The notes: generated by a model from the letters alone, not told the origin. Counted from the stretch's first letter, positions 1 through 64,000 are shown. The stretch: DNA of 64,000 nucleotides from Lepidodermella squamata (GCA_047495785.1 JBLDXI010000033.1:558001-622000); one strand, 5' to 3'. A program made the numbers and translations.

Positions 1-105
1 ATTGATCTTCTTGTGTTCATCGCAGCAATGTCAGGATTTGTCGCAATTGTGTGCTACTCATTTTTTACGATTTCAGAGAGCGAAGCAAAGAAACTTGCAT
101 TATGA
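1..105 (+). CDS. 3' end (M4 helix and C-terminus) of an upstream divergent Cys-loop channel subunit, partial
   Basis: Frame 1 reads IDLLVFIAAMSGFVAIVCYSFFTISESEAKKLAL*, nearly identical to the C-terminus of 2344..3576 (IDFIVFIIAMLGFVAIICYAVSTISESEARKIAL*). AATAAA at ~177. Confidence 0.9.
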   Translation: MDLLVFIAAMSGFVAIVCYSFFTISESEAKKLAL

Positions 106-382
106 ACCGTGATCTCTGTAGAAAGCTTTTACAGTTTATTTTGTCACAAAATATGCGCACGTTGAAACATTTTTGCAATAAAATTACGATTATATTCAAT
201 CGCGTAGCACAAGCAAATACCAGCCGTGAATTTCCAATACGCAATTACCACTCCGGACTATAATTACTCTCGTATCGATTTCTGTGAGTGTCGTCGCAGT
301 ATCGAACTGCCGTCTTACATTACCATCCTGGATGCGAGACCAATTTGGTTGTTTCCATGTGAGCAAAATTTAGCTCGAAATT

Positions 383-1567
383 ATGCATGTACTTCGGCTC
401 CAATTAGTCCTGTGCATCATAGCTGTGAAGCTTGAAAAGATCGCGTCTTTTGTTGAAGGAGATGACGAACTTGGGAAAGAAGCTACCCTTCAACTCATGC
501 GAGCTTGCAAACAGCTTTCGCCTGAAGTTTATTCCCCTACATGCATCAGAGGCCAAGGAAGGGGTGGAGTCTGCATTCCAACCAACGTTACCATACTCTT
601 CCAACCCGACTATCTGAAAGATGTCAACGACATTCAGCAGACTTTCACATTTACTGGAACTTTGAGATTTCTTTGGACAATAAAATGCCCTGAATTGGTC
701 TTCAATTACTCAAGAATCGTCAATACTGATCCTAATTTGTTCTGGAAACCAACGATCAATCACAAAAACACCCCTGTCAACTTCGGCATGGATGACGGAG
801 TTACAACTCGGTTCTTTTATAAACTAAACTATGGCAATGCGAAAAATCCAATCGAATTCAACTGGAACAGATTCGGGTCATTTTTGTCGATATGTCAAAT
901 GGATTTGAAGTACTTCCCGTTCGATGCCCAGGACTGCAAGGTGCTAATGTTGCTTCAAGAGCGCGTTGAAGCAGCTATGTTTCTGGGGCCGGTGAGTTTC
1001 CCGGTAGCAGACAGCTTTCTGACATCAAATGAAAACTGGGTTGTAACTCGGTTCTCGACCCAACTCTACACGGTTATTATCGAAGGCAGTAATCGAAGTG
1101 AAGCGGCTTTCCAGTTCCGAATCAAGCGACTCCCTGGTTACTACATCAACCATCTAATGGTGCCATCAATTTGCCTGGCGTTATTAGAAATGTTTCTTTT
1201 CGCTGTCCCACCGGCGATACCAGATCGACCGATGTTTGCTGTAACTATTCTTTTAGCGCTAACCTTCCTGCAGAGCCAAGTTGCTGCAGCTGTCCCGCCG
1301 AAGGATGAGCGAATTTTCCTTGCCACTTTCACATATCTATGCCAGGTTTTCTCACTTATCTGCACCATGTTTTTCACGGTGAGTTGCGGATACTCACGGA
1401 CCTGGAAGAAGTTCTACAGGCGAACTTTCGGGGTGAAAAAGCTAGTAATTTCACTGGAAAGAATCATTGACTTGATCGCACTGGTTATCGCTGTGTTTTG
1501 TTTCCTGGGCATTATTGGTTATGCATTTTCCACAATCGCTGAGAGCGAGAGAGTAAACGATTCTTGA
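383..1567 (+). CDS. Divergent Cys-loop (pentameric ligand-gated) ion channel subunit, intronless CDS
   Basis: Signal peptide, WKP loop A motif, Cys-loop CQMDLKYFPFDAQDC (C-x13-C), pre-M1 KR..YY, four hydrophobic helices with M2 PDRPMFAVTILLALTF. Confidence 0.93.
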   Translation: MHVLRLQLVLCIIAVKLEKIASFVEGDDELGKEATLQLMRACKQLSPEVYSPTCIRGQGRGGVCIPTNVTILFQPDYLKDVNDIQQTFTFTGTLRFLWTIKCPELVFNYSRIVNTDPNLFWKPTINHKNTPVNFGMDDGVTTRFFYKLNYGNAKNPIEFNWNRFGSFLSICQMDLKYFPFDAQDCKVLMLLQERVEAAMFLGPVSFPVADSFLTSNENWVVTRFSTQLYTVIIEGSNRSEAAFQFRIKRLPGYYINHLMVPSICLALLEMFLFAVPPAIPDRPMFAVTILLALTFLQSQVAAAVPPKDERIFLATFTYLCQVFSLICTMFFTVSCGYSRTWKKFYRRTFGVKKLVISLERIIDLIALVIAVFCFLGIIGYAFSTIAESERVNDS

Positions 1568-2343
1568 ATTTTGATTGTTTGCACCATCATACGAAATTCA
1601 TTCGATAATAAATTATCACGAAATTGTGCTCGTATCCCTGGCAATTGTCACATAAGTCGAACTCAGGTTTAATTTTGTGTCATTACTTTTCCATCCCTAT
1701 GAGCATATTGATGCAGGCAATTCGCGGGTTATCCGGCTCCCATGCACCCAGGCCACTATCCAGCTCCAGTTGCAGGACCCCAGTCGCCAACCGGTCATCC
1801 AGCGCTACCGCGCCGCGTTATACAACGCCAGCTTCTGGCTATACCTGCCCACCAGCTGGCGCCCCTGGTGCTCCCGTTTATTACTTATTAACCATCTCGT
1901 TAAATGTCACGCCAGGCCAATCGATTTTAGCTGCTATCTTCTTATGCCTCTGTACTTCAAAAGCCTTATACTGTCGTAAAATTAATCCAAGAGCTTCTCT
2001 ATAATTTAAATAAATGCCTAAAAAGGATTCATTTCATGATACTAGTTTATAGTACCGACTTTAAAATGTCTTGGGACATTATTCTTAGGTAGAGAAAATT
2101 GCATTTCATGTTATAAATGGATGAGAACGGAAAAACTGTATCGCACGCAATATAAAAATGGCATGGAACGGCGCGCCTCGATCAATCATCCTTTTTGTAG
2201 ACATAGACTAATTCTTGGGTCAACGGGGATTTAGTAATTATCCGCAAGAGTTTACAGCTCACGTGAGGTATTGCTCACCAGCCATGTGATGCGGGATGTG
2301 GGATTGAAACATGTTTTGGACGAAATAACGGACCGGTTGTTGC

Positions 2344-3576
2344 ATGTTTCATATCAAACGGCCAAATTTGAATGTCCGAAAAACGACTATTTTTCTGTCG
2401 TTACTAGCGCTTACTTGTCCAACCAGAGGCGATGAGCTGGACGAGCTCAGATTGGAGACAACGTTGGAAATGCGCCGGCTTTGCAAACACATGTCGCCTG
2501 AAGTGTATTCGCCAACCTGCATGAGGGGCCAGGGACGGGGTGGAGTTTGCATTCCAACGAATGTTACTATCCTCCTACAGCCGGACTATCTCAAGGAAGT
2601 CAACGACCTGTCTCAGTCATTTACTTTCACGGGAACGCTAAGATTCCTTTGGACTGTCAAGTGCCCACAATTCTTCTTCAACTACTCGAGAATCGTCAAT
2701 ACAGATCTGAGCGTGTACTGGAAGCCTACAATCAACCATAAGAACACCCCGGTAAATTTTGGCATGGATGATGGAGTCACAACTCGGTTCTTTTACAAAC
2801 TCAACTACGGCAACGAAAAAAATCCTATCGAATTCAACTGGAATAGATACGGGTCATTTCTCTCAATTTGCGAAATGGATCTCAAATACTTCCCATTCGA
2901 TCATCAAGATTGTCAAATCCTGCTTTTGCTTCAGGAAAGAATCGAAGCTTCGATGTTCACCGAGCCTGTTCAGTTTCCGGTTTATGATATTTTCCTAAAT
3001 TCGAATGAAAATTGGGTTGTTAGCCGGTACGCAAGTCGTTTATACACAGTTGTTGTAGAAGGAAGTAACAGAAGCGAGGCAGCTTTTACTTTTCGGTTGC
3101 TTCGAAAGCCAGACTATTATGTTAACCATCTCATGATTCCGTGTATGTGCATTTCATTCCTGGAGATTACGCTGTTCGCTGTCCCGCCCCGTGTCCCGGA
3201 TCGGCCCGTTTTCGATGTCACGATTATGCTCGCCTTAACTTTCTTGCAAAGTCAGATAGTTGAGTCGGTTCCGCAGAAAAGTGAACGAATTTTTCTTGTC
3301 AACTTCACCGATTTTTGCCAAATGCTGTCACTTCTATGCACGATTTTCTTCGTTGTCAGCTGTGGATACGTCAGGACGTACCAGACGTTTTTCAACAAAG
3401 TGGTTGTGGTTGATTTGAGCATTATCGGCTTCGACCAAAAGCGGAAACTCTTCTTACATCGAGAAAGAGTGATTGACTTTATTGTTTTCATCATAGCCAT
3501 GCTGGGATTCGTGGCGATCATATGCTATGCAGTTTCTACTATTTCAGAGAGCGAAGCACGGAAAATTGCATTATGA
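2344..3576 (+). CDS. Divergent Cys-loop ion channel subunit, close paralog of 383..1567
   Basis: Cys-loop CEMDLKYFPFDHQDC, long identical stretches with 383..1567 (WKPTINHKNTPVNFGMDDGVTTRFFYKLNYGN), 4 TM. Confidence 0.93.
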   Translation: MFHIKRPNLNVRKTTIFLSLLALTCPTRGDELDELRLETTLEMRRLCKHMSPEVYSPTCMRGQGRGGVCIPTNVTILLQPDYLKEVNDLSQSFTFTGTLRFLWTVKCPQFFFNYSRIVNTDLSVYWKPTINHKNTPVNFGMDDGVTTRFFYKLNYGNEKNPIEFNWNRYGSFLSICEMDLKYFPFDHQDCQILLLLQERIEASMFTEPVQFPVYDIFLNSNENWVVSRYASRLYTVVVEGSNRSEAAFTFRLLRKPDYYVNHLMIPCMCISFLEITLFAVPPRVPDRPVFDVTIMLALTFLQSQIVESVPQKSERIFLVNFTDFCQMLSLLCTIFFVVSCGYVRTYQTFFNKVVVVDLSIIGFDQKRKLFLHRERVIDFIVFIIAMLGFVAIICYAVSTISESEARKIAL

Positions 3577-3874
3577 ACTGAGAATTTTGCGTCATTAGCT
3601 TATTGTTAACATTGCTGTACGTACTTTGTATTTTTCGATCTGGCAGATGGGTGCGAAATTCCGATTGAAGATATTTTCATGAAAGTTTGGCATTTGGCAG
3701 CTCTAGCAATTTCTCAAAATCTCAAAGATACACATACAACGGTCCTTACGCTGAATTCACATTATGAATTTATCAAGCCCTACTCGTCAAATTGTGATTT
3801 CCGTTGAGAGATAGTCAGTTGGTCAGATGCGCCAAAAATTAGTTTTTTGAATGGAAATTGATAAACGCTAGCTC

Positions 3875-3961
3875 TGAAAAATTATTTCGAAACAATTTAC
3901 GAATGGGGGAATACTCAATATGTCTGGCCGTATTCGTGCATTGTTTCGAAATAATTTTTCA
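3875..3961. repeat. Small inverted repeat / hairpin (possible MITE remnant)
   Basis: TGAAAAATTATTTCGAAACAAT (3875-3896) and its exact reverse complement (3940-3961), with imperfect inward extension. Confidence 0.8.
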
Positions 3962-4703
3962 TTTATTTTCACGAATAAAGTTATGCACTCAGTAAATTGT
4001 TTATCGTCACATTGATTTTTTGCACACTTTGAAACATGTTTTGCAATAAATAAACTATGTTATAGGGCGCCATACCGATTCTCGAGTTGTTACGTAGTGG
4101 TGCGCAGCCAGCGCGCGTTGGCGCACATAGCGGCGCTGTGGTGTTCCCAGTACTCACGCATTTGGCTATGAGAGCGTGGTAAAGTAGAAGGAGTGGCGTT
4201 CCTATTTCCCCGTCACCTTCCGCGAAGTCATCGACGTGTCCTCTTGAACAGACCTTCCTGTTTATCAAAGCTACCTGCTCTCATTCGCTTTCTCTGCTTG
4301 TCATAGTCTTTGCAGTTCCGCAGTTAAATAATTCTTGCAAGGTTCCTTTGGAAAAACTATATTGACCTGGAAACTAAAGCTTCATTTGTATAAAAACGCT
4401 CTTCCGAGGATGCAAGATACGCATGTGTAACGCATGCTAATTATTATCTAGATTAGCATACCCATACTACTGATACACTTATGATGTCAATACATGCGCA
4501 TTCCTAAAATCACGCGTGGAGCACGACTCATGAGATAATTGGGTGGTGCTGATGTCTTGCCAATCCCTGAATTAAAATCTGGAAAATAACAGGGATGTAA
4601 TTTTGGGTTGCCACTCAGATCTGATTGAAAAAGTGACTTGAAACCGGGTCATTTTTCATCACGAGCCTCTGTGATTACTTATTGGATTTCTGCTTCACCA
4701 AAG

Positions 4704-7158
4704 ATGCTTCTTTATATGCTACATTATGCTAGTTACGCTCTTGCTTTGGCCCAGTACAAGAAGCCCAATGAGCTAGTCATGTTGAATATGATGCCACTAA
4801 GCAGCCCTAATATTCCTACCGCTTGCAGCACGGCGGCTAAATTAGTGATTGATACGGCGAATTCACGCAAAGACATTCTGCCTGATTACCACATTCGTAT
4901 GGTACTCAAAGACGAAGGACCAGCAGCTACGAGAGCCTCGCAGAGTTTTGTAAACTTCTTATGGGAATTCGAAAGAAATCTAACGAACAATTCCTACATG
5001 TCTCCTATGGTGATTGGAACTTCATTAGCTTGCCAGAGTAAGTTTTCGAGTCATTTTTTCTAAAAATTTAGTATAAAAATTTTTTGTTTCTATAGCCAAT
5101 GCACTGACAGTCAAGGTCAACAAGTTCATTCAGTTTGCTGAAGGTTGCGCTGGACCTTTTCTTATCGCAAGGCGAAACTTGTATAACCACTTGTATCGAG
5201 CCCAAGGACCTTTCGAAAATATCGGCATCCTCATTCCACTGTTCGCGAGAAAAGTTGGTGGATGGAATCAAATGGCTATATTCACCTCATCAGCAAATGC
5301 TAACGACGACATTTTCGGACGAATGTTACAGGGCATTTTCGCGGAAAATGATATCGAAGTCCCCTACTTCGGAAGTGAACCCGAGGTGAATCAAGATGTG
5401 ATTGATGCCATCAAATCTAGCGGGGCGCGAGTCATTGTGATGGCTCATGGGAATATCGGGGCGAACTACGTGAAGTTTCTCTGCTTAGCGTACAATGCAG
5501 GCATGACAGCACCTTACTACGTTTACATCGTTAACTTCTTCGCCTATACCACAGCTGGTGATCCCAGCTTGCCATTGATACCAGGCTGCACTAGGTTTAT
5601 GATAGCTGAAATGTTAAAGGTTACCTTTTTCTTCGGCATTGTTAACTTCGCATGGGAAAAGTTCGGACCAACGCCATTTGGCTATGATAACGATTATTTC
5701 GAAGCCTATCTAGCCAGAGAGCTCAACGGCACAAGAGTCGGGGATATAAATCAACGCCACGTTTGTCATGACGCAGCAATGGGGACAATTCTGGCCCTTA
5801 ACAGGAGTGAAGCCGTACTTCGCGAAAAGTACAACATGAGCTTGAAGGACTTTTCGACTAATCCTGATTTGGTCCGGCACGTTGTAAATGCCAGTACAGC
5901 CCTGACGGATTTTGTTGGCCTGAGAGCTGGAAGGATTCGATTCTCTGAGCGTTTGCTGATCGACAACGAGGACGTTTTCGTAGTACAGCAGGTTCCTGGA
6001 TCTGTTCGTATTGTCTACAAAATCACTCGAACTGATAATGACATCAGAACACTGAAAAACGCTAGTTCTTGGAAACTGAATCCAATGAGTGCCCCAGTTT
6101 GGTATACCAAGTCTGGACAGCCCCCCAAAGACCTGTCCCAGGTAATCCACCTATCATCCGAGTTTCCAACATCATCCTTTGGCGTGTTACTATCGATCGC
6201 TATTGCTTCAGCAATAACGCATGTGTCGATTTATGTTTTGCTGTCTCGGAAGGCTAATCGAGACAATTTCATCTTCTTTTTCGATTTTCCAACGAATTCT
6301 CTCCTTCTGTTCGGATGTGTAATCTTAGACTTGGGCGCCATTTTGTTGCTGTTAGAAATTTCGTACAACCCAGATGCTTTATGCCAGATTCGCCCGTTAT
6401 TTATATCTCTCGGTATAACAATTTGTAACGCAGTGATGCTGGTTCGAATTATTGGGCTACGCGATATCATGCGATCTCTTAGAAACCTGATGCCTCGTCA
6501 GAGCAAAGCCAATAGCATAACTGCAGTTTATTTCAACAATTACATGAGCAAGCGAGTGCCAACGTCCAAAAGACTGCAGTCCTTTGCATCCTTGATTGCT
6601 TCTGGGTGTATCCTAGCTGTTGTACTGATATGGATTTTCGGAGTTGATCACTTCAAAGTTGGGTATACAACCACGCCCGTTTCTTTTGACGAAGATCTCG
6701 ACTCATATTATGACACCAGGCATTATTTCTGCAGCTCAGTCAATGAATTATCGTGGCTCGGAGCGATTATCGGTATTAATGGGTTGATCACACTTGTCAA
6801 CTGTTTCTTCACTTACGATAGCCGGACTAAGCTGGAGACTCCGCTGGCTTTCTACAAGTTCGAATGCAACCTTCTAAGATTGGCGATAGTAAATGCAGCA
6901 ACCATTTTCTTCGCATTCCTTCTGATTGCCTATCTGATGTCGGGATCTGAAATCAATCAAATCACGGTCGTTGCGGTTGGGTCACTTTTATATTCGAACT
7001 CCATCTATCTGATATTGAACTACCCAGTTTGGTCGAATCGATGGCCAGTGGCAAAGATTGAAAACTCAAAATTTAGCGTTTCATCGAAGCACGTGGTGGG
7101 AGGATCCCGCTACAATCAAGTCTACATCAATGATAATAAGCGAACATCACGCCATTAA
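4704..7158 (+). CDS. Divergent GABA-B-like class C GPCR (Venus flytrap domain + 7TM); join(4704..5037,5096..7158)
   Basis: Signal peptide, VFT motifs (AN..DILPDY.I.M..KD, Y.HLYR..P, HDA), no cysteine-rich domain, seven hydrophobic helices with TM3 Cys and ECL2 Cys. A 58-nt phase-1 GT-AG intron restores the frame. Confidence 0.88.
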
Positions 7159-7986
7159 ACGCTCACACGGCTCTCCACATTGTTGGAGATTTCAGAATTA
7201 TATATTCAAAAAATCGTTCACTTGCATATGGAAAAATAGACTAAAGTTAGATTGATGTATTAATTGTGGAAGCTTTATCATTTTTTAGAATTCTGATTCG
7301 ATCGATTTATTATCTCACTTACGTTACACCTTATAAAGAACCGCGAACGAAGAGAGTTTTTTCAAATATATAATCCGTGCCATCCAAGATGGTTGATTCA
7401 GCAGCAAAAGATTGGACTTATTCGTTTATTTGTCAGCGAACAGATTCAGGAGGATTTTAATCTGCGTTTTCATGCATTTTTCTTAGTACCTTACAGTTCA
7501 AACTTGTACTTTCAGGGTACCTCTCCAAATCCTAACGGTCGCGAAATTCGCTGATTTACGGGAATGATCCTTGACCTGGCCTCGAACAGGACCCATCGAA
7601 AACCGGCCAGGAATAGCATCTTTAATGCACTCAGGGTATATCGCAGTTAGCTAGGATGAAAGTGTTCAAAATTGCACCAGATTACGGTAAACCATCAACA
7701 TAAACAGTCACATGTGCTCTACAGCTACAACGTCAACGATTCCTAAATTTTTTGATGGTATCCACTGTCAAACGAGGTTCATTTGATAATAAATGAATAC
7801 GAGACGATGGCAACGTCCTTGCCAATTGCCAAATGACGAACTCTGATTCAATTTTGCGTCAGTGCTTTTCCGATCAGGATTTTTAATTTCCTGTGAGTAT
7901 ATTTATGCAAGCAGATAAAACAAACAAACCAGCCTGTTCATTGCAATGAAACTTGCTTTTTTTCATTATCGAGATAATTCCGCGAC

Positions 7987-9144
7987 ATGCATTGGAATTT
8001 ACTGCTGTTTTTAGGAGCTGTTTTGGTGTTCCGATTATGCCATGGTTCAGATTACAGCCACGCGATAGATCTTATCCAAACTCAAGCTCGCGAGTTTCTA
8101 ACAAAGTGCCCAAATCTATCACCCGAAATTTATAGTCCAAGTTGCACGGGTGGGCCGAGGGCTGGCTCTTGTGAAGTAACGGCTGTCTATCCCCAACTTT
8201 CACCCGCAAGACTGGATGATGTTAGCGCTATTGAAGAGACCTTCACTATTTCTGGAGCTGTGAGATTCATTTGGTATGTAAAATGTCCAAACATAACAAC
8301 AGATTCTCGCATCACTAACGCTAATCCGCATCTATACTGGAAGCCCAACGTTTACCACAAAAACACGCCAAATAATTTCGGCATGGCTGATTCATTTGTA
8401 AGTAGGTTCTTCTTCAAATTTAACGTCTCAAAGCCAGACATCATTGAGGTCGCGTGGGCTAAATACGGCTCGCTTCTTACTACTTGTGAAATGGACTTTG
8501 GTCGGTTTCCATTCGACACGCAGTATTGTGAAGTCGTATTTTCCATGCAGGAAAACTTTGTCGCCGTTGCATTTGCCGAACCTGTCAATTTTATAGTCAA
8601 ACAACAGTTTCTTGATTCGAATGACGGTTGGTTGATCGCCTCTGGTGAGACGTCCATTTATGAAGTGGAAATGGATGGCAGTAACAGAAGTGAGGTTGCT
8701 TTCAGGTTGATCCTAAAACGGAAGCCAGACTTTTACGTGAATCATCTAATGATTCCAACATCGCTTCTCTCTGCCCTCCTTTTGATCTCATTTGCTATGT
8801 ATCCGTCAGTTCCTGATAGACCAGCTTTCTCGCTGACAATTCTCCTGGCTCTCACTTTTCTCCAAGGGCAAGTTCTAGATCGACTGCCGAACAAAAACGA
8901 CCGATTGTTCCTGTCGAATTTTACGGACCTTTGCCTCGCGCATTCAGCTATGGGAACGGTATATTTCTTGATTAGTTGCGGATTCGCAAAGACGCATAAG
9001 AAACTCGCTTCGCGGCCTCTTTTTAGAGGCCAAATCTCACTTTGCAGACTCGTTGACTTGCTCGTCTTCTTCATTCTCCTAGTTTGCTACTTTGGTATAC
9101 TAATTTACGCTCTAGTTGAAGCTAGAGACTCGGCTGTCATGTGA
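7987..9144 (+). CDS. Divergent Cys-loop ion channel subunit
   Basis: Signal peptide, Cys-loop CEMDFGRFPFDTQYC, M2 PDRPAFSLTILLALTF, 4 TM. AATAAA at ~9170. Confidence 0.93.
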   Translation: MHWNLLLFLGAVLVFRLCHGSDYSHAIDLIQTQAREFLTKCPNLSPEIYSPSCTGGPRAGSCEVTAVYPQLSPARLDDVSAIEETFTISGAVRFIWYVKCPNITTDSRITNANPHLYWKPNVYHKNTPNNFGMADSFVSRFFFKFNVSKPDIIEVAWAKYGSLLTTCEMDFGRFPFDTQYCEVVFSMQENFVAVAFAEPVNFIVKQQFLDSNDGWLIASGETSIYEVEMDGSNRSEVAFRLILKRKPDFYVNHLMIPTSLLSALLLISFAMYPSVPDRPAFSLTILLALTFLQGQVLDRLPNKNDRLFLSNFTDLCLAHSAMGTVYFLISCGFAKTHKKLASRPLFRGQISLCRLVDLLVFFILLVCYFGILIYALVEARDSAVM

Positions 9145-9294
9145 TCAAGATTGTTTTCTAACATGAATCAATAAATTGCCGGTGTGAAAACCAGCTGATT
9201 TGTAAGTGTGTTGAGTTTTTATTTGCTTATCAATTAAAAATGCGCGTCCCGAAAACTATCCAGACAAAAACAACCGACGCATTCATTTTTATAG

Positions 9295-10488
9295 ATGATT
9301 CGCCCCATAGAGTTGTTTCTACTGTCTTCGATTCCTTGCCTGATCTCAGCATGCTACAGCGAATTCGATGCACTAACTCATGAAGCTGCACTAGATCTGA
9401 TGAGAAAATGCCGCCATTTCTCACCTGAGGTCTATTCCCCAAACTGCATTCGCGGACAGGGCCGCGGAGGCATTTGTGAACCGACCAATGTTACCATCCT
9501 ATTTCAACCAGATCATCTTGAAGGAGTTAACGATCTTGCCGAGACTTTCACGATAACAGCTACTTTACGCTTCATCTGGACGATCCGATGTCAGAATTTT
9601 ACCGCTGAATTTTCTAGAATTGTTTCGACAGATGAGCATTTGTTTTGGAAACCGAACATTAATCACAAAAACACGCCTAGTAATTTTGACTTGAGTTCCG
9701 ATGTCGCGACAAGATTCTTTTATAAAGTCACAATGGGAAACAACACACCCATCGAGTTCAATTGGAATCGTTATGGGTCCTTTCTATCCCTCTGTGATTT
9801 GAATTACGAGCACTTTCCATTTGATCAGCAAAACTGTGCCGTAATATTTCTGTTACAAGAGCGAGTTGAAGCCGTGACCTTCGCAAGACCTATCACATTT
9901 GCGGTTTACAACAGCTTCCTAATCTCTAATGATAACTGGCTGGTTACCAATTACTCAACAAAGCTATACACTGTTGTTATCGAGGGTAGCAATCGTAGCA
10001 TAATCGACTTTCAGTTCGTTTTCCAGCGAGTTCCAGACTACTACGTAACACATTTGATAATACCAAGCGAGTTCCTATCGGCATTGATAATATTTCTATT
10101 CGCGATTCCGCCGCATATCCCTGACCGGCCGATGTTCGCTATGACAGTTTTGGTGGCCCTCACCTTCCTCCAGAGCCAAATAATGGCTCTAGTGCCCCCG
10201 AAGAGTATACGAAATTTCCTCGTCAATTTCACCGATATGGGCCTAGCTTTCTCGCTAGCTTGCACAAGTTACTTCATCGTCAGCTGTGGCTACTCTCAAA
10301 CATGGCGGAAAAGGTTTACAAAACGGAAGATTAACGTAAAGTCCTGCAGAATCTCCATTCAAAGACTTATAGATTTATTAGCCTTTTTAATGGCTCTTGC
10401 TGCATTTGTTGGAATCTCCTCGTTTGGTTTGACGACTATTTTAGGCTTAGATCATAAATATTCGCAGGCTCGAAATCAAAGTGCTTGA
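9295..10488 (+). CDS. Divergent Cys-loop ion channel subunit
   Basis: Signal peptide, Cys-loop CDLNYEHFPFDQQNC, M2 PDRPMFAMTVLVALTF, 4 TM. Confidence 0.93.
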   Translation: MIRPIELFLLSSIPCLISACYSEFDALTHEAALDLMRKCRHFSPEVYSPNCIRGQGRGGICEPTNVTILFQPDHLEGVNDLAETFTITATLRFIWTIRCQNFTAEFSRIVSTDEHLFWKPNINHKNTPSNFDLSSDVATRFFYKVTMGNNTPIEFNWNRYGSFLSLCDLNYEHFPFDQQNCAVIFLLQERVEAVTFARPITFAVYNSFLISNDNWLVTNYSTKLYTVVIEGSNRSIIDFQFVFQRVPDYYVTHLIIPSEFLSALIIFLFAIPPHIPDRPMFAMTVLVALTFLQSQIMALVPPKSIRNFLVNFTDMGLAFSLACTSYFIVSCGYSQTWRKRFTKRKINVKSCRISIQRLIDLLAFLMALAAFVGISSFGLTTILGLDHKYSQARNQSA

Positions 10489-10929
10489 TCAACTAAATAA
10501 AACGAACAGTAAGCTCGAAATCTGATCTTACTTTTTGTATTTAGCTAAGACTTCATCGCTACCGATTTGGAAGAGTTTGAATGTAATGCAACACTCTCCG
10601 GTGAATTCGAAGTGTAAATATAGCAATCACTCGCGTTCAACATTTAGAATTTCAAACCAATAGGAACGACTTCGTATGGGCGTTGTAGCCGGAAGGCGCA
10701 AAAAGCTTTGGCAAGAGTCACGCAGACGTGCGGTTTCATAAAGCAGTGCAAGTATAAGAGCCGCCAGGATAATCCTGAAAACTGAAAAGTCCCTGGAACT
10801 ATCCGCAGCAGCATTTAGGGGACTGCCCAAACAACGTTTTACTTTACAGTCGTGCAAATTTCACGCGCGCATTACTGGGTATTCTCGTTTTTGTCTTTTG
10901 TGAAGAGTTCAGTTAATCCAAATTCAATA

Positions 10930-12667
10930 ATGGGGACTTTAATCCAGTTTCTAATATTGACAATTGTCTATATCAGTTCAATTCAAGCAAAGCCAAATGA
11001 ACTGGTCCTTTTAAATTTGATGCCGCAGCCAAATATTAACGCTCTAACTGCTTGCAGTGCGGCTGCTCAGCTTGTTGCAGACATGGCAAATACTCAGGAT
11101 AACTTACTACAAGATTACCGCATTCGAATGGTAGTGAAAGACGAAGGATCTGTTGCATCACGAGCACCGCTCAATTTCATCAACTTCCTTCGGGAATTCG
11201 AAGAAAATCGTGCGAATAACTCCTTCATCTCTCCTATTATTATCGGGACGTCAGTGGCATGCCAAAGTAAGACTTTAAGAGGATGTTTAACCTGTTTAAT
11301 CTTCAAAGTTATCAGGCGTTGCACTTACCGTGAAAGCGAATAATTTTATTGAATTCGCTGAGGGCTGTGCCGGCCCAGTGTTGATTGCCAAGCGTTCTTT
11401 GTACAGCCACCTTTACCGTGCTCAAGGTCCATACGAAAACATGGCGGCTTTAATTCCAGAGTTTGGAAGACGAGTTGGAAGCTGGAAACAAATGGCTATT
11501 TTCACGTTCTCTGGCAACTCTAATGACGATATTTTCGGGAAAATGCTTCAGGGCGCTTTTGCTCAGCAAAATATTGAGGTCCTGTTTTACGGAAGTGAAT
11601 CTGATGTTACGCCAGCTGTTATTGACGCAATCAAAGCCAGCGGATCTCGAATTATAGTCTCAGCGCATGGTCAAGCATGGCTCTACGTAAAGTTCCTCTG
11701 TCTGGCGTATAGCGCAGGAATGACAGCTCCATTCTACGTCTATATCGCCAACTTTTTCACTTACATTACCGCTGACGACCCAGCTCTGCCCTTAATTCCA
11801 GGCTGTACTCGTGAGATGGTCGCTGAGATGATGAAAGTGACCTTCTTCTTCGGTTTGGTTCAGAGCGCGTGGGAGAAATTCGGACCGACCCCATTTGGTT
11901 ACGATACTGATTGGTTTGAAGCTAACATGACTAAAAGATTGAATGGGACAAAAGTTTATGACATGGTACAGAGGCACATCTGCCATGATGCAACAATGGG
12001 AGCAATACTTGCTCTCAACAGGAGTGAAGCTATCCTTCAAACTCAGTACAATTCAAGTCTGAAAGATTTTATGGCGAAACCTGACTTGGTGAAACAAGTT
12101 GTTAACGCTAGTGCAGCTGAAACGGACTTTATCGGTCTTCGCGTTGGACGAATAAGATTCTCGGAAAGGCTCCTGATTGATAACGAAGATGTCTTAGTTG
12201 TTCAGCCAATAACAGGTGCTGTAAGAATGGTTTATAAAATAAGCCGTTTGGACAATAATTACCGGACTTTGACAGACCTGAGCACTTACAAGTTCAACCA
12301 GATGCAACGCCCAATTTGGTTTACTAAATCTGGCCAGCCACCCAAGGACATATCCAAAGTCTCTCGGTTAATTAATCGTTTCCCTCTTCCAGCATTTGTT
12401 GTTCTCGTTTCAACAGGAGCACTAATTCTTATCTTCCAAATCGTCAACTTCGGACGTCTCGCTTTCGATAAAAGAAATCATGACAGTTACATCTTTTTCT
12501 TTCATATCCCTTCAAATTTGTTGTTCGCTGTCGGTGTTATTTTTCTCGATGTGGGAGTTATACTGATCGGATTAAAAATTATTATCGGACTTAAATTCTA
12601 CTATCAACATACCTATTTCTGTAAAATCGTAGCGCGTAAATTGGAGAAAATAAGAGCTTCCTCTTAA
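10930..12667 (+). pseudogene. 5' part of a second GABA-B-like GPCR, truncated after TM2 by an inversion; join(10930..11266,11316..12667)
   Basis: Paralog of 4704..7158 with the same phase-1 intron (49 nt). Homology stops at 12567 (DVGVILI) and the frame runs ~30 codons into unrelated sequence. Confidence 0.85.
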
Positions 12668-13108
12668 GTGCCACAAAACTCATCTACGTGCCGAACATTT
12701 GATCATCAGTGGTTTTCCGGCTGTCCATTTTTCACGCTGATAAAAAAACACGGAACTTGAAACAAAGGAAAATTTGCTAAAATAGCAGACAACATCTATG
12801 AAAGAAATGCGGCGCCGGTCCCTAACCCAACCAATATTCTAACATTTTTTTTATTACAAACCTACATATGCACCGATCCCACGTTAACACGAATAAAATT
12901 GAGACATCCATTAGGAGGAAAGTAAGGAGAAGAAAGGTATATCATGTCGGGTGCTATGACAATGCTGTGAAATATGAACCGTTAATTGTTAATACATCAT
13001 TCGAGGTTGTAGAAACGTCGGGCCATAATGCGTTAACAATTTGGAGTGACATCGTTTCATAACTGAAAATGTCTCAAATTTTTAAAACAAAAAAAGGCAG
13101 CAGAGTTT

Positions 13109-14004
13109 TTATCGAGATAACCGGCTGATTCTAGCTGAGCTTGATCTGACAGCAACTTTCAAATTTTGTTGTCTAATGATGGGCCAGCGATTCGTAATTA
13201 CAGGAAAAAATACGATGAAAAAGGTTGAATAGGAGTAAATCAACACGCCAGTTACAACTGCAATCAGCTGGTTGTATTCAGAACCTGATAGTAGGTAGAC
13301 TACAAGCGGTAGGGCAAAGTATATCGCTGATGCATTGACGATAGCGATTCGCAAAAGGTTGCATTCGTATTCATAAAAGTGAACAATTTCCAACTTAGTG
13401 CGACTGTCGTAGGCGAAGAAGCAACTAGCGAGCAACAAAAATGCATTCAGTCCCAAAAAAGCAGCCAGCCAAGGATACTCGTAAGCCGAGGTGCAAGCGT
13501 AATTCTGTATCGCAAAATAAGAGTCGAGGAACTCATCGAAGAAAACCGGAGAAATTATGAGCTTTCCTTCGAATGAATCAAGGGCGAAGATCCAGGCTAG
13601 GACTAGACCAGCTGTAGAAGCTGTGACTATGAGAGAGAACAAAATCTGCATGCGCTTTGACGTCGGTACTTTTCTCAGCATGTGAACACTGAAATCATTA
13701 GCATTGATTGAATCTCTTCGATTCTGAAACATCAAAGTTTTGAGAGATCGCATGACATCGCGAAGACCGAAGATTCTGGCAGTCAAAAATGAGTTACAAA
13801 CTGTCATTCCGATTGTGATAAACAAAGGCCTGATGACGCAAAGCTGGTTTAAAATGAACAGCTCGAGGAGTATCAGTATAACTCCCACATCGAGAAAAAT
13901 AACACCGACAGCGAACAACAAATTTGAAGGGATATGAAAGAAAAAGATGTAACTGTCATGATTTCTTTTATCGAAAGCGAGACGTCCGAAGTTGACGATT
14001 TGGA
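13109..14004 (-). pseudogene. Inverted 3' part (end of TM1 to TM7 and stop) of the second GPCR
   Basis: Minus-strand ORF continues exactly where the plus-strand gene breaks (LFAVGVIFLDVGVILILLEL...RWP). 13872..14004 is the reverse complement of 12435..12567. Confidence 0.9.
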
Positions 14005-14016
14005 TCCGATAATAAA

Positions 14017-16412
14017 ATGTCGCTTATTCATCTGATTGCCATTTTCACTATAAATTGGGTGAAAGGCGAGAATCTCAGAACTAAAACAAACGAGATTGTC
14101 CTACTTAACCTGATGCCACGACCTAATTCCGCTGTCCCAACTGCTTGCAGTGCAGCTGCAAACATCGTAATTGACGCCACTAATGCACGAGCTGATGTGC
14201 TGCCAGATTACCATATTCGAATGGTAGTTAAGGATGAGGGTAGCGCAGCGATGAAAGCGCCGCAAAGTTTCGTTAACTTTTTATGGGAATCGGAAGAAAA
14301 TCAAGCGAGCAACAGCTACTTATCGCCAATCGTCATTGGAACTTCTTTGGGCTGTCAGAGTTAGTTACCAAAATTCTTCATTCCATTTCAAGCTTAATAC
14401 TAAGCATTCTTATCTTAGCTGTAGCTCTTGCGATCAAGATGAACAACTTCATTGAATTTGCAGAAGGATGTGCTGGCGCTAGTTTGATTGCAAGGCGTGC
14501 GTTGTACAATCACTTGTACAGGGCTCAAGGTCCCACCGAGAACGTGGCTACATTGATTCCAGCATTTGCAAACCGGCTTGGGCGTTGGAAGCAATTGGCA
14601 ATATTAACCTATTCGGGAAACATCAACGATGATCTGTTCGGTAAAAGCGTTCAAAATGCGATGAACCGGCAAAACATGGATACGCCATATTTTTTAAGCG
14701 AAAATGATATTACGCTAGAAACTGTGGAGGCTATTAAGAACAGCGGAGCACGAATTATTGCTTCGGTACACGGACAAACGTGGCTGTTCGTCAAACTGCT
14801 TTGTTTAGCCTACGAAGCTGGAATGACTGCACCCTATTTTGTATACTTCGGCAACCTTTTGACATACGTCACAGCTGAAGATGCAGCTCTGCCATTGACA
14901 CCTGGTTGTACTCGAAGCATCATCGCCGAGATGCTTAAAATTACATTCTTCTTCGGTTTGGTTCAGAGTGCTTGGGAGAAGTTCGGACCCACTCCTTTGG
15001 GCTACGACACAGATTGGTTCGAAGCAAATCTCGCCAAGGAGCTGAATGGAACAAAGGTAAATGATGTAGGTCAGAGGCACATTTGCCACGATGCAGCTAT
15101 GGGTACTGTGTTAGCCCTGAACCGCAGTGAATCCATTCTTCGAGATCGCTACAATTTGAGCTTGAAAGACTTTTCGACGCATCCTGAAATAATCCGGCAC
15201 GTTGTGAACGCTAGCGCAGCAGAAACCGATTTTATAGGGCTCCGCATCGGGAGAATTAAATATTCCGAGCGGTTACTAGTCGATACAGAAGATGTTTACC
15301 TAATTCAACAATACCTGGGATCTAATCGTTTGATCTTCAAAAGTGTGCGCCTAGATACTGATTATCGAACGATTTCAAATTTGAGCACTTATAAGATTGT
15401 GACATTACAACCTCCAGTTTGGTACACGAAATCGGGACAGCCTCCAAAAGATCTATCGAATTCGATTCGCTTATCAACTAAATATCCAATTTCGTCCTTC
15501 CTTGTCCTGATATTCCTTACGTTGGTAATCTTCATCGGGCAACTCGTTTCCTTCTTTAGACTCATGCGACAGAGAAACCGTGAGAGGTTCATTTTCTTCT
15601 TGGATATGCCGACAAATGTACTTTTCCTATTCGGATGCATGCTGCTCGACATCGGAGCTGTGATTGCATTGATGGAACTCACGTTTTTTCAGGACATTTT
15701 GTGCCCCATCAGACCGTTGCTGATTTCGATTGGCGTAACAGCTTGTAATGCAGTAATGATTGTTCGAATTTTCGGACTTCGAGACGTTATGCAATCCATC
15801 AAAGAAATGATGTTTCGAGGTGGCCGCAGTTCAATAACAGTTGACAATTTCAACCTTCGTTTGAAGCCAAGGTTTTTGAAATCTCAGCGACTGCAGTTCA
15901 TCTGCGCTTTAGTTATAACCGCCTCTGTAGCCGCTGCAGTTTTTGTTTGGACGCTCGCTGCTTCTCCATTCGAAATCATCTCCATAGTGTCACCTGTCTT
16001 GTTCAGTGAGAAACTTGATTCTTACTATGATACTCAGTACTACTTCTGCACATCTAACGATGAATTTTCATGGCTTGGCGCTGTCATCGCGTTGAATGCT
16101 TTCATTTTACTTGCGAGCTGCTTTTTCGCCTACGAAAGTCGCACCAGACTTGATATCGCGTATTTCTACGCCTTCGAATGTAAACTGCTGCTACTCGCAG
16201 TAATCAACGCCACTACGATGTTCTTCGCTTCGATGTTGATAGTTTACGCCCTCGGTAGGACAGAGTTCAGCCAAATGACAGCAGTCGTGGTTAGCGCACT
16301 GCTGTACTCTGCGTCTACTTTCCTGATCATGTTTTTCCCAGTTTGGTCAAATCGCTGGCCAGTTGCCAAGCAAAATAACTTGAAGATTGTCTGTGAACCT
16401 ACCAAAGCCTAA
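14017..16412 (+). CDS. Third divergent GABA-B-like class C GPCR; join(14017..14359,14419..16412)
   Basis: Signal peptide, VFT + 7TM collinear with the paralogs, same phase-1 intron (59 nt) after GCQ. Confidence 0.88.
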
Positions 16413-16799
16413 CCGTCTTTCGGGTTGAGAAAAGGCTTTGATTCCAGCATTATACAGTATAAAACCTGGATTTTGATATTGATTGCTATCAGCGTTCATT
16501 TGGTCGTAAAAACAAGGTTTATTGAGAATCGGTGAAACTTTATTTATCGAAAATGAAACAATTCAAAAAATAGCACAATCACAAACGATAAAGCCGATAA
16601 GCATGCTTACGAATCGCATTTTCTCGACACAGAAAAATCGGCAATGTTACGACGTTGAATGAGAGAAGATGATCATATTAGAAAGTAAAAAACACAAAAA
16701 GTCAAGAACCGCGAATTGGAGAAAAATTGCATGAATTCCAATATTTTTGAGACGACGCCAAGGCATTTAATCAAAAAAATCAGAAAATAACTCATCAAG

Positions 16800-19303
16800 T
16801 TACAAATGGCTGTTATTGAGCTGTAAAGCGTCGCCAAACGCTCGTGAAGGTTCGTCTAATATTTCAACTAACGCGGTTTCAACGCGTCGGACGAAAACAA
16901 GCCGCATAGTTTTACGAATCTCATCCGGAACTTCAGCCTCAACATCCGCCTGATTGCCAGCCGGCAAAATCACCGTGGCCACACCCTGTCGACGTGCTGC
17001 CGCTAATTTCTCACGAATACCCCCTACAGGTAGTACGTAGCCCCTAAGTGTTATCTCACCCGTGACTGCAACGTTCGATTTTGTTGGAGTCTGAGCGAAA
17101 AGTGATACAATAGCCGCTAAAAGGGCTAACCCGGCTGATGGGCCGTCTTTAGCAACGGCTCCCAGAGGTAAATGAACGTGAATATTAGTGGCTTGAGGGT
17201 CCATAGCTACTGCTTTAGTATTATAGCCAAGACGACTTTTGAACCAAGATAAAGCCAATAGGGCTGATTCTTTAATGACATCACCCAACTGCCCGGTTAG
17301 ATGAAGTTTCCCGTCGCCTGGCATCGCCGAGACCTCAACGTGCATCACCTCGCCGCCCATTGGAGTCCACGCTAGGCCGAGGCAGACACCGGGTAGATTC
17401 AGCCGCGATGCTGTTTCCATGCCATTTTTAAATCGAGGAGGTCCGAGAAGTGAAACCAGTTCGTCTACCTTAATAAGGAACCTGTAAAACAATATTCAAT
17501 ATAGGAATCAGATTTTTCAAAAAATATTTACGTGTGCCTTTCGGTAGATTCGCCGGGTAATTTCGCGCAAATGCGACGGCAAAGTGTCTCCAGAACTCGT
17601 TCCAACTGCCTAACCCCAGCTTCTCGAGTGTATGACGTCAAAATCAGCTTAATCGCTTCTTTTTCAATCTGAATTTCACCTGGCGATAGGCCATGGCGGG
17701 CTAGTTGTTTCGGCAGAAGGTAGCCCTCGAGAATTTTCTCCTTCTCCTCAGGCGTGTAACTCGGCACGTTGATAACTTCCATCCGATCTAACAATGCAGG
17801 GTGCGCATTCGAAACTGTATTAGCCGTTGTAATGAAGATAACTTGAGACAAATCGAACGGCAGGTTAAGGTAATGATCGACAAACGCCGAATTCTGCTCA
17901 GCATCTAGAACTTCGAGTAAAGCAGCGGCAGGGTCGCCGTGAATACCTGGCGTGGTTTTGTCGATTTCGTCCAATAGAATCAACGGGTTTTTCGAGCCAG
18001 CCGCCTTAACAGCGGCAAGAATTCGCCCTGGCATCGCGCCTACGTACGTCCTTCGATGGCCGCGAATATCTGCATGATCGCAGACACCACCGAGAGAAAT
18101 TCGTTGAAATTTACGACCCATTACCTCGGCCAAAGTTCGAGCTATTGAAGTTTTTCCAACCCCAGGCGGGCCGACTAAACACAAAATCGGACCTGTGCTG
18201 AATGGGGTCTCTTTACCGCGGCTTGTCAGAACCTTCCGAACAGCTAGAAACTCAACTAATCGCCGTTTAATTTCATCCAGACCATAGTGACGTTCATCCA
18301 ACAACCGTTTCGCTTCGTCTAGATCCAGCCGATCGTAGGTTGAGACATTCCACGGCAAATCGACGATGAAATCCAGGTAACTCCTCGTTATCGAATAATC
18401 AGGCATATGCGGTACCATTTTTCGCAGGCGGACGAGTTCTTTCGATGCAAATTCTCGAACGCTGTCTGGTAAATTTTCGATTTTCGCCTCAACCGCGTCC
18501 AATTCGTTCTTCTCATCCGAATCGTCATCGTCATTCATTTGCCGCTTTCTGGCCGATGCTTTAATCAATGCATCTAGAGCATCAGGTTTGGCAATAACGA
18601 CGTAATTATTTTTCGATTGATTCGCTTGAATCGGTAATCGCTTGACATTACTCGCAGATTTCGCCAATTGAACTTGTTTTTCAATTAGTGGAATCAAAAA
18701 TTTCAATCGGTCGAGAATTTCGACTTTAGATAGTAATGTTAGTTTGTCCTTTTCGCTCAAGGAAACGTATTGACAAGCAATATCGGCGAGTAAATTAGGC
18801 GGAAGTCCGCTGAGAGTTTGTTTGAATCGAGAAGCTTCCGTAGAATTTGTGCCAAAAGCCGTTGCTAAGTTATAGAGCAGGTCCCGCACAGTTTCAGAAG
18901 CTTGCACGACGTCTTTTGATGAGTAAACTTCAAGCTGAGGTTTCAAATCCGAGCAAAGTGGCTCCAGTTGCTCAATAGCGGCGACATAATACGGGTCTTC
19001 TTGAATTAGCCGATTTATTTTAACACGGCATAATCCGGTGACTAATAGGCTGTAAAAAGGTTTGGGCCAGTTAGTTCCAGTAACTTGAATGACACTTGCA
19101 GCTGTTCCATATTCATTGCGACTGCTTTTCGGAATAACAACGATGACACTTTGGCCTAACATCAAGTTAGCCACCAGGAATTTCGATTTCACCAAGTTGA
19201 TGAATTTTTCATTTGTGTCGGCAATTCTGATGGTAGAGCCGGGAATGAGGACGTCATTCACAAGAACAGCCGGTAATTCATCGGCAATTTTTGTAAGGGC
19301 CAT
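16800..19303 (-). CDS. LONP2: Peroxisomal Lon protease; complement join(16800..17481,17532..19303)
   Basis: Lon N-domain, Walker A GPPGVGKTS, RGHRRTYVGAMPG, Walker B LLDEIDK, catalytic KDGPSAG, C-terminal PTS1-type SHL. 50-nt intron. Confidence 0.95.
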
Positions 19304-19368
19304 CTCATAATATTTTAATAACACTAGAAAGAGACGAAAATTGATAGGTATAGAAGGGTGATTTATCG

Positions 19369-20212
19369 TCAGTTCATTTCGTGGTGACTAGCGTTCATCT
19401 CATGTTGGGTATGGAAGTTTGCGGCTGAATGAAATTGACGCCTAGCAATACCAGCAGCCACGATTACATTGAATAGGAAAATGAAGAGCAGCCAGTCGCG
19501 ACGAACATGAAGCACCGATCGGACCAAATCAGTGCCATGAGGTAGACGTGTCAGCGGTGTGGTCGAGTACGTCAAATGCCTTCGAGCAGTGGCGATAGCG
19601 GCAAGGGGTGAACATATAATCGGATAAATAAAACCAGCGGCCAGCTGCAGCATAACAGATCGCGTTTGAATGCACGATAAGCAAGTAAAATTGCCAAGGG
19701 TAATCGGCTCATCAAAATATTTTGTGCGCACCGCAGTCAAGGCCCCAAGTGGAATGAAAGAAACACCTAAACGTTACCATAAATGACGCAAAAACACAAT
19801 AACCCACCAATCTTTAACCTGCATAATACATGAAGTTTGCTCGAGGTTTGATGAGCATAACTTTGCGGAAAGAGAATAAAACCGCACATCCTGAAACTGC
19901 AGCTGCCACAGCTAACAACTTTGTTCCATGAACGAGCAAAAAATTATCTACGCCAGGTTCTCGTCGAATGTGATTCACAATTCTAAAGAGAAGTAATCTT
20001 TAATCTCGAAAATAAAACAAACGTCATTTTATATACACGGCATAAGCCGATCGGCGATCTAGCGGCTTTGCATTAGGAGGAAGTTCCTCAGAGTCTTGTT
20101 TCTTGGAAGCTCGAAAAATAACAGCATCTTTGGTAAAAGACGGCGTGTCTTCAACGGCACTTGTACCAAACAATGAGTTAGCTTTCCTCCGTAACTTTTC
20201 CAATATATCCAT
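19369..20212 (-). CDS. TMEM126: TMEM126 family mitochondrial membrane protein; exons 20212-20037, 19982-19819, 19766-19369
   Basis: CLSCIQTRS..LQLAAGFIYP...P..A..ARRH.TY motif matches the TMEM126 CxxC..R...YP pattern. Introns of 54 and 52 nt keep the frame. Confidence 0.75.
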
Positions 20213-20636
20213 TTTTGCGAGCGCTAGTGAACAAAAATACAGTTGTTTCAGAAAGCAGTTACGACTAAGCTTTTTTAGGTAGAGCCAAGGTTAACAAGTT
20301 AGGGACAAAACTCTATGGTAGGTATGGGATAAATTTCAAGATTTGATATTGATAGGCGCTATGGAGGCCCTGGAAGAAAGGCACTCGGCTGCTTTGACAA
20401 TAAACCTCAGAACTCCGAAAAACCGATTCGAAGATTGAAAAGGTCTGTAAAATAGCACTAATTTTTATCTCACTTATAATAATTACGTTTTGCTATAAAT
20501 TATCGAAAATATAAATTTCGAGTATAAAAAATATTGCATTGGTTTTATTTGTTGTGCTGTTTTGACAAAATTGGGGGTTAGTAAATCAGCGTTCTCAGGG
20601 GCTGCTGAATGAGAAGAGTTGGCCCCTATCGTTTTG

Positions 20637-21277
20637 GCCGTAAGGTATTCCGGGATAGCCCCAATGTATAGTATACATCGTGTATAGCGCGCACTTGTAT
20701 ACTATACAACCGTATACTATACAGCGTGTATACTATACATGTATACTATACAAGCTGCGGATGCGCGCGCGCACTTGTATACCATACAAGTACGTCAAAT
20801 TACGGCCGTTTTCAAACCTAAAATGCAGATCAAGTTGGTAGAAGCATGACCCCCTGCTTAACATTCGAATTTAGATAAATCGGTAGTTGCTCTAGGCTCT
20901 GTGAACAAGCGTTTAGCATTCAGCTTCGGGAAAATTAGGTATGAATTTTACAGCCAAATTGAATTGTGGCCAGACTGTGGAATGAGGGACATGTCTAGAA
21001 GAGTAATAATTTGATTGGCTCGAAAATAGTTGATTACAGAAGCTTTAAAAAGCTGTTTCTTGTGTTGAGTGCGCGTAGATTGTATAGAAGCGCGCTCAAG
21101 AAGTTGCAACTTGTATAGTATACATGTATGGTATACAAGCACCTAGTGCGCACTCCATGATTGTATAGTATACATGTATAGTATACACGCTGTATAGTAT
21201 ACGGTTGTATAGTATACAAGTGCGCGCTATACACGATGTATACTATACATTGGGGCTATCCCGGAATACCTTACGGC
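20637..21277. mobile_element. Non-autonomous DNA transposon (foldback-type MITE) with 117-bp TIRs and 8-bp TSD
   Basis: 20637..20753 is the reverse complement of 21161..21277. Flanked by direct repeat TCGTTTTG (20629-20636, 21278-21285). TIRs are built of GTATACTATACA units. Confidence 0.93.
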
Positions 21278-21585
21278 TCGTTTTGCGTGGGACCTGTACT
21301 CTGTTGTGCTACTTGCTACTTGCTAGTTGCTGGTTGCAAGTCGCGAGTTGCAGGGGTTTTCTTATCTGTTATCAATATCAATACACAATACATTTGAAAG
21401 AATGAAGATTAATCATTCATAACACTTTGGCGCACTCACTGACTGACTATCAGCGAGATTCATATTTTCCTCATAATAGACTGCCTTCTCCGAACTCTGA
21501 AAGCTCTTTATGATCCATGGCTAATAAGTATTTCGTATCATCTTCCTCCTTGCTTCTATAGATTTGTTATGAGTGGTGTGTTGCA

Positions 21586-23959
21586 ATGACTTCGAAACAG
21601 CAGCCCGAAGATGCAGCATCACAGACTCGCTTTACATTCCGTTTATCTCCACCTGCTCTGCCAGCCTTATCGCTGCGTAGGATATTAACCCCTGGCGGCG
21701 GCAGCTCAAAGTCATCCCAAAACGGTAATTCTTGGCGGCAGCGGCTTCGAATTCTAACGAGAGCAGATCAATCTGATGATGGCGCTAAATCTGAAGGAGG
21801 TGCAAGTTCCGCTCCGTCTTCAGAATCTAGATCTGCGGCTAAAACCCAAAACAGGCTCAACGGGAAGCAGCTACCTGTTCCGCATTCCGTCTTGAGGTAA
21901 TGATTTATACTGATTGCTCAAATTGATTTCATTATCCATTTTTTATAGAACGCACAGCACAAGATCATCCTCGAGTAATCAGAAGCAAGAATGTTCGATG
22001 TGCTTTCAACCTTACACCGAGGAAACGTCACGTATGCTCACCAACTGCGACCACCGATTTTGCCTCGAATGCCTTCAAAGATACATAGTAACAGAGGTAT
22101 CGGAAGGAAGGGCAAATCTCTCCTGTCCCGAACCTGCCTGCCAATCGAAATTACACCCCAGTGATGTGGCCTCCATTATCGGTCTCAATTCTCACATGTA
22201 CAAAAAATACGAGGAATTTTTACTCCGTCGATGCTTGATGGCTGATCCAGACACCAGATGGTGTCCATCTCCTGACTGTGGTTTCGCAGTGATAGCAGCG
22301 GGTTGTGCTGAATGTCCGCAGCTACGCTGTGAAAGGCCCGGCTGTAACACATCGTTCTGCTATCATTGCAAGCAAATCTGGCACCCGAATTTGACTTGTG
22401 AAGTCGCTCGGGTTCGCCGCACTCCTGCTGAATTCAGCGCAGTTTCGTCTGATCTAGTTAACAAAGACGACATTAAGCCATGCCCGCGTTGCGGTGTGTT
22501 CATCCTGAAAGCCGATGACGGCTCGTGCAACCACATGTCTTGCCGGCTGTGTGGAGCCGAGTTCTGCTGGTTGTGTATGAAACTCGTTACCGATGTACAT
22601 TATCTCAGCCCGTCGGGGTGTACATTCTGGGGCAAGAAGCGGTGGTCTCGCAAGAAGAAGCTCTTCTGGCAACTCGGTCTACTCGCGGGCGCCCCTGTAG
22701 GCATCGTACTGCTGACTGCTATCGCTGTCCCCGCAATAATGGCCGGTTTCCCTATTTGGACTGGCCGTAAAATTCGCCAAAAGCACCGAAACGCAACTCC
22801 GGCTGCGAGAAATGCCGCAATAGCTGGCGGTGTAGTCGGAGCAACAATAGCAGGCCCAGCGATCGCCGCAGCTGCTGTCGGCGTGGGTGTCCCAGTTCTA
22901 CTCGCCTATGTCTACGGCGTCGTTCCAGTTTCGCTCTGCCGATCAGGTTCTGTGGGAGCAAAAGAGTCGAAAAACACCCAGGAGTCGACTGACAAGCGAA
23001 ATGCATCTGATTTCGATGCAATTATGTCTGCTTTAAATAATCGTAAGTTCCCAAATTAATTTTCTGTGATTAATCGATTAATTTTTCGTTAATTAGTCAT
23101 TAATGTTTGCATATTGCTTTAATCTCCTCGCTGTTTGTTCAGTTGAGTGAAATGCGAGATAGATCAAATACTACGCTAATTCAAATTATTTGTTGACTAA
23201 TTTCGGTGTGTATTTTCAGCTGCTTCTCCTGTCGCATCGGGCGATACGCAAATGCTGTACCCGGACAAGGCGAGCAACGCCGCGATGGCGGGCACGCTGT
23301 CGATCGCCTCGGTGGAGGCGGTCATCAGCGCCGAGCTGAACTCGCAGGCGGAGCCAGACCCAACAGGCGGCTCGTGGCACCTGAGTGTCGACACAGCCGG
23401 CGGGGGCTGCGAAAGCGACGAGCGCGTCACGCTCGACTCGTACCACCTGCCGCGCGGCAGCATTCTGCTGTGCTCGTCCGGCACCGACAAACCGCCGCGT
23501 TTCGACTCGGACGGCCAGGCGACCGGCGGTGGGACAAGTGCTGCTGAAACCAGCCTAGCTGGCAGTATTGGCTCATCACTAGCTCATCGTAGATTAATGG
23601 TATATTTTTTTTTAATTTGGTCTTTATCCGTGATTTTTGCCCTGATTTTTTTCGAAATTTAATTGATTTTGCGTTATTTTTTGTAGGTGCGTTCATCTCG
23701 TGGTGCCTCGGCGAGTACGGAGTCGATAGGCGCGAGTTACGGCTGTCACAGCGAGGACCACCACTCGGGCGTGTGTCAGCTCGATTCGGCGAGCGCGAGC
23801 GTGAAAGGCCTCACTGGGTCAATGTCGAAACTGGCGCCGCAACACGCTGCGAACACAGCGGCTAGCCACCAAAAAGTCACGTCTTCAACAACCACAACGC
23901 CGCCTATCGACCTGGCCGAGGTCCTCTGCCACGAAGTACCCCCTCCGTCGCCATTGTAG
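21586..23959 (+). CDS. RNF19: RBR E3 ubiquitin ligase RNF19 (Dorfin-like); exons 21586-21896, 21949-23042, 23220-23599, 23687-23959
   Basis: RING1, IBR (DPDTRWCPSPDCGFAVIA), RING2 (DGSCNHMSC..CGAEFCWLC), HYLSPSGCTFWGKK.WSRKKK, two TM segments ending LAYVYGVVPVSLCR. Confidence 0.92.
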
Positions 23960-26641
23960 TGAAAAGCTGGTGGCGGAAAAAAATAAAGCTGATCTTTCTG
24001 TTTCTCGTAATTTATGCGTTTTTAACGTCTATTACTACTACTATACTATTTTTCAATCGCTTTCAAAAAATTAGTATAAATAATATAAAATAACCGCTGA
24101 TTAATATCGCTGTAAAATGATATCACATTATTATTATTTAAATACCAAAAAAATCGCGACTTTGTTTTAGTCTGCTCTCTTTTATTCAAGTTGTAAACAA
24201 TTGATAGGACTATATAGAAAATAAATTGAAATTCAAGTGCGCACTTATTTTGGCCGTTTTATTTTGGCACCGAGAATCACACACACAGTTTTGTGCCGTC
24301 ATTTTGTTGTTTCGCCTGATAATGATGATGATGAGAATTTTTATTTACTACTACATACATAACCAACTAACTATACGACTATTGATGTCCATCACAAAAT
24401 TGCTGCATCAAAATTTGATTTCTCAAGGTCACTGGTTTCGTTGAATGAATGAATATATAAATCGACTCATTTTGGACTCTCTCAGGGGGAATCGATCCAG
24501 AATTACGTTTTTTGTCAAAAATTGAATTATTCTCGAGTTTTATCTACGAAAAATGTAATTCTAGACGCATTCTCCCCCTCATTCCGGCTGTGTTTTCGCT
24601 CCTAATGGAAAAGTGCAGAATTTCTTGTAAAGTATTTAATTTTATTGGGTCAGTTCTTCTCAATGGAAAAAAAACCGAATGACGAGACACTTTGTACTTG
24701 AAACAAAAGGAAACCGTGAAATAATAATAATAATCTTGAAGACGTCTTTTCATACCAATTCTTACCGTGTTTTCTCTCGTTTTTTCTTCTCTTCTCGCTC
24801 GATTGTGACCGCGGTGTAATTATTATTATTTGATTGATTTGATTTCAGTGATTCACATGGCTGCGTTTTACGTGGGAAAATTACCGTGAGTAAATTAATG
24901 CTAATTATCAGCTCTTCATTCTACATGTGTACAAAGCAGTTATCTCGATAACGACAATAAAATATGGCATTCCGGCGCTTTTTAAACGACAGAGCTGTCT
25001 TTTGTTTTGGTTTTCGGGTTAAAACGCGGACGAAAGGGTCAAACATCATGACATGAGTGATTTGATGTCGCTCTTCAAGTGGGATAAATATGGACAGCCT
25101 ATTTAATGTAATATGGATCAGGTAAATCAATGAACAACGACAGCACAATACCCCTAGGTACATACGCTTAACTCAATTATCTTAACCCTTATATTTTTTC
25201 CCTATTATTTGGCAAATCAATCCACTCAATTTTTACATCGTTCAGGCAATAATTCGTTAACTGATTTAAACAGCAAAATTTCACTCGGGAATAAATCAAC
25301 CTGCAAATCCTTCACCATCAATACTGTTTGTTCAACAATTTTATAAAAAAAAATCGAGTATGGTCGTTATCATTGAAACCGAAATAGTAGGCTTCGCTTT
25401 GTTTTAATGTTATTCTCTACCTCTGAATTGAAATGCCCCAGTATTTTCGGTTTCAAAATACATTTTTAGGACAATAAATCGATGCTCACCAACTACTTCC
25501 GACTTGTGAATATTCTCCGGTTTTTCGTCGATTTTTTGACAAAGGAAGAACTTGGATTAATATCCTGCTGCCGTGTCTGTCATTTGAATTACCTTCAGCA
25601 GCCTGGATGGCGGCGTGAGAGAACAGCCACGTGTTAACGCCTGGCAAAACGCAACGCACCTTCGACGCGAGTTCGGCGAACCAGAACACGGCCGGTGATG
25701 TGAATATAAGCGTTTTTATTACAGATTTATAATTCGACAACATAAAACATGATGTTTCACACGCGCACGCATAAATTACTATAATATAGGTACTCATCAT
25801 CTAAATATCATATTCTTCGAGAGCGAGACACAGATGGAGAGAAAGTGCAAAATAGGCGTGTATATTCTATCTATCTCATCGTTCAATCTGACCTCCAACG
25901 AACCGGCCAATTTACCCCAACTGCCAAAACGAGTCCCAGAAAAACAAAAATAATTAGCGAGAACTGAATAGTACATCTGTTCGCCATCAATCAATCTCTA
26001 ATAAACGCGTGCATAATTTTTCATTCACTATACGCTCCAACAACACGAGTCTCGAACAATATTTCAAGAAGTAAGTAGCACAGGCAGTGAAAATACATAC
26101 ATGTCTCGGGTATGAAAAATAACGCTCTAAGTAATGTTTCTTCGAAACACCGGTAGGAATTAAGGACTGTGTGTATGTGTATGTGACGGGTCATTCGAGG
26201 TGAAATTTAATCAGGCACTAGCGACGAGAAAGAAGAGAGAAAGATGTATGACATCACGTTAACAATTACAACGATATTAATTGATTAAATAACTCTTCAC
26301 ATCATCTAATGGCAGGGCTATAAAGGAATTGATCGCGGTATGTGAAGTCGATTATATTATAACAATAAAAAGCTTTCGATATTTCTCCTTCGTTTTTTTT
26401 GGCTTGCGTCAACAAGTATCGAGAAAAGTTCTAATTTCGGACAAATATTTTTCAAATCGAAATTCGACCTAATTTCAAGGTTAAAAATTTTTGAAAAAAA
26501 AACAATTTGACCTAGTTTCAGACAATTTTAAAATTTCAAGAAATTAGAATTTCCTCGATAGCATTTTTAATGAATTTTTTGCTCATTCGTGAATTGATTA
26601 TGTGTGAGTCGGGTTGGTATTTTTCTCCACAAGTTGATCAT

Positions 26642-29600
26642 TTAATGCGCCTCAACGTTGTAGATGGCGTCCTTATTCGCCAGGATGTTGAGTAGCGGGC
26701 GCAGGCGCATGAACCACGACTTTGACCACCGTCGCTTCTCCATATCCGTCTCGGCCTCGAGCGTCTTGACCGGCGTCAACGAGGTGTGATGCTCATCGAG
26801 GCCGATGACAACAACCGAATCAGGGTCTTCGCATAGAACAGAGCCATCCGGCTGCGCGTACTTCTTCACCATCTCCGTGAGCTTAATAGCCGCTTTGCAG
26901 CCGAATTTGATGCCGAGATTGCGATCGAAGGGCGACGGACGCGAGCCCTGCTGTATATATCCGAGCACCTGCTTACGGCAGTCGAAGATTTTGCCCGCCT
27001 CCGATGTGTACAGCTTGTGGATGAAGTCGGTCGAGTACTGCGGGTGCGCGTGCTCGTTGCGCAACACAATGCCGCGCTGCACTTTCGCCTCCATTTTACG
27101 CTTCAGATGGTCAAAGTCAACCTAAAATGAATTAGATTTCATAATTAAACTTCTGTTTAAAAAAGCTCTCGACGAATAATGAAAATCCTAGTTTCTGGCA
27201 GACCGTCATAACAGCAAATAGCCAAAACAGCAAATTTTTCAACTTGCGACATAACAGCAGAAAGTCGATGCATCTTTTGCATTTTAAGTTTTCGCTGTTT
27301 TGTCGCTAAATAATATATTTGCTGTTTTGTCGTATTTGCTGTTCTGCGAAGTTGGTGTTTTGTCGCCATGCCTAGTTTCTATAATTAATTGAGACCCGGG
27401 AAAAAATCAACGCTATATTCATAGTTCAAGGACCAAATCCTTTTTTCCTTTTTTTCTTCATCCCCCTTAATTAAAGAATCTTTCAACTTCAACCTCAAGT
27501 TCTCGACGCAGATCTAACTGAAACTTTGAAATCAGTCGAGCGTGACATTAAAAATAATCAATTTCAGCGTAAAAACCAAGATTCACTAGTACTCAAGCGG
27601 GTAAAACCGCTACAGTAAACTCGAGATCGAGAGCAGTTGCGACTTCTTAAAAGCTCTTGCATAAGGAAATAATCGTGCAAGGCAAATTTAGTCCGGCTGT
27701 CTGTTAAGTGATTTTGAAAAGTGTGGGATACCGTAACGCAAGGTCGAAACTACTTGGATATCGCATAATCTGGCTGCAAACGAAGCTGAACAATTTTCCT
27801 TCAAAACCGTAAAGTTTCTGCCACCGTACTAACCACAACTGAACCTAATCGAAACTACTTTTTCATCGGTAAAGGCTGAGGTTAAGAGAGAACTCGCCGA
27901 CAACGAGCCTAATCTTGGCAACCCTTTTAAAGACCCGCTGACTATTCAACAAGCTCGAAGAACACTTGAAGCTGGGAGATTTTTCGCGTTGGCTGAGGAT
28001 TCACGTCAATTTCTCAACACATACATTTTTCGAAAAGGTATTTCAGGATAATGTCTTTACCGTTTCAAGGCGATGAAAGAACACTTCGAAGAAACAAATC
28101 ACCAGTTTCGATCACTCGCTCAATCGTGCGATACACGCTGGAGCAGCAAGGCGGACGTTTGCAAAAATTTGGAAGCGACATTGCCAGGCGTTTTGACAAC
28201 TTTGGAATACGTTGTAAATGACAGCGATCCGGACCGGCGTTTGAAAGCGGAAAATTTTCTCCGTCAAACCGACTTCTCGTTTGTTTTGACTCTCTACGCT
28301 CTTCCTTGCGCGGCTAGTTTCACGAGCAATGCGTGAACTTCAAAACACTCGAATCAGTCTAATGATGCACGTTAATTATTTTGAGCTTCGTTTTGAGCCA
28401 TTCAAATGTCCCTGGTAATTTCTTTTATACCATATTTGAAATTATTTGAAGAGTCACTAGAATCACATTGCCCATATTTGTCCCGAATTTCAGAATTTTC
28501 TTAGCAGAAATGCATTTCCAACCGTCGAAAACCTCAGTTACGGTATATTTACAGATAATATCCAAGTAGAAATAACAATTTACAGACGACTTACCATCAA
28601 TTCCTTGATGCCATGGGGTTCCTCTGGGATATAGGCCGAATCAGCACCGGCAGCGAGGGCGGCGACAGTCGTCAAGTAACCGCAATAGCCGCCCATAGTT
28701 TCGCAGATGAAAACACGCCGGCCAGTTCCGAGCGCCGACTGCTTCAGCTCATCAATCGCATTGACGATAACGTTAAGCGACGAATCAGCGCCAATGCTGA
28801 ACGTCGTGCCCGGCACGTTGTTGCTGATGGTCGACGGCACGACAATGATCGGCACCTTGAACTCGTGGAACTGCGAGCGCGCTTCGAGCAGCTCGATGGC
28901 ACTGCTGAACGCCTCGAAGCCGCCGACAATCAACACGCCGCCGACTTGGTAGTCGGAAAACGACTTGGCCAAACGGTCGAAGCCAATGTCAGGGTGGGAG
29001 GGCGTGTCGCGCTTGGTGCCGATTTTCGAGCCGCCCTCCAGCGACCACAGGCTCACGTCGGTCCAGTGGAGGAGGGTTGCGTTTCCGGCGGCGAGACCGC
29101 GCCATGAATTGCACGCGGCAACGACTTCGTAGCCTTGGCGAGCGGCGTAGCGCACGAACGAACGCGTGACGGCGTTCATGCCGCACGCCGGGGCACCGCA
29201 GTGGACAACCAACATGCGCTGAGGATTCTGTAAAATATTTGCGGAAAAAAGGATTAAAATCGAAGAAAAAATGCCGGTAAAGATTGACTGCATTTGCAAA
29301 CGTCTAGAAGCTAGCGAAATTAGTTAAGAACTTCTAACTAAAATAAGCGTTTCATACTGCATCAGTGAATCAGTTGAGCAAATAGACCAAAAACCGGCAG
29401 AAACTCAACAAAAAAAAAGAAAAACCACTCCAAGTATCATATTTCATCTTTCAATCGTCTATCGAGTAATTGGGAAAATAATCGAGAAATGACATCGGAG
29501 ATTTGCAAATTTTTTGAATTCGATGAAATCGGTGAAAATATTCGGGAATTCGAAAAATATAGCTACGTAGTTATTTCTGATTCCACTTTAGAGAAAATTG

Positions 29601-32600
29601 AGAAAATCTTTGCTATTTCGGTATTTTTTCCATTTGATTTAAAATTTCATTCAAAATAAATTTCATGTAAAATATGTTATAGATTTTTAGATTTACTAAA
29701 ATAAATTTGATCATTGAATTTTTAAATAATTAATTTCCGGTAAATGTCTTTCAGGGCTCAGTCCTCTGTCTAAATAGCTGACCGACCAGCTAGAAGGAGT
29801 TTAACATCTCTCTCGATTTTAATGAAAATAGCGCTTGAAAGTTTGAAGCTAAGATTTTCGCAGCCATCATTCATAAGCACAGCCAAGAACCAGTCCTAAA
29901 GAAAGTTTCAAGGCCAATACTAGAATTCGCAACCGCACCAATCAGCCAATTTGAGTTATTATGATTTAGTAGCGTTGGTTCACAGGCTGAATTCATTCAT
30001 AAAACAGCCTGTTCACTACACCAAATCACTCTTAAAATGAACTTGAAAGGGTGTAAACATTAACCTTGCGATAGGCTTGGCCATCGCCCTGCAGCATGCG
30101 AAAGAGGAAGAAAACAATTCATGAAATATTTGAGAAATAAAACACAATTAGAGTGGTAAACATTAGAAATTTTCAGTGATTCAAAATTGAAAAAACTCGG
30201 CAAAAAAAATCAGAGCTGTCACGGAGTGATTTCACATAGTAATTAAACACGCGTGGTGAACGTTAGAAAATATTTTTTATCAACATTTTTGATTCAGGAC
30301 AACAGCGTGCTATCAACAAAATTCTAATGAAAACCGTGAATTGTTATATTACCTTATCCTGCAAATTAAAATAGGAAAGCAACAAAAAATTAAGGTAAAA
30401 TTATAATTAAATCATGCTAATAGCTGAATTCTAAAATTTTGGATTTTCGGGGTGAATTTGAGAGGTTTTCTTCCGGAATTTTACCTGTTCAATTGCAGAA
30501 GTGTGATCGAGTTCGGCGAGAATTTTGAACGTTTCAAAGTTGTTAGCAAAGCTCGAGCCACGGATAGCAACAGCCTTGTCCCATTCGAAGTTCTCCATCG
30601 CCTTCTTAACATTTCGCGTGTAGTCGACGGCTTCCATGAGCGGAATTTTGACGATCCAATTACCGCGGATGCCGATGACACACGGCGGCGTGTCAGCGTT
30701 AGCTTCGAGCAGGGCGATGACGGCCTCGGCGCCCTGGCGGGTGCCCAGCAGGCGGTCGAAGGCGGACGGGTTGCCGCCGCGCTGCACGTGGCCGAGAACG
30801 GTGACTCGGGCGTCGAGCTTCAGCCGCTCTTCGAGCAGATCGCGCACCATGTTGGCGGTGATGGGCTTGCCAGTGCGATCGGTGGCACCCTCGGCGATCA
30901 CGATGATATTCAGGCGAACACCGCTTTTGCGGGTCTAAAAAATTGGGGAATCATGATTAGTTCAAGCCTAAATTCAGCCAATTCCCATCAAGTTATATAT
31001 CCAAGGAAGCAGAATTATTCTTCAATCGATTCCACGAAATGCCTTATAAATGAAGCCTGTGCCCTTATAAATGAAGCCTGTTACTTCGAATGCATTCGGG
31101 AAAATTTCTCATAAAATGGAGTGAAATTTAAATTTAAAAGAGGAGTCATATATATTGAATAAGTAACATCAGAACGAGAAAAACAGAGAAAACAGTATCG
31201 GAAAACTGTTTCTTTCGATTGGCGTCTTCGAAATTAGAAAACCGACAAAAATCTAAATCTAATGTTCGATTTGCGACTTCAATCTTCAAGTGGCCAAATT
31301 CTTCATTTAATCCTGAACTTGAAATTGTGGTCCATGGAATAGGAAAAATAGGAAAAAAATTCAATCTTTGTGGGTGAACCTTTTTACAAGGACAGGATTC
31401 TTCAGATTTCCTTATACCAGATCTTTGAGTTCAATACTTCAATATTTCCTGCTTTGTTTCAACTTTCAACGCGGGAAAAATTTCAGGTCACAATTTTCAT
31501 CAATCAATCGCTTTGAAGTTTAATTTCTAACTTTTTTTGGTGTGCTAAAGATAATTAGACATTCAACTTTTCAAAATAATTAGTTGACTATGAGCTCTAT
31601 AGATATTTTCAACGTTTTAAAATTTATGAGAAACTTACGCCGTCGAGCTTAGCGCACAGCTTGTCTTGCCAGCCCTCCTTCGGCGGGTGTTCAGGAATGA
31701 AAACGTAGTCAGCCTCAGTGCAAAGGGCAGCGACGAGCGCCAAATAACCGCAGTTGCGGCCCATGACTTCAAGCACGAACGCGCGTTGATGGCTAGAAGC
31801 CGTGACGGTGATTGCATCAGTAGCCTCAACTACAAATGTCCAGACATCATTTCAAATACAATTTTCCAGTTTTTATCAACAAACTGATTCGATGAAGGGC
31901 AGAATCGACACCAATAGTCATATCAGTACCGCAAAAATCGTTATCGATCGAACCGACCATGCCGACAACGTTGAGAGTAGAACAGCTCTGGGCTTGTTCT
32001 TCGGTCAGTTTTCCTAAATTTTTGTTATTTTTTCAAATTTTCAGTTTTTCCTTCATTTCTCTGCACAAACCCTCGGCGGCAAGTTCGCGAACAAGGGAAG
32101 GCCATTCTTCACGGAACATGCGAGCGCCGGTCAGCGAGCCGTCACCGCCAATGCATACGAGATTAGTGATGTTACGGCGTGCCAAGTTGTAGCACGCTTT
32201 TTTGCGTCCCTCGCGTTGGCGGAACTCGGCACACCGCGCGCTGCCAATGATAGTGCCACCGCGGCCCATTTTATCACTGACCATCCACCAGGTAGCTTCA
32301 ACCATCATGTCATCGCTGCCATCGACCATGCCAATGTAGCCCTGCACAAATAACAATTTTTCATATCATTCTATCATCATCGAGCCATTGTGCTATCAGG
32401 TTACCACTCTTCCTTCTTTCGTTTTTTTTCGTCTTCTATACCCCTAGGCGCACCGTTGCATGCAGATGGCAAATTATTACTGGCCTATATATTAGTAAGT
32501 ATTATACATTGTTCAGGTATGGCGATACGCACACAATTGCGGTCTACGCTATATTAACACTACATCTCCCGCTAAAAGCATTTTTCATTTGATCGGTAGG

Positions 32601-33334
32601 TCGACGCGCTTCTCTTACGCAGTTGTGGTATAAAAATATGCAGCTAAGCAGAAATAAACAACTGTTCGGCTGGAGAGTAGCGCCCCATTGCCACGCATTA
32701 TAAACCACTGTTGTATACTGGTTTCGTGTGGATCCTGCGTCTTGCATCAAACAATGCAGGTAAGAGCAGCAAAAAATCGCTTTGATAGGCAGCGGAAGGG
32801 GTAGGGGAATGCACGATCTTTACAATAAAAACACAGACACCACCCTCATAATCAATGTTTGGTCCATATTTCTTCTTCTTCTTTCGACTCTGTTTACATG
32901 TACAGTCCAACCATGTCCCGTCGATATTAAATACCTGCTTATGTGTCTACGCGCGCAGAATCGAAGGGAAAAAAATCAGCGCAACCCTTTATGCATGGCA
33001 TAGTGCAAAAGGTTTTTGCTTGAGACATTCAAAAGGTCGCCGCTGATAGGATTTGCATTGAAAAAAATGAAAGCCAATGATATCGCACCTCTTTGATGAA
33101 GTAAACTCGGCATCCCACATACAGGCCCATGCGGACAACTGAGCGAAGGGCGGCGTTCATACCTGAAAAATATATTGAAACATAAATCATAAAAATAAGC
33201 GAACTGAGATAATTACCCTGAGAATCACCACCGCTGGTGAACACAGCAATGTCACCCTTGCCTTGGTAGCAATTGCGAGTGACTTGCTTGTGCTCCAGAG
33301 GCCGTTTGCTTAGTCTGGATTCAAAATCCTCCAT
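26642..33334 (-). CDS. PFK: ATP-dependent 6-phosphofructokinase, multi-exon (approx. 33334-33217, 33162-33089, 32341-32071, 32013-31884, ~31830-31639, ~30934-30485, 29227-28595, ~27121-26642)
   Basis: [76 protein letters not shown]; duplicated eukaryotic PFK architecture. Confidence 0.96.
27197..27372. mobile_element. Degenerate MITE in PFK intron, 8-bp TSD
   Basis: Ends GGCA...TGCC, flanked by TAGTTTCT on both sides (27189-27196, 27373-27380), with inverted subterminal CGACAAAACAGCAAAT-like repeats. Confidence 0.7.
27720..27910 (+). mobile_element. IS630/Tc1/mariner DDE transposase remnant
   Basis: Translation [25 protein letters not shown] matches the LPPYSPxLNPIE motif with a premature stop. 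Confidence 0.75.
28073..28336 (+). mobile_element. hAT-family (ZMYM1-like) transposase remnant
   Basis: [13 protein letters not shown]...L..L....A..FL...DFSFV resembles the hAT L..L..TRWSS region. Fragment only. Confidence 0.7.
30065..30088 (-). CDS. Candidate 24-nt PFK microexon (GDGQAYRK)
   Basis: Minus strand ttgttttcttcctctttcgcatgctgcAG|GGCGATGGCCAAGCCTATCGCAAG|GTtaat. Phase 0-0, matching the flanking exons. Confidence 0.6.
30353..30358 (-). CDS. Candidate 6-nt PFK microexon (DK)
   Basis: Minus strand ttttttgttgctttcctattttaatttgcAG|GATAAG|GTaata. Phase 0-0. Confidence 0.55.
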
Positions 33335-33442
33335 ATTTTAACAATAAATCAATCTTATGTTAAATACCACACCCTAAAAAGTAATAAATATTAATATTGT
33401 GGGAACTAATAAAAAGTTGAGGCTGCTTTTAATGGCACAAGA

Positions 33443-33835
33443 CTAGGCTGAGCGATTTTCCTCTTTGTTTGACCGAGCTTTGATGCGTAAATTTTCGGCA
33501 GATGCGTCGGTTTTCGGTTTGAGACGATCCTCTAGGAGTTTAGACTCTGCCACCTGGCGCTCCACTGCTACTTTTTGCTGCAGCCCAATAGCAATATCCA
33601 ATTCCGTGAGCTGCTCTAACACGCGTTTAGCCATATCCTCGTTTTTCTTCAAACGTGTGATTTGACCTTTGCCGAGTTTTCCAGGCGAGCCGTCGGCATA
33701 TGACCAGTCGGGTAAATCAGTTAGAGGACCATAATCATTGCGATGGGTCGGTAAGCCTTTAGCAATGCGCCAACGTTCTCCGCCAAGAAGTCGCGCGGAA
33801 CAAGTCAGAAAACGCCTCGCAATATAAGTGTTCAT
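33443..33835 (-). CDS. MRPL52: Mitochondrial large ribosomal subunit protein mL52
   Basis: WR..KGL.....YGPLTDLPDWSYADG signature; basic transit-like N-terminus. Confidence 0.93.
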   Translation of the reverse strand: MNTYIARRFLTCSARLLGGERWRIAKGLPTHRNDYGPLTDLPDWSYADGSPGKLGKGQITRLKKNEDMAKRVLEQLTELDIAIGLQQKVAVERQVAESKLLEDRLKPKTDASAENLRIKARSNKEENRSA

Positions 33836-35090
33836 GCTGAATATCTATAACAATGAGCACTTCAATGTGTCAGTAATACAGCCAAAACCATTCGAGCAAT
33901 GTGAATAACATCGAAGTATCACAGGAACATAGATTTTCGAAGCGCAATGCGGAACAGTAACTAAAATTAACTGCTCAGTAAAAACTGCTGTCAATAGTCT
34001 GAAACTAAAAACTAAAACTAAAAACCACGCATCCTACTAGATAAAGTACGCCAAGGAGTACAGAGGTATCTTCTAGGTACCATGTTATTTTCAGCAATTA
34101 AGAAATATTCAGAGTTAGCTGATTTTTGGCTGATTACTCAAGGCATCAAAAGAAAAGCTATCGAAACTGAAACGTTTCATTTGAATCTGTCCCTCGAATC
34201 TCACAAATGTGTGAGCCCAGTGATAGCTGTATTGCATAAAACTTCACACTCCCAAGGGTTCAGGACCTCTACAAATGATTTCAGACTATCCGAGTGGAAA
34301 GGCATAAAAACGCTATATTGTTCCCTCCCTGCTTCAAAACAAGAGTCAGCACAGCAATAGCATCAACGAGAAGTTTTAGTAGCACACAGCGGTTTCACAT
34401 CTATAACCTATAACAAATCACTCAATAAAAAATGGCTCCTGTGACGATTTTAAGCATAGTTCAAAAGTGAAAGTTCAACATATAAGCTGGTTTGCTTCTT
34501 TCAGAGGGGTTCTTAAGTGTACTCAGGGCATTCATAGCACCCGCGTTTGGCGTAAATGTCGGCTTTCAGACAAACCGCTGAAAAAAAACAGGCTGAACAA
34601 GGGCACTGCGCGCGCAAACGCGGGTTTTCAAAATTTCTGATATTATTAATATGTTATAAACTTGTAAAATACACAAATTTACGAGCTGCATTTTTTACAA
34701 TAAAGTTCGTTGAAGGACGATAAATAGGCGCAGTTTGCATTTTTTGAAAAACCTAGCGGGTTGGGCTTCTGGGGCGCTTGGGGGTTTGTCGTTCGTTGCC
34801 AAAGCGCTGCGATTTCATCCCACCCGGAGAGCTTGTCGAGTTGATGGAGACGGTTCAAGGGCTATATGAATGTAAAAAACCGCACTACCGACTTCAAGTA
34901 GTTCAAATTGACTTGCGAAAATGTCGGCTCTGTTGGCTCTCAAATGCTACAAAAGCTCGGCTGGAAAGAGGGCGAAGGCCTTGGTTCTGCCACGTTGAAC
35001 CTGTCGGTCGGGGCTTGGGCGATCTAGGCGATACTTCTGGTCCGTCTGCTATGATTGCTCCACCTGTTGACGCTCCTGATGTGCAGCCGA

Positions 35091-35135
35091 ACAACTTCCA
35101 AGACCAAACTGGGCCAGTTTGGTCTTGGAAGTTGT
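35091..35135. repeat. Perfect 22-bp palindrome with 1-nt spacer
   Basis: ACAACTTCCAAGACCAAACTGG g CCAGTTTGGTCTTGGAAGTTGT. Confidence 0.9.
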
Positions 35136-35389
35136 CTGGGGCGTCTGCTTTCCTCCCAAATGACTTGAAGCAGACTGCCAATAGTTCGATGTTGAATTGA
35201 ATAATTATATCAATCAGTTGCATCCTCGCCAAATTTACTTCTACATCTTTTATTTTTTAGTTAGTTCTTTCTTTTTTTCTTGCTTCAATGCATTTTTTCT
35301 CCATTGTTTAGAGATGCAAATAACTTGATTTATATGAACATTGACATACATATCTGATTGGAGTCTTACTGATTTGTAACGTGGTGAAT

Positions 35390-35764
35390 ATGAGTTCTAA
35401 GACAAATCAAATCGGCGACAATGAGTTTTCTGAAGAAGATTTGACCGCTTTGAGGACTGATGGAGAGAAACGATTAGCTGAGCTTCTTGATGTCGAAGAG
35501 AGCGACGAAAACTTGTCAGATCTTGACCCTGACAAGCTAGCTAAATATTTGGATGAGTATAATCACATTGACAACACGCTGGATGCGCTTGATGCTTGTG
35601 TTGGTATGCTGGACAAACAAGCAGATGACCTCGCGTCGAAGATTCGGCAGTTTCTTCTGGAGGATGATGATTCACCTCCCGCTGAACAGTCGTCGCCTGT
35701 TGCTGTGGAAGACAGTGTGAAACATGTTGATAAACCGGAGGATATTGATGGAAGCAAGCGATAG
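35390..35764 (+). CDS. BBLN: Bublin / UPF0184 (C9orf16-like) small coiled-coil protein
   Basis: EYNHIDNTLDALDACVGMLDKQADDLASKIRQFL fits the EY..I...LD.I..C...L....D.L...L..LL pattern; acidic N-terminus. Confidence 0.7.
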   Translation: MSSKTNQIGDNEFSEEDLTALRTDGEKRLAELLDVEESDENLSDLDPDKLAKYLDEYNHIDNTLDALDACVGMLDKQADDLASKIRQFLLEDDDSPPAEQSSPVAVEDSVKHVDKPEDIDGSKR

Positions 35765-35936
35765 TTTATTATATCTATTTTCAAGGAGTTTTTATTTCAA
35801 CGTTACTATTATTGTATTTGCTTTCAAAACTGATTCCGTCTTTGCGCTAGTGGTTGCAATCTTTTAATGAAATGATTACTTTTATGTATTAATTTTATTG
35901 TTGCCTAGGTTGAATAATTAGACATATAGACTTATC

Positions 35937-36346
35937 ATGGCGGTGAGAGGAAAATTTTGCGGGCCGAAGTGCTCAATGTGCTGGACCTTGCTGAGTATTT
36001 GGGGCATTGTCATGCTGGTAAGTTCAACTTTACGTGCATGATGTTGGTAAATTATTCGATGTTTTTAAAGGCAATTCTCGGCGTTCTTTTCTACGTTCGA
36101 GCTGTAGGATTGTTTGAAGACCTCGGAATCGAACTCGAACTTAAAAACAATACACCGAAGGGTTCGCCACCACAATACGACTATGATAAGGTCATTGCTG
36201 CGTACCAACAAGTAGCTATTAATTGCTGGATTGCTGCCGGCATTTACGTCGCTGTTCTCGCCGTATCTTTCTGGCAGTGGAAATTGAACGTCGCAGCATC
36301 GCAATACGACACACCTGCACCTGTTGCAGCGTCATCTGCCCAATAG
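35937..36346 (+). CDS. RNASEK: Ribonuclease kappa / V-ATPase subunit f; join(35937..36017,36071..36346)
   Basis: MAVRGKFCGPKCSMCWTLLSIWGIVML|AILGVLF...LFEDL...YQQVAINCWIAAGIY. 53-nt intron. Confidence 0.92.
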
Positions 36347-36706
36347 ATGCAATATTCACAGCAATTCCATGATGATTGGTGGTGCATCCGATTATTTTCA
36401 TCCGTTTCTTATATGTGTAATAGATCGCTATTTTTATTTCCCGAAAACGATGATTCCTCAGTCTTGTATTACAGTTCTATGCTAAAGTTGTTAAATTAAT
36501 TCGATAATCAACATCTTCTTGATACAAGTAATTTTCTTTAAATTTTGGTGTCACCACAGATTTCTTCTTGTCTTGTGATAGCGTCTAGCCTCTTAATTGT
36601 TATCAAAAAGCGCTTGAGTTGCACGATATTACATGTTTCGAAAAATGGAGCCTTGAAATGAAAAATTGAATTTTCAAATTTTCTCTCTATTTTTAGGTGC
36701 TTAAAA

Positions 36707-37954
36707 ATGGCGAAATTACTTATGGCTCTTGCCCTGGTGGCTGTTCTAGTTTCATTTATACTCTCGTCATTTCTTTCTTTGGAATACCCGCAAGCAACGT
36801 ATGTCGATTTGAAACAACGACTCAGTGATCTCGCGTTCAATTACGCTCATTCTTGCTTGAAAATCGCCGAGTTTTTCGGCGCTATTCGTCTTCCAGTTTT
36901 CTACCGATGGTTCTTTCAAAGTCAAGGTGCTCAGCTGAAACGTCAAAAATCGCCCGATGAAAATTCTTACGAGACGAAAATTTCAAATGTTCCAGTCACG
37001 ATTTTCAAACCGCCTCATTACGCTAGCAAGAAAGCGTTACCTGGTATTATTTACGTACCAGGTGGCTTATTTATTCTGCCCACTCGAGAGGAGCATTATC
37101 AGTTTAGTCAAATGTTGGCTACTAATATTTCTGCTATAGTCTTCCTAGTCCACCAACGGGTCGCGCCGGAATACCCATTCCCAGCCCCGTTGGATGACGT
37201 TAAAGCTGTTTCTGAGTATATTCTATGGAATCCGGAGGAATTCAACGTAAGGCCTAACCGAATTTCGATTGGAGGGGACGATACAGGGGCTGCTTTGGCA
37301 TTATCGACCGTAATCGACCTCGTCAATGCAGATCCGATGGAAGAACGCGTGCCTCTAAACAAATTCTACTCAATGTTCATGGTCAGCCCAGTTTTGCAGA
37401 TTACAAATCTTGCCTTACCATCTTACATTGTGAATAAGAATTACATTCACGGAATTCACCCGTCTGAGGCCTTGAGCTACTATTCAGGGATTGAGCGTCC
37501 CTCCTCGAGATTACTCAACGCTATAAGCGAAAATATGCATATTCCTTTCACGATGAAAATCAGATTCCAGCCTTTGTTGGATTATCATTTGATGAACGAT
37601 ACTTTCATACCCGAGGAGTACGTTGCGCCTGATTTAGCGCTGGATTTATCGCCTGACGTGCCTGAAAAAGTGACGTGGCTAGCGAGTCAAGCCGAGGCGT
37701 TTCCTATGTTGTACGAAAATAGTTATCTGACGAAATTACCGGTGACGTACATTCAAACGTGCGAGCATTCAATGGCCCGTGATGACGGGTTAATTTTTGC
37801 GAAGCGGCTCGAAAAAAATGCGGTTTCTTTGAAGCTGGCCGTCATCCGCCAGGCCATGCACGACGATCCCGTTATACGAAGCGGCGTGTTTGTCGAGGCG
37901 ACGCGTGATCTCATTCGTTTTATGCGCCGTACGTTGTACAAACAGGGCGCGTGA
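36707..37954 (+). CDS. AADAC/NCEH1-like alpha/beta hydrolase (HSL family), probably non-catalytic
   Basis: N-terminal anchor, APEYPFPAPLDD, LP.TYI.TCE...RDDG..F..RL. Oxyanion HGGG reads VPGG and nucleophile GDSAG reads GDDTG. Confidence 0.85.
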   Translation: MAKLLMALALVAVLVSFILSSFLSLEYPQATYVDLKQRLSDLAFNYAHSCLKIAEFFGAIRLPVFYRWFFQSQGAQLKRQKSPDENSYETKISNVPVTIFKPPHYASKKALPGIIYVPGGLFILPTREEHYQFSQMLATNISAIVFLVHQRVAPEYPFPAPLDDVKAVSEYILWNPEEFNVRPNRISIGGDDTGAALALSTVIDLVNADPMEERVPLNKFYSMFMVSPVLQITNLALPSYIVNKNYIHGIHPSEALSYYSGIERPSSRLLNAISENMHIPFTMKIRFQPLLDYHLMNDTFIPEEYVAPDLALDLSPDVPEKVTWLASQAEAFPMLYENSYLTKLPVTYIQTCEHSMARDDGLIFAKRLEKNAVSLKLAVIRQAMHDDPVIRSGVFVEATRDLIRFMRRTLYKQGA

Positions 37955-38675
37955 TTAATCGATCCCTCTACGTCTTCGCTATTGTTGTGAATTAAAAAAA
38001 ATACGCAGCTCGTAGATTTTTTATAATGATAACGCCAAAGCATGCTGGTTTTTTTTACGCTTCCGCTAACACCAATTCAATCAATGGTTTTACATATTTT
38101 ATCTCCTGCTTTTATAATGTTCACAACTTTTGGTAGCTGGTGTTGAATTTTTGATGAAATCATTTGTTTCACGGCAATTTGCTAGCTATTAAATTGATGT
38201 CTCAATAGGTGTATAGAGAAAATACGTGTTTGCCTTTTGAAAGCACTTTTTCTTGTATGAATTCAATTAGGTCGCGTATAGTATTTCTCGTTTTTCATAG
38301 GTACATTATTTTGTGGCCCACAGTACAAGATAGGACCCACTAATCGAGCTCGGACTCACGCAATTTCTCGCATTAAATATTTATGATCAAAAACAAATTT
38401 TACTAGTAATATTTATCCAGGGTTAAATTTTACCTGGGCAAGTCTGTAAAACATTTTAAACTCGTTTACAGGTTAATTATTAATGTCTTTTACCTGTTAT
38501 TGAAAATTTACTGGTTTTAAAATTGCCGTGGAATGCTTGATAAGATCTACCTAGTAAAATTAAAATTTCGAATTTTTATGCTGAAATTTAACCGGTTTTA
38601 TTTTCTCAATTTTTTAGGTCTTCTTTAATGTTGACTTTTTGTTTGTTCTGTCCGTGGCGCTCGTCATAGCCAGAA

Positions 38676-41600
38676 ATGCGAGAATTTATTCGCATCGAGC
38701 TGCCACCGCCGCTGGTTTCGGCCCGGAACCGCGTCGTTGGCACCCGCAGTGTGGTTCGAACAAAATCGGGCAACATTGTGGCGGCTCCAACAATATCAAG
38801 CCAGCCGCCCAGTGTTTCTTCGTCGATTCAAACTTGTGAAAGCATTGAAGAAAGGACGTTATCGCCGCAATTTTCGTCGTCGTTAGAAACGGTTATGATG
38901 GCCTCGTCTTGTGATTCGGATTCGCAAGCTACTAATATGCCTAGTCAGGTCGAAGCGGTTCCGATTTTACCACCTGCTTACGGCTTGCGGCTGGATATCC
39001 CTAACCAGGTAAATTTTCACGATACCTAAATATAACATAACATAACAAACAAACATAACAAAATTTTAAATTTATTATTATTTTAAAATATGTAAATTAG
39101 TCGAATTTTATGAATTTTCAATTCTGAATTTCAATTTTTTTTTGAAAATTTTAGCTCATTTTTCCTAATTAAAGTAAAATACAGTTTAGAATCGGAAAAA
39201 ATCTATTTTGAGCCGTTTGAATTTTTTTTATGAATTTTATTTCCCAAAAATAAGGGAATTTCTTTGGCCATTTTCAGACTTTGAATTTTAACTATTATAT
39301 AGCTCCTATTATTTCAATTATTTTTTTTCTCACCTAGGTTATCACTGAAGTCTCCGATCTGGAAGAAAGTAACGGCGCGGCTTATGACTCGGACGATTCG
39401 CTCAAAGATCTCAACTGGCTGGGCGGGCTCAACCCGACGAAAATGGCCGGCAGCAGTGGTCAAAAGCCTAGCACAAATGTCTCATCGGCTAGTCAACACC
39501 AGCAACAAGCTAATCGAATCAAACAATTGCAATCTCCGCGGCGAAATACAGCCGCTCCTCCGCCCAGCTCGATATCACCCCGGCCGAGACCAGTCACCCC
39601 CGGGTCGAGCCTAGCGCCCTATTTGAAGCGGGTTAGTCAAGCCCCGACGGCCGGGACCGCCTTATCACCAATCCGGCAGTCATCCCCGATCCAGCCCGAA
39701 ATCTCGGTAGTCCAGGCGCAACATCAACCGACTACAGCCACCTTAATGGCGACATCGGTGCCTGTCTCGCAAATGATATCCCACCCGCCCTGGGTGACTC
39801 AACAGCGCGAACAGAGGCGGCTGAATCGGCTCAAACGTCCCCCATTCAGCTACGTCGCACTGTGTTGCATGGCCTTGGCGAGTTCTGAGACGTTAACTCT
39901 TCCACTGACTCAAATTTACAAATGGATCGAAGACTCGTTTCCGTACTACGCGAGGCCTGAGTGCTATCAAGACTGGCGGAGTTCGATTCGACACACCCTA
40001 TCGCTTTACACGTTCTTCCAATCCGCGCCGGTAATTATCGGCCGGAAAACGATACCAACATGGCGGCTTGATGTGACAGAGCCGGAGCGGTTGGATATTG
40101 CCCGGCTGGTTGTCGAGTACCAGAGCCATATGAATTCGCAGTTCATTTCGGAGTGGACGTCGCGCCTGGTGTACGCCGAGCAGAGGTCGCATCGCCGCGG
40201 TGCTTACGATCGACAGGCGTCGCGGTTCAAGGCGTTCAGTGCGCTGCGGAGTCGCAGCTCATCGACGGATACGTTGACCAGCACGCATTCGAACAGCACG
40301 TCGGCGACTGGGGGCTATCAAAGCTTCACGCCCGACAGTGGCATGTCCAGTATTACTTGTAAGCCACCTTAATTTATTATTTAAAAAATTGAATTTTAAA
40401 TTTTAAATTAATTAAAAAAATGTGGATTTGAAAAGTTCCTTTTTTGGGAAAAACAGGCTTAAACATGAACCAAAAATATGGTTTGTTAAATAATTAAATT
40501 AACTATAATCCTGCCTGGCATGTAGCTGGTCAGGATTAGAAATATTTCAGTCTAATGGATGTGAAATCAAAATTTATCCAGTTTCTCATCAAATTGTATT
40601 TTTCAAAAATTAGCTCTACCAAAGAGCATTTCGTCTTTATCTGAGTTTCCTTCAAAGAAATTTGCTGTTGGAAACTTGGAAACTGCCGATCTTAACATTT
40701 TGGAGATTTTAGAGATTTCTCGGTTGGACGAAATTTATTGGATTTTCTTATTCTAATCATTCTGATTTCGGAATTTTTCTGGCCTGGGGATTCGTTGGGC
40801 GTCTTTAGGGACATTGTAATTCAAATTTTAGTTCAGAAATTCTGAAAATTAGTTTCGCAACTCTTTTTTGGGTCCCGATTTTAAATACGGCCGCGGTAGG
40901 TTTTTCGGCGTCGCTAGTGTCGTAGTATTAAAATTCTCAATTTTCAAGAAAATGTATCCTAAAACACTCAAATTCGAAGCGATCGCAAGTAGAGATTTAA
41001 GAACCGCGAAAAAATCTTATCAATTGATTGCTATATCGATTGCTAAATTTTGCAACATTTCAAAGTTGTATTCCTTTGATTCCGTTAGCCAGGAAATTTC
41101 AATTTATAATGGGCAATGTGACCATAAATCGTAAATTTAGTCTAAATTGCCTGAAATAAGTTGAAATTGATATTATTCCACTTTGAAAGCTAAATTTTTA
41201 AATATTTTTCTTTATTTTTCAGCCGCAAGTGGCCCGACGCCTATGACGATAAGCGAAGCTGATATATCCCTACTAAGCGGCGCCCTGACCTCAATAACCG
41301 CCGCGACAGTCGCCTCAGTCAGCAATAACACCTCGTCATCGTCCTCCGTATTCCACCATCACCACCACCACCCAAACCCGAACAACCGTCGCATGTCACC
41401 CGCGCCCGTTATGATGTGCGGCGCGGCGCCCGGCTGCACCCAGCCGAGTCTGGCCGCCTCGCCCGCGCCGTCGAACGCGTCGGCCGCGACCTCCTCGACA
41501 ACGACGACGACAACGTACGAAACCGGGCCTGGTATTACGATAATCCGCATCCCGCCGAATGCGCCCAAATTCGGCCTTCTCGTTCTTGCCCCATCGCCTG

Positions 41601-42894
41601 CTCAGCAGCAGCAAATGATGGCCCATCAGATGCTGCAGCAGCAACACCAACAACAACAACACCTGCCAGCGCCTTCGACGCCGATGAGCATTGTCAGCGA
41701 TTCGAACTGTTCTTCCGTGCCTTTGTTCGATTTGACTAATCAATCGTGAGTTTTCGTTTACATTTTAAAAAATTTTGAAAAAATTGAAAAATTAAAATAA
41801 TTTAAAATTGATTTATTTTTTTTGAAATTTTCTCATAAGATCTTCGAATTCTTAAACAATTGATACAAAGAAAGTCGTAATAATCAGAAAATGCCCGATT
41901 GATCATTGTTGAACCAGTTCAAATATTAGTATAAAATGAATAGCTTTCTGAAATATGAGATTTTGGGATATTTTCTCAGTTAATAAATTTTTGCTCTAAA
42001 TGAGGTGATCTGAAGAAGCAAATGCATTAGCCTAGATAATGACAAATGTTGAGTTATTAAATACCTGGAAACAAAGTATTTCGAATATTTGGGGGCTAAT
42101 TTTCACCAATAATTGATTGAAATAAATAATTAAAAATAGCCAAAATAAGGTTTAGGGTGTTCAAAAAATTAGGAAAAATAGAAAAAATGCTAAATAGGAA
42201 AAATGCCGGAAAGCTAGTTTTTCCACATTTTATTATCTAAAACAGTTTGAAAATGAAAAAAAGAAGTTATCTTGGGGCTTCACGGAATTGGGATTTTTTA
42301 AAATAATTATACGCTTTCTCTTTTTTTTATAGTTTCGGCGTTCAAATTCAACCTCAAATGAACGGACAGCAAATGTCGGGCCAACAACAAAATAATTCTA
42401 GCGGCAATATGATGGGCCAGTCGCCTTCCGTTCTCGTCTCAACCCCGCCCGGTTCCGTCGAAACCGCCGGCTATCACCAGCAAATGCAACAATACACGTA
42501 TTCGAACGATGTAAATCAGCAGTATCAACAGGTGATGCATTACCAGAATCAGCAGCAGCAGTCGAAAGAGGACCAGCAACATATGCAATTTATGGCTGAA
42601 TTTCACTCACAACTAGCTGCAACCTCATCTCCAGCGCATGTAAATCAACAACAACAGCCGTATTTGACGATTGAGCCGTCTCCGATGGGCGTTGAAACAA
42701 CGCAGATGATAGAATCTATCGATGATTTTGCGGCTTCGATGGATTTGGACATTTCGCTGCAAGATTTTGTCGGCTCAGCTGAGGAACTGTTCGCAGATGC
42801 GGCTAATATCGACTTTGCGGCCATGTTGGACGGAGCTTTAGACACGCCCCGTAGCGTCCTATTACCGCCCTCTGACGGCCATGGAATTTTGTGA
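38676..42894 (+). CDS. Divergent forkhead transcription factor (FoxM/N/J-like clade); exons 38676-39008, 39338-40358, 41223-41745, 42333-42894
   Basis: RPPFSY...MAL.....L.L.QIYKWIEDSFPYY...W.SSIRH.LSL...F forkhead domain, upstream DDSLKDLNWL motif, Q-rich and acidic C-terminus. All splice phases are consistent. Confidence 0.85.
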
Positions 42895-45181
42895 TTTTTT
42901 TTGCTAGACACACAGAGAGAAAAATATTTACGGGGAACGAATTTGTAGAGCAAAAAATAGTGTGATTTTGATTTCCTCGATAAAGAAATTGTGCCGTGTC
43001 GTGGTTTTTCTTGTCTCACCTTTTAGTCATTTTTTTACTCCAAAATATACGTATACAAAGAAGCTTGAAGGGAAAGAATATTGCATAATTTTCTTGTTGT
43101 TACAAAAAATATCTTCGCTGCAATTCGATGCATTGGCTTTGTTGTGTTTAAAATTTGTGTCATGGCCGCGCAAGTATTCCATACTGGTATTCCATGTATT
43201 AATAATTGAATTCGGACCAATCAATGAGGAACCAAATCGAGAAATAATCAACAACAATTTTGTCTCACCGTGTGACGCAAAATCCTGTAGTCAACTAATA
43301 TTTAGAGAAAAATCAAACCGAATAGTAATTATTAGATTTTTCAGCCACCCTGTGTAAAAATCTTAATCTACTTCTCACCTTGTTTAGTTGAAATTCGCAC
43401 TTTTCTAGTATAATTTGACTTTTCTTTAACATGGGAATTAACATACTGCTTCACTTATTTTAGTCGGTTATTTTGGATCTCGTTGTAAAAAAATTATTCG
43501 AGCACACAACACTCGACCCGGTTTGACCTTGAAATCTATAGCTCTTTTGTCGATATAGCAGAAGTATTTGCACATATGATCGCACTTTTTGCTCCTGAGA
43601 AATTTTGTGACGAAAAAACTTGATGTTGATAAAAATCCGAAAGCTTACAAGCAAAATGTAGTTCGATGATGAAATTTCTGTTCCAAGTTGATGATTTAAG
43701 TCTCTCGATGAAAGGTTGTTTTGCGAAGAAATTGGTTACAATTTCGAAAAGAATTATTACCAACTCAGTGCTCAATTAATTTTATTTCGGTTTATTATCT
43801 GCTTGAATTTCTTTGGCGGGAACACTCGATGAAATTTCGGTTCTTTAATACTATTACCATACCTAACAGTATGCATATGCTTTGATGAAATTGTGAAAAA
43901 ACGTGTTTCTTTTTTACTGAAGCTAAGCTAGAAAAATGCATGCTCCTTTGCTGTGTCGATTGATGGGATTTAATTACTAAGAGCTTATTGCTGCAAAAAA
44001 TTGAGAAAACCAATTCTGCTTGAATTTAAAACCGCTCTCTTCTTCGTCGTAAATTTTTAGAACCTGGGCTTCTTCCTGGCTTTAAAAATCGCCGTTTTTT
44101 GCGTGTTGAAAATCGAGAGAAAAACATTGATATTACTCTTATTCTATTCCAAACTTATTGTTGTTAAAAATCGAATTTGATGATGAAAACAAAACTGTAA
44201 ACGATTTCGCCTGCCTCGCTCTTAATTTGTCTCTTTTTTCTGTTCGTTTTTTCGTCATTGCGATCGAGGAGACATTGTTATTTACAAAAATACTACGTAT
44301 ATTACTTGAATGTAATGCAAAAACGTATAGTTTGACTGTAGTTTGCCTAAATAAATTTGGTTTGCGAGAAAACAATTGCTCGTGGAGTTTTTTGCGCAGT
44401 GGTTTAACGTGGGTGTGAAGTTCCGTGAAGCGTGAAATGGATCACGGCAAAGTTTCCAGACCAACTGTTTCAAGCTTAGCGCTGAGTTTGAAACTTCCAA
44501 TGCAGATTTGGAAATTTTCGGAAATTTCATGATGAATTATCACAATTCCAGATGTATGGTCTAAAAATTCTACGTGGATTTTGCGCTATTCTTTTAAGAA
44601 CTTGGCATAGTCCAGATTCAACGTAATTATCAAAAAATGGCTCTTCGTTTGGTGTTTATTAATTATTTGTGTCCTAGAGAGTCCTGGAGGTTACCCTGCT
44701 ATTTTTTAACCTTAGGAGAAAATTAATTTTATTAAAATAAACATATACCGAGAGAATATCATTTATTTAACCTAAGAAATAAAAAATTTACCGGAGAAAC
44801 CCGAAAAAACTCCTATGGTAACCGTTTCGGTAATTTTCGGTAATTTTCGGTATTTTCGGTATTGAATTTAATCTCAATTGCCAATGACACAATTGATTAC
44901 TATTCTCTTGATATTTCAACTTTTCAAAAAAAATTATTTTCGTTTTCTTTGTTTGCATTACCTACTTGTGTGACAACCTGCATCATTTGGGATTTTTCAC
45001 AGAGTTTGAATCTACCTACATGTTTTTCTAGAAGTTGATAAGAATGTAAAAAGATAAGTTGGTGTGAGAAGCTTATCGGGATTCTTCGTATCACCTGGGC
45101 CTAACCTCAAATGCTATACCTTATGTTAATTCTGTCAAGTTATTTACAATTCTAGGTGAAACGGAGTTCTAATAGATTTTC

Positions 45182-46362
45182 ATGGCTACTAACGATTTTG
45201 CCTACCGTGAGTGTGCCTTCGATGCCGACGATTTCGCCGCGTTGAATCGGCTCGAACGGGAGGCGTATCGGTACTACGCCTTCACAGACCCAGACAAGCC
45301 CCGCCACGGCAAACTCGACAATCACTACGTAATGATGGTCGACGACGTGGCAACAGGGCAAAAAGGCGTCGCGACATGCTCGGCCAGTTGGAAACCGATG
45401 CGAGCTGGCGGCAAAATGCGGCTATGCGGCGAAATCTACCGGCTTAGGGTTGACGCGACCTACAGGCGACGGGGCCTTGGGCGTTACTTGGTCACCCATA
45501 TGGAGGAGGAGCTGAAAAAACGGGGCGTAGAGTTGGCATATATCATCATTTGGACCCCAAATCCAGGCAGCGAGACGTATTTTAGAAGCTTTCATACCCC
45601 TGGGTTTATCTTGCCATCAGTTTATTTCAGATCATGAAATACGAGCAAGTTTATCATACGTATATGCGTATGATAACGATTGATCGGTTAGTGGCTCAAC
45701 CTGCAAACCCTGCGTTTGAGGTGGAGCGAATTGACAAACCGTACGCAGCTCTTCAAGAGAAGTTCGGGAAGTGTTTGCTATGGCCAGAGGATCCTAACAT
45801 ACTTCACCTATCGGTAAGATTAGCTTACATTACATCTACAAATGACATAACTTGATATGCCCAGTTGTATCGAACCCGGCTGCCGGGATCCTCCGAATAT
45901 GTCGAAGCTCTGTTGTGGGACCATTGCTACCCCCTTGGCATTATGCTAATGCCTTTTGCCGAAAAAGCGACCGTTGAAATTCGGCGGTTTCTTAACAAAC
46001 TTGCACCTAATTACTTCGAAAAACCGATAGGAATGCACGAAAAGTTCGTGATCCGTTGCGTGTTCCCGTTTACGATTCCCGACAACGCGACGCCGGAACA
46101 AGTTCGCGAGCCTATCGTTGCGATTTTACGCAAGATGGCGGTTGATAGTTTGAAGGCTGGGGCGGGTTATCTTGTTGTGCATGAACATCATTCAGCGCTC
46201 AGTCGAGAAATGTTGGACGTTTTGCCGTTTGCGAACTTGCTGCCTGATATGGCTCATACGTTTTCGATCAAGCCCCTCGCGGCGCCTGATTGGGAAGACT
46301 TGAAACGCAACCTTGCAGAAGAAGTTAAAACGACGATATTTGTCAACGCTGATGAACTTTGA
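45182..46362 (+). CDS. GNAT N-acetyltransferase with C-terminal extension (HLS1-like); join(45182..45576,45621..45813,45865..46362)
   Basis: Motif A LRVDATYRRRGLG. Motif B is restored by splicing (NPGSETLFQIMKY). Introns of 44 and 51 nt. Confidence 0.8.
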
Positions 46363-47339
46363 GATTCGGATGGTTATTTTGACGATTCTTATTTCCAATG
46401 TTAACCAATGACTTAGAAATAAAAAAAAAATTGGATTACCGGCTGGATTAGATACTTTGCATTTGGAATATGTTTTCCCTTTCGCCGTCTCCTGGTTTCA
46501 CAGAAACTTGTATTTAATTTAAGAGGAAAACTCTCAATTTTTATATTTCATCTTGACTTTGCCAAAGAGCTCTGATTTCCAAGCTTAAATCTGTCCAATA
46601 ATGAAACAGAATATTCAACCTGATGTTCTTTACGAACAAAACACATTCCGGCCCGTAGAGTTAGTAACGGAATGTGTTTTGTACTTATAGCATTATACTT
46701 CCGTCTTCCGTTTTGCAGGTCAAAGATCAAACGCACCCACGTGATCAAAACGTGTGATCAAAACACTGAACTTTTAAGTTTTTGCTACTGCGGTAGTTTT
46801 GTCATTTCGTCATTTCGTCACTATGAAAAACTTCCAAACTGAGAAAAAAGTAATAAAATGATGTCAACTGGAGTCGAACTATCAACCTCTAGTTTCCTGA
46901 GCTATAGTTTGAACCTAGAATCCATAAAGTCTTAGGTCCAAGATCTTAATTCCAATTAGAAATATTGTTGGTTCGTGTTACTTGGGAAAGAAGACCGGAG
47001 CCGTTATGGTGCAACTATTGTAGAATTATGGGAATATTTTATTCAATTCAATGATGGAGAAACAATTTATTTATAACATGCCAAAGATTTAATATTCAGT
47101 CAGTACCTCTGTAATTGATTTTAGTTACCTAAAGACATTCCGGGTTGTTGTTATCACCTATTTTAATCAATTCCAAAGTTCGTTCTTGTTGCCGAGAAAC
47201 GTATCAATGCGCGAATCTCCAACAAAAGTAAAAAAGATTGGCAGCCCATTTCGCCCTGCCGCTGATCGATCTGGGGGAACCAATTTTTTTACACGAAAAC
47301 AGCAGCAGTGTTGAAACATGAATTTTAATGTTTAGCGCG

Positions 47340-50312
47340 ATGGAATTTTCCGTAAAAAGCTTTGCATTTTTCTTGTTTCTTTCAGTGGGAACTTCGTGCG
47401 AAGAATGGCTGACTTTTCCTGAACACGACAACAAGTTGCCAAGCCAACTTGACGCTTTCCAAGAATTTCCTTCTCAAATTAAAGGCGAATGCGCATCAAC
47501 CTGCGAACAATATGGGGAGCAATGCACTAGTTTTGCTTTCAGCGAGAAGCTGGGGACTTGCAAGCTTTTCGAACATCAGAATGTGACTAACCCGCTGCCG
47601 GAACTATCCACTGATTTCGATAATGGCATGTATACAATGAACTTTCGCGTTAGTTTAACCTCAGACCCTGTTGCTCCGCCGTTTATAACTTGGAATTATA
47701 GAGATCGCAGTGTCCTTACGGATGGGTCTCTGATCCCACTTCCCTCAGGTGCTATCTAATGAGTTCACAAACCCTGACACGACCTCTTGCTTGGAAGGTC
47801 TGCGACGAAGCGCACATGTCGGAAATGGTGACGTTTCAGTCGGCGGCGCAGCGTGATTCGTTGTACGAGATTCTGAGTGAAAAGTACCCGGCTACAAGCA
47901 AGTGGTGGACGGGCTACTTCAAATTTGACAACAAACTCTGGCCGAGGCCAGTTCAAGGTATATCCTATTTCCTATTTCCTGAACCTCCTACCCAATCTAA
48001 AATAATTTCGGCGGCTAGAGCTCTCGGGTTACGTAAGGATTCGTGGCGAGTGCCAAGGTTCAGATCTTCTTTCGCAGCCGATATCAGCTACGTTGGAAGA
48101 ATGCGCAGCTAAATGTGACAAATCGTACAAAGAAGATTGCGTGTCCTTCACCTATAATCACCGTACATTTGATTGCTCATTGAAGCGACGAACTTGTAAC
48201 TTTGCGAACGGTAGCCTCTCAGCCGACCTTTGGACCTATGAAAAAGATTTTAATCGTCGACCACCGTCTCTGGAATTCGGTATCCGAATTGACCCATACA
48301 TGTATTTGCCTCCATACGGTCTCAATCGATACGACTGCTACCAGTTGTGTCGAAATCGAGTCGACTGTGTAGGTTATGTTCACACGCCAAGTCAAAACAA
48401 TCAATGTCGAATTTATTCGGGGTTGACCGGATCAAAAAATTACAGCGCGGCGGCGGACGATTCTCTGTACTATTTGAAGGATATTGACAGTTCACCGTGT
48501 ATTAAAGGCATGCGCTACCACGATACTTGTCTCGTCTGGAATGCCGTGGGAATGGCGTGGACTTTGGCTCAAGCTCAATGCCGCCAGACGGGTGGAATAT
48601 TGTACCGCCCAGTGGAGCACAGCCAGAAGTCGCTGATGGCGTACTCCTTAGTGGGCAGAGGTGGCATTTATGCAACAATGTATATTGATATGACTGATGC
48701 TGATGTCGAGGGTGTATTTAAAACGTTATACGATAAAGAAGACCTTGCTGATCCAATTTACGATAAGATGCCTTTTCAAGCTGGGTACGTTTAACTTATT
48801 TCCTTCGATCTCCACAAATCGATTTTCATTATTCTTAAAAACTTCGAATCTCCTAGATATACCAACGGGGGAACCTCGAAGAATTGCGCTGTCATGGTCG
48901 GTCCTGGTACGAACCAAACTAACAGTACCTACATGAGCGATTTGACCTGCAGCTCGAATCGATATCCCTTATGCGAGACCCGTCAGTCCTTGCTATTAGA
49001 ATATATATATCGAATGTAACGATTTTTTATTTTGCAGCGACGTCGCAATCATGGCCAACAACGTGTCGTCTCACCCCACCAGGAGCTGAATACATGGGTC
49101 AGCTATCGATCACATCATCCGGGACGCCATGCAGAAACTGGGCTTCGACTAATTACGTTACGCAATGGCGAAATTTCCCTGAACAACACACCGATCACTC
49201 GTATTGCAGAAATCCTGACCCGTCAGTGAGCGAGGATGGCGTTTGGTGTATTCGAGATGACACTGGCGATATCGAAACATGCGACGTGCCGATGTGTGGT
49301 AATCTTTACTTTCGTCAAAAAAGTGGAAACCTAGTTAACAATTTGATATTCAAAGCGGAAACTGATTGGAGTGACGATGTGGATATATCCAGCGATGCTA
49401 ATCAATATGCAGCTCTAACGTATGATCCAATGCAGGAGGACGGCTACAGCTGGACGGCCGAAACGCTGTTCAGCACCGCAAATGCTTTGTGCTCGATGCC
49501 TGTCGATTCATGTAAGCTTGTAATTGGTTTAGAAACAATATTAGAAACAAGCCCGCGTTGACTTAATTCATTGGTTTTGAATTCTTAAAATGAATTATTT
49601 TCACCCCACGCTGATCCCGCAGTAAATTCGGATGGGCAAAATTTTGCAAAGAAACCGAAATAGAAGTCACTTCTCAGTTCTTTCGGGCCTCTCAACGGTT
49701 TTCTTGAAACGGAAGTAGTTTTAATAAAGAAATGGAGAACGTAACGAGGTTATAGAGGTGTAGTTATTTACTACATTTTTCTTTTGCATCAATTTCTGCG
49801 CTCAATGTTTTGTGTAACAAGTGTTCAATGATTGATTCATTCTTTCTGCGTTTTCGAGGGTGTGAAAACTACTACCGCGGAAGCTGCTACAAAATCTACC
49901 GCTTGATGAAGAGCTTCTCGGACGCTGCTGCGATTTGCGCCTCGAATTCCTGGCATCTGGTAGCAATAACGTCAAATGAAGAACACGCGTTTCTTACAGG
50001 TCTGATAATGCAATTCTTCAGTGAGTTTTCATGTGTTTACGCTCATGTGCTAGCTATTCTCTATGAATCTCTTTCTCAGGGCGAAACACGACCCCGGCAT
50101 TCGGATTTCATATAGGCCTCATGGGCACAAGGCCGGACAACTACACTTGGATAAATGGCGAAGAATTTAGTTACACTCGCTGGAGTTGGAAGACAAAAGA
50201 AAACGGCATCGTCTGTGGTCACATTGGCCAATGGGGTTACGGTGATAGTTGGACTGACTTGCCGTGCTCTGTATTGTCATGGTTCATATGCGAAATCGAA
50301 CTTACGGAATAA
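47340..50312 (+). CDS. Secreted mosaic protein: PAN/apple, C-type lectin and kringle domains, multi-exon (junctions partly unresolved)
   Basis: Signal peptide; PAN-like C...C......C.SF.F.....C.L repeats; kringle Y.G..S.T.SG..C.NW...SYCRNPD....WC......CDVP.C; terminal CTLD CY......SF.DA...C....HLV.I.S.EE..F...W.D..C....FICE. Confidence 0.75.
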
Positions 50313-52204
50313 GTAATTACCTAATATGTACAGCATAAAAGATCACAGAGAACTAGAAAACTGGCAATTAATATATTCGATATTCGATACTCTCGAAGCT
50401 TTAATTACTGGCGTGAGATTTGGATGATATCGATGGGACGATATGATATCGAGTTTTTCCGCTTTTATATATTATTTATTCCATTTCATTTCTGTCATGA
50501 ATTCCGAAGCTGGACTTCTAGTTACCATGTTTCCGGTTCTGCCTGATTTTTCGGTATTCACTCTTCTTGCCCAGTATGCATAAAAAACACATTTCGTATT
50601 ACCGACCGATAATCGTTCTATGACAAAGATATTTTTGCGAGATCCTTTATCTTGAATACCTGGCCGAAAAGCCGATTTACCGTCATCAGACCTACTCCCC
50701 ACTCATATGCGCACTGCGATCGTGTGGGGGAGAAAACCCGGTTTATTGCAGCACTAGCCATTTTCCCGACGCTAACGTCGCAGCTAGTTACCTTGGAGTT
50801 TTAACTGTTATTCAAGCCGAATTCACTTCCAGCTATTTTGGTCGTTCCAGCTTTAAAAGGGTTTGATAACAGCCCACTAGCGGAGTACGACACAGAGTTC
50901 AAGCCCATAAAAATGTGAACCATTAGACATCGGCATTGCCGCATTTCGCACATTTGGCATTTCCAGCCGCAAAATAACTGCAAAACGGCGTTCATGCCAA
51001 AATATTTTCACTTGCTGAATATGGCAATGAAGGCATTCCATCGAAAAGCTATTTCAAAAAGCTTTTCATAACCTTCAAAAAACCTTCAGTTTTATTTTCT
51101 CAGTACTCATCAGTAGGAACAGCTAAAAGCATAGATAAAAAAATATAGAAGATATGACACTCGCGATCTAGCCCTGTTATGTGAAAATAAAATCACGCGA
51201 CCTTTGGACCCTATACAAATGTATGGCGAAAGTTTCGACAATTTTTTTCTCCAAAACATCCATCTCGAATTTCGGTGCAAAAATTATGGAAAATTCGTAA
51301 TTTTTCGCATGATTTTATCACAAAATTTGAGCGCGCGGTACCGAAATTTGAATTTTTAGTCGTCAAAAAACCGAAATTTCGACATTTTTCATTCACAATT
51401 TTCTCACCACTACTGTTTTTTACGTGATTTCATATCGGCACGTTCCAAATAGTGCGATCTCGCTAATATTTTGCTCTTAATTTTTTACTTTTAGCGCATA
51501 AATACAGTCTTTATTCATCTATGCTTTAGCGTTAACATTCTTGTCATAAAATAAGCAGCCACATCCTCAGTCGGTTCCTTTTGGAAGGATTATTTCGACT
51601 TCATTGCTCACGTAGCAACCATAAAGGTTTCGGGGTATCCCAGATCCCAGCTTGTCCAGTGACAATTCGAAAGTCATTGGACATGCCTTGGTTTCTTTTT
51701 TTGCCGAAGCTCAAGACATGCCCAATGCCATCAACTCATAAAACTGGATGACTGGATCAACTCATAAAACGCATAAAAGAAGCATGAATTCATTTCGCTT
51801 CGGACACAAATTTTGAAAACAAAATAATAAGAGAACGCACTGCATTTTCCACGGCTCCAAGGTGAAAGAGTGATCAAAAATGAATTAGATTTAGGAAAAA
51901 AACACAAGTCGCACGCCGGATTTCCAAGCGTTGCCATGGCAACAGGGCTAGAAATAGTAACAAAATCCAAAATTATAGCCCTAGGTTACATGTGGAATCG
52001 CTGCCTGCAAATTATATCAGCGGGTGTCAAAAAAATCAAGTAATAAGCAATAATTTTCCCGTAATTTTTGGAGGATGATGTTTATTTTTAATTAATTTTT
52101 GAAATAATTGCAATACTGTGTATTTGACTGCAAAAAGGCATAACAGGAAGCACGCGCGAGTGTCATATCTTCAGTATTTTTTTATCTATGGCTAAAAGGC
52201 ATGT

Positions 52205-53428
52205 TCATATCCATGCTTTATCTATTGCTACGAAATAGACACTTAAGGAGATGGCGATTAGTGCAATGGAAGCGAGGCCTCCTACAATCAAATCTAACAA
52301 TCTACTGTATGAAATGCTCGGGCAACGAAGAGGGCTCGATCCAACTTTCCAACTGACCAACCTCCGAAAAACTTCCTTGTAAGTTCGAGTTAGGGCGAGA
52401 CTAACTAACGAGTATGTTGTGATTGCTAGGGCAAGGAGAGTACAGTTGTCCGTAAAGTTACTCAGCAGGATTTTCTGTGATTTCTGAGGAACTCTAGCGA
52501 GAATTTCACCCTGGAAAAAAGTTAGTGCCAATAGTATAGTCACCTGAAATACAGGTCTATCAGGCATATTAGGCGGCATTATCAACCCAGCAATGTCCAA
52601 GCTCATCAGGACCAATACTGGCGCAAGTAGATTGTTGATAAAGTACCAAGGATTTCGTTTGAAATTCAACTGAAAGATAACCAAGCTTCTTGCCCCAGAA
52701 ATATCGACGGTCCCGGTTGAGTAGCTGAATGAAACATATTTCCAGCTTGACCCAACACTTGGCATGAAAGCGTCATCGACCAAACTGGAATTCGAGACGG
52801 TAAAAATAGAGGCATTGTGGTGTTCCTGCATCACAAATGCAATGATGCAAGATTGGTTGTCGAACGGAAAGACAGCGTAATCCATCGGGCAGTGCGATGA
52901 AAACACTCCAATGCGCTGCCAAGAAAATTTAATGGTCTCGTTTTCTGGAGCATCCTTATTTGGTACGTAGCTAACAAACATGCGACTGGTGAACGTGTCT
53001 CCGAGACTGAAACTTAGAACTGCATTTTTGTGATGCATCTTCGGACGCCAGAATAGACTTTCATCGATGTAGAACAGAGTAGAATCGTTTTTCCTATAGT
53101 TCTGACAGGATAAGGACCATTCAAGGGTTAAACTTGCTGATAGATCCAGAGTTTCATCAGCATCATTGATGCCTTGAAAGCGCAAGACGTTGAAAACTAT
53201 GTTTATCGGCGTTACTTTGCAATCGTCGGGGTTCGATATCCTGCCATCTAAACAATTTGGAGTATAAATTGCTGGGCGGAAGTGAGGGCAAGCTCGGAGA
53301 AGCTCTGAACTTCTATCAATGACTAAATCGTTGGGTGCATTAGTTGAAGCCCATCGGTTCACCTCGGCGCCGGAGGCAATTATTGAGTGAAAAGAAGTGA
53401 TAACTATAGCAAATACTTTGAGGATCAT
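52205..53428 (-). CDS. Divergent Cys-loop ion channel subunit, outlying family member
   Basis: Cys-loop CPMDYAVFPFDNQSC, WRP..HHKN, M2 PDRPVFQVTILLALTF, same four extra N-terminal Cys as the array genes. Confidence 0.92.
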   Translation of the reverse strand: MILKVFAIVITSFHSIIASGAEVNRWASTNAPNDLVIDRSSELLRACPHFRPAIYTPNCLDGRISNPDDCKVTPINIVFNVLRFQGINDADETLDLSASLTLEWSLSCQNYRKNDSTLFYIDESLFWRPKMHHKNAVLSFSLGDTFTSRMFVSYVPNKDAPENETIKFSWQRIGVFSSHCPMDYAVFPFDNQSCIIAFVMQEHHNASIFTVSNSSLVDDAFMPSVGSSWKYVSFSYSTGTVDISGARSLVIFQLNFKRNPWYFINNLLAPVLVLMSLDIAGLIMPPNMPDRPVFQVTILLALTFFQGEILARVPQKSQKILLSNFTDNCTLLALAITTYSLVSLALTRTYKEVFRRLVSWKVGSSPLRCPSISYSRLLDLIVGGLASIALIAISLSVYFVAIDKAWI

Positions 53429-54018
53429 ATCTATGCAAATGGCAGAGTTCCAAATAATTCAGTCTTCGAAAAATAGGAATAATATAGTCAGATACGTATG
53501 CACCCCTGGAGGCTGGGTTGATTAAAATTTAACTTGTCTATGGCAGGGTAATATTTTGTATTTTAAACATGTTTATCAATAAATCCAGTTGTGAAGTTTG
53601 CGCAACCAGTAAATAGTTTGATTCCCGTGTTGATAGTAAATTTCTCGGTGGCAATACGTGACGGGATGACGCAAAGTGCTGCGGATAATCGGTAGATTCT
53701 AAAAACCAACTGACTGATGAAACTGACTGAATGTGATCATGATGGAATAAATTAATGACTAACGAGATAAAAAATGCGAATTGCCTTGGGCCTTGCGATC
53801 TGGAAAAAATGATGGTTCAATTCCACGAATCATCAATGCTTTCAATCGTGCTTTCAATCTGAGGCCTAATCATGGTTCTTTGAGAGCGCGATTTAAGAGC
53901 AACTACTTGAGATCAACGCATTAAGGGCAACCGATATTTCATAGCAGATGTCATTAAAGCAATTGTTAATGAAAAATCTAGAAAAAATTGACAAGCGACT
54001 TGATTGATTGATTTAAGG

Positions 54019-54183
54019 ATCACAACAGCCTTTTTCCATATAGAAGGAACAGAACCTTGCACGAACGAAGCATTGTAGATGTAGGAAAGCAGTAGAAGCC
54101 CAGCCAAGCAACCGAGAACTGCCACACAGGCACGATGGCGCCAAGCAGCTTGTAAAAAGATGCGGAAGGACACTGCATGCTAA
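54019..54183 (+). pseudogene. Degenerate inverted paralog of the secreted peptide genes
   Basis: GCCCAGCCAAGCAACCGAGAACTGCCACA...GGCGCCAAGCAGCTTGTAAAAAG nearly matches the reverse complement of ~55350-55410. The frame shifts relative to the intact gene and no clear signal exon is present. Confidence 0.65.
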
Positions 54184-55302
54184 GCACCGGCGAAGCCACC
54201 CACTTCTCCCTAATAAGGTAGGACGAGCAATAGCTGTTGGGCTCTCGAACACCGATGCCGTTTCTGCTATCTTCACTCAATAAAACTGTTAACATGGAAT
54301 CGGAAATGTTTTTCGCAATCTTGATATTACGGAGGCGCGGTGGCTCAATTGGGGCGGTGCGTATCTGAGTACTATCGCTCGGGACTGGGTTCAAGTTCCA
54401 GCGACGGAACCAAGATGGAGCACTTTCTTGGCCCAGCGGAGGTTTTACCAATCCATCGCATTACAAAGGAAACAATTTGGAGGTTGGGAGAGTAAGCTAG
54501 ACTGTTACGGTCGATTCAAGTATAGTTACTTTTTCACCTTCGCCATGCCATTCGCATGGTTGATCGGTAGAAAAAACCGAATGCATCAAAAGCAATAGTA
54601 TGCTGTTTCTATTTTAGGCGAGCTGATCTGTGGGCCACCCCGCGACATGAGAGAAATTTTCCTTTCATCACACAACCGCGTCCCAGCTACCTATTTGCTA
54701 ACTTGAACCAAAGGAAATGTAGTGATGCAGCACGCACAGCAAAATTATTTGATAAACAAATGGATATTAAAGCAGCTGATATTATCGTTTTTTGAAGCCT
54801 TCATTTGACAATTCGTCGTTGTAGTGCGGCTAAAAGTCCTATCTCCAAAACAATTCATTTCGAGATTATTCGAAAAAACAGCTTTATTTCCAAAATATTC
54901 ATTAAAAAATGTCACTGGTGTGAAAAATAGGGGTAATCAAACCCGGCGGATCGAATGGCGCCGGCCATTTTTACCGGTGACGCATCGTTATTGCACAATA
55001 AGGACATTCGCTGCAGATAGGACTTTTTAGTGGATTTTTTCATTTTTTGTTCGTGTTTTTTTAAGGTTGTGGTTCGAGTCCTTACGAAAGCATTCATTTT
55101 GGGCCGATTTTTGCCGACTCATTTTCACTTGGCATCGAATACCGCACTGAGTCATCGCCATTTTTTGTCGTGATCTGGACGTGAACTGGAAAAACCCAAT
55201 TTCGATTTTTGATGGAGATAGGACTTTTAGCGACGAATTCTGCCCATCTCTTGCCTCTCACGTGACTCATCCTCCTCTGCTCATATCGTGCGATAGCAGC
55301 TA

Positions 55303-55535
55303 TCAGGCCTTCACGCAATTGCACGTTATCCTGCATTTGTATTTATAGCCCTTTTTACGAGCTGCTTGGCGCGCCTGTGGCTGTGGCAGTTCTCGGTTGC
55401 TTGGCTGAGCTTCAGCTCCAGCATTGCTGAAAATGGCTGATGACACCTAAGCGAAATAATAGTAGACCAACATTTTATTTATACATGAGCAATTAAACGT
55501 ACCAGAAGAGCTAGAATAACTGCAAATTTAAGCAT
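55303..55535 (-). CDS. Small secreted prepro-peptide, 58 aa; complement join(55303..55446,55503..55535)
   Basis: MLKFAVILALL|VSSAIFSNAGAEAQPSNRELPQPQARQAARKKGYKYKCRITCNCVKA*. 56-nt phase-0 GT-AG intron; paralog at 56822..57077. Confidence 0.8.
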
Positions 55536-55828
55536 TTTCAAACTTGAAAATAATAGAAAAAAAACTTCAAACGAAAAGATAGCCAATGATGTGAGAAGCG
55601 CTGCTCATCTCGAAAGAATGTTCTGACTGCTGGGCAAATACAAGATAGAACGCCAAACTTGAGGTGAATTCACGGACCGCTGAATACCACATTTTTCATA
55701 CTTCTACGCCATACTGCCGTTGCTGGCTCCATGTGATGAGTATTCAGCTAGCCCCTCGATTTCGCAATTTTTTATATTCACCCTAAACGAATCCACTAAA
55801 CGAGTGAAACAATTTGATGATAAGGGAA

Positions 55829-55956
55829 TACTCTATGGCTAGCCATGGAGAAATAAAATTTCCCCCCGATCTGGAACCCCTAGATTCGTTTGCCAAACTC
55901 ACTCGGGGTTCCAGATCGGGGGGAAATTTTATTTCTCCATGGCTAGCCATAGAGTA
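55829..55956. mobile_element. Palindromic MITE-like insertion (52-bp arms, 24-nt loop, TA ends)
   Basis: 55829..55880 is the reverse complement of 55905..55956; absent from the duplicated copy of this upstream region near 58150. Confidence 0.8.
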
Positions 55957-55960
55957 ATGC

Positions 55961-56465
55961 TATTCCTACATGCGCACTATCTGGAGCCACTTTTTAGGGT
56001 GCTAAAGAGGCATACCCCTGTGAAAATAGCATAAAAAATTGAAATAAAAAGCCCGCCTTAAAATTTTTAATTTAGCCATAGAGAAATTTAATTTCTCCTA
56101 TGATTGAGGCTAAAAAACGATACAGAAATAGTGTTTCTGTATTCCTGTACAATACAGAAACACTTTTATTAAGATGGACTTTTTATTTTCGCATTTTCCT
56201 ATATAAATGGCGTACAAGATCACTTTTTCCCGCACTTTCTAGCAACGCTTCTCCGAGTTTTTAGCAGATACAGAGGAGAAAAGCAATCTCGGATTTACTC
56301 CGAATACAGAAACACTTTTCTTGTACGAATGACTGTATGAATCGAGGTTCCTGCGGAACCTCGATTCATACAGTCATTCGTACAAGAAAAGTGTTTCTGT
56401 ATTCTGAGCCATCCAAGATTGCTTAATTCCCAATGGCTAGATTTTACCATGCGCATGTAGGAATA
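55961..56465. mobile_element. MITE-like element with 16-bp terminal inverted repeats, containing a 50-bp-arm palindrome (56302..56404)
   Basis: TATTCCTACATGCGCA ... TGCGCATGTAGGAATA. Internal perfect palindrome with a 3-nt loop (TGC). Confidence 0.75.
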
Positions 56466-56821
56466 GGATTAACATAGAGAATAGAGGATTAAGAATGATT
56501 AATAGGAAAAAATGATGGAATAAAGATAATGTTTTGCTATGCTGATGATGGCAAATACTCATATGAAATGCTCAATTACTTCGCCTTTACGAATTTAATT
56601 TATTCGCCTCGTCGCAACGCCCAACGCTGCATGCCGCATGCCGCCTTGCTTTCATAGATCCGTAGGTAACATCTCGCCAAATTTAACAAAAAACATGCTG
56701 CCAGTCAATTTAATCAATTATTTCTCGAATTCTCAGTACAATTGTTCACGATTTTTTAAATACATCCCTCTCCTCGCGACATTTATCTCGCACTCGCTGG
56801 CGGCAAATTGGCATCGAATCA

Positions 56822-57077
56822 TCACTTTCTATTAGAGAAACAAACGCAAATGTCATTACAGCAAAATTCTCGAGTATGCGGGGGGCATTGTACACGTGCT
56901 GCCTCCTGCGGCTGCTCAGCGTTGCGGCTGCTCGGCTGCGTTTCAGCTACTTCGATTTCGGCATTGGCGATAATGGCTGAAGATAACTGCATTAAACGAT
57001 AATTTGATGAAGCTTTTGACAATTTCGAGCGAAAAAGAACCTACCAGAAGAACCAAGACTGCTGCAAATTTCACCAT
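56822..57077 (-). CDS. Small secreted Cys-rich prepro-peptide, 65 aa; complement join(56822..56986,57045..57077)
   Basis: MVKFAAVLVLL|LSSAIIANAEIEVAETQPSSRNAEQPQEAARVQCPPHTREFCCNDICVCFSNRK*. Same 33-nt first exon and phase-0 intron (58 nt) as 55303..55535. Confidence 0.82.
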
Positions 57078-57359
57078 TGTTGAAGAGAGAAGCTTGTTTT
57101 GAATATGATTTGAAAAGAAAATTTGACGAATGATGGGAAACCCAAATTCTCAACTCGAACAGCACTCAGAACGGCTGCTCAAATATGACCCTGGTATAGG
57201 AAGAAAAACGATGTAAACAGTGGAAATTATGGGATAATATAATTTGTTAACGAGCAGTATAACAAGATAGAACGCCAAACTTGAGGTGAATTCACGGACC
57301 ACTGAATACCCATATGTGATGAGTATTCAGCTAGCCCCTCGTTTTCGCAATTTTTTATA

Positions 57360-58118
57360 TCGTAACGTGTGGTGATTGTGGACACGGTAACTTTGGACAC
57401 TCTCGGCTTTGCAGGTGTTCATCTTCTCAGGGTTGAACGTTTAAATCATGGGTTTTTTGCATGAAATTATCCGTCTCTTTACCTTTCGTTTGAAATAAAA
57501 ATCAAGACGATTGGAGCTGAAATCGGATTTCAGAAAAAGTTACAAGCAGTTAGACTTTGGGTGCCATTTTGGGACCCCCTTCTATCTTTCTAATAATCGA
57601 TCAGTTTTAAATAAAAGTTAGCATGAGTAATCTCCTATCTTTACTCTCCCTGTAATCGAAGAAAAAATGGCAATCCGTCGACGCGTTTTAGCAGGGCGTT
57701 TACCTGAAAAACAGGTGAAAATGGGGTAATTTTGGACGCTATAAGTATGCGGCAGCTCAGAAAAGTATTTTTATTGAACTTCTGCAAAACAAATGATGCG
57801 CCATCTGTTCATAATTTTTTCAAAATCTGACCCTAAATTAATTACAAATCCATGAGAAACTGATTATTCACAATGAAATTGCAATGAAATTGCATATGCA
57901 AATGAGCGTCCAAAATTACCCTCTAATTGTCCAAAGTTACCGGAACACATTTTAATTTGCCACAGGTCAGGTAAAATTCTCAAAAATCTGAAAATTTTTT
58001 GCAGTAAATTCAGCAATCACCGTCCCCATCTTTGGTGAGAATTTCAGAAATTTAGAAGTAAAGGCTGATTTTTAATGTTCGAAAAGCACGCTTTGTCCAA
58101 AGATACCACTCGTTACGG
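57360..58118. mobile_element. Tc1/mariner-pogo-type MITE with TA TSD
   Basis: TA|tCGTAACGtGTGGT ... ACCACTCGTTACGG|TA. It interrupts sequence that is nearly contiguous in the paralogous copy at ~55770-55800. Confidence 0.8.
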
Positions 58119-58828
58119 TACGAATCCACTAAACGAGTGAAACAATTTGACGATACATACCTAAGAATGATTAATAGGAAAACAATTGCGATATTTTTGC
58201 GAGGTCATATATCTTTTGAATGCCTGGCCGACAATCCAATATTTCCCACTTTTACGTATTTTTTCTTTTCATTTTCATTTCAAGTATTCAAGTTCCATTC
58301 CGTTCCAGCTCGCCAGGCTCGCCCCGCAGAACACGACATTGATATCGCGCCTTGATGAGAAAAATGAAAGCAGGCATCTGATATAAAAGGAAAAGTGTTT
58401 TATTCCTGACTTTCCGATTCTAGATTATAGTCCAGTCAATGGCGATAAAAACAAATCGTTATTTACTATGTTTCTCATTGGCCGCCGTATAATAATATCA
58501 TTTCCGCAGTCAAATGTCTCATCCGCACACAGCACAAAACTAATAAGAAAACTGTCGTGAAAGTTGACATGATTCGATGTTAAAACGATCACAAAATTCC
58601 GACAATAAAACACCGAGATCCACAATACACGCAGTATTTACACCATTTCTGTACAATTTTCGACACAATTCCATCTTATTTTGATCATCGCGGAAGCAAC
58701 AAGGACATAAAACTTGCATTTTTTGTTGTAGTCAAATCACAATATTAATATAGCTCAATAGAAATTGTTATTCAGTTCGTTGCATGCATAGAAGTACAAA
58801 GGTGTTATTGAAAGATGCGGCGTCGATT

Positions 58829-61800
58829 TCATTGAATATCAGCTTGTGCCATTTGCGAGGCGAGCGCAATTGTCGGATCGGCGGAACCTGTCTTCTCGAA
58901 GGCCTGAGCTTGCAGTTTTAGATAGGACACAACTAAAGCCGGGCCGTACGCGACCACAGTCGGGGGGATCGAGCCTAACGGGCACCCGTCAATCGCCAAA
59001 TACTGCAGCCGGCCGCAGTACGTTATCTGCCACGGCAGCGTTTGCAGCTCCGGGTTGTTGCTAAGGTACAGCGATTCCAACGAGCCGAGATTGCCCATTT
59101 CAGTCGGCAACGTGCTTAGCATGTTCTCGCCGGCCCAAACAACGCGTAGATTCGACAAATTGCCAATACTAGCCGGTAGGGCGGTCAATTTATTCGCCTG
59201 TAATTGCAGTTTTTCCAACGACATGAGGCACCCGATTTCATCCGGCAGTTTTTCGAGCCGATTTTCGTCCAAATCTAGGACGCGCAGTTTTTGGCATTTC
59301 GCAATCAGCGGCGGGATGCGTTTGATTAAATTATTCGATAGTATCAACTGTTCCAATTGAACTAATTTGCCAATATCATCCGGCAGTTTCGTAATTTGAT
59401 TGCCTGATAGGTTGAGTTCGACTAAACTGACCCATGAGCCGAAGTCGAGGGGGAAAGCCGATAGCTGGTTTGATTTCATCGACAGAGATCGCAGTTGATT
59501 TGTCTGGGAGAAAATTCCGAACGGAATCTTTTGAATTTCATTGTGTTCCATGTTGACGGTGTGCACGTTCGAAAATTGGCCTGGGCCACCGGCCGGGAAG
59601 GCGGTGAGTTGATTGCGGGCCAGGGTGACTGATTGCAGGCCGGATAGCGAGGACAGCAGGTCGACGGGCAGGCTGGCCAGGCGGTTGCCTTCGACGTTGA
59701 ACTCGTCGAGTTGCACGCATTTGCCGAGACTGGCCGGGATTGACGCTAGCTGGTTGTATTTCAGGCCAAGTCGCGATAGTGCGATCAAATTGCCGATACT
59801 GGCCGGCAGTTCGGTCAAGCGATTGTTAGCGAGGCTAAGCAAGCGCAGTCGAGTGCAATTGCCAAGATCTAAAAATTGAAATCATAATTCAAAAATTGAA
59901 ATCGAATTTTCAATCGTAATTACATTAAATTAAAATTATTCAAAAAAATTGTACCGTATTACCGCGCTTTGAGTGTCATGCCACTATAAAGTGAAACAGG
60001 GTTTTTGACCCTTTTTCAATTTCCTCGATCATAGTGGCACCTAATGTTTTGCATTGAAATCCAATTTGGCATGTCACTATAAACGGGGCATAGTGACATG
60101 CCACTGTAAAACGAGCTATAGTGGCATGACACTCAAAGCGCGGTAATACGGTAGAATAATTTCTATTTCTTAGTTATACTGGGGAGAGGTACAATTTTGA
60201 CAGGTAACAGTTTGATAACTTTTTCTATATATTTTGATAACCTTTTGTAGTCAAAGTCCCGGTATTTTTGGCCATTTCGAGAATTGTTTGGCTAAATCTT
60301 GATCGCATTTAGGAGAAAATTCTCGTTCATCGCCGCATTATTTTTATTTATTCGATCTCTTAAATTCTCGATTGAAAGATTAATTAAGCTGGGAAGGCTT
60401 TGTAAGGCGATAAAATCCACCCAGAAAAAAACAACAGTTCATCGTTATAACTCGTCTTCGGCATCAATTCGAGTGATTTCGAATTTTGGATCGATGTCAG
60501 GGCATTTACTGAATTTTATGGAATCGGCGAACGGTTTCGTAAATTCTACGGCTACATCGCTAATGCTCATTACATTTGTGCTGAAAACTTGAGTTTAAAA
60601 CTTTCAAGAAAATCGGCGTAGCAGTCTGCACAATTTTTCGAGGCTTTTCCTCTTTATTCTGACTCTCTTCCACTAGCTTCAGCTAAGATGCAGCTAAGGA
60701 TGATGCAGCTAATTTTACGCTATATAATACGAGTCAACTAGCTCTGGGAATTTAAACTGAAGCGGTTCGGAAGACTTACGAAGGAAGTTGAAAAAAAACT
60801 TCTCGTTTTGATGAAAAAATCTGAAAATCTGACCCTTATCTTGAAAACGGGCATAGATAAGCGAAATCAGACTGCTTATCTGAGAATAGGTTGTTCACTA
60901 AAGATGCAACGATCTGCTCATGCTGCAATTGTTGCTGAATCCGTTGAACAGAGGCTGTCGTCGAAGACGATGACTCGAGTCAGGTGCCGGCTCTCGAGCC
61001 CTGCATGGAAACATTAGTAAAAGCCATGGTTGTGCTCGACCCAAGCTAAAGCTTGCGAGAAGTAGAATGAAGACAGAGGGGCTTCTTGTATGGTTAGTGT
61101 TCATGGCCGAGAATGTGAGAATGCGATGAAGTTCCCGGTCCCACCCACTGCTGCTGCTCGATACGCCGGCCATGAACACCTCGGCCATTACTACAAGCCT
61201 CGACGAGAAGGACCTGCCGCTGTCTCCTTTTGTGTAATATAACACCCGCTCGGGAGCTGCTCGAGCCTGTTCTCATCGGAGAGTGAGAAGTTATGGGTCG
61301 AAATCGATGAATTTTCCTCTCTATGATTTACTATTTATCGGTCGAAATTATCAGGTAACGGTTATTGAAGTTGATAAGGCTCGAATCAAGCCAGTTTTCT
61401 AGCACATCCTTGCTCGGTTATTCAGTCGATTAATTTATTTATACTCTCTGACTTGGTGCTATTGCGCGACCTGAACCGCGGGTGATGCCGAATTTGATGG
61501 AGAAAATCAGAAAACGGAATTATCAATGCTCATTTGCCATTCGCGAGCGTGCGGCGTGGAATTGTAAACCATCTGAGGTCGTAAATAGCTCTCATTTTGA
61601 TTTCGTGAAATATGCAAGGAACACCGCTTGTGAACTAGAACAATATGCTATTCAGCGGTGAGGCGCCTTGACCCTCTTAATTGCTGAATGTCGCGACAGA
61701 GGCGTAGCCAGGATTTTTATTTTTGGGGGTGATAATTTTTTTTACCTGAGGCTTCGAAAATTCCGGGGTCTAACAGACACCTAAAAAGCCTATTTGCGAG

Positions 61801-64000
61801 CGAATCAAGCTTTAGCTGACGTTTTTTCGAGTATTTTCAAGCTGGAAATAACCTTAGAATGCGTTAAAAGTTGCATGGTTCACAGAAAATGTGTAACCGG
61901 AGACCACTTTCAGGATTTCTTTGGGAGTGTTTAACACCCAAAACACCCCCGCCTCTGTGTCGCGAGACGAATTGCAAAAATAAATCAGTATCAGTATATT
62001 TGCCCCGTTTGGGTCTTAAAGGTGGTCCCATTTCGACGCACAGAAATAAAAAATCTGGTCAGAAATAGTCACTTACCACTGGACAAAACTTCCAGTTTGT
62101 TGTGCGAAAGATCCAAATTCGTCAAATTTGTAAGCTTGAAGAAATTGGCTGGAAGCTCGGCGAGGCGATTTTCTTTCAAATTCAGTATGCTCAGAGACTA
62201 AAAAATCGATCAATAAATACCGACAAATTTGAAATAAAAAATATATATACCCCTAAATGACCGATTTCTTCTGGAAGTTTGACCAATCGGTTGCTGGATA
62301 GCAATAACGCGTGGAGAGAGCTCAACTGGCAACAGCACGTCGGAAGACTCGTGAATTTATTGTAGCGAAGATCCAAAATTCGAAGCAGCGGCAAATTCGC
62401 AATCGAATCCGGCAGGGTGGTCAACAAGTTTTCGCTGAGGCCCAAATTTTCGAGGTACTTCAAGTGCTCGATTTCGCTCGGCAGGCTCGTCAGCTTATTT
62501 TTGTCCAGGCATAGCTCGGTTAGCGTTGTCGATAAATCGCGGAATATGTGCGTCGGCAGCGAGGGCAAACCGCCGTCTGATAGATCCAATCGACGGCCGT
62601 TTGAATTTTGCCGGCAATTAGTTACCACCCGTTGCCAGTCCTGGAAAAATGGAACAACAATAAAAATTTCGAATTCCGACTTTCAGCCGATTTTCAACGT
62701 GAGAAAAGTGGGGCGATGAAAAATAAAATAGTTTTTGGAAATATTTGTGTCGCTTCAGCTAACACAGCACCCTAAATCAACTATGTTTCCTCAAGTTGCT
62801 CTTGCGGTATCAAATTCGATAGGTCTTAGTAAGCCGAAACCAGCCGAAGTTATCAGAGACTTTCGTTTTAAGACGAACAAATGTAAACTAAGAATATTTT
62901 TAAGGCCTTGTCAAATTTGATCAGAAGAGGAACCAAATTTTGAGCGATTGATTCGCCGAAAATTCCTTCTCAAAATTTCCGGGAGAAAAATTCTAATAAA
63001 TTACCATGACATTCTGCGTGATTTTCAGCATTTCATCTTATCATCACTTAGAGAGTATAGCCATGCTTTAGCAAAATCACTCGAAAATGACATTATAATA
63101 GTTAGCATTTAGTTCCGAATTCAGTACCACAACATGCAAATTGGGTTTTGCTAAACTATTATCAAATATGTTCATTCTCCTGTTGTCACTGTTTTCCCGA
63201 GGGACTAAAAAATAATTAGCAATACTAGAAGCAATACGAAAGGGAAAATTTCTCGAACATTTCTTTTTGCCCAAATTCGGCAAATTGAGAGCAATTTCTT
63301 GAAAACTTCTGTCCCTAGATTTGCTATTGAAACTGAATTAAATTGCAATTTCGGATTATCTTCGGATCCTATTCTTTCTTAGAAATGCAACCAAATTTTA
63401 AGGCAATATAAATAGAAAACTTGGGTCGTCGCCTTGCCAGATTAAAATTTTGGGAAAGAAAATGTTTCTAGTCGTCCTATCGACTTGTTATCGATTGTAT
63501 CGGGGTGACTTTATGTCAATCAAGATATTGGTTGAATTACAATCGTAGGTAGAATTGCCCTCCAATTCAAGCCTTGGTAGCTGAATTCAATTCAATTCAA
63601 TTCAAGCCTTCGGGATAGAAAGCCTGATGCAATTTGAGCCCCTCAAGCTATTTAACAAGACAATGTTGGAAAATCCCTTGTGGCAAAGAAAATCGAGACC
63701 ATCAATTTTACCGAGCTTTCCCACAGCTAATGAGCTAAAAATTAATCATAAAATTTTGAAATTTCAACCCGAAAAATAACAGCTTTTTGCAAAACAGCGA
63801 AAGAATTCTAGAAAATTCAGGAAAAAAACAGCAGTGGCTTTTATCGACTTCGGGGATGAGTTTCAATTCAATCCTGATTGTGCCCCTGAAAATTGAATAC
63901 CTGAATGAGATAATAAAAACAAACTACGCACAATATCTGGCTTTGACTGCTTCTTCGTGGTCGAGCTGGGCCTAACGATTTTGTTGCCGTCGGGGTCTAG
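58829..64000 (-). CDS. SHOC2: Leucine-rich repeat protein SHOC2/SUR-8, 5'-partial; exons >64000-63932, 62640-62251, 62197-62077, 59868-58829
   Basis: LRRs with SHOC2-typical blocks (LARN...FP.GGP.QF...[14 protein letters not shown]; LDFG.W...VELNL; LYL..NP.L..LP). Splice phases are consistent. Confidence 0.93.
59954..60151. mobile_element. pogo/Tigger-like MITE in SHOC2 intron
   Basis: 35-bp perfect TIR CCGTATTACCGCGCTTTGAGTGTCATGCCACTATA, flanked by TA on both sides. Confidence 0.9.
61697..61957. mobile_element. hAT-like MITE in SHOC2 intron
   Basis: Termini CAGAGGCG...CGCCTCTG with 8-bp TSD TGTCGCGA (61689-61696, 61958-61965). Confidence 0.85.

Follow-up and report, generated by a model that had tools for sequence, protein, structure and literature searches.

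The channel and GPCR genes of the array

The window, that is the whole 64,000-nt stretch of DNA analysed here, belongs to a compact, unannotated genome. Some 16 kb at its start (positions 1-16412) were found to contain five divergent Cys-loop channel genes (LGIC, one of them partial) and three divergent GABA-B-like GPCR genes, arranged LGIC-LGIC-LGIC-GPCR-LGIC-LGIC-GPCR-GPCR, the first LGIC being represented by its tail only. Pfam profile scores and gene models bore out this order of eight receptor genes, which had been read from the DNA in an earlier note. No recognisable unrelated gene was said to intervene, and indeed the ORFs between the receptor genes matched no Pfam family and the array gave no Rfam or tRNA match. 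The features of the window are as follows.

1-105, plus strand: L0, Cys-loop channel gene, last 34 codons and stop codon (translated in frame 1, it resembles the L2 C-terminus)
383-1567, plus strand: L1, intronless Cys-loop channel subunit, 394 aa (Neur_chan_LBD 29.9 bits, AlphaFold model, RNA contigs)
2344-3576, plus strand: L2, intronless Cys-loop channel subunit, 410 aa, 66% identity to L1 (profile, tree, RNA contigs)
4704-7158, plus strand: G1, class C GPCR of GABA-B-like type, 798 aa (exon 1 4704-5037, exon 2 5096-7158; 7tm_3 38.1 bits, ANF_receptor 20.9 bits)
7732-7871, plus strand: relic between G1 and L3 that aligns with 1553-1692, the L1 stop codon with its 3' flank (142 nt, 72% identity)
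7987-9144, plus strand: L3, intronless Cys-loop channel subunit, 385 aa (Neur_chan_LBD 35.1 bits; tree)
9295-10488, plus strand: L4, intronless Cys-loop channel subunit, 397 aa (profile, tree, Cys-loop motif)
10930-12567, plus strand: 5' part of G2, putative flytrap and first part of the membrane domain (exon 1 10930-11266, exon 2 from 11316; ANF_receptor 19.2 bits)
12435-12567, plus strand: left arm of an inverted repeat, within the G2 coding sequence (perfect 133-nt match)
12568-13871, minus strand: inverted segment, comprising 12568-13108, once the 3' flank of G2, and 13109-13871, the remainder of its coding sequence (7tm_3 match, tblastn)
13872-14004, minus strand: right arm of the inverted repeat, 12 nt short of the G3 start codon (repeat search)
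14017-16412, plus strand: G3, class C GPCR of GABA-B-like type, 778 aa (exon 1 14017-14359, exon 2 14419-16412; 7tm_3 47 bits)
16800-19324, minus strand: LONP2, peroxisomal Lon protease (Pfam Lon_C, AAA and LON_substr_bdg; named relatives at ~45% identity)
52205-53428, minus strand: Lfar, channel of the L1-L4 family, 407 aa, ~33% identity to L1-L4 (Neur_chan_LBD 36.4 bits; tree)

The genes had been described as co-oriented, which is correct for their order and for the plus strand throughout, except that G2, the second GPCR, has its 3' part inverted onto the minus strand (13109-14004). Likewise, the proposed extent of the array was right as to gene content but not as to its left limit: L0 is cut at the window start (positions 1-112 share 77% DNA identity with 3472-3583, at the 3' end of L2, the third gene), and the array therefore continues upstream. 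LONP2 is the first unrelated gene and marks the downstream end. L3 and L4 are separated by only 150 nt. Lfar, the ninth receptor gene of the window, is solitary among unrelated genes.

Each LGIC is a single ORF, in keeping with the intronless coding sequences claimed earlier; the GPCRs depart from this claim, each being interrupted by one short phase-1 intron (49-59 nt) at an identical position in G1-G3. The introns measure 58 nt in G1 (GT..AG), 49 nt in G2 and 59 nt in G3, and the G1 splice joint (5037 to 5096) was present in the RNA run and absent from the DNA run. RNA-run contigs covered the coding regions of L1, L2 and G1, while RNA depth was about zero in intergenic 1583-2382 and 3383-4782. 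At least L1, L2 and G1 are thus transcribed, as judged from a single run of unstated tissue.

The disruption of G2 involves an inverted repeat with perfect 133-nt arms (100% complementary) separated by 1304 nt. As assembled, the G2 ORF continues into the inverted flank and stops at 12667, while the 1.3-kb inversion places the 3' part of the gene on the minus strand, where the ORF 13109-13921 carries the 7tm_3 match (39.6 bits) and the stop codon occupies 13109-13111. When the segment was flipped in silico, so that 12567 was followed directly by 13109-13871 in reverse complement, an uninterrupted ORF of 783 codons was restored. The description of one copy as already broken is accurate in that G2 is split, but the gene is otherwise intact, and the inversion was the sole gene-disabling lesion found in the array. 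Its sequence indicates a recent event, the perfect inverted duplication being the footprint expected of staggered breaks. That either the inversion or the interleaving is an assembly artefact, arising from a mis-join or from a collapsed or duplicated haplotype, we consider very improbable. Such an origin would suit the 100% identity of the arms, and the DNA run does contain a haplotype-like second variant over parts of the locus, for instance an indel of 96 nt (3727-3824) seen at roughly half depth. However, DNA-run contigs agree exactly with the window over long stretches, with zero differences across the L1-L2 intergenic region (776-2451), the breakpoint segment is present once in place and once, inverted, at the opposite end, as a staggered-break inversion and not a mis-join would leave it, and the interleaving extends across 16 kb of unique sequence.

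Predicted properties of the channels and GPCRs

Neur_chan_LBD was matched by L1-L4 and Lfar at 26.9-36.4 bits (Pfam cut-off 26). Neur_chan_memb reached 22.2 bits, against a cut-off of 28.1, and a family profile spanned M1-M3 against nAChR alpha-6 (E 1e-19). The Cys-loop, C-x13-C with FPFD, is present in all of L1-L4 and Lfar. An AlphaFold model of L1 (pLDDT 91.9) placed strands at 67-249 and helices at 252-274, 281-303, 312-340 and 358-393, and Foldseek matched it to nAChR, GABA-A and GlyR chains (E 5e-20, target TM-score at most 0.83). The best PDB matches by both sequence and fold were nAChR alpha subunits, identity to named nAChRs was 15-26%, and a bivalve 'alpha-7' gene model was among the top profile matches. 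The M3-M4 loop is very short, and additional cysteines are found in the extracellular N-terminal region.

An identity as acetylcholine-binding nicotinic subunits was considered and rejected: the loop-B Trp column is an invariant Gln (then Glu) in the HMM alignment to alpha-6, and loop C lacks the Cys-Cys pair of the acetylcholine pocket. Instead L1-L4 have in common a loop B of Gln-Glu-Arg/Asn, a short loop C of Gly-Ser-Asn-Arg-Ser and a pore entrance of Pro-Asp-Arg-Pro. The channels are predicted to be minimal Cys-loop subunits that belong to the nicotinic/5-HT3 branch but have no acetylcholine pocket. M2 is of nicotinic type, with 6' Thr, 9' Leu and the Pro-Asp-Arg entrance, so that the pore is likely to be cation-permeable. 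As the orthosteric site is nearly invariant across the four array paralogues, L1-L4 probably bind one non-cholinergic ligand class, and they may possibly co-assemble as subunits.

For the GPCRs, 7tm_3 was matched above its cut-off (33.5 bits) by G1, G3 and the minus-strand piece of G2. ANF_receptor, at 19.2-20.9 bits, fell below its cut-off of 25.4, and the GPCR structure model, with a pLDDT of 48, was of too low quality to be used; all of the nearest language-model clusters combine ANF_receptor with 7tm_3. A cysteine-rich domain between flytrap and TM1 was sought in Pfam, with no NCD3G match in the GPCRs, and the short linker at this position contains a PPKD motif that aligns to the GABA-B R2 linker. 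Nor was there a GBR2_CC match that would denote a C-terminal coiled coil, the proteins stopping 20-45 residues past TM7. PDB matches were to GABA-B R2 and R1 only (21% identity, E 1e-5 to 3e-6), R2 being the best for G3, and the best named database match was a scallop GABA-B R1-like protein. The three are accordingly best described, at the level of sequence, as predicted tail-less GABA-B-like class C receptors with a putative flytrap, no cysteine-rich domain and seven helices, and presumably signal as class C dimers.

Duplication history and the origin of the interleaving

Both families had been called locally duplicated, diverged and orphan-like, a view upheld by best database identities of 21-26% and by the grouping of L1-L4 in one local clade. 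The LGIC tree was (((L1,L2)100,L4)99,L3)100, with L3 branching earliest and, as sister of the clade, a gene present in one copy in a metagenomic relative; this support (99-100%), with three GPCR paralogues in tandem, indicates lineage-specific tandem expansion. The tree of G1-G3 was a star. Across every pair, pS was saturated (0.65-0.9) and pN was 0.13-0.5. Saturation of synonymous sites implies that the duplications are old, and the array duplicates are under purifying selection. Among the LGICs, pN rose from 0.13 in the extracellular domain through 0.20 in TM1-3 to 0.33 in the M3-M4 loop and M4; among the GPCRs it was 0.20-0.24 in the putative flytrap and 0.32-0.33 in the 7TM domain. The ligand-binding domains are thus the most conserved parts, the opposite of diversifying chemoreceptors. 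Of the birth-and-death turnover also proposed, the signs amount to a recent inversion and a relic of 140 nt, with no series of decayed copies.

The gene order comprises four runs, a number typical of a random mix of five LGICs and three GPCRs, which gives four or fewer with P = 0.43. Two abutting pure arrays would give two runs, so the observed four call for at least one mixed-block duplication or rearrangement. Related channels were located in five distinct metagenomic loci (L003-L012), which hold 1-3 related LGICs apiece; within flanks of up to 10 kb each, no GPCR homologue was found, the relatives being distant (25-40% identity) and their loci non-orthologous to the window array. The single weak match was rejected as spurious. 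A search for an upstream motif common to the array genes yielded no k-mer above shuffled controls, eight short promoters giving this comparison low power.

We consider the interleaving to be probably, though by no means securely, the result of neutral mixing of two tandem families by segmental duplication and not a functional unit. On this account the window start would represent the downstream end of a tandem receptor array in a compact animal genome, in which a channel family and a GPCR family first came to abut. Unequal-crossover or segmental duplications across the family boundary would then have produced the interleaving while keeping one orientation, the mixing being a neutral side effect of tandem duplication where genes are dense, and G2 would later have been split by a staggered-break inversion. 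What speaks against neutral mixing is that a mixed block must have been duplicated or relocated at least once; selection for such a unit is possible.

A rather unlikely alternative sees subunit sets here and not a ligand-diverse repertoire: L1-L4 would contribute to one or a few heteropentamers and G1-G3 would be heterodimer partners, all of them in the service of an endogenous (neuro)transmitter or modulator, and their clustering would reflect no more than origin by duplication, as it does in vertebrate GABA-A receptor subunit clusters. Obligate heterodimerisation is established for GABA-B receptors, as is heteromeric assembly for most nicotinic-type channels; the duplicates are old and constrained, their extracellular and putative flytrap domains being kept while membrane and loop regions drift, and the loop B, loop C and pore-entrance motifs are common to L1-L4. 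However, the GPCRs, with their short tails after TM7, lack the C-terminal coiled coil that pairs GABA-B1 and GABA-B2.

A functional reading in line with the earlier note, in which an LGIC-LGIC-GPCR block was co-duplicated because its two receptor types are co-regulated and co-expressed in sensory cells, for fast ionotropic and slow metabotropic responses to the same external chemicals, seems to us improbable. The gene order is interleaved, co-oriented and uninterrupted, both families are transcribed in the single RNA run, and both are without close named relatives and appear to lack canonical transmitter-site residues. The LGIC tree also fits two blocks, one ending in L0-L2 and G1 and the other comprising L3, L4 and G2, but with the GPCR tree a star and the array truncated at the window start, block co-duplication is no more than a possibility. 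Further against it are the conserved ligand-binding domains, with loops B and C near-identical in L1-L4, the age of the duplications, the lack of a common upstream motif and the absence of GPCRs adjoining the related channels in the five other loci. Nothing in the array evidence shows a chemosensory or joint function of both families. That the mixed block is a selected unit recurring in the genome, with channels and GPCRs co-duplicated and co-expressed, appears slightly more doubtful still; if true, it would couple rapid ionotropic with slower metabotropic signalling in the same cells, both in answer to a single class of ligands.

Comparison with known receptor systems

No description of a mixed channel-GPCR receptor locus was found in the literature searched. 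Cephalopod chemotactile receptors are nAChR-derived contact chemoreceptors that have lost the ACh-binding aromatics and are encoded by tandem single-exon genes. The window channels resemble them in nicotinic branch, loss of ACh-binding residues and gene organisation; however, the likeness is not based on orthology, and the binding loops of the window paralogues are conserved and not diversified. In molluscs and other lophotrochozoans, intronless nAChR-like genes have expanded in a lineage-specific manner into tandem arrays of 2-12 genes (Jiao et al. 2019, PMC6896357). The window channels are likewise nicotinic-branch, intronless and in tandem, but they are minimal subunits (~390 aa) whose M3-M4 loop is all but missing, whose N-terminal region carries extra cysteines and whose pore entrance reads Pro-Asp-Arg, and they are interleaved with GPCRs, whereas those arrays consist of nAChR genes only.

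The window GPCRs share with GABA-B R1/R2 a 7TM domain without a cysteine-rich domain, here preceded by a putative flytrap, and their linker, Gly-Gln-Pro-Pro-Lys-Asp, aligns with Ser-Glu-Pro-Pro-Lys-Asp of GABA-B R2. They differ in their low identity (~21%), in having no C-terminal coiled coil and in an ANF_receptor score under the Pfam cut-off. Vertebrate V2R/T1R and fish OlfC receptors are tandem class C GPCRs of the CaSR/mGluR branch, with a cysteine-rich domain and with the flytrap as the variable part. The window GPCRs are similarly class C, tandem and expanded in one lineage, but their putative flytrap is more conserved than the 7TM domain. Lastly, vertebrate GABA-A receptor subunit clusters belong to a single superfamily, are intron-rich and are conserved across vertebrates. 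As in these clusters, old and constrained channel paralogues lie side by side in the window after tandem duplication; in contrast to them, the window array mixes two superfamilies, and its channel genes are intronless.

Organisation and transcription of the array

A map built from an ORF listing, Pfam scans and a tblastn comparison of the window with the receptor proteins it encodes bore out the order L-L-L-G-L-L-G-G that the earlier note had read from the sequence, L being a Cys-loop channel (LGIC) gene and G a GABA-B-like class C GPCR gene.

Receptor genes of the window and the gene that follows the array (window positions)
1-105, forward strand: L0, channel gene truncated by the window start, of which the final 34 codons and the stop remain
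383-1567, forward strand: L1, channel, 394 aa
2344-3576, forward strand: L2, channel, 410 aa
4704-5037 and 5096-7158, forward strand: G1, GPCR, 798 aa
7987-9144, forward strand: L3, channel, 385 aa
9295-10488, forward strand: L4, channel, 397 aa
10930-11266 and 11316 onward, forward strand: G2, GPCR split by an inversion
14017-14359 and 14419-16412, forward strand: G3, GPCR, 778 aa
16800-19324, reverse strand: peroxisomal Lon protease, unrelated, the next gene after the array
52205-53428, reverse strand: Lfar, fifth full-length member of the channel family, standing alone

As only the tail of the first channel gene is present, the array extends past the window start. The ORFs lying between the receptors of the array gave no Pfam family matches, and tRNA and Rfam searches returned none either. 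L3 and L4 are separated by 150 nt (9145-9294), as against 277-1127 nt for the other pairs. Lfar is approximately 33% identical to the array channels and is set among PAN/Kringle and LRR genes; the remainder of the window holds RBR ligase, PFK, hydrolase, forkhead, GNAT, PAN/Kringle and LRR genes.

The coding sequences had been described as intronless, which holds for the channels, all single ORFs, but not for the GPCRs, each of which is interrupted once, by a short phase-1 intron (G1, 58 nt; G2, 49 nt; G3, 59 nt) at the same codon, immediately after a conserved Cys-Gln. Two public runs, one RNA-flagged and one DNA, were compared with window 383-6382. Contigs from the RNA run spanned the coding regions of L1, L2 and G1, its depth fell to about zero across the intergenic stretches 1583-2382 and 3383-4782, and one contig skipped exactly 5038-5095 (GT..AG), a skip absent from the DNA run. 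Thus, L1, L2 and G1 are transcribed as separate units and the G1 gene model is right. An exact-protein look-up of L1 found no matching contig.

For parts of the locus, the DNA run also contained a second variant resembling another haplotype, and the RNA contigs often matched that variant. It was present at about half depth (3636-3876 and 4797-5238) and differed by a 96-nt indel (3727-3824), by indels of single bases and by clusters of SNPs, which suggests either that the second haplotype is divergent or that the locus has a paralogous copy of very recent origin. The motif TTTACAG was seen 5' of four of the eight start codons of L1, L2, G1, L3, L4, G2, G3 and Lfar, that of G2 being one of them (motif at 10843-10849); it may belong to a 5'UTR or act as a trans-splice acceptor, but its count lay inside the shuffled range.

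The two receptor families and their relatives

C-x13-C with FPFD is present in all five channels, as is a nicotinic-type M2 whose entrance is Pro-Asp-Arg-Pro. Their profile matched nAChR alpha-6 and alpha-4 at E values of 1e-19 to 1e-20, with 5-HT3A next, and an AlphaFold model from a 40-sequence alignment (pLDDT 91.9) found nAChR alpha-7 and muscle chains as its best Foldseek matches, GABA-A and GlyR being close behind. Gln-Glu is invariant at the column of the loop-B Trp, the short loop C reads Gly-Ser-Asn-Arg-Ser and lacks the Cys pair, the M3-M4 loop has only some 20-30 residues, and four additional extracellular cysteines are invariant. The channels are thus members of the superfamily and not acetylcholine receptors.

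The GPCRs scored above the 7tm_3 cut-off and below that of ANF_receptor. GABA-B R2 (E 3e-6) and R1 were their sole PDB matches, and their sole named database match, a GABA-B R1-like protein from a scallop, reached 21% identity. Both the cysteine-rich domain and the C-terminal coiled coil are absent, and the language-model neighbours were likewise clusters with a flytrap (the ligand-binding domain of class C GPCRs) and 7TM, without the cysteine-rich domain. An AlphaFold model of G3 exon 2 (pLDDT 48) was too poor for a fold search.

Word-indexed protein searches returned only two matches for L3 and one for G3. An exhaustive profile search with the channels recovered 84 clusters at E<1e-30, mostly of 370-420 aa; nine of the best ten came from ENA or Logan assemblies of metagenomes or runs, and the other was a fused bivalve gene model. 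JGI metagenome scans with the GPCR and LGIC profiles found no relative of either. The Lon protease is about 45% identical to those of molluscs, cnidarians and other named animals and 58% identical to one on an ENA metagenome contig; that named animals reach only this level points to a lineage without a close annotated relative. The ENA contigs with the nearest Lon relative (L001 and L002) are equally gene-dense. The Lon gene itself is split by a very short intron (approximately 35 nt). Two very divergent, unannotated families are thereby documented, one of minimal channels from the nicotinic branch and one of GABA-B-like GPCRs that lack a tail, in a lineage without a close named relative.

The inversion in G2

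The copy that the earlier note had called broken is G2, which is indeed split by an inversion but has not decayed, its ORF being intact once the segment is flipped. A repeat search identified 12435-12567 and 13872-14004 as the arms, 1304 nt apart, of an inverted repeat of 133 nt that is perfect. The left arm belongs to the coding sequence of G2, which the right arm repeats, and the remaining G2 CDS occupies 13109-13871 of the minus strand. When the reverse complement of 13109-13871 was placed directly after 12567, an open frame of 783 codons resulted, alignable with G1 and G3 over its full length. The breakpoint segment has been kept at the left, an inverted copy of it stands at the far end, and what was the 3' flank now lies inverted between the two.

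According to established breakpoint models, such a layout is left when a segment is inverted through staggered breaks, and we interpret that of G2 as the footprint of an event of this kind. Since the arms are identical, the inversion is recent or the segment is still flipping. The right arm stops 12 nt short of the G3 start codon, so that the inversion also replaced the upstream region of G3. G2 offers a clean case of a gene split by staggered-break inversion. Just 5' of the G2 start, positions 10768-10857 weakly resemble a GPCR (residues 266-295 of G2, 33% identity, E 0.002) and contain stops; the match is not robust and may represent a decayed exon or chance.

Origin and meaning of the mixed arrangement

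The channel tree was (((L1,L2)100,L4)99,L3)100, with a single-copy gene of a relative as sister and Lfar outside that; L0, judged by its tail, is nearest to L2. G1-G3 are equidistant (56-59% identity), and rooting their tree on the GABA-B-like protein of the scallop gave a star. Duplication of an LGIC-LGIC-GPCR block had been proposed, and a one-to-one pairing of L1 with L3 and L2 with L4 was rejected. A two-block model, in which a block of an L3-type gene, one or more Lx-type genes and G1 is followed by one of L3, L4 and G2, and then by G3, agrees with the data and is plausible; under this model, a gene of the L3 type should lie upstream of the window. Between G1 and L3, at 7732-7871, lies a 140-nt relic 72% identical to the L1 stop codon and 3' flank, including AATAAA. 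The L1 3' flank fails to align with those of L0, L2, L3 and L4. An L1-type relic in this position implies that further rearrangement took place. By Nei-Gojobori counts, synonymous sites are saturated in every pair (pS 0.65-0.9) and pN is much lower, so that the duplicates are old and constrained, and the duplications can be neither dated nor compared between the two families.

Proportion of nonsynonymous differences (pN) by region
LGIC extracellular domain (L1-L2): 0.13
LGIC TM1-3 (L1-L2): 0.20
LGIC M3-M4 loop and M4 (L1-L2): 0.33
GPCR flytrap: 0.20-0.24
GPCR 7TM: 0.32-0.33

The co-location and local expansion of both receptor families are real. The further proposal, of a chemosensory locus in which they act together, gained no positive evidence and met with some evidence against it: besides the age and constraint of the duplicates, the ligand-binding domains are the most conserved regions in both families, and binding loops B and C are near-identical across L1-L4. 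Such conservation is the reverse of a ligand-diversifying repertoire and would fit paralogues that share a ligand class or co-assemble. Upstream k-mers common to all eight genes were not found above shuffled controls in what was a low-power test. At five distinct loci of relatives (L003-L012), the channels occur singly or as pure arrays of two to three genes, their neighbours being unrelated genes (for example homeobox, MUN-domain, ABC transporter and solute carrier genes), and tblastn of G1-G3 found no GPCR there. A G1 match in L009 was spurious, with gaps, a stop and the loop region only. These loci count weakly against conserved linkage, the relatives being distant and the loci not orthologous. 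The receptor order itself comprises four runs, typical of five L and three G placed at random (P(runs<=4) = 0.43). Two abutting pure arrays would give two runs, and the four present thus require at least one mixed-block event, which in turn requires no selection. Neutral interleaving of two tandem families by segmental duplication is the best explanation, and one that we consider reasonably probable.

If channel-GPCR linkage were non-random and accompanied by co-expression, the locus would represent a new organisation of ionotropic and metabotropic sensing of one cue, and de-orphanising both families jointly would be worthwhile. In the literature searched, no account of a cluster mixing LGIC and class C genes was found, an absence that is no proof. 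If the mixing was neutral, as is most likely, the value of the locus is descriptive, as a further example of lineage-specific receptor arrays; intronless tandem arrays of nAChR-like genes have been described in molluscs (PMC6896357).
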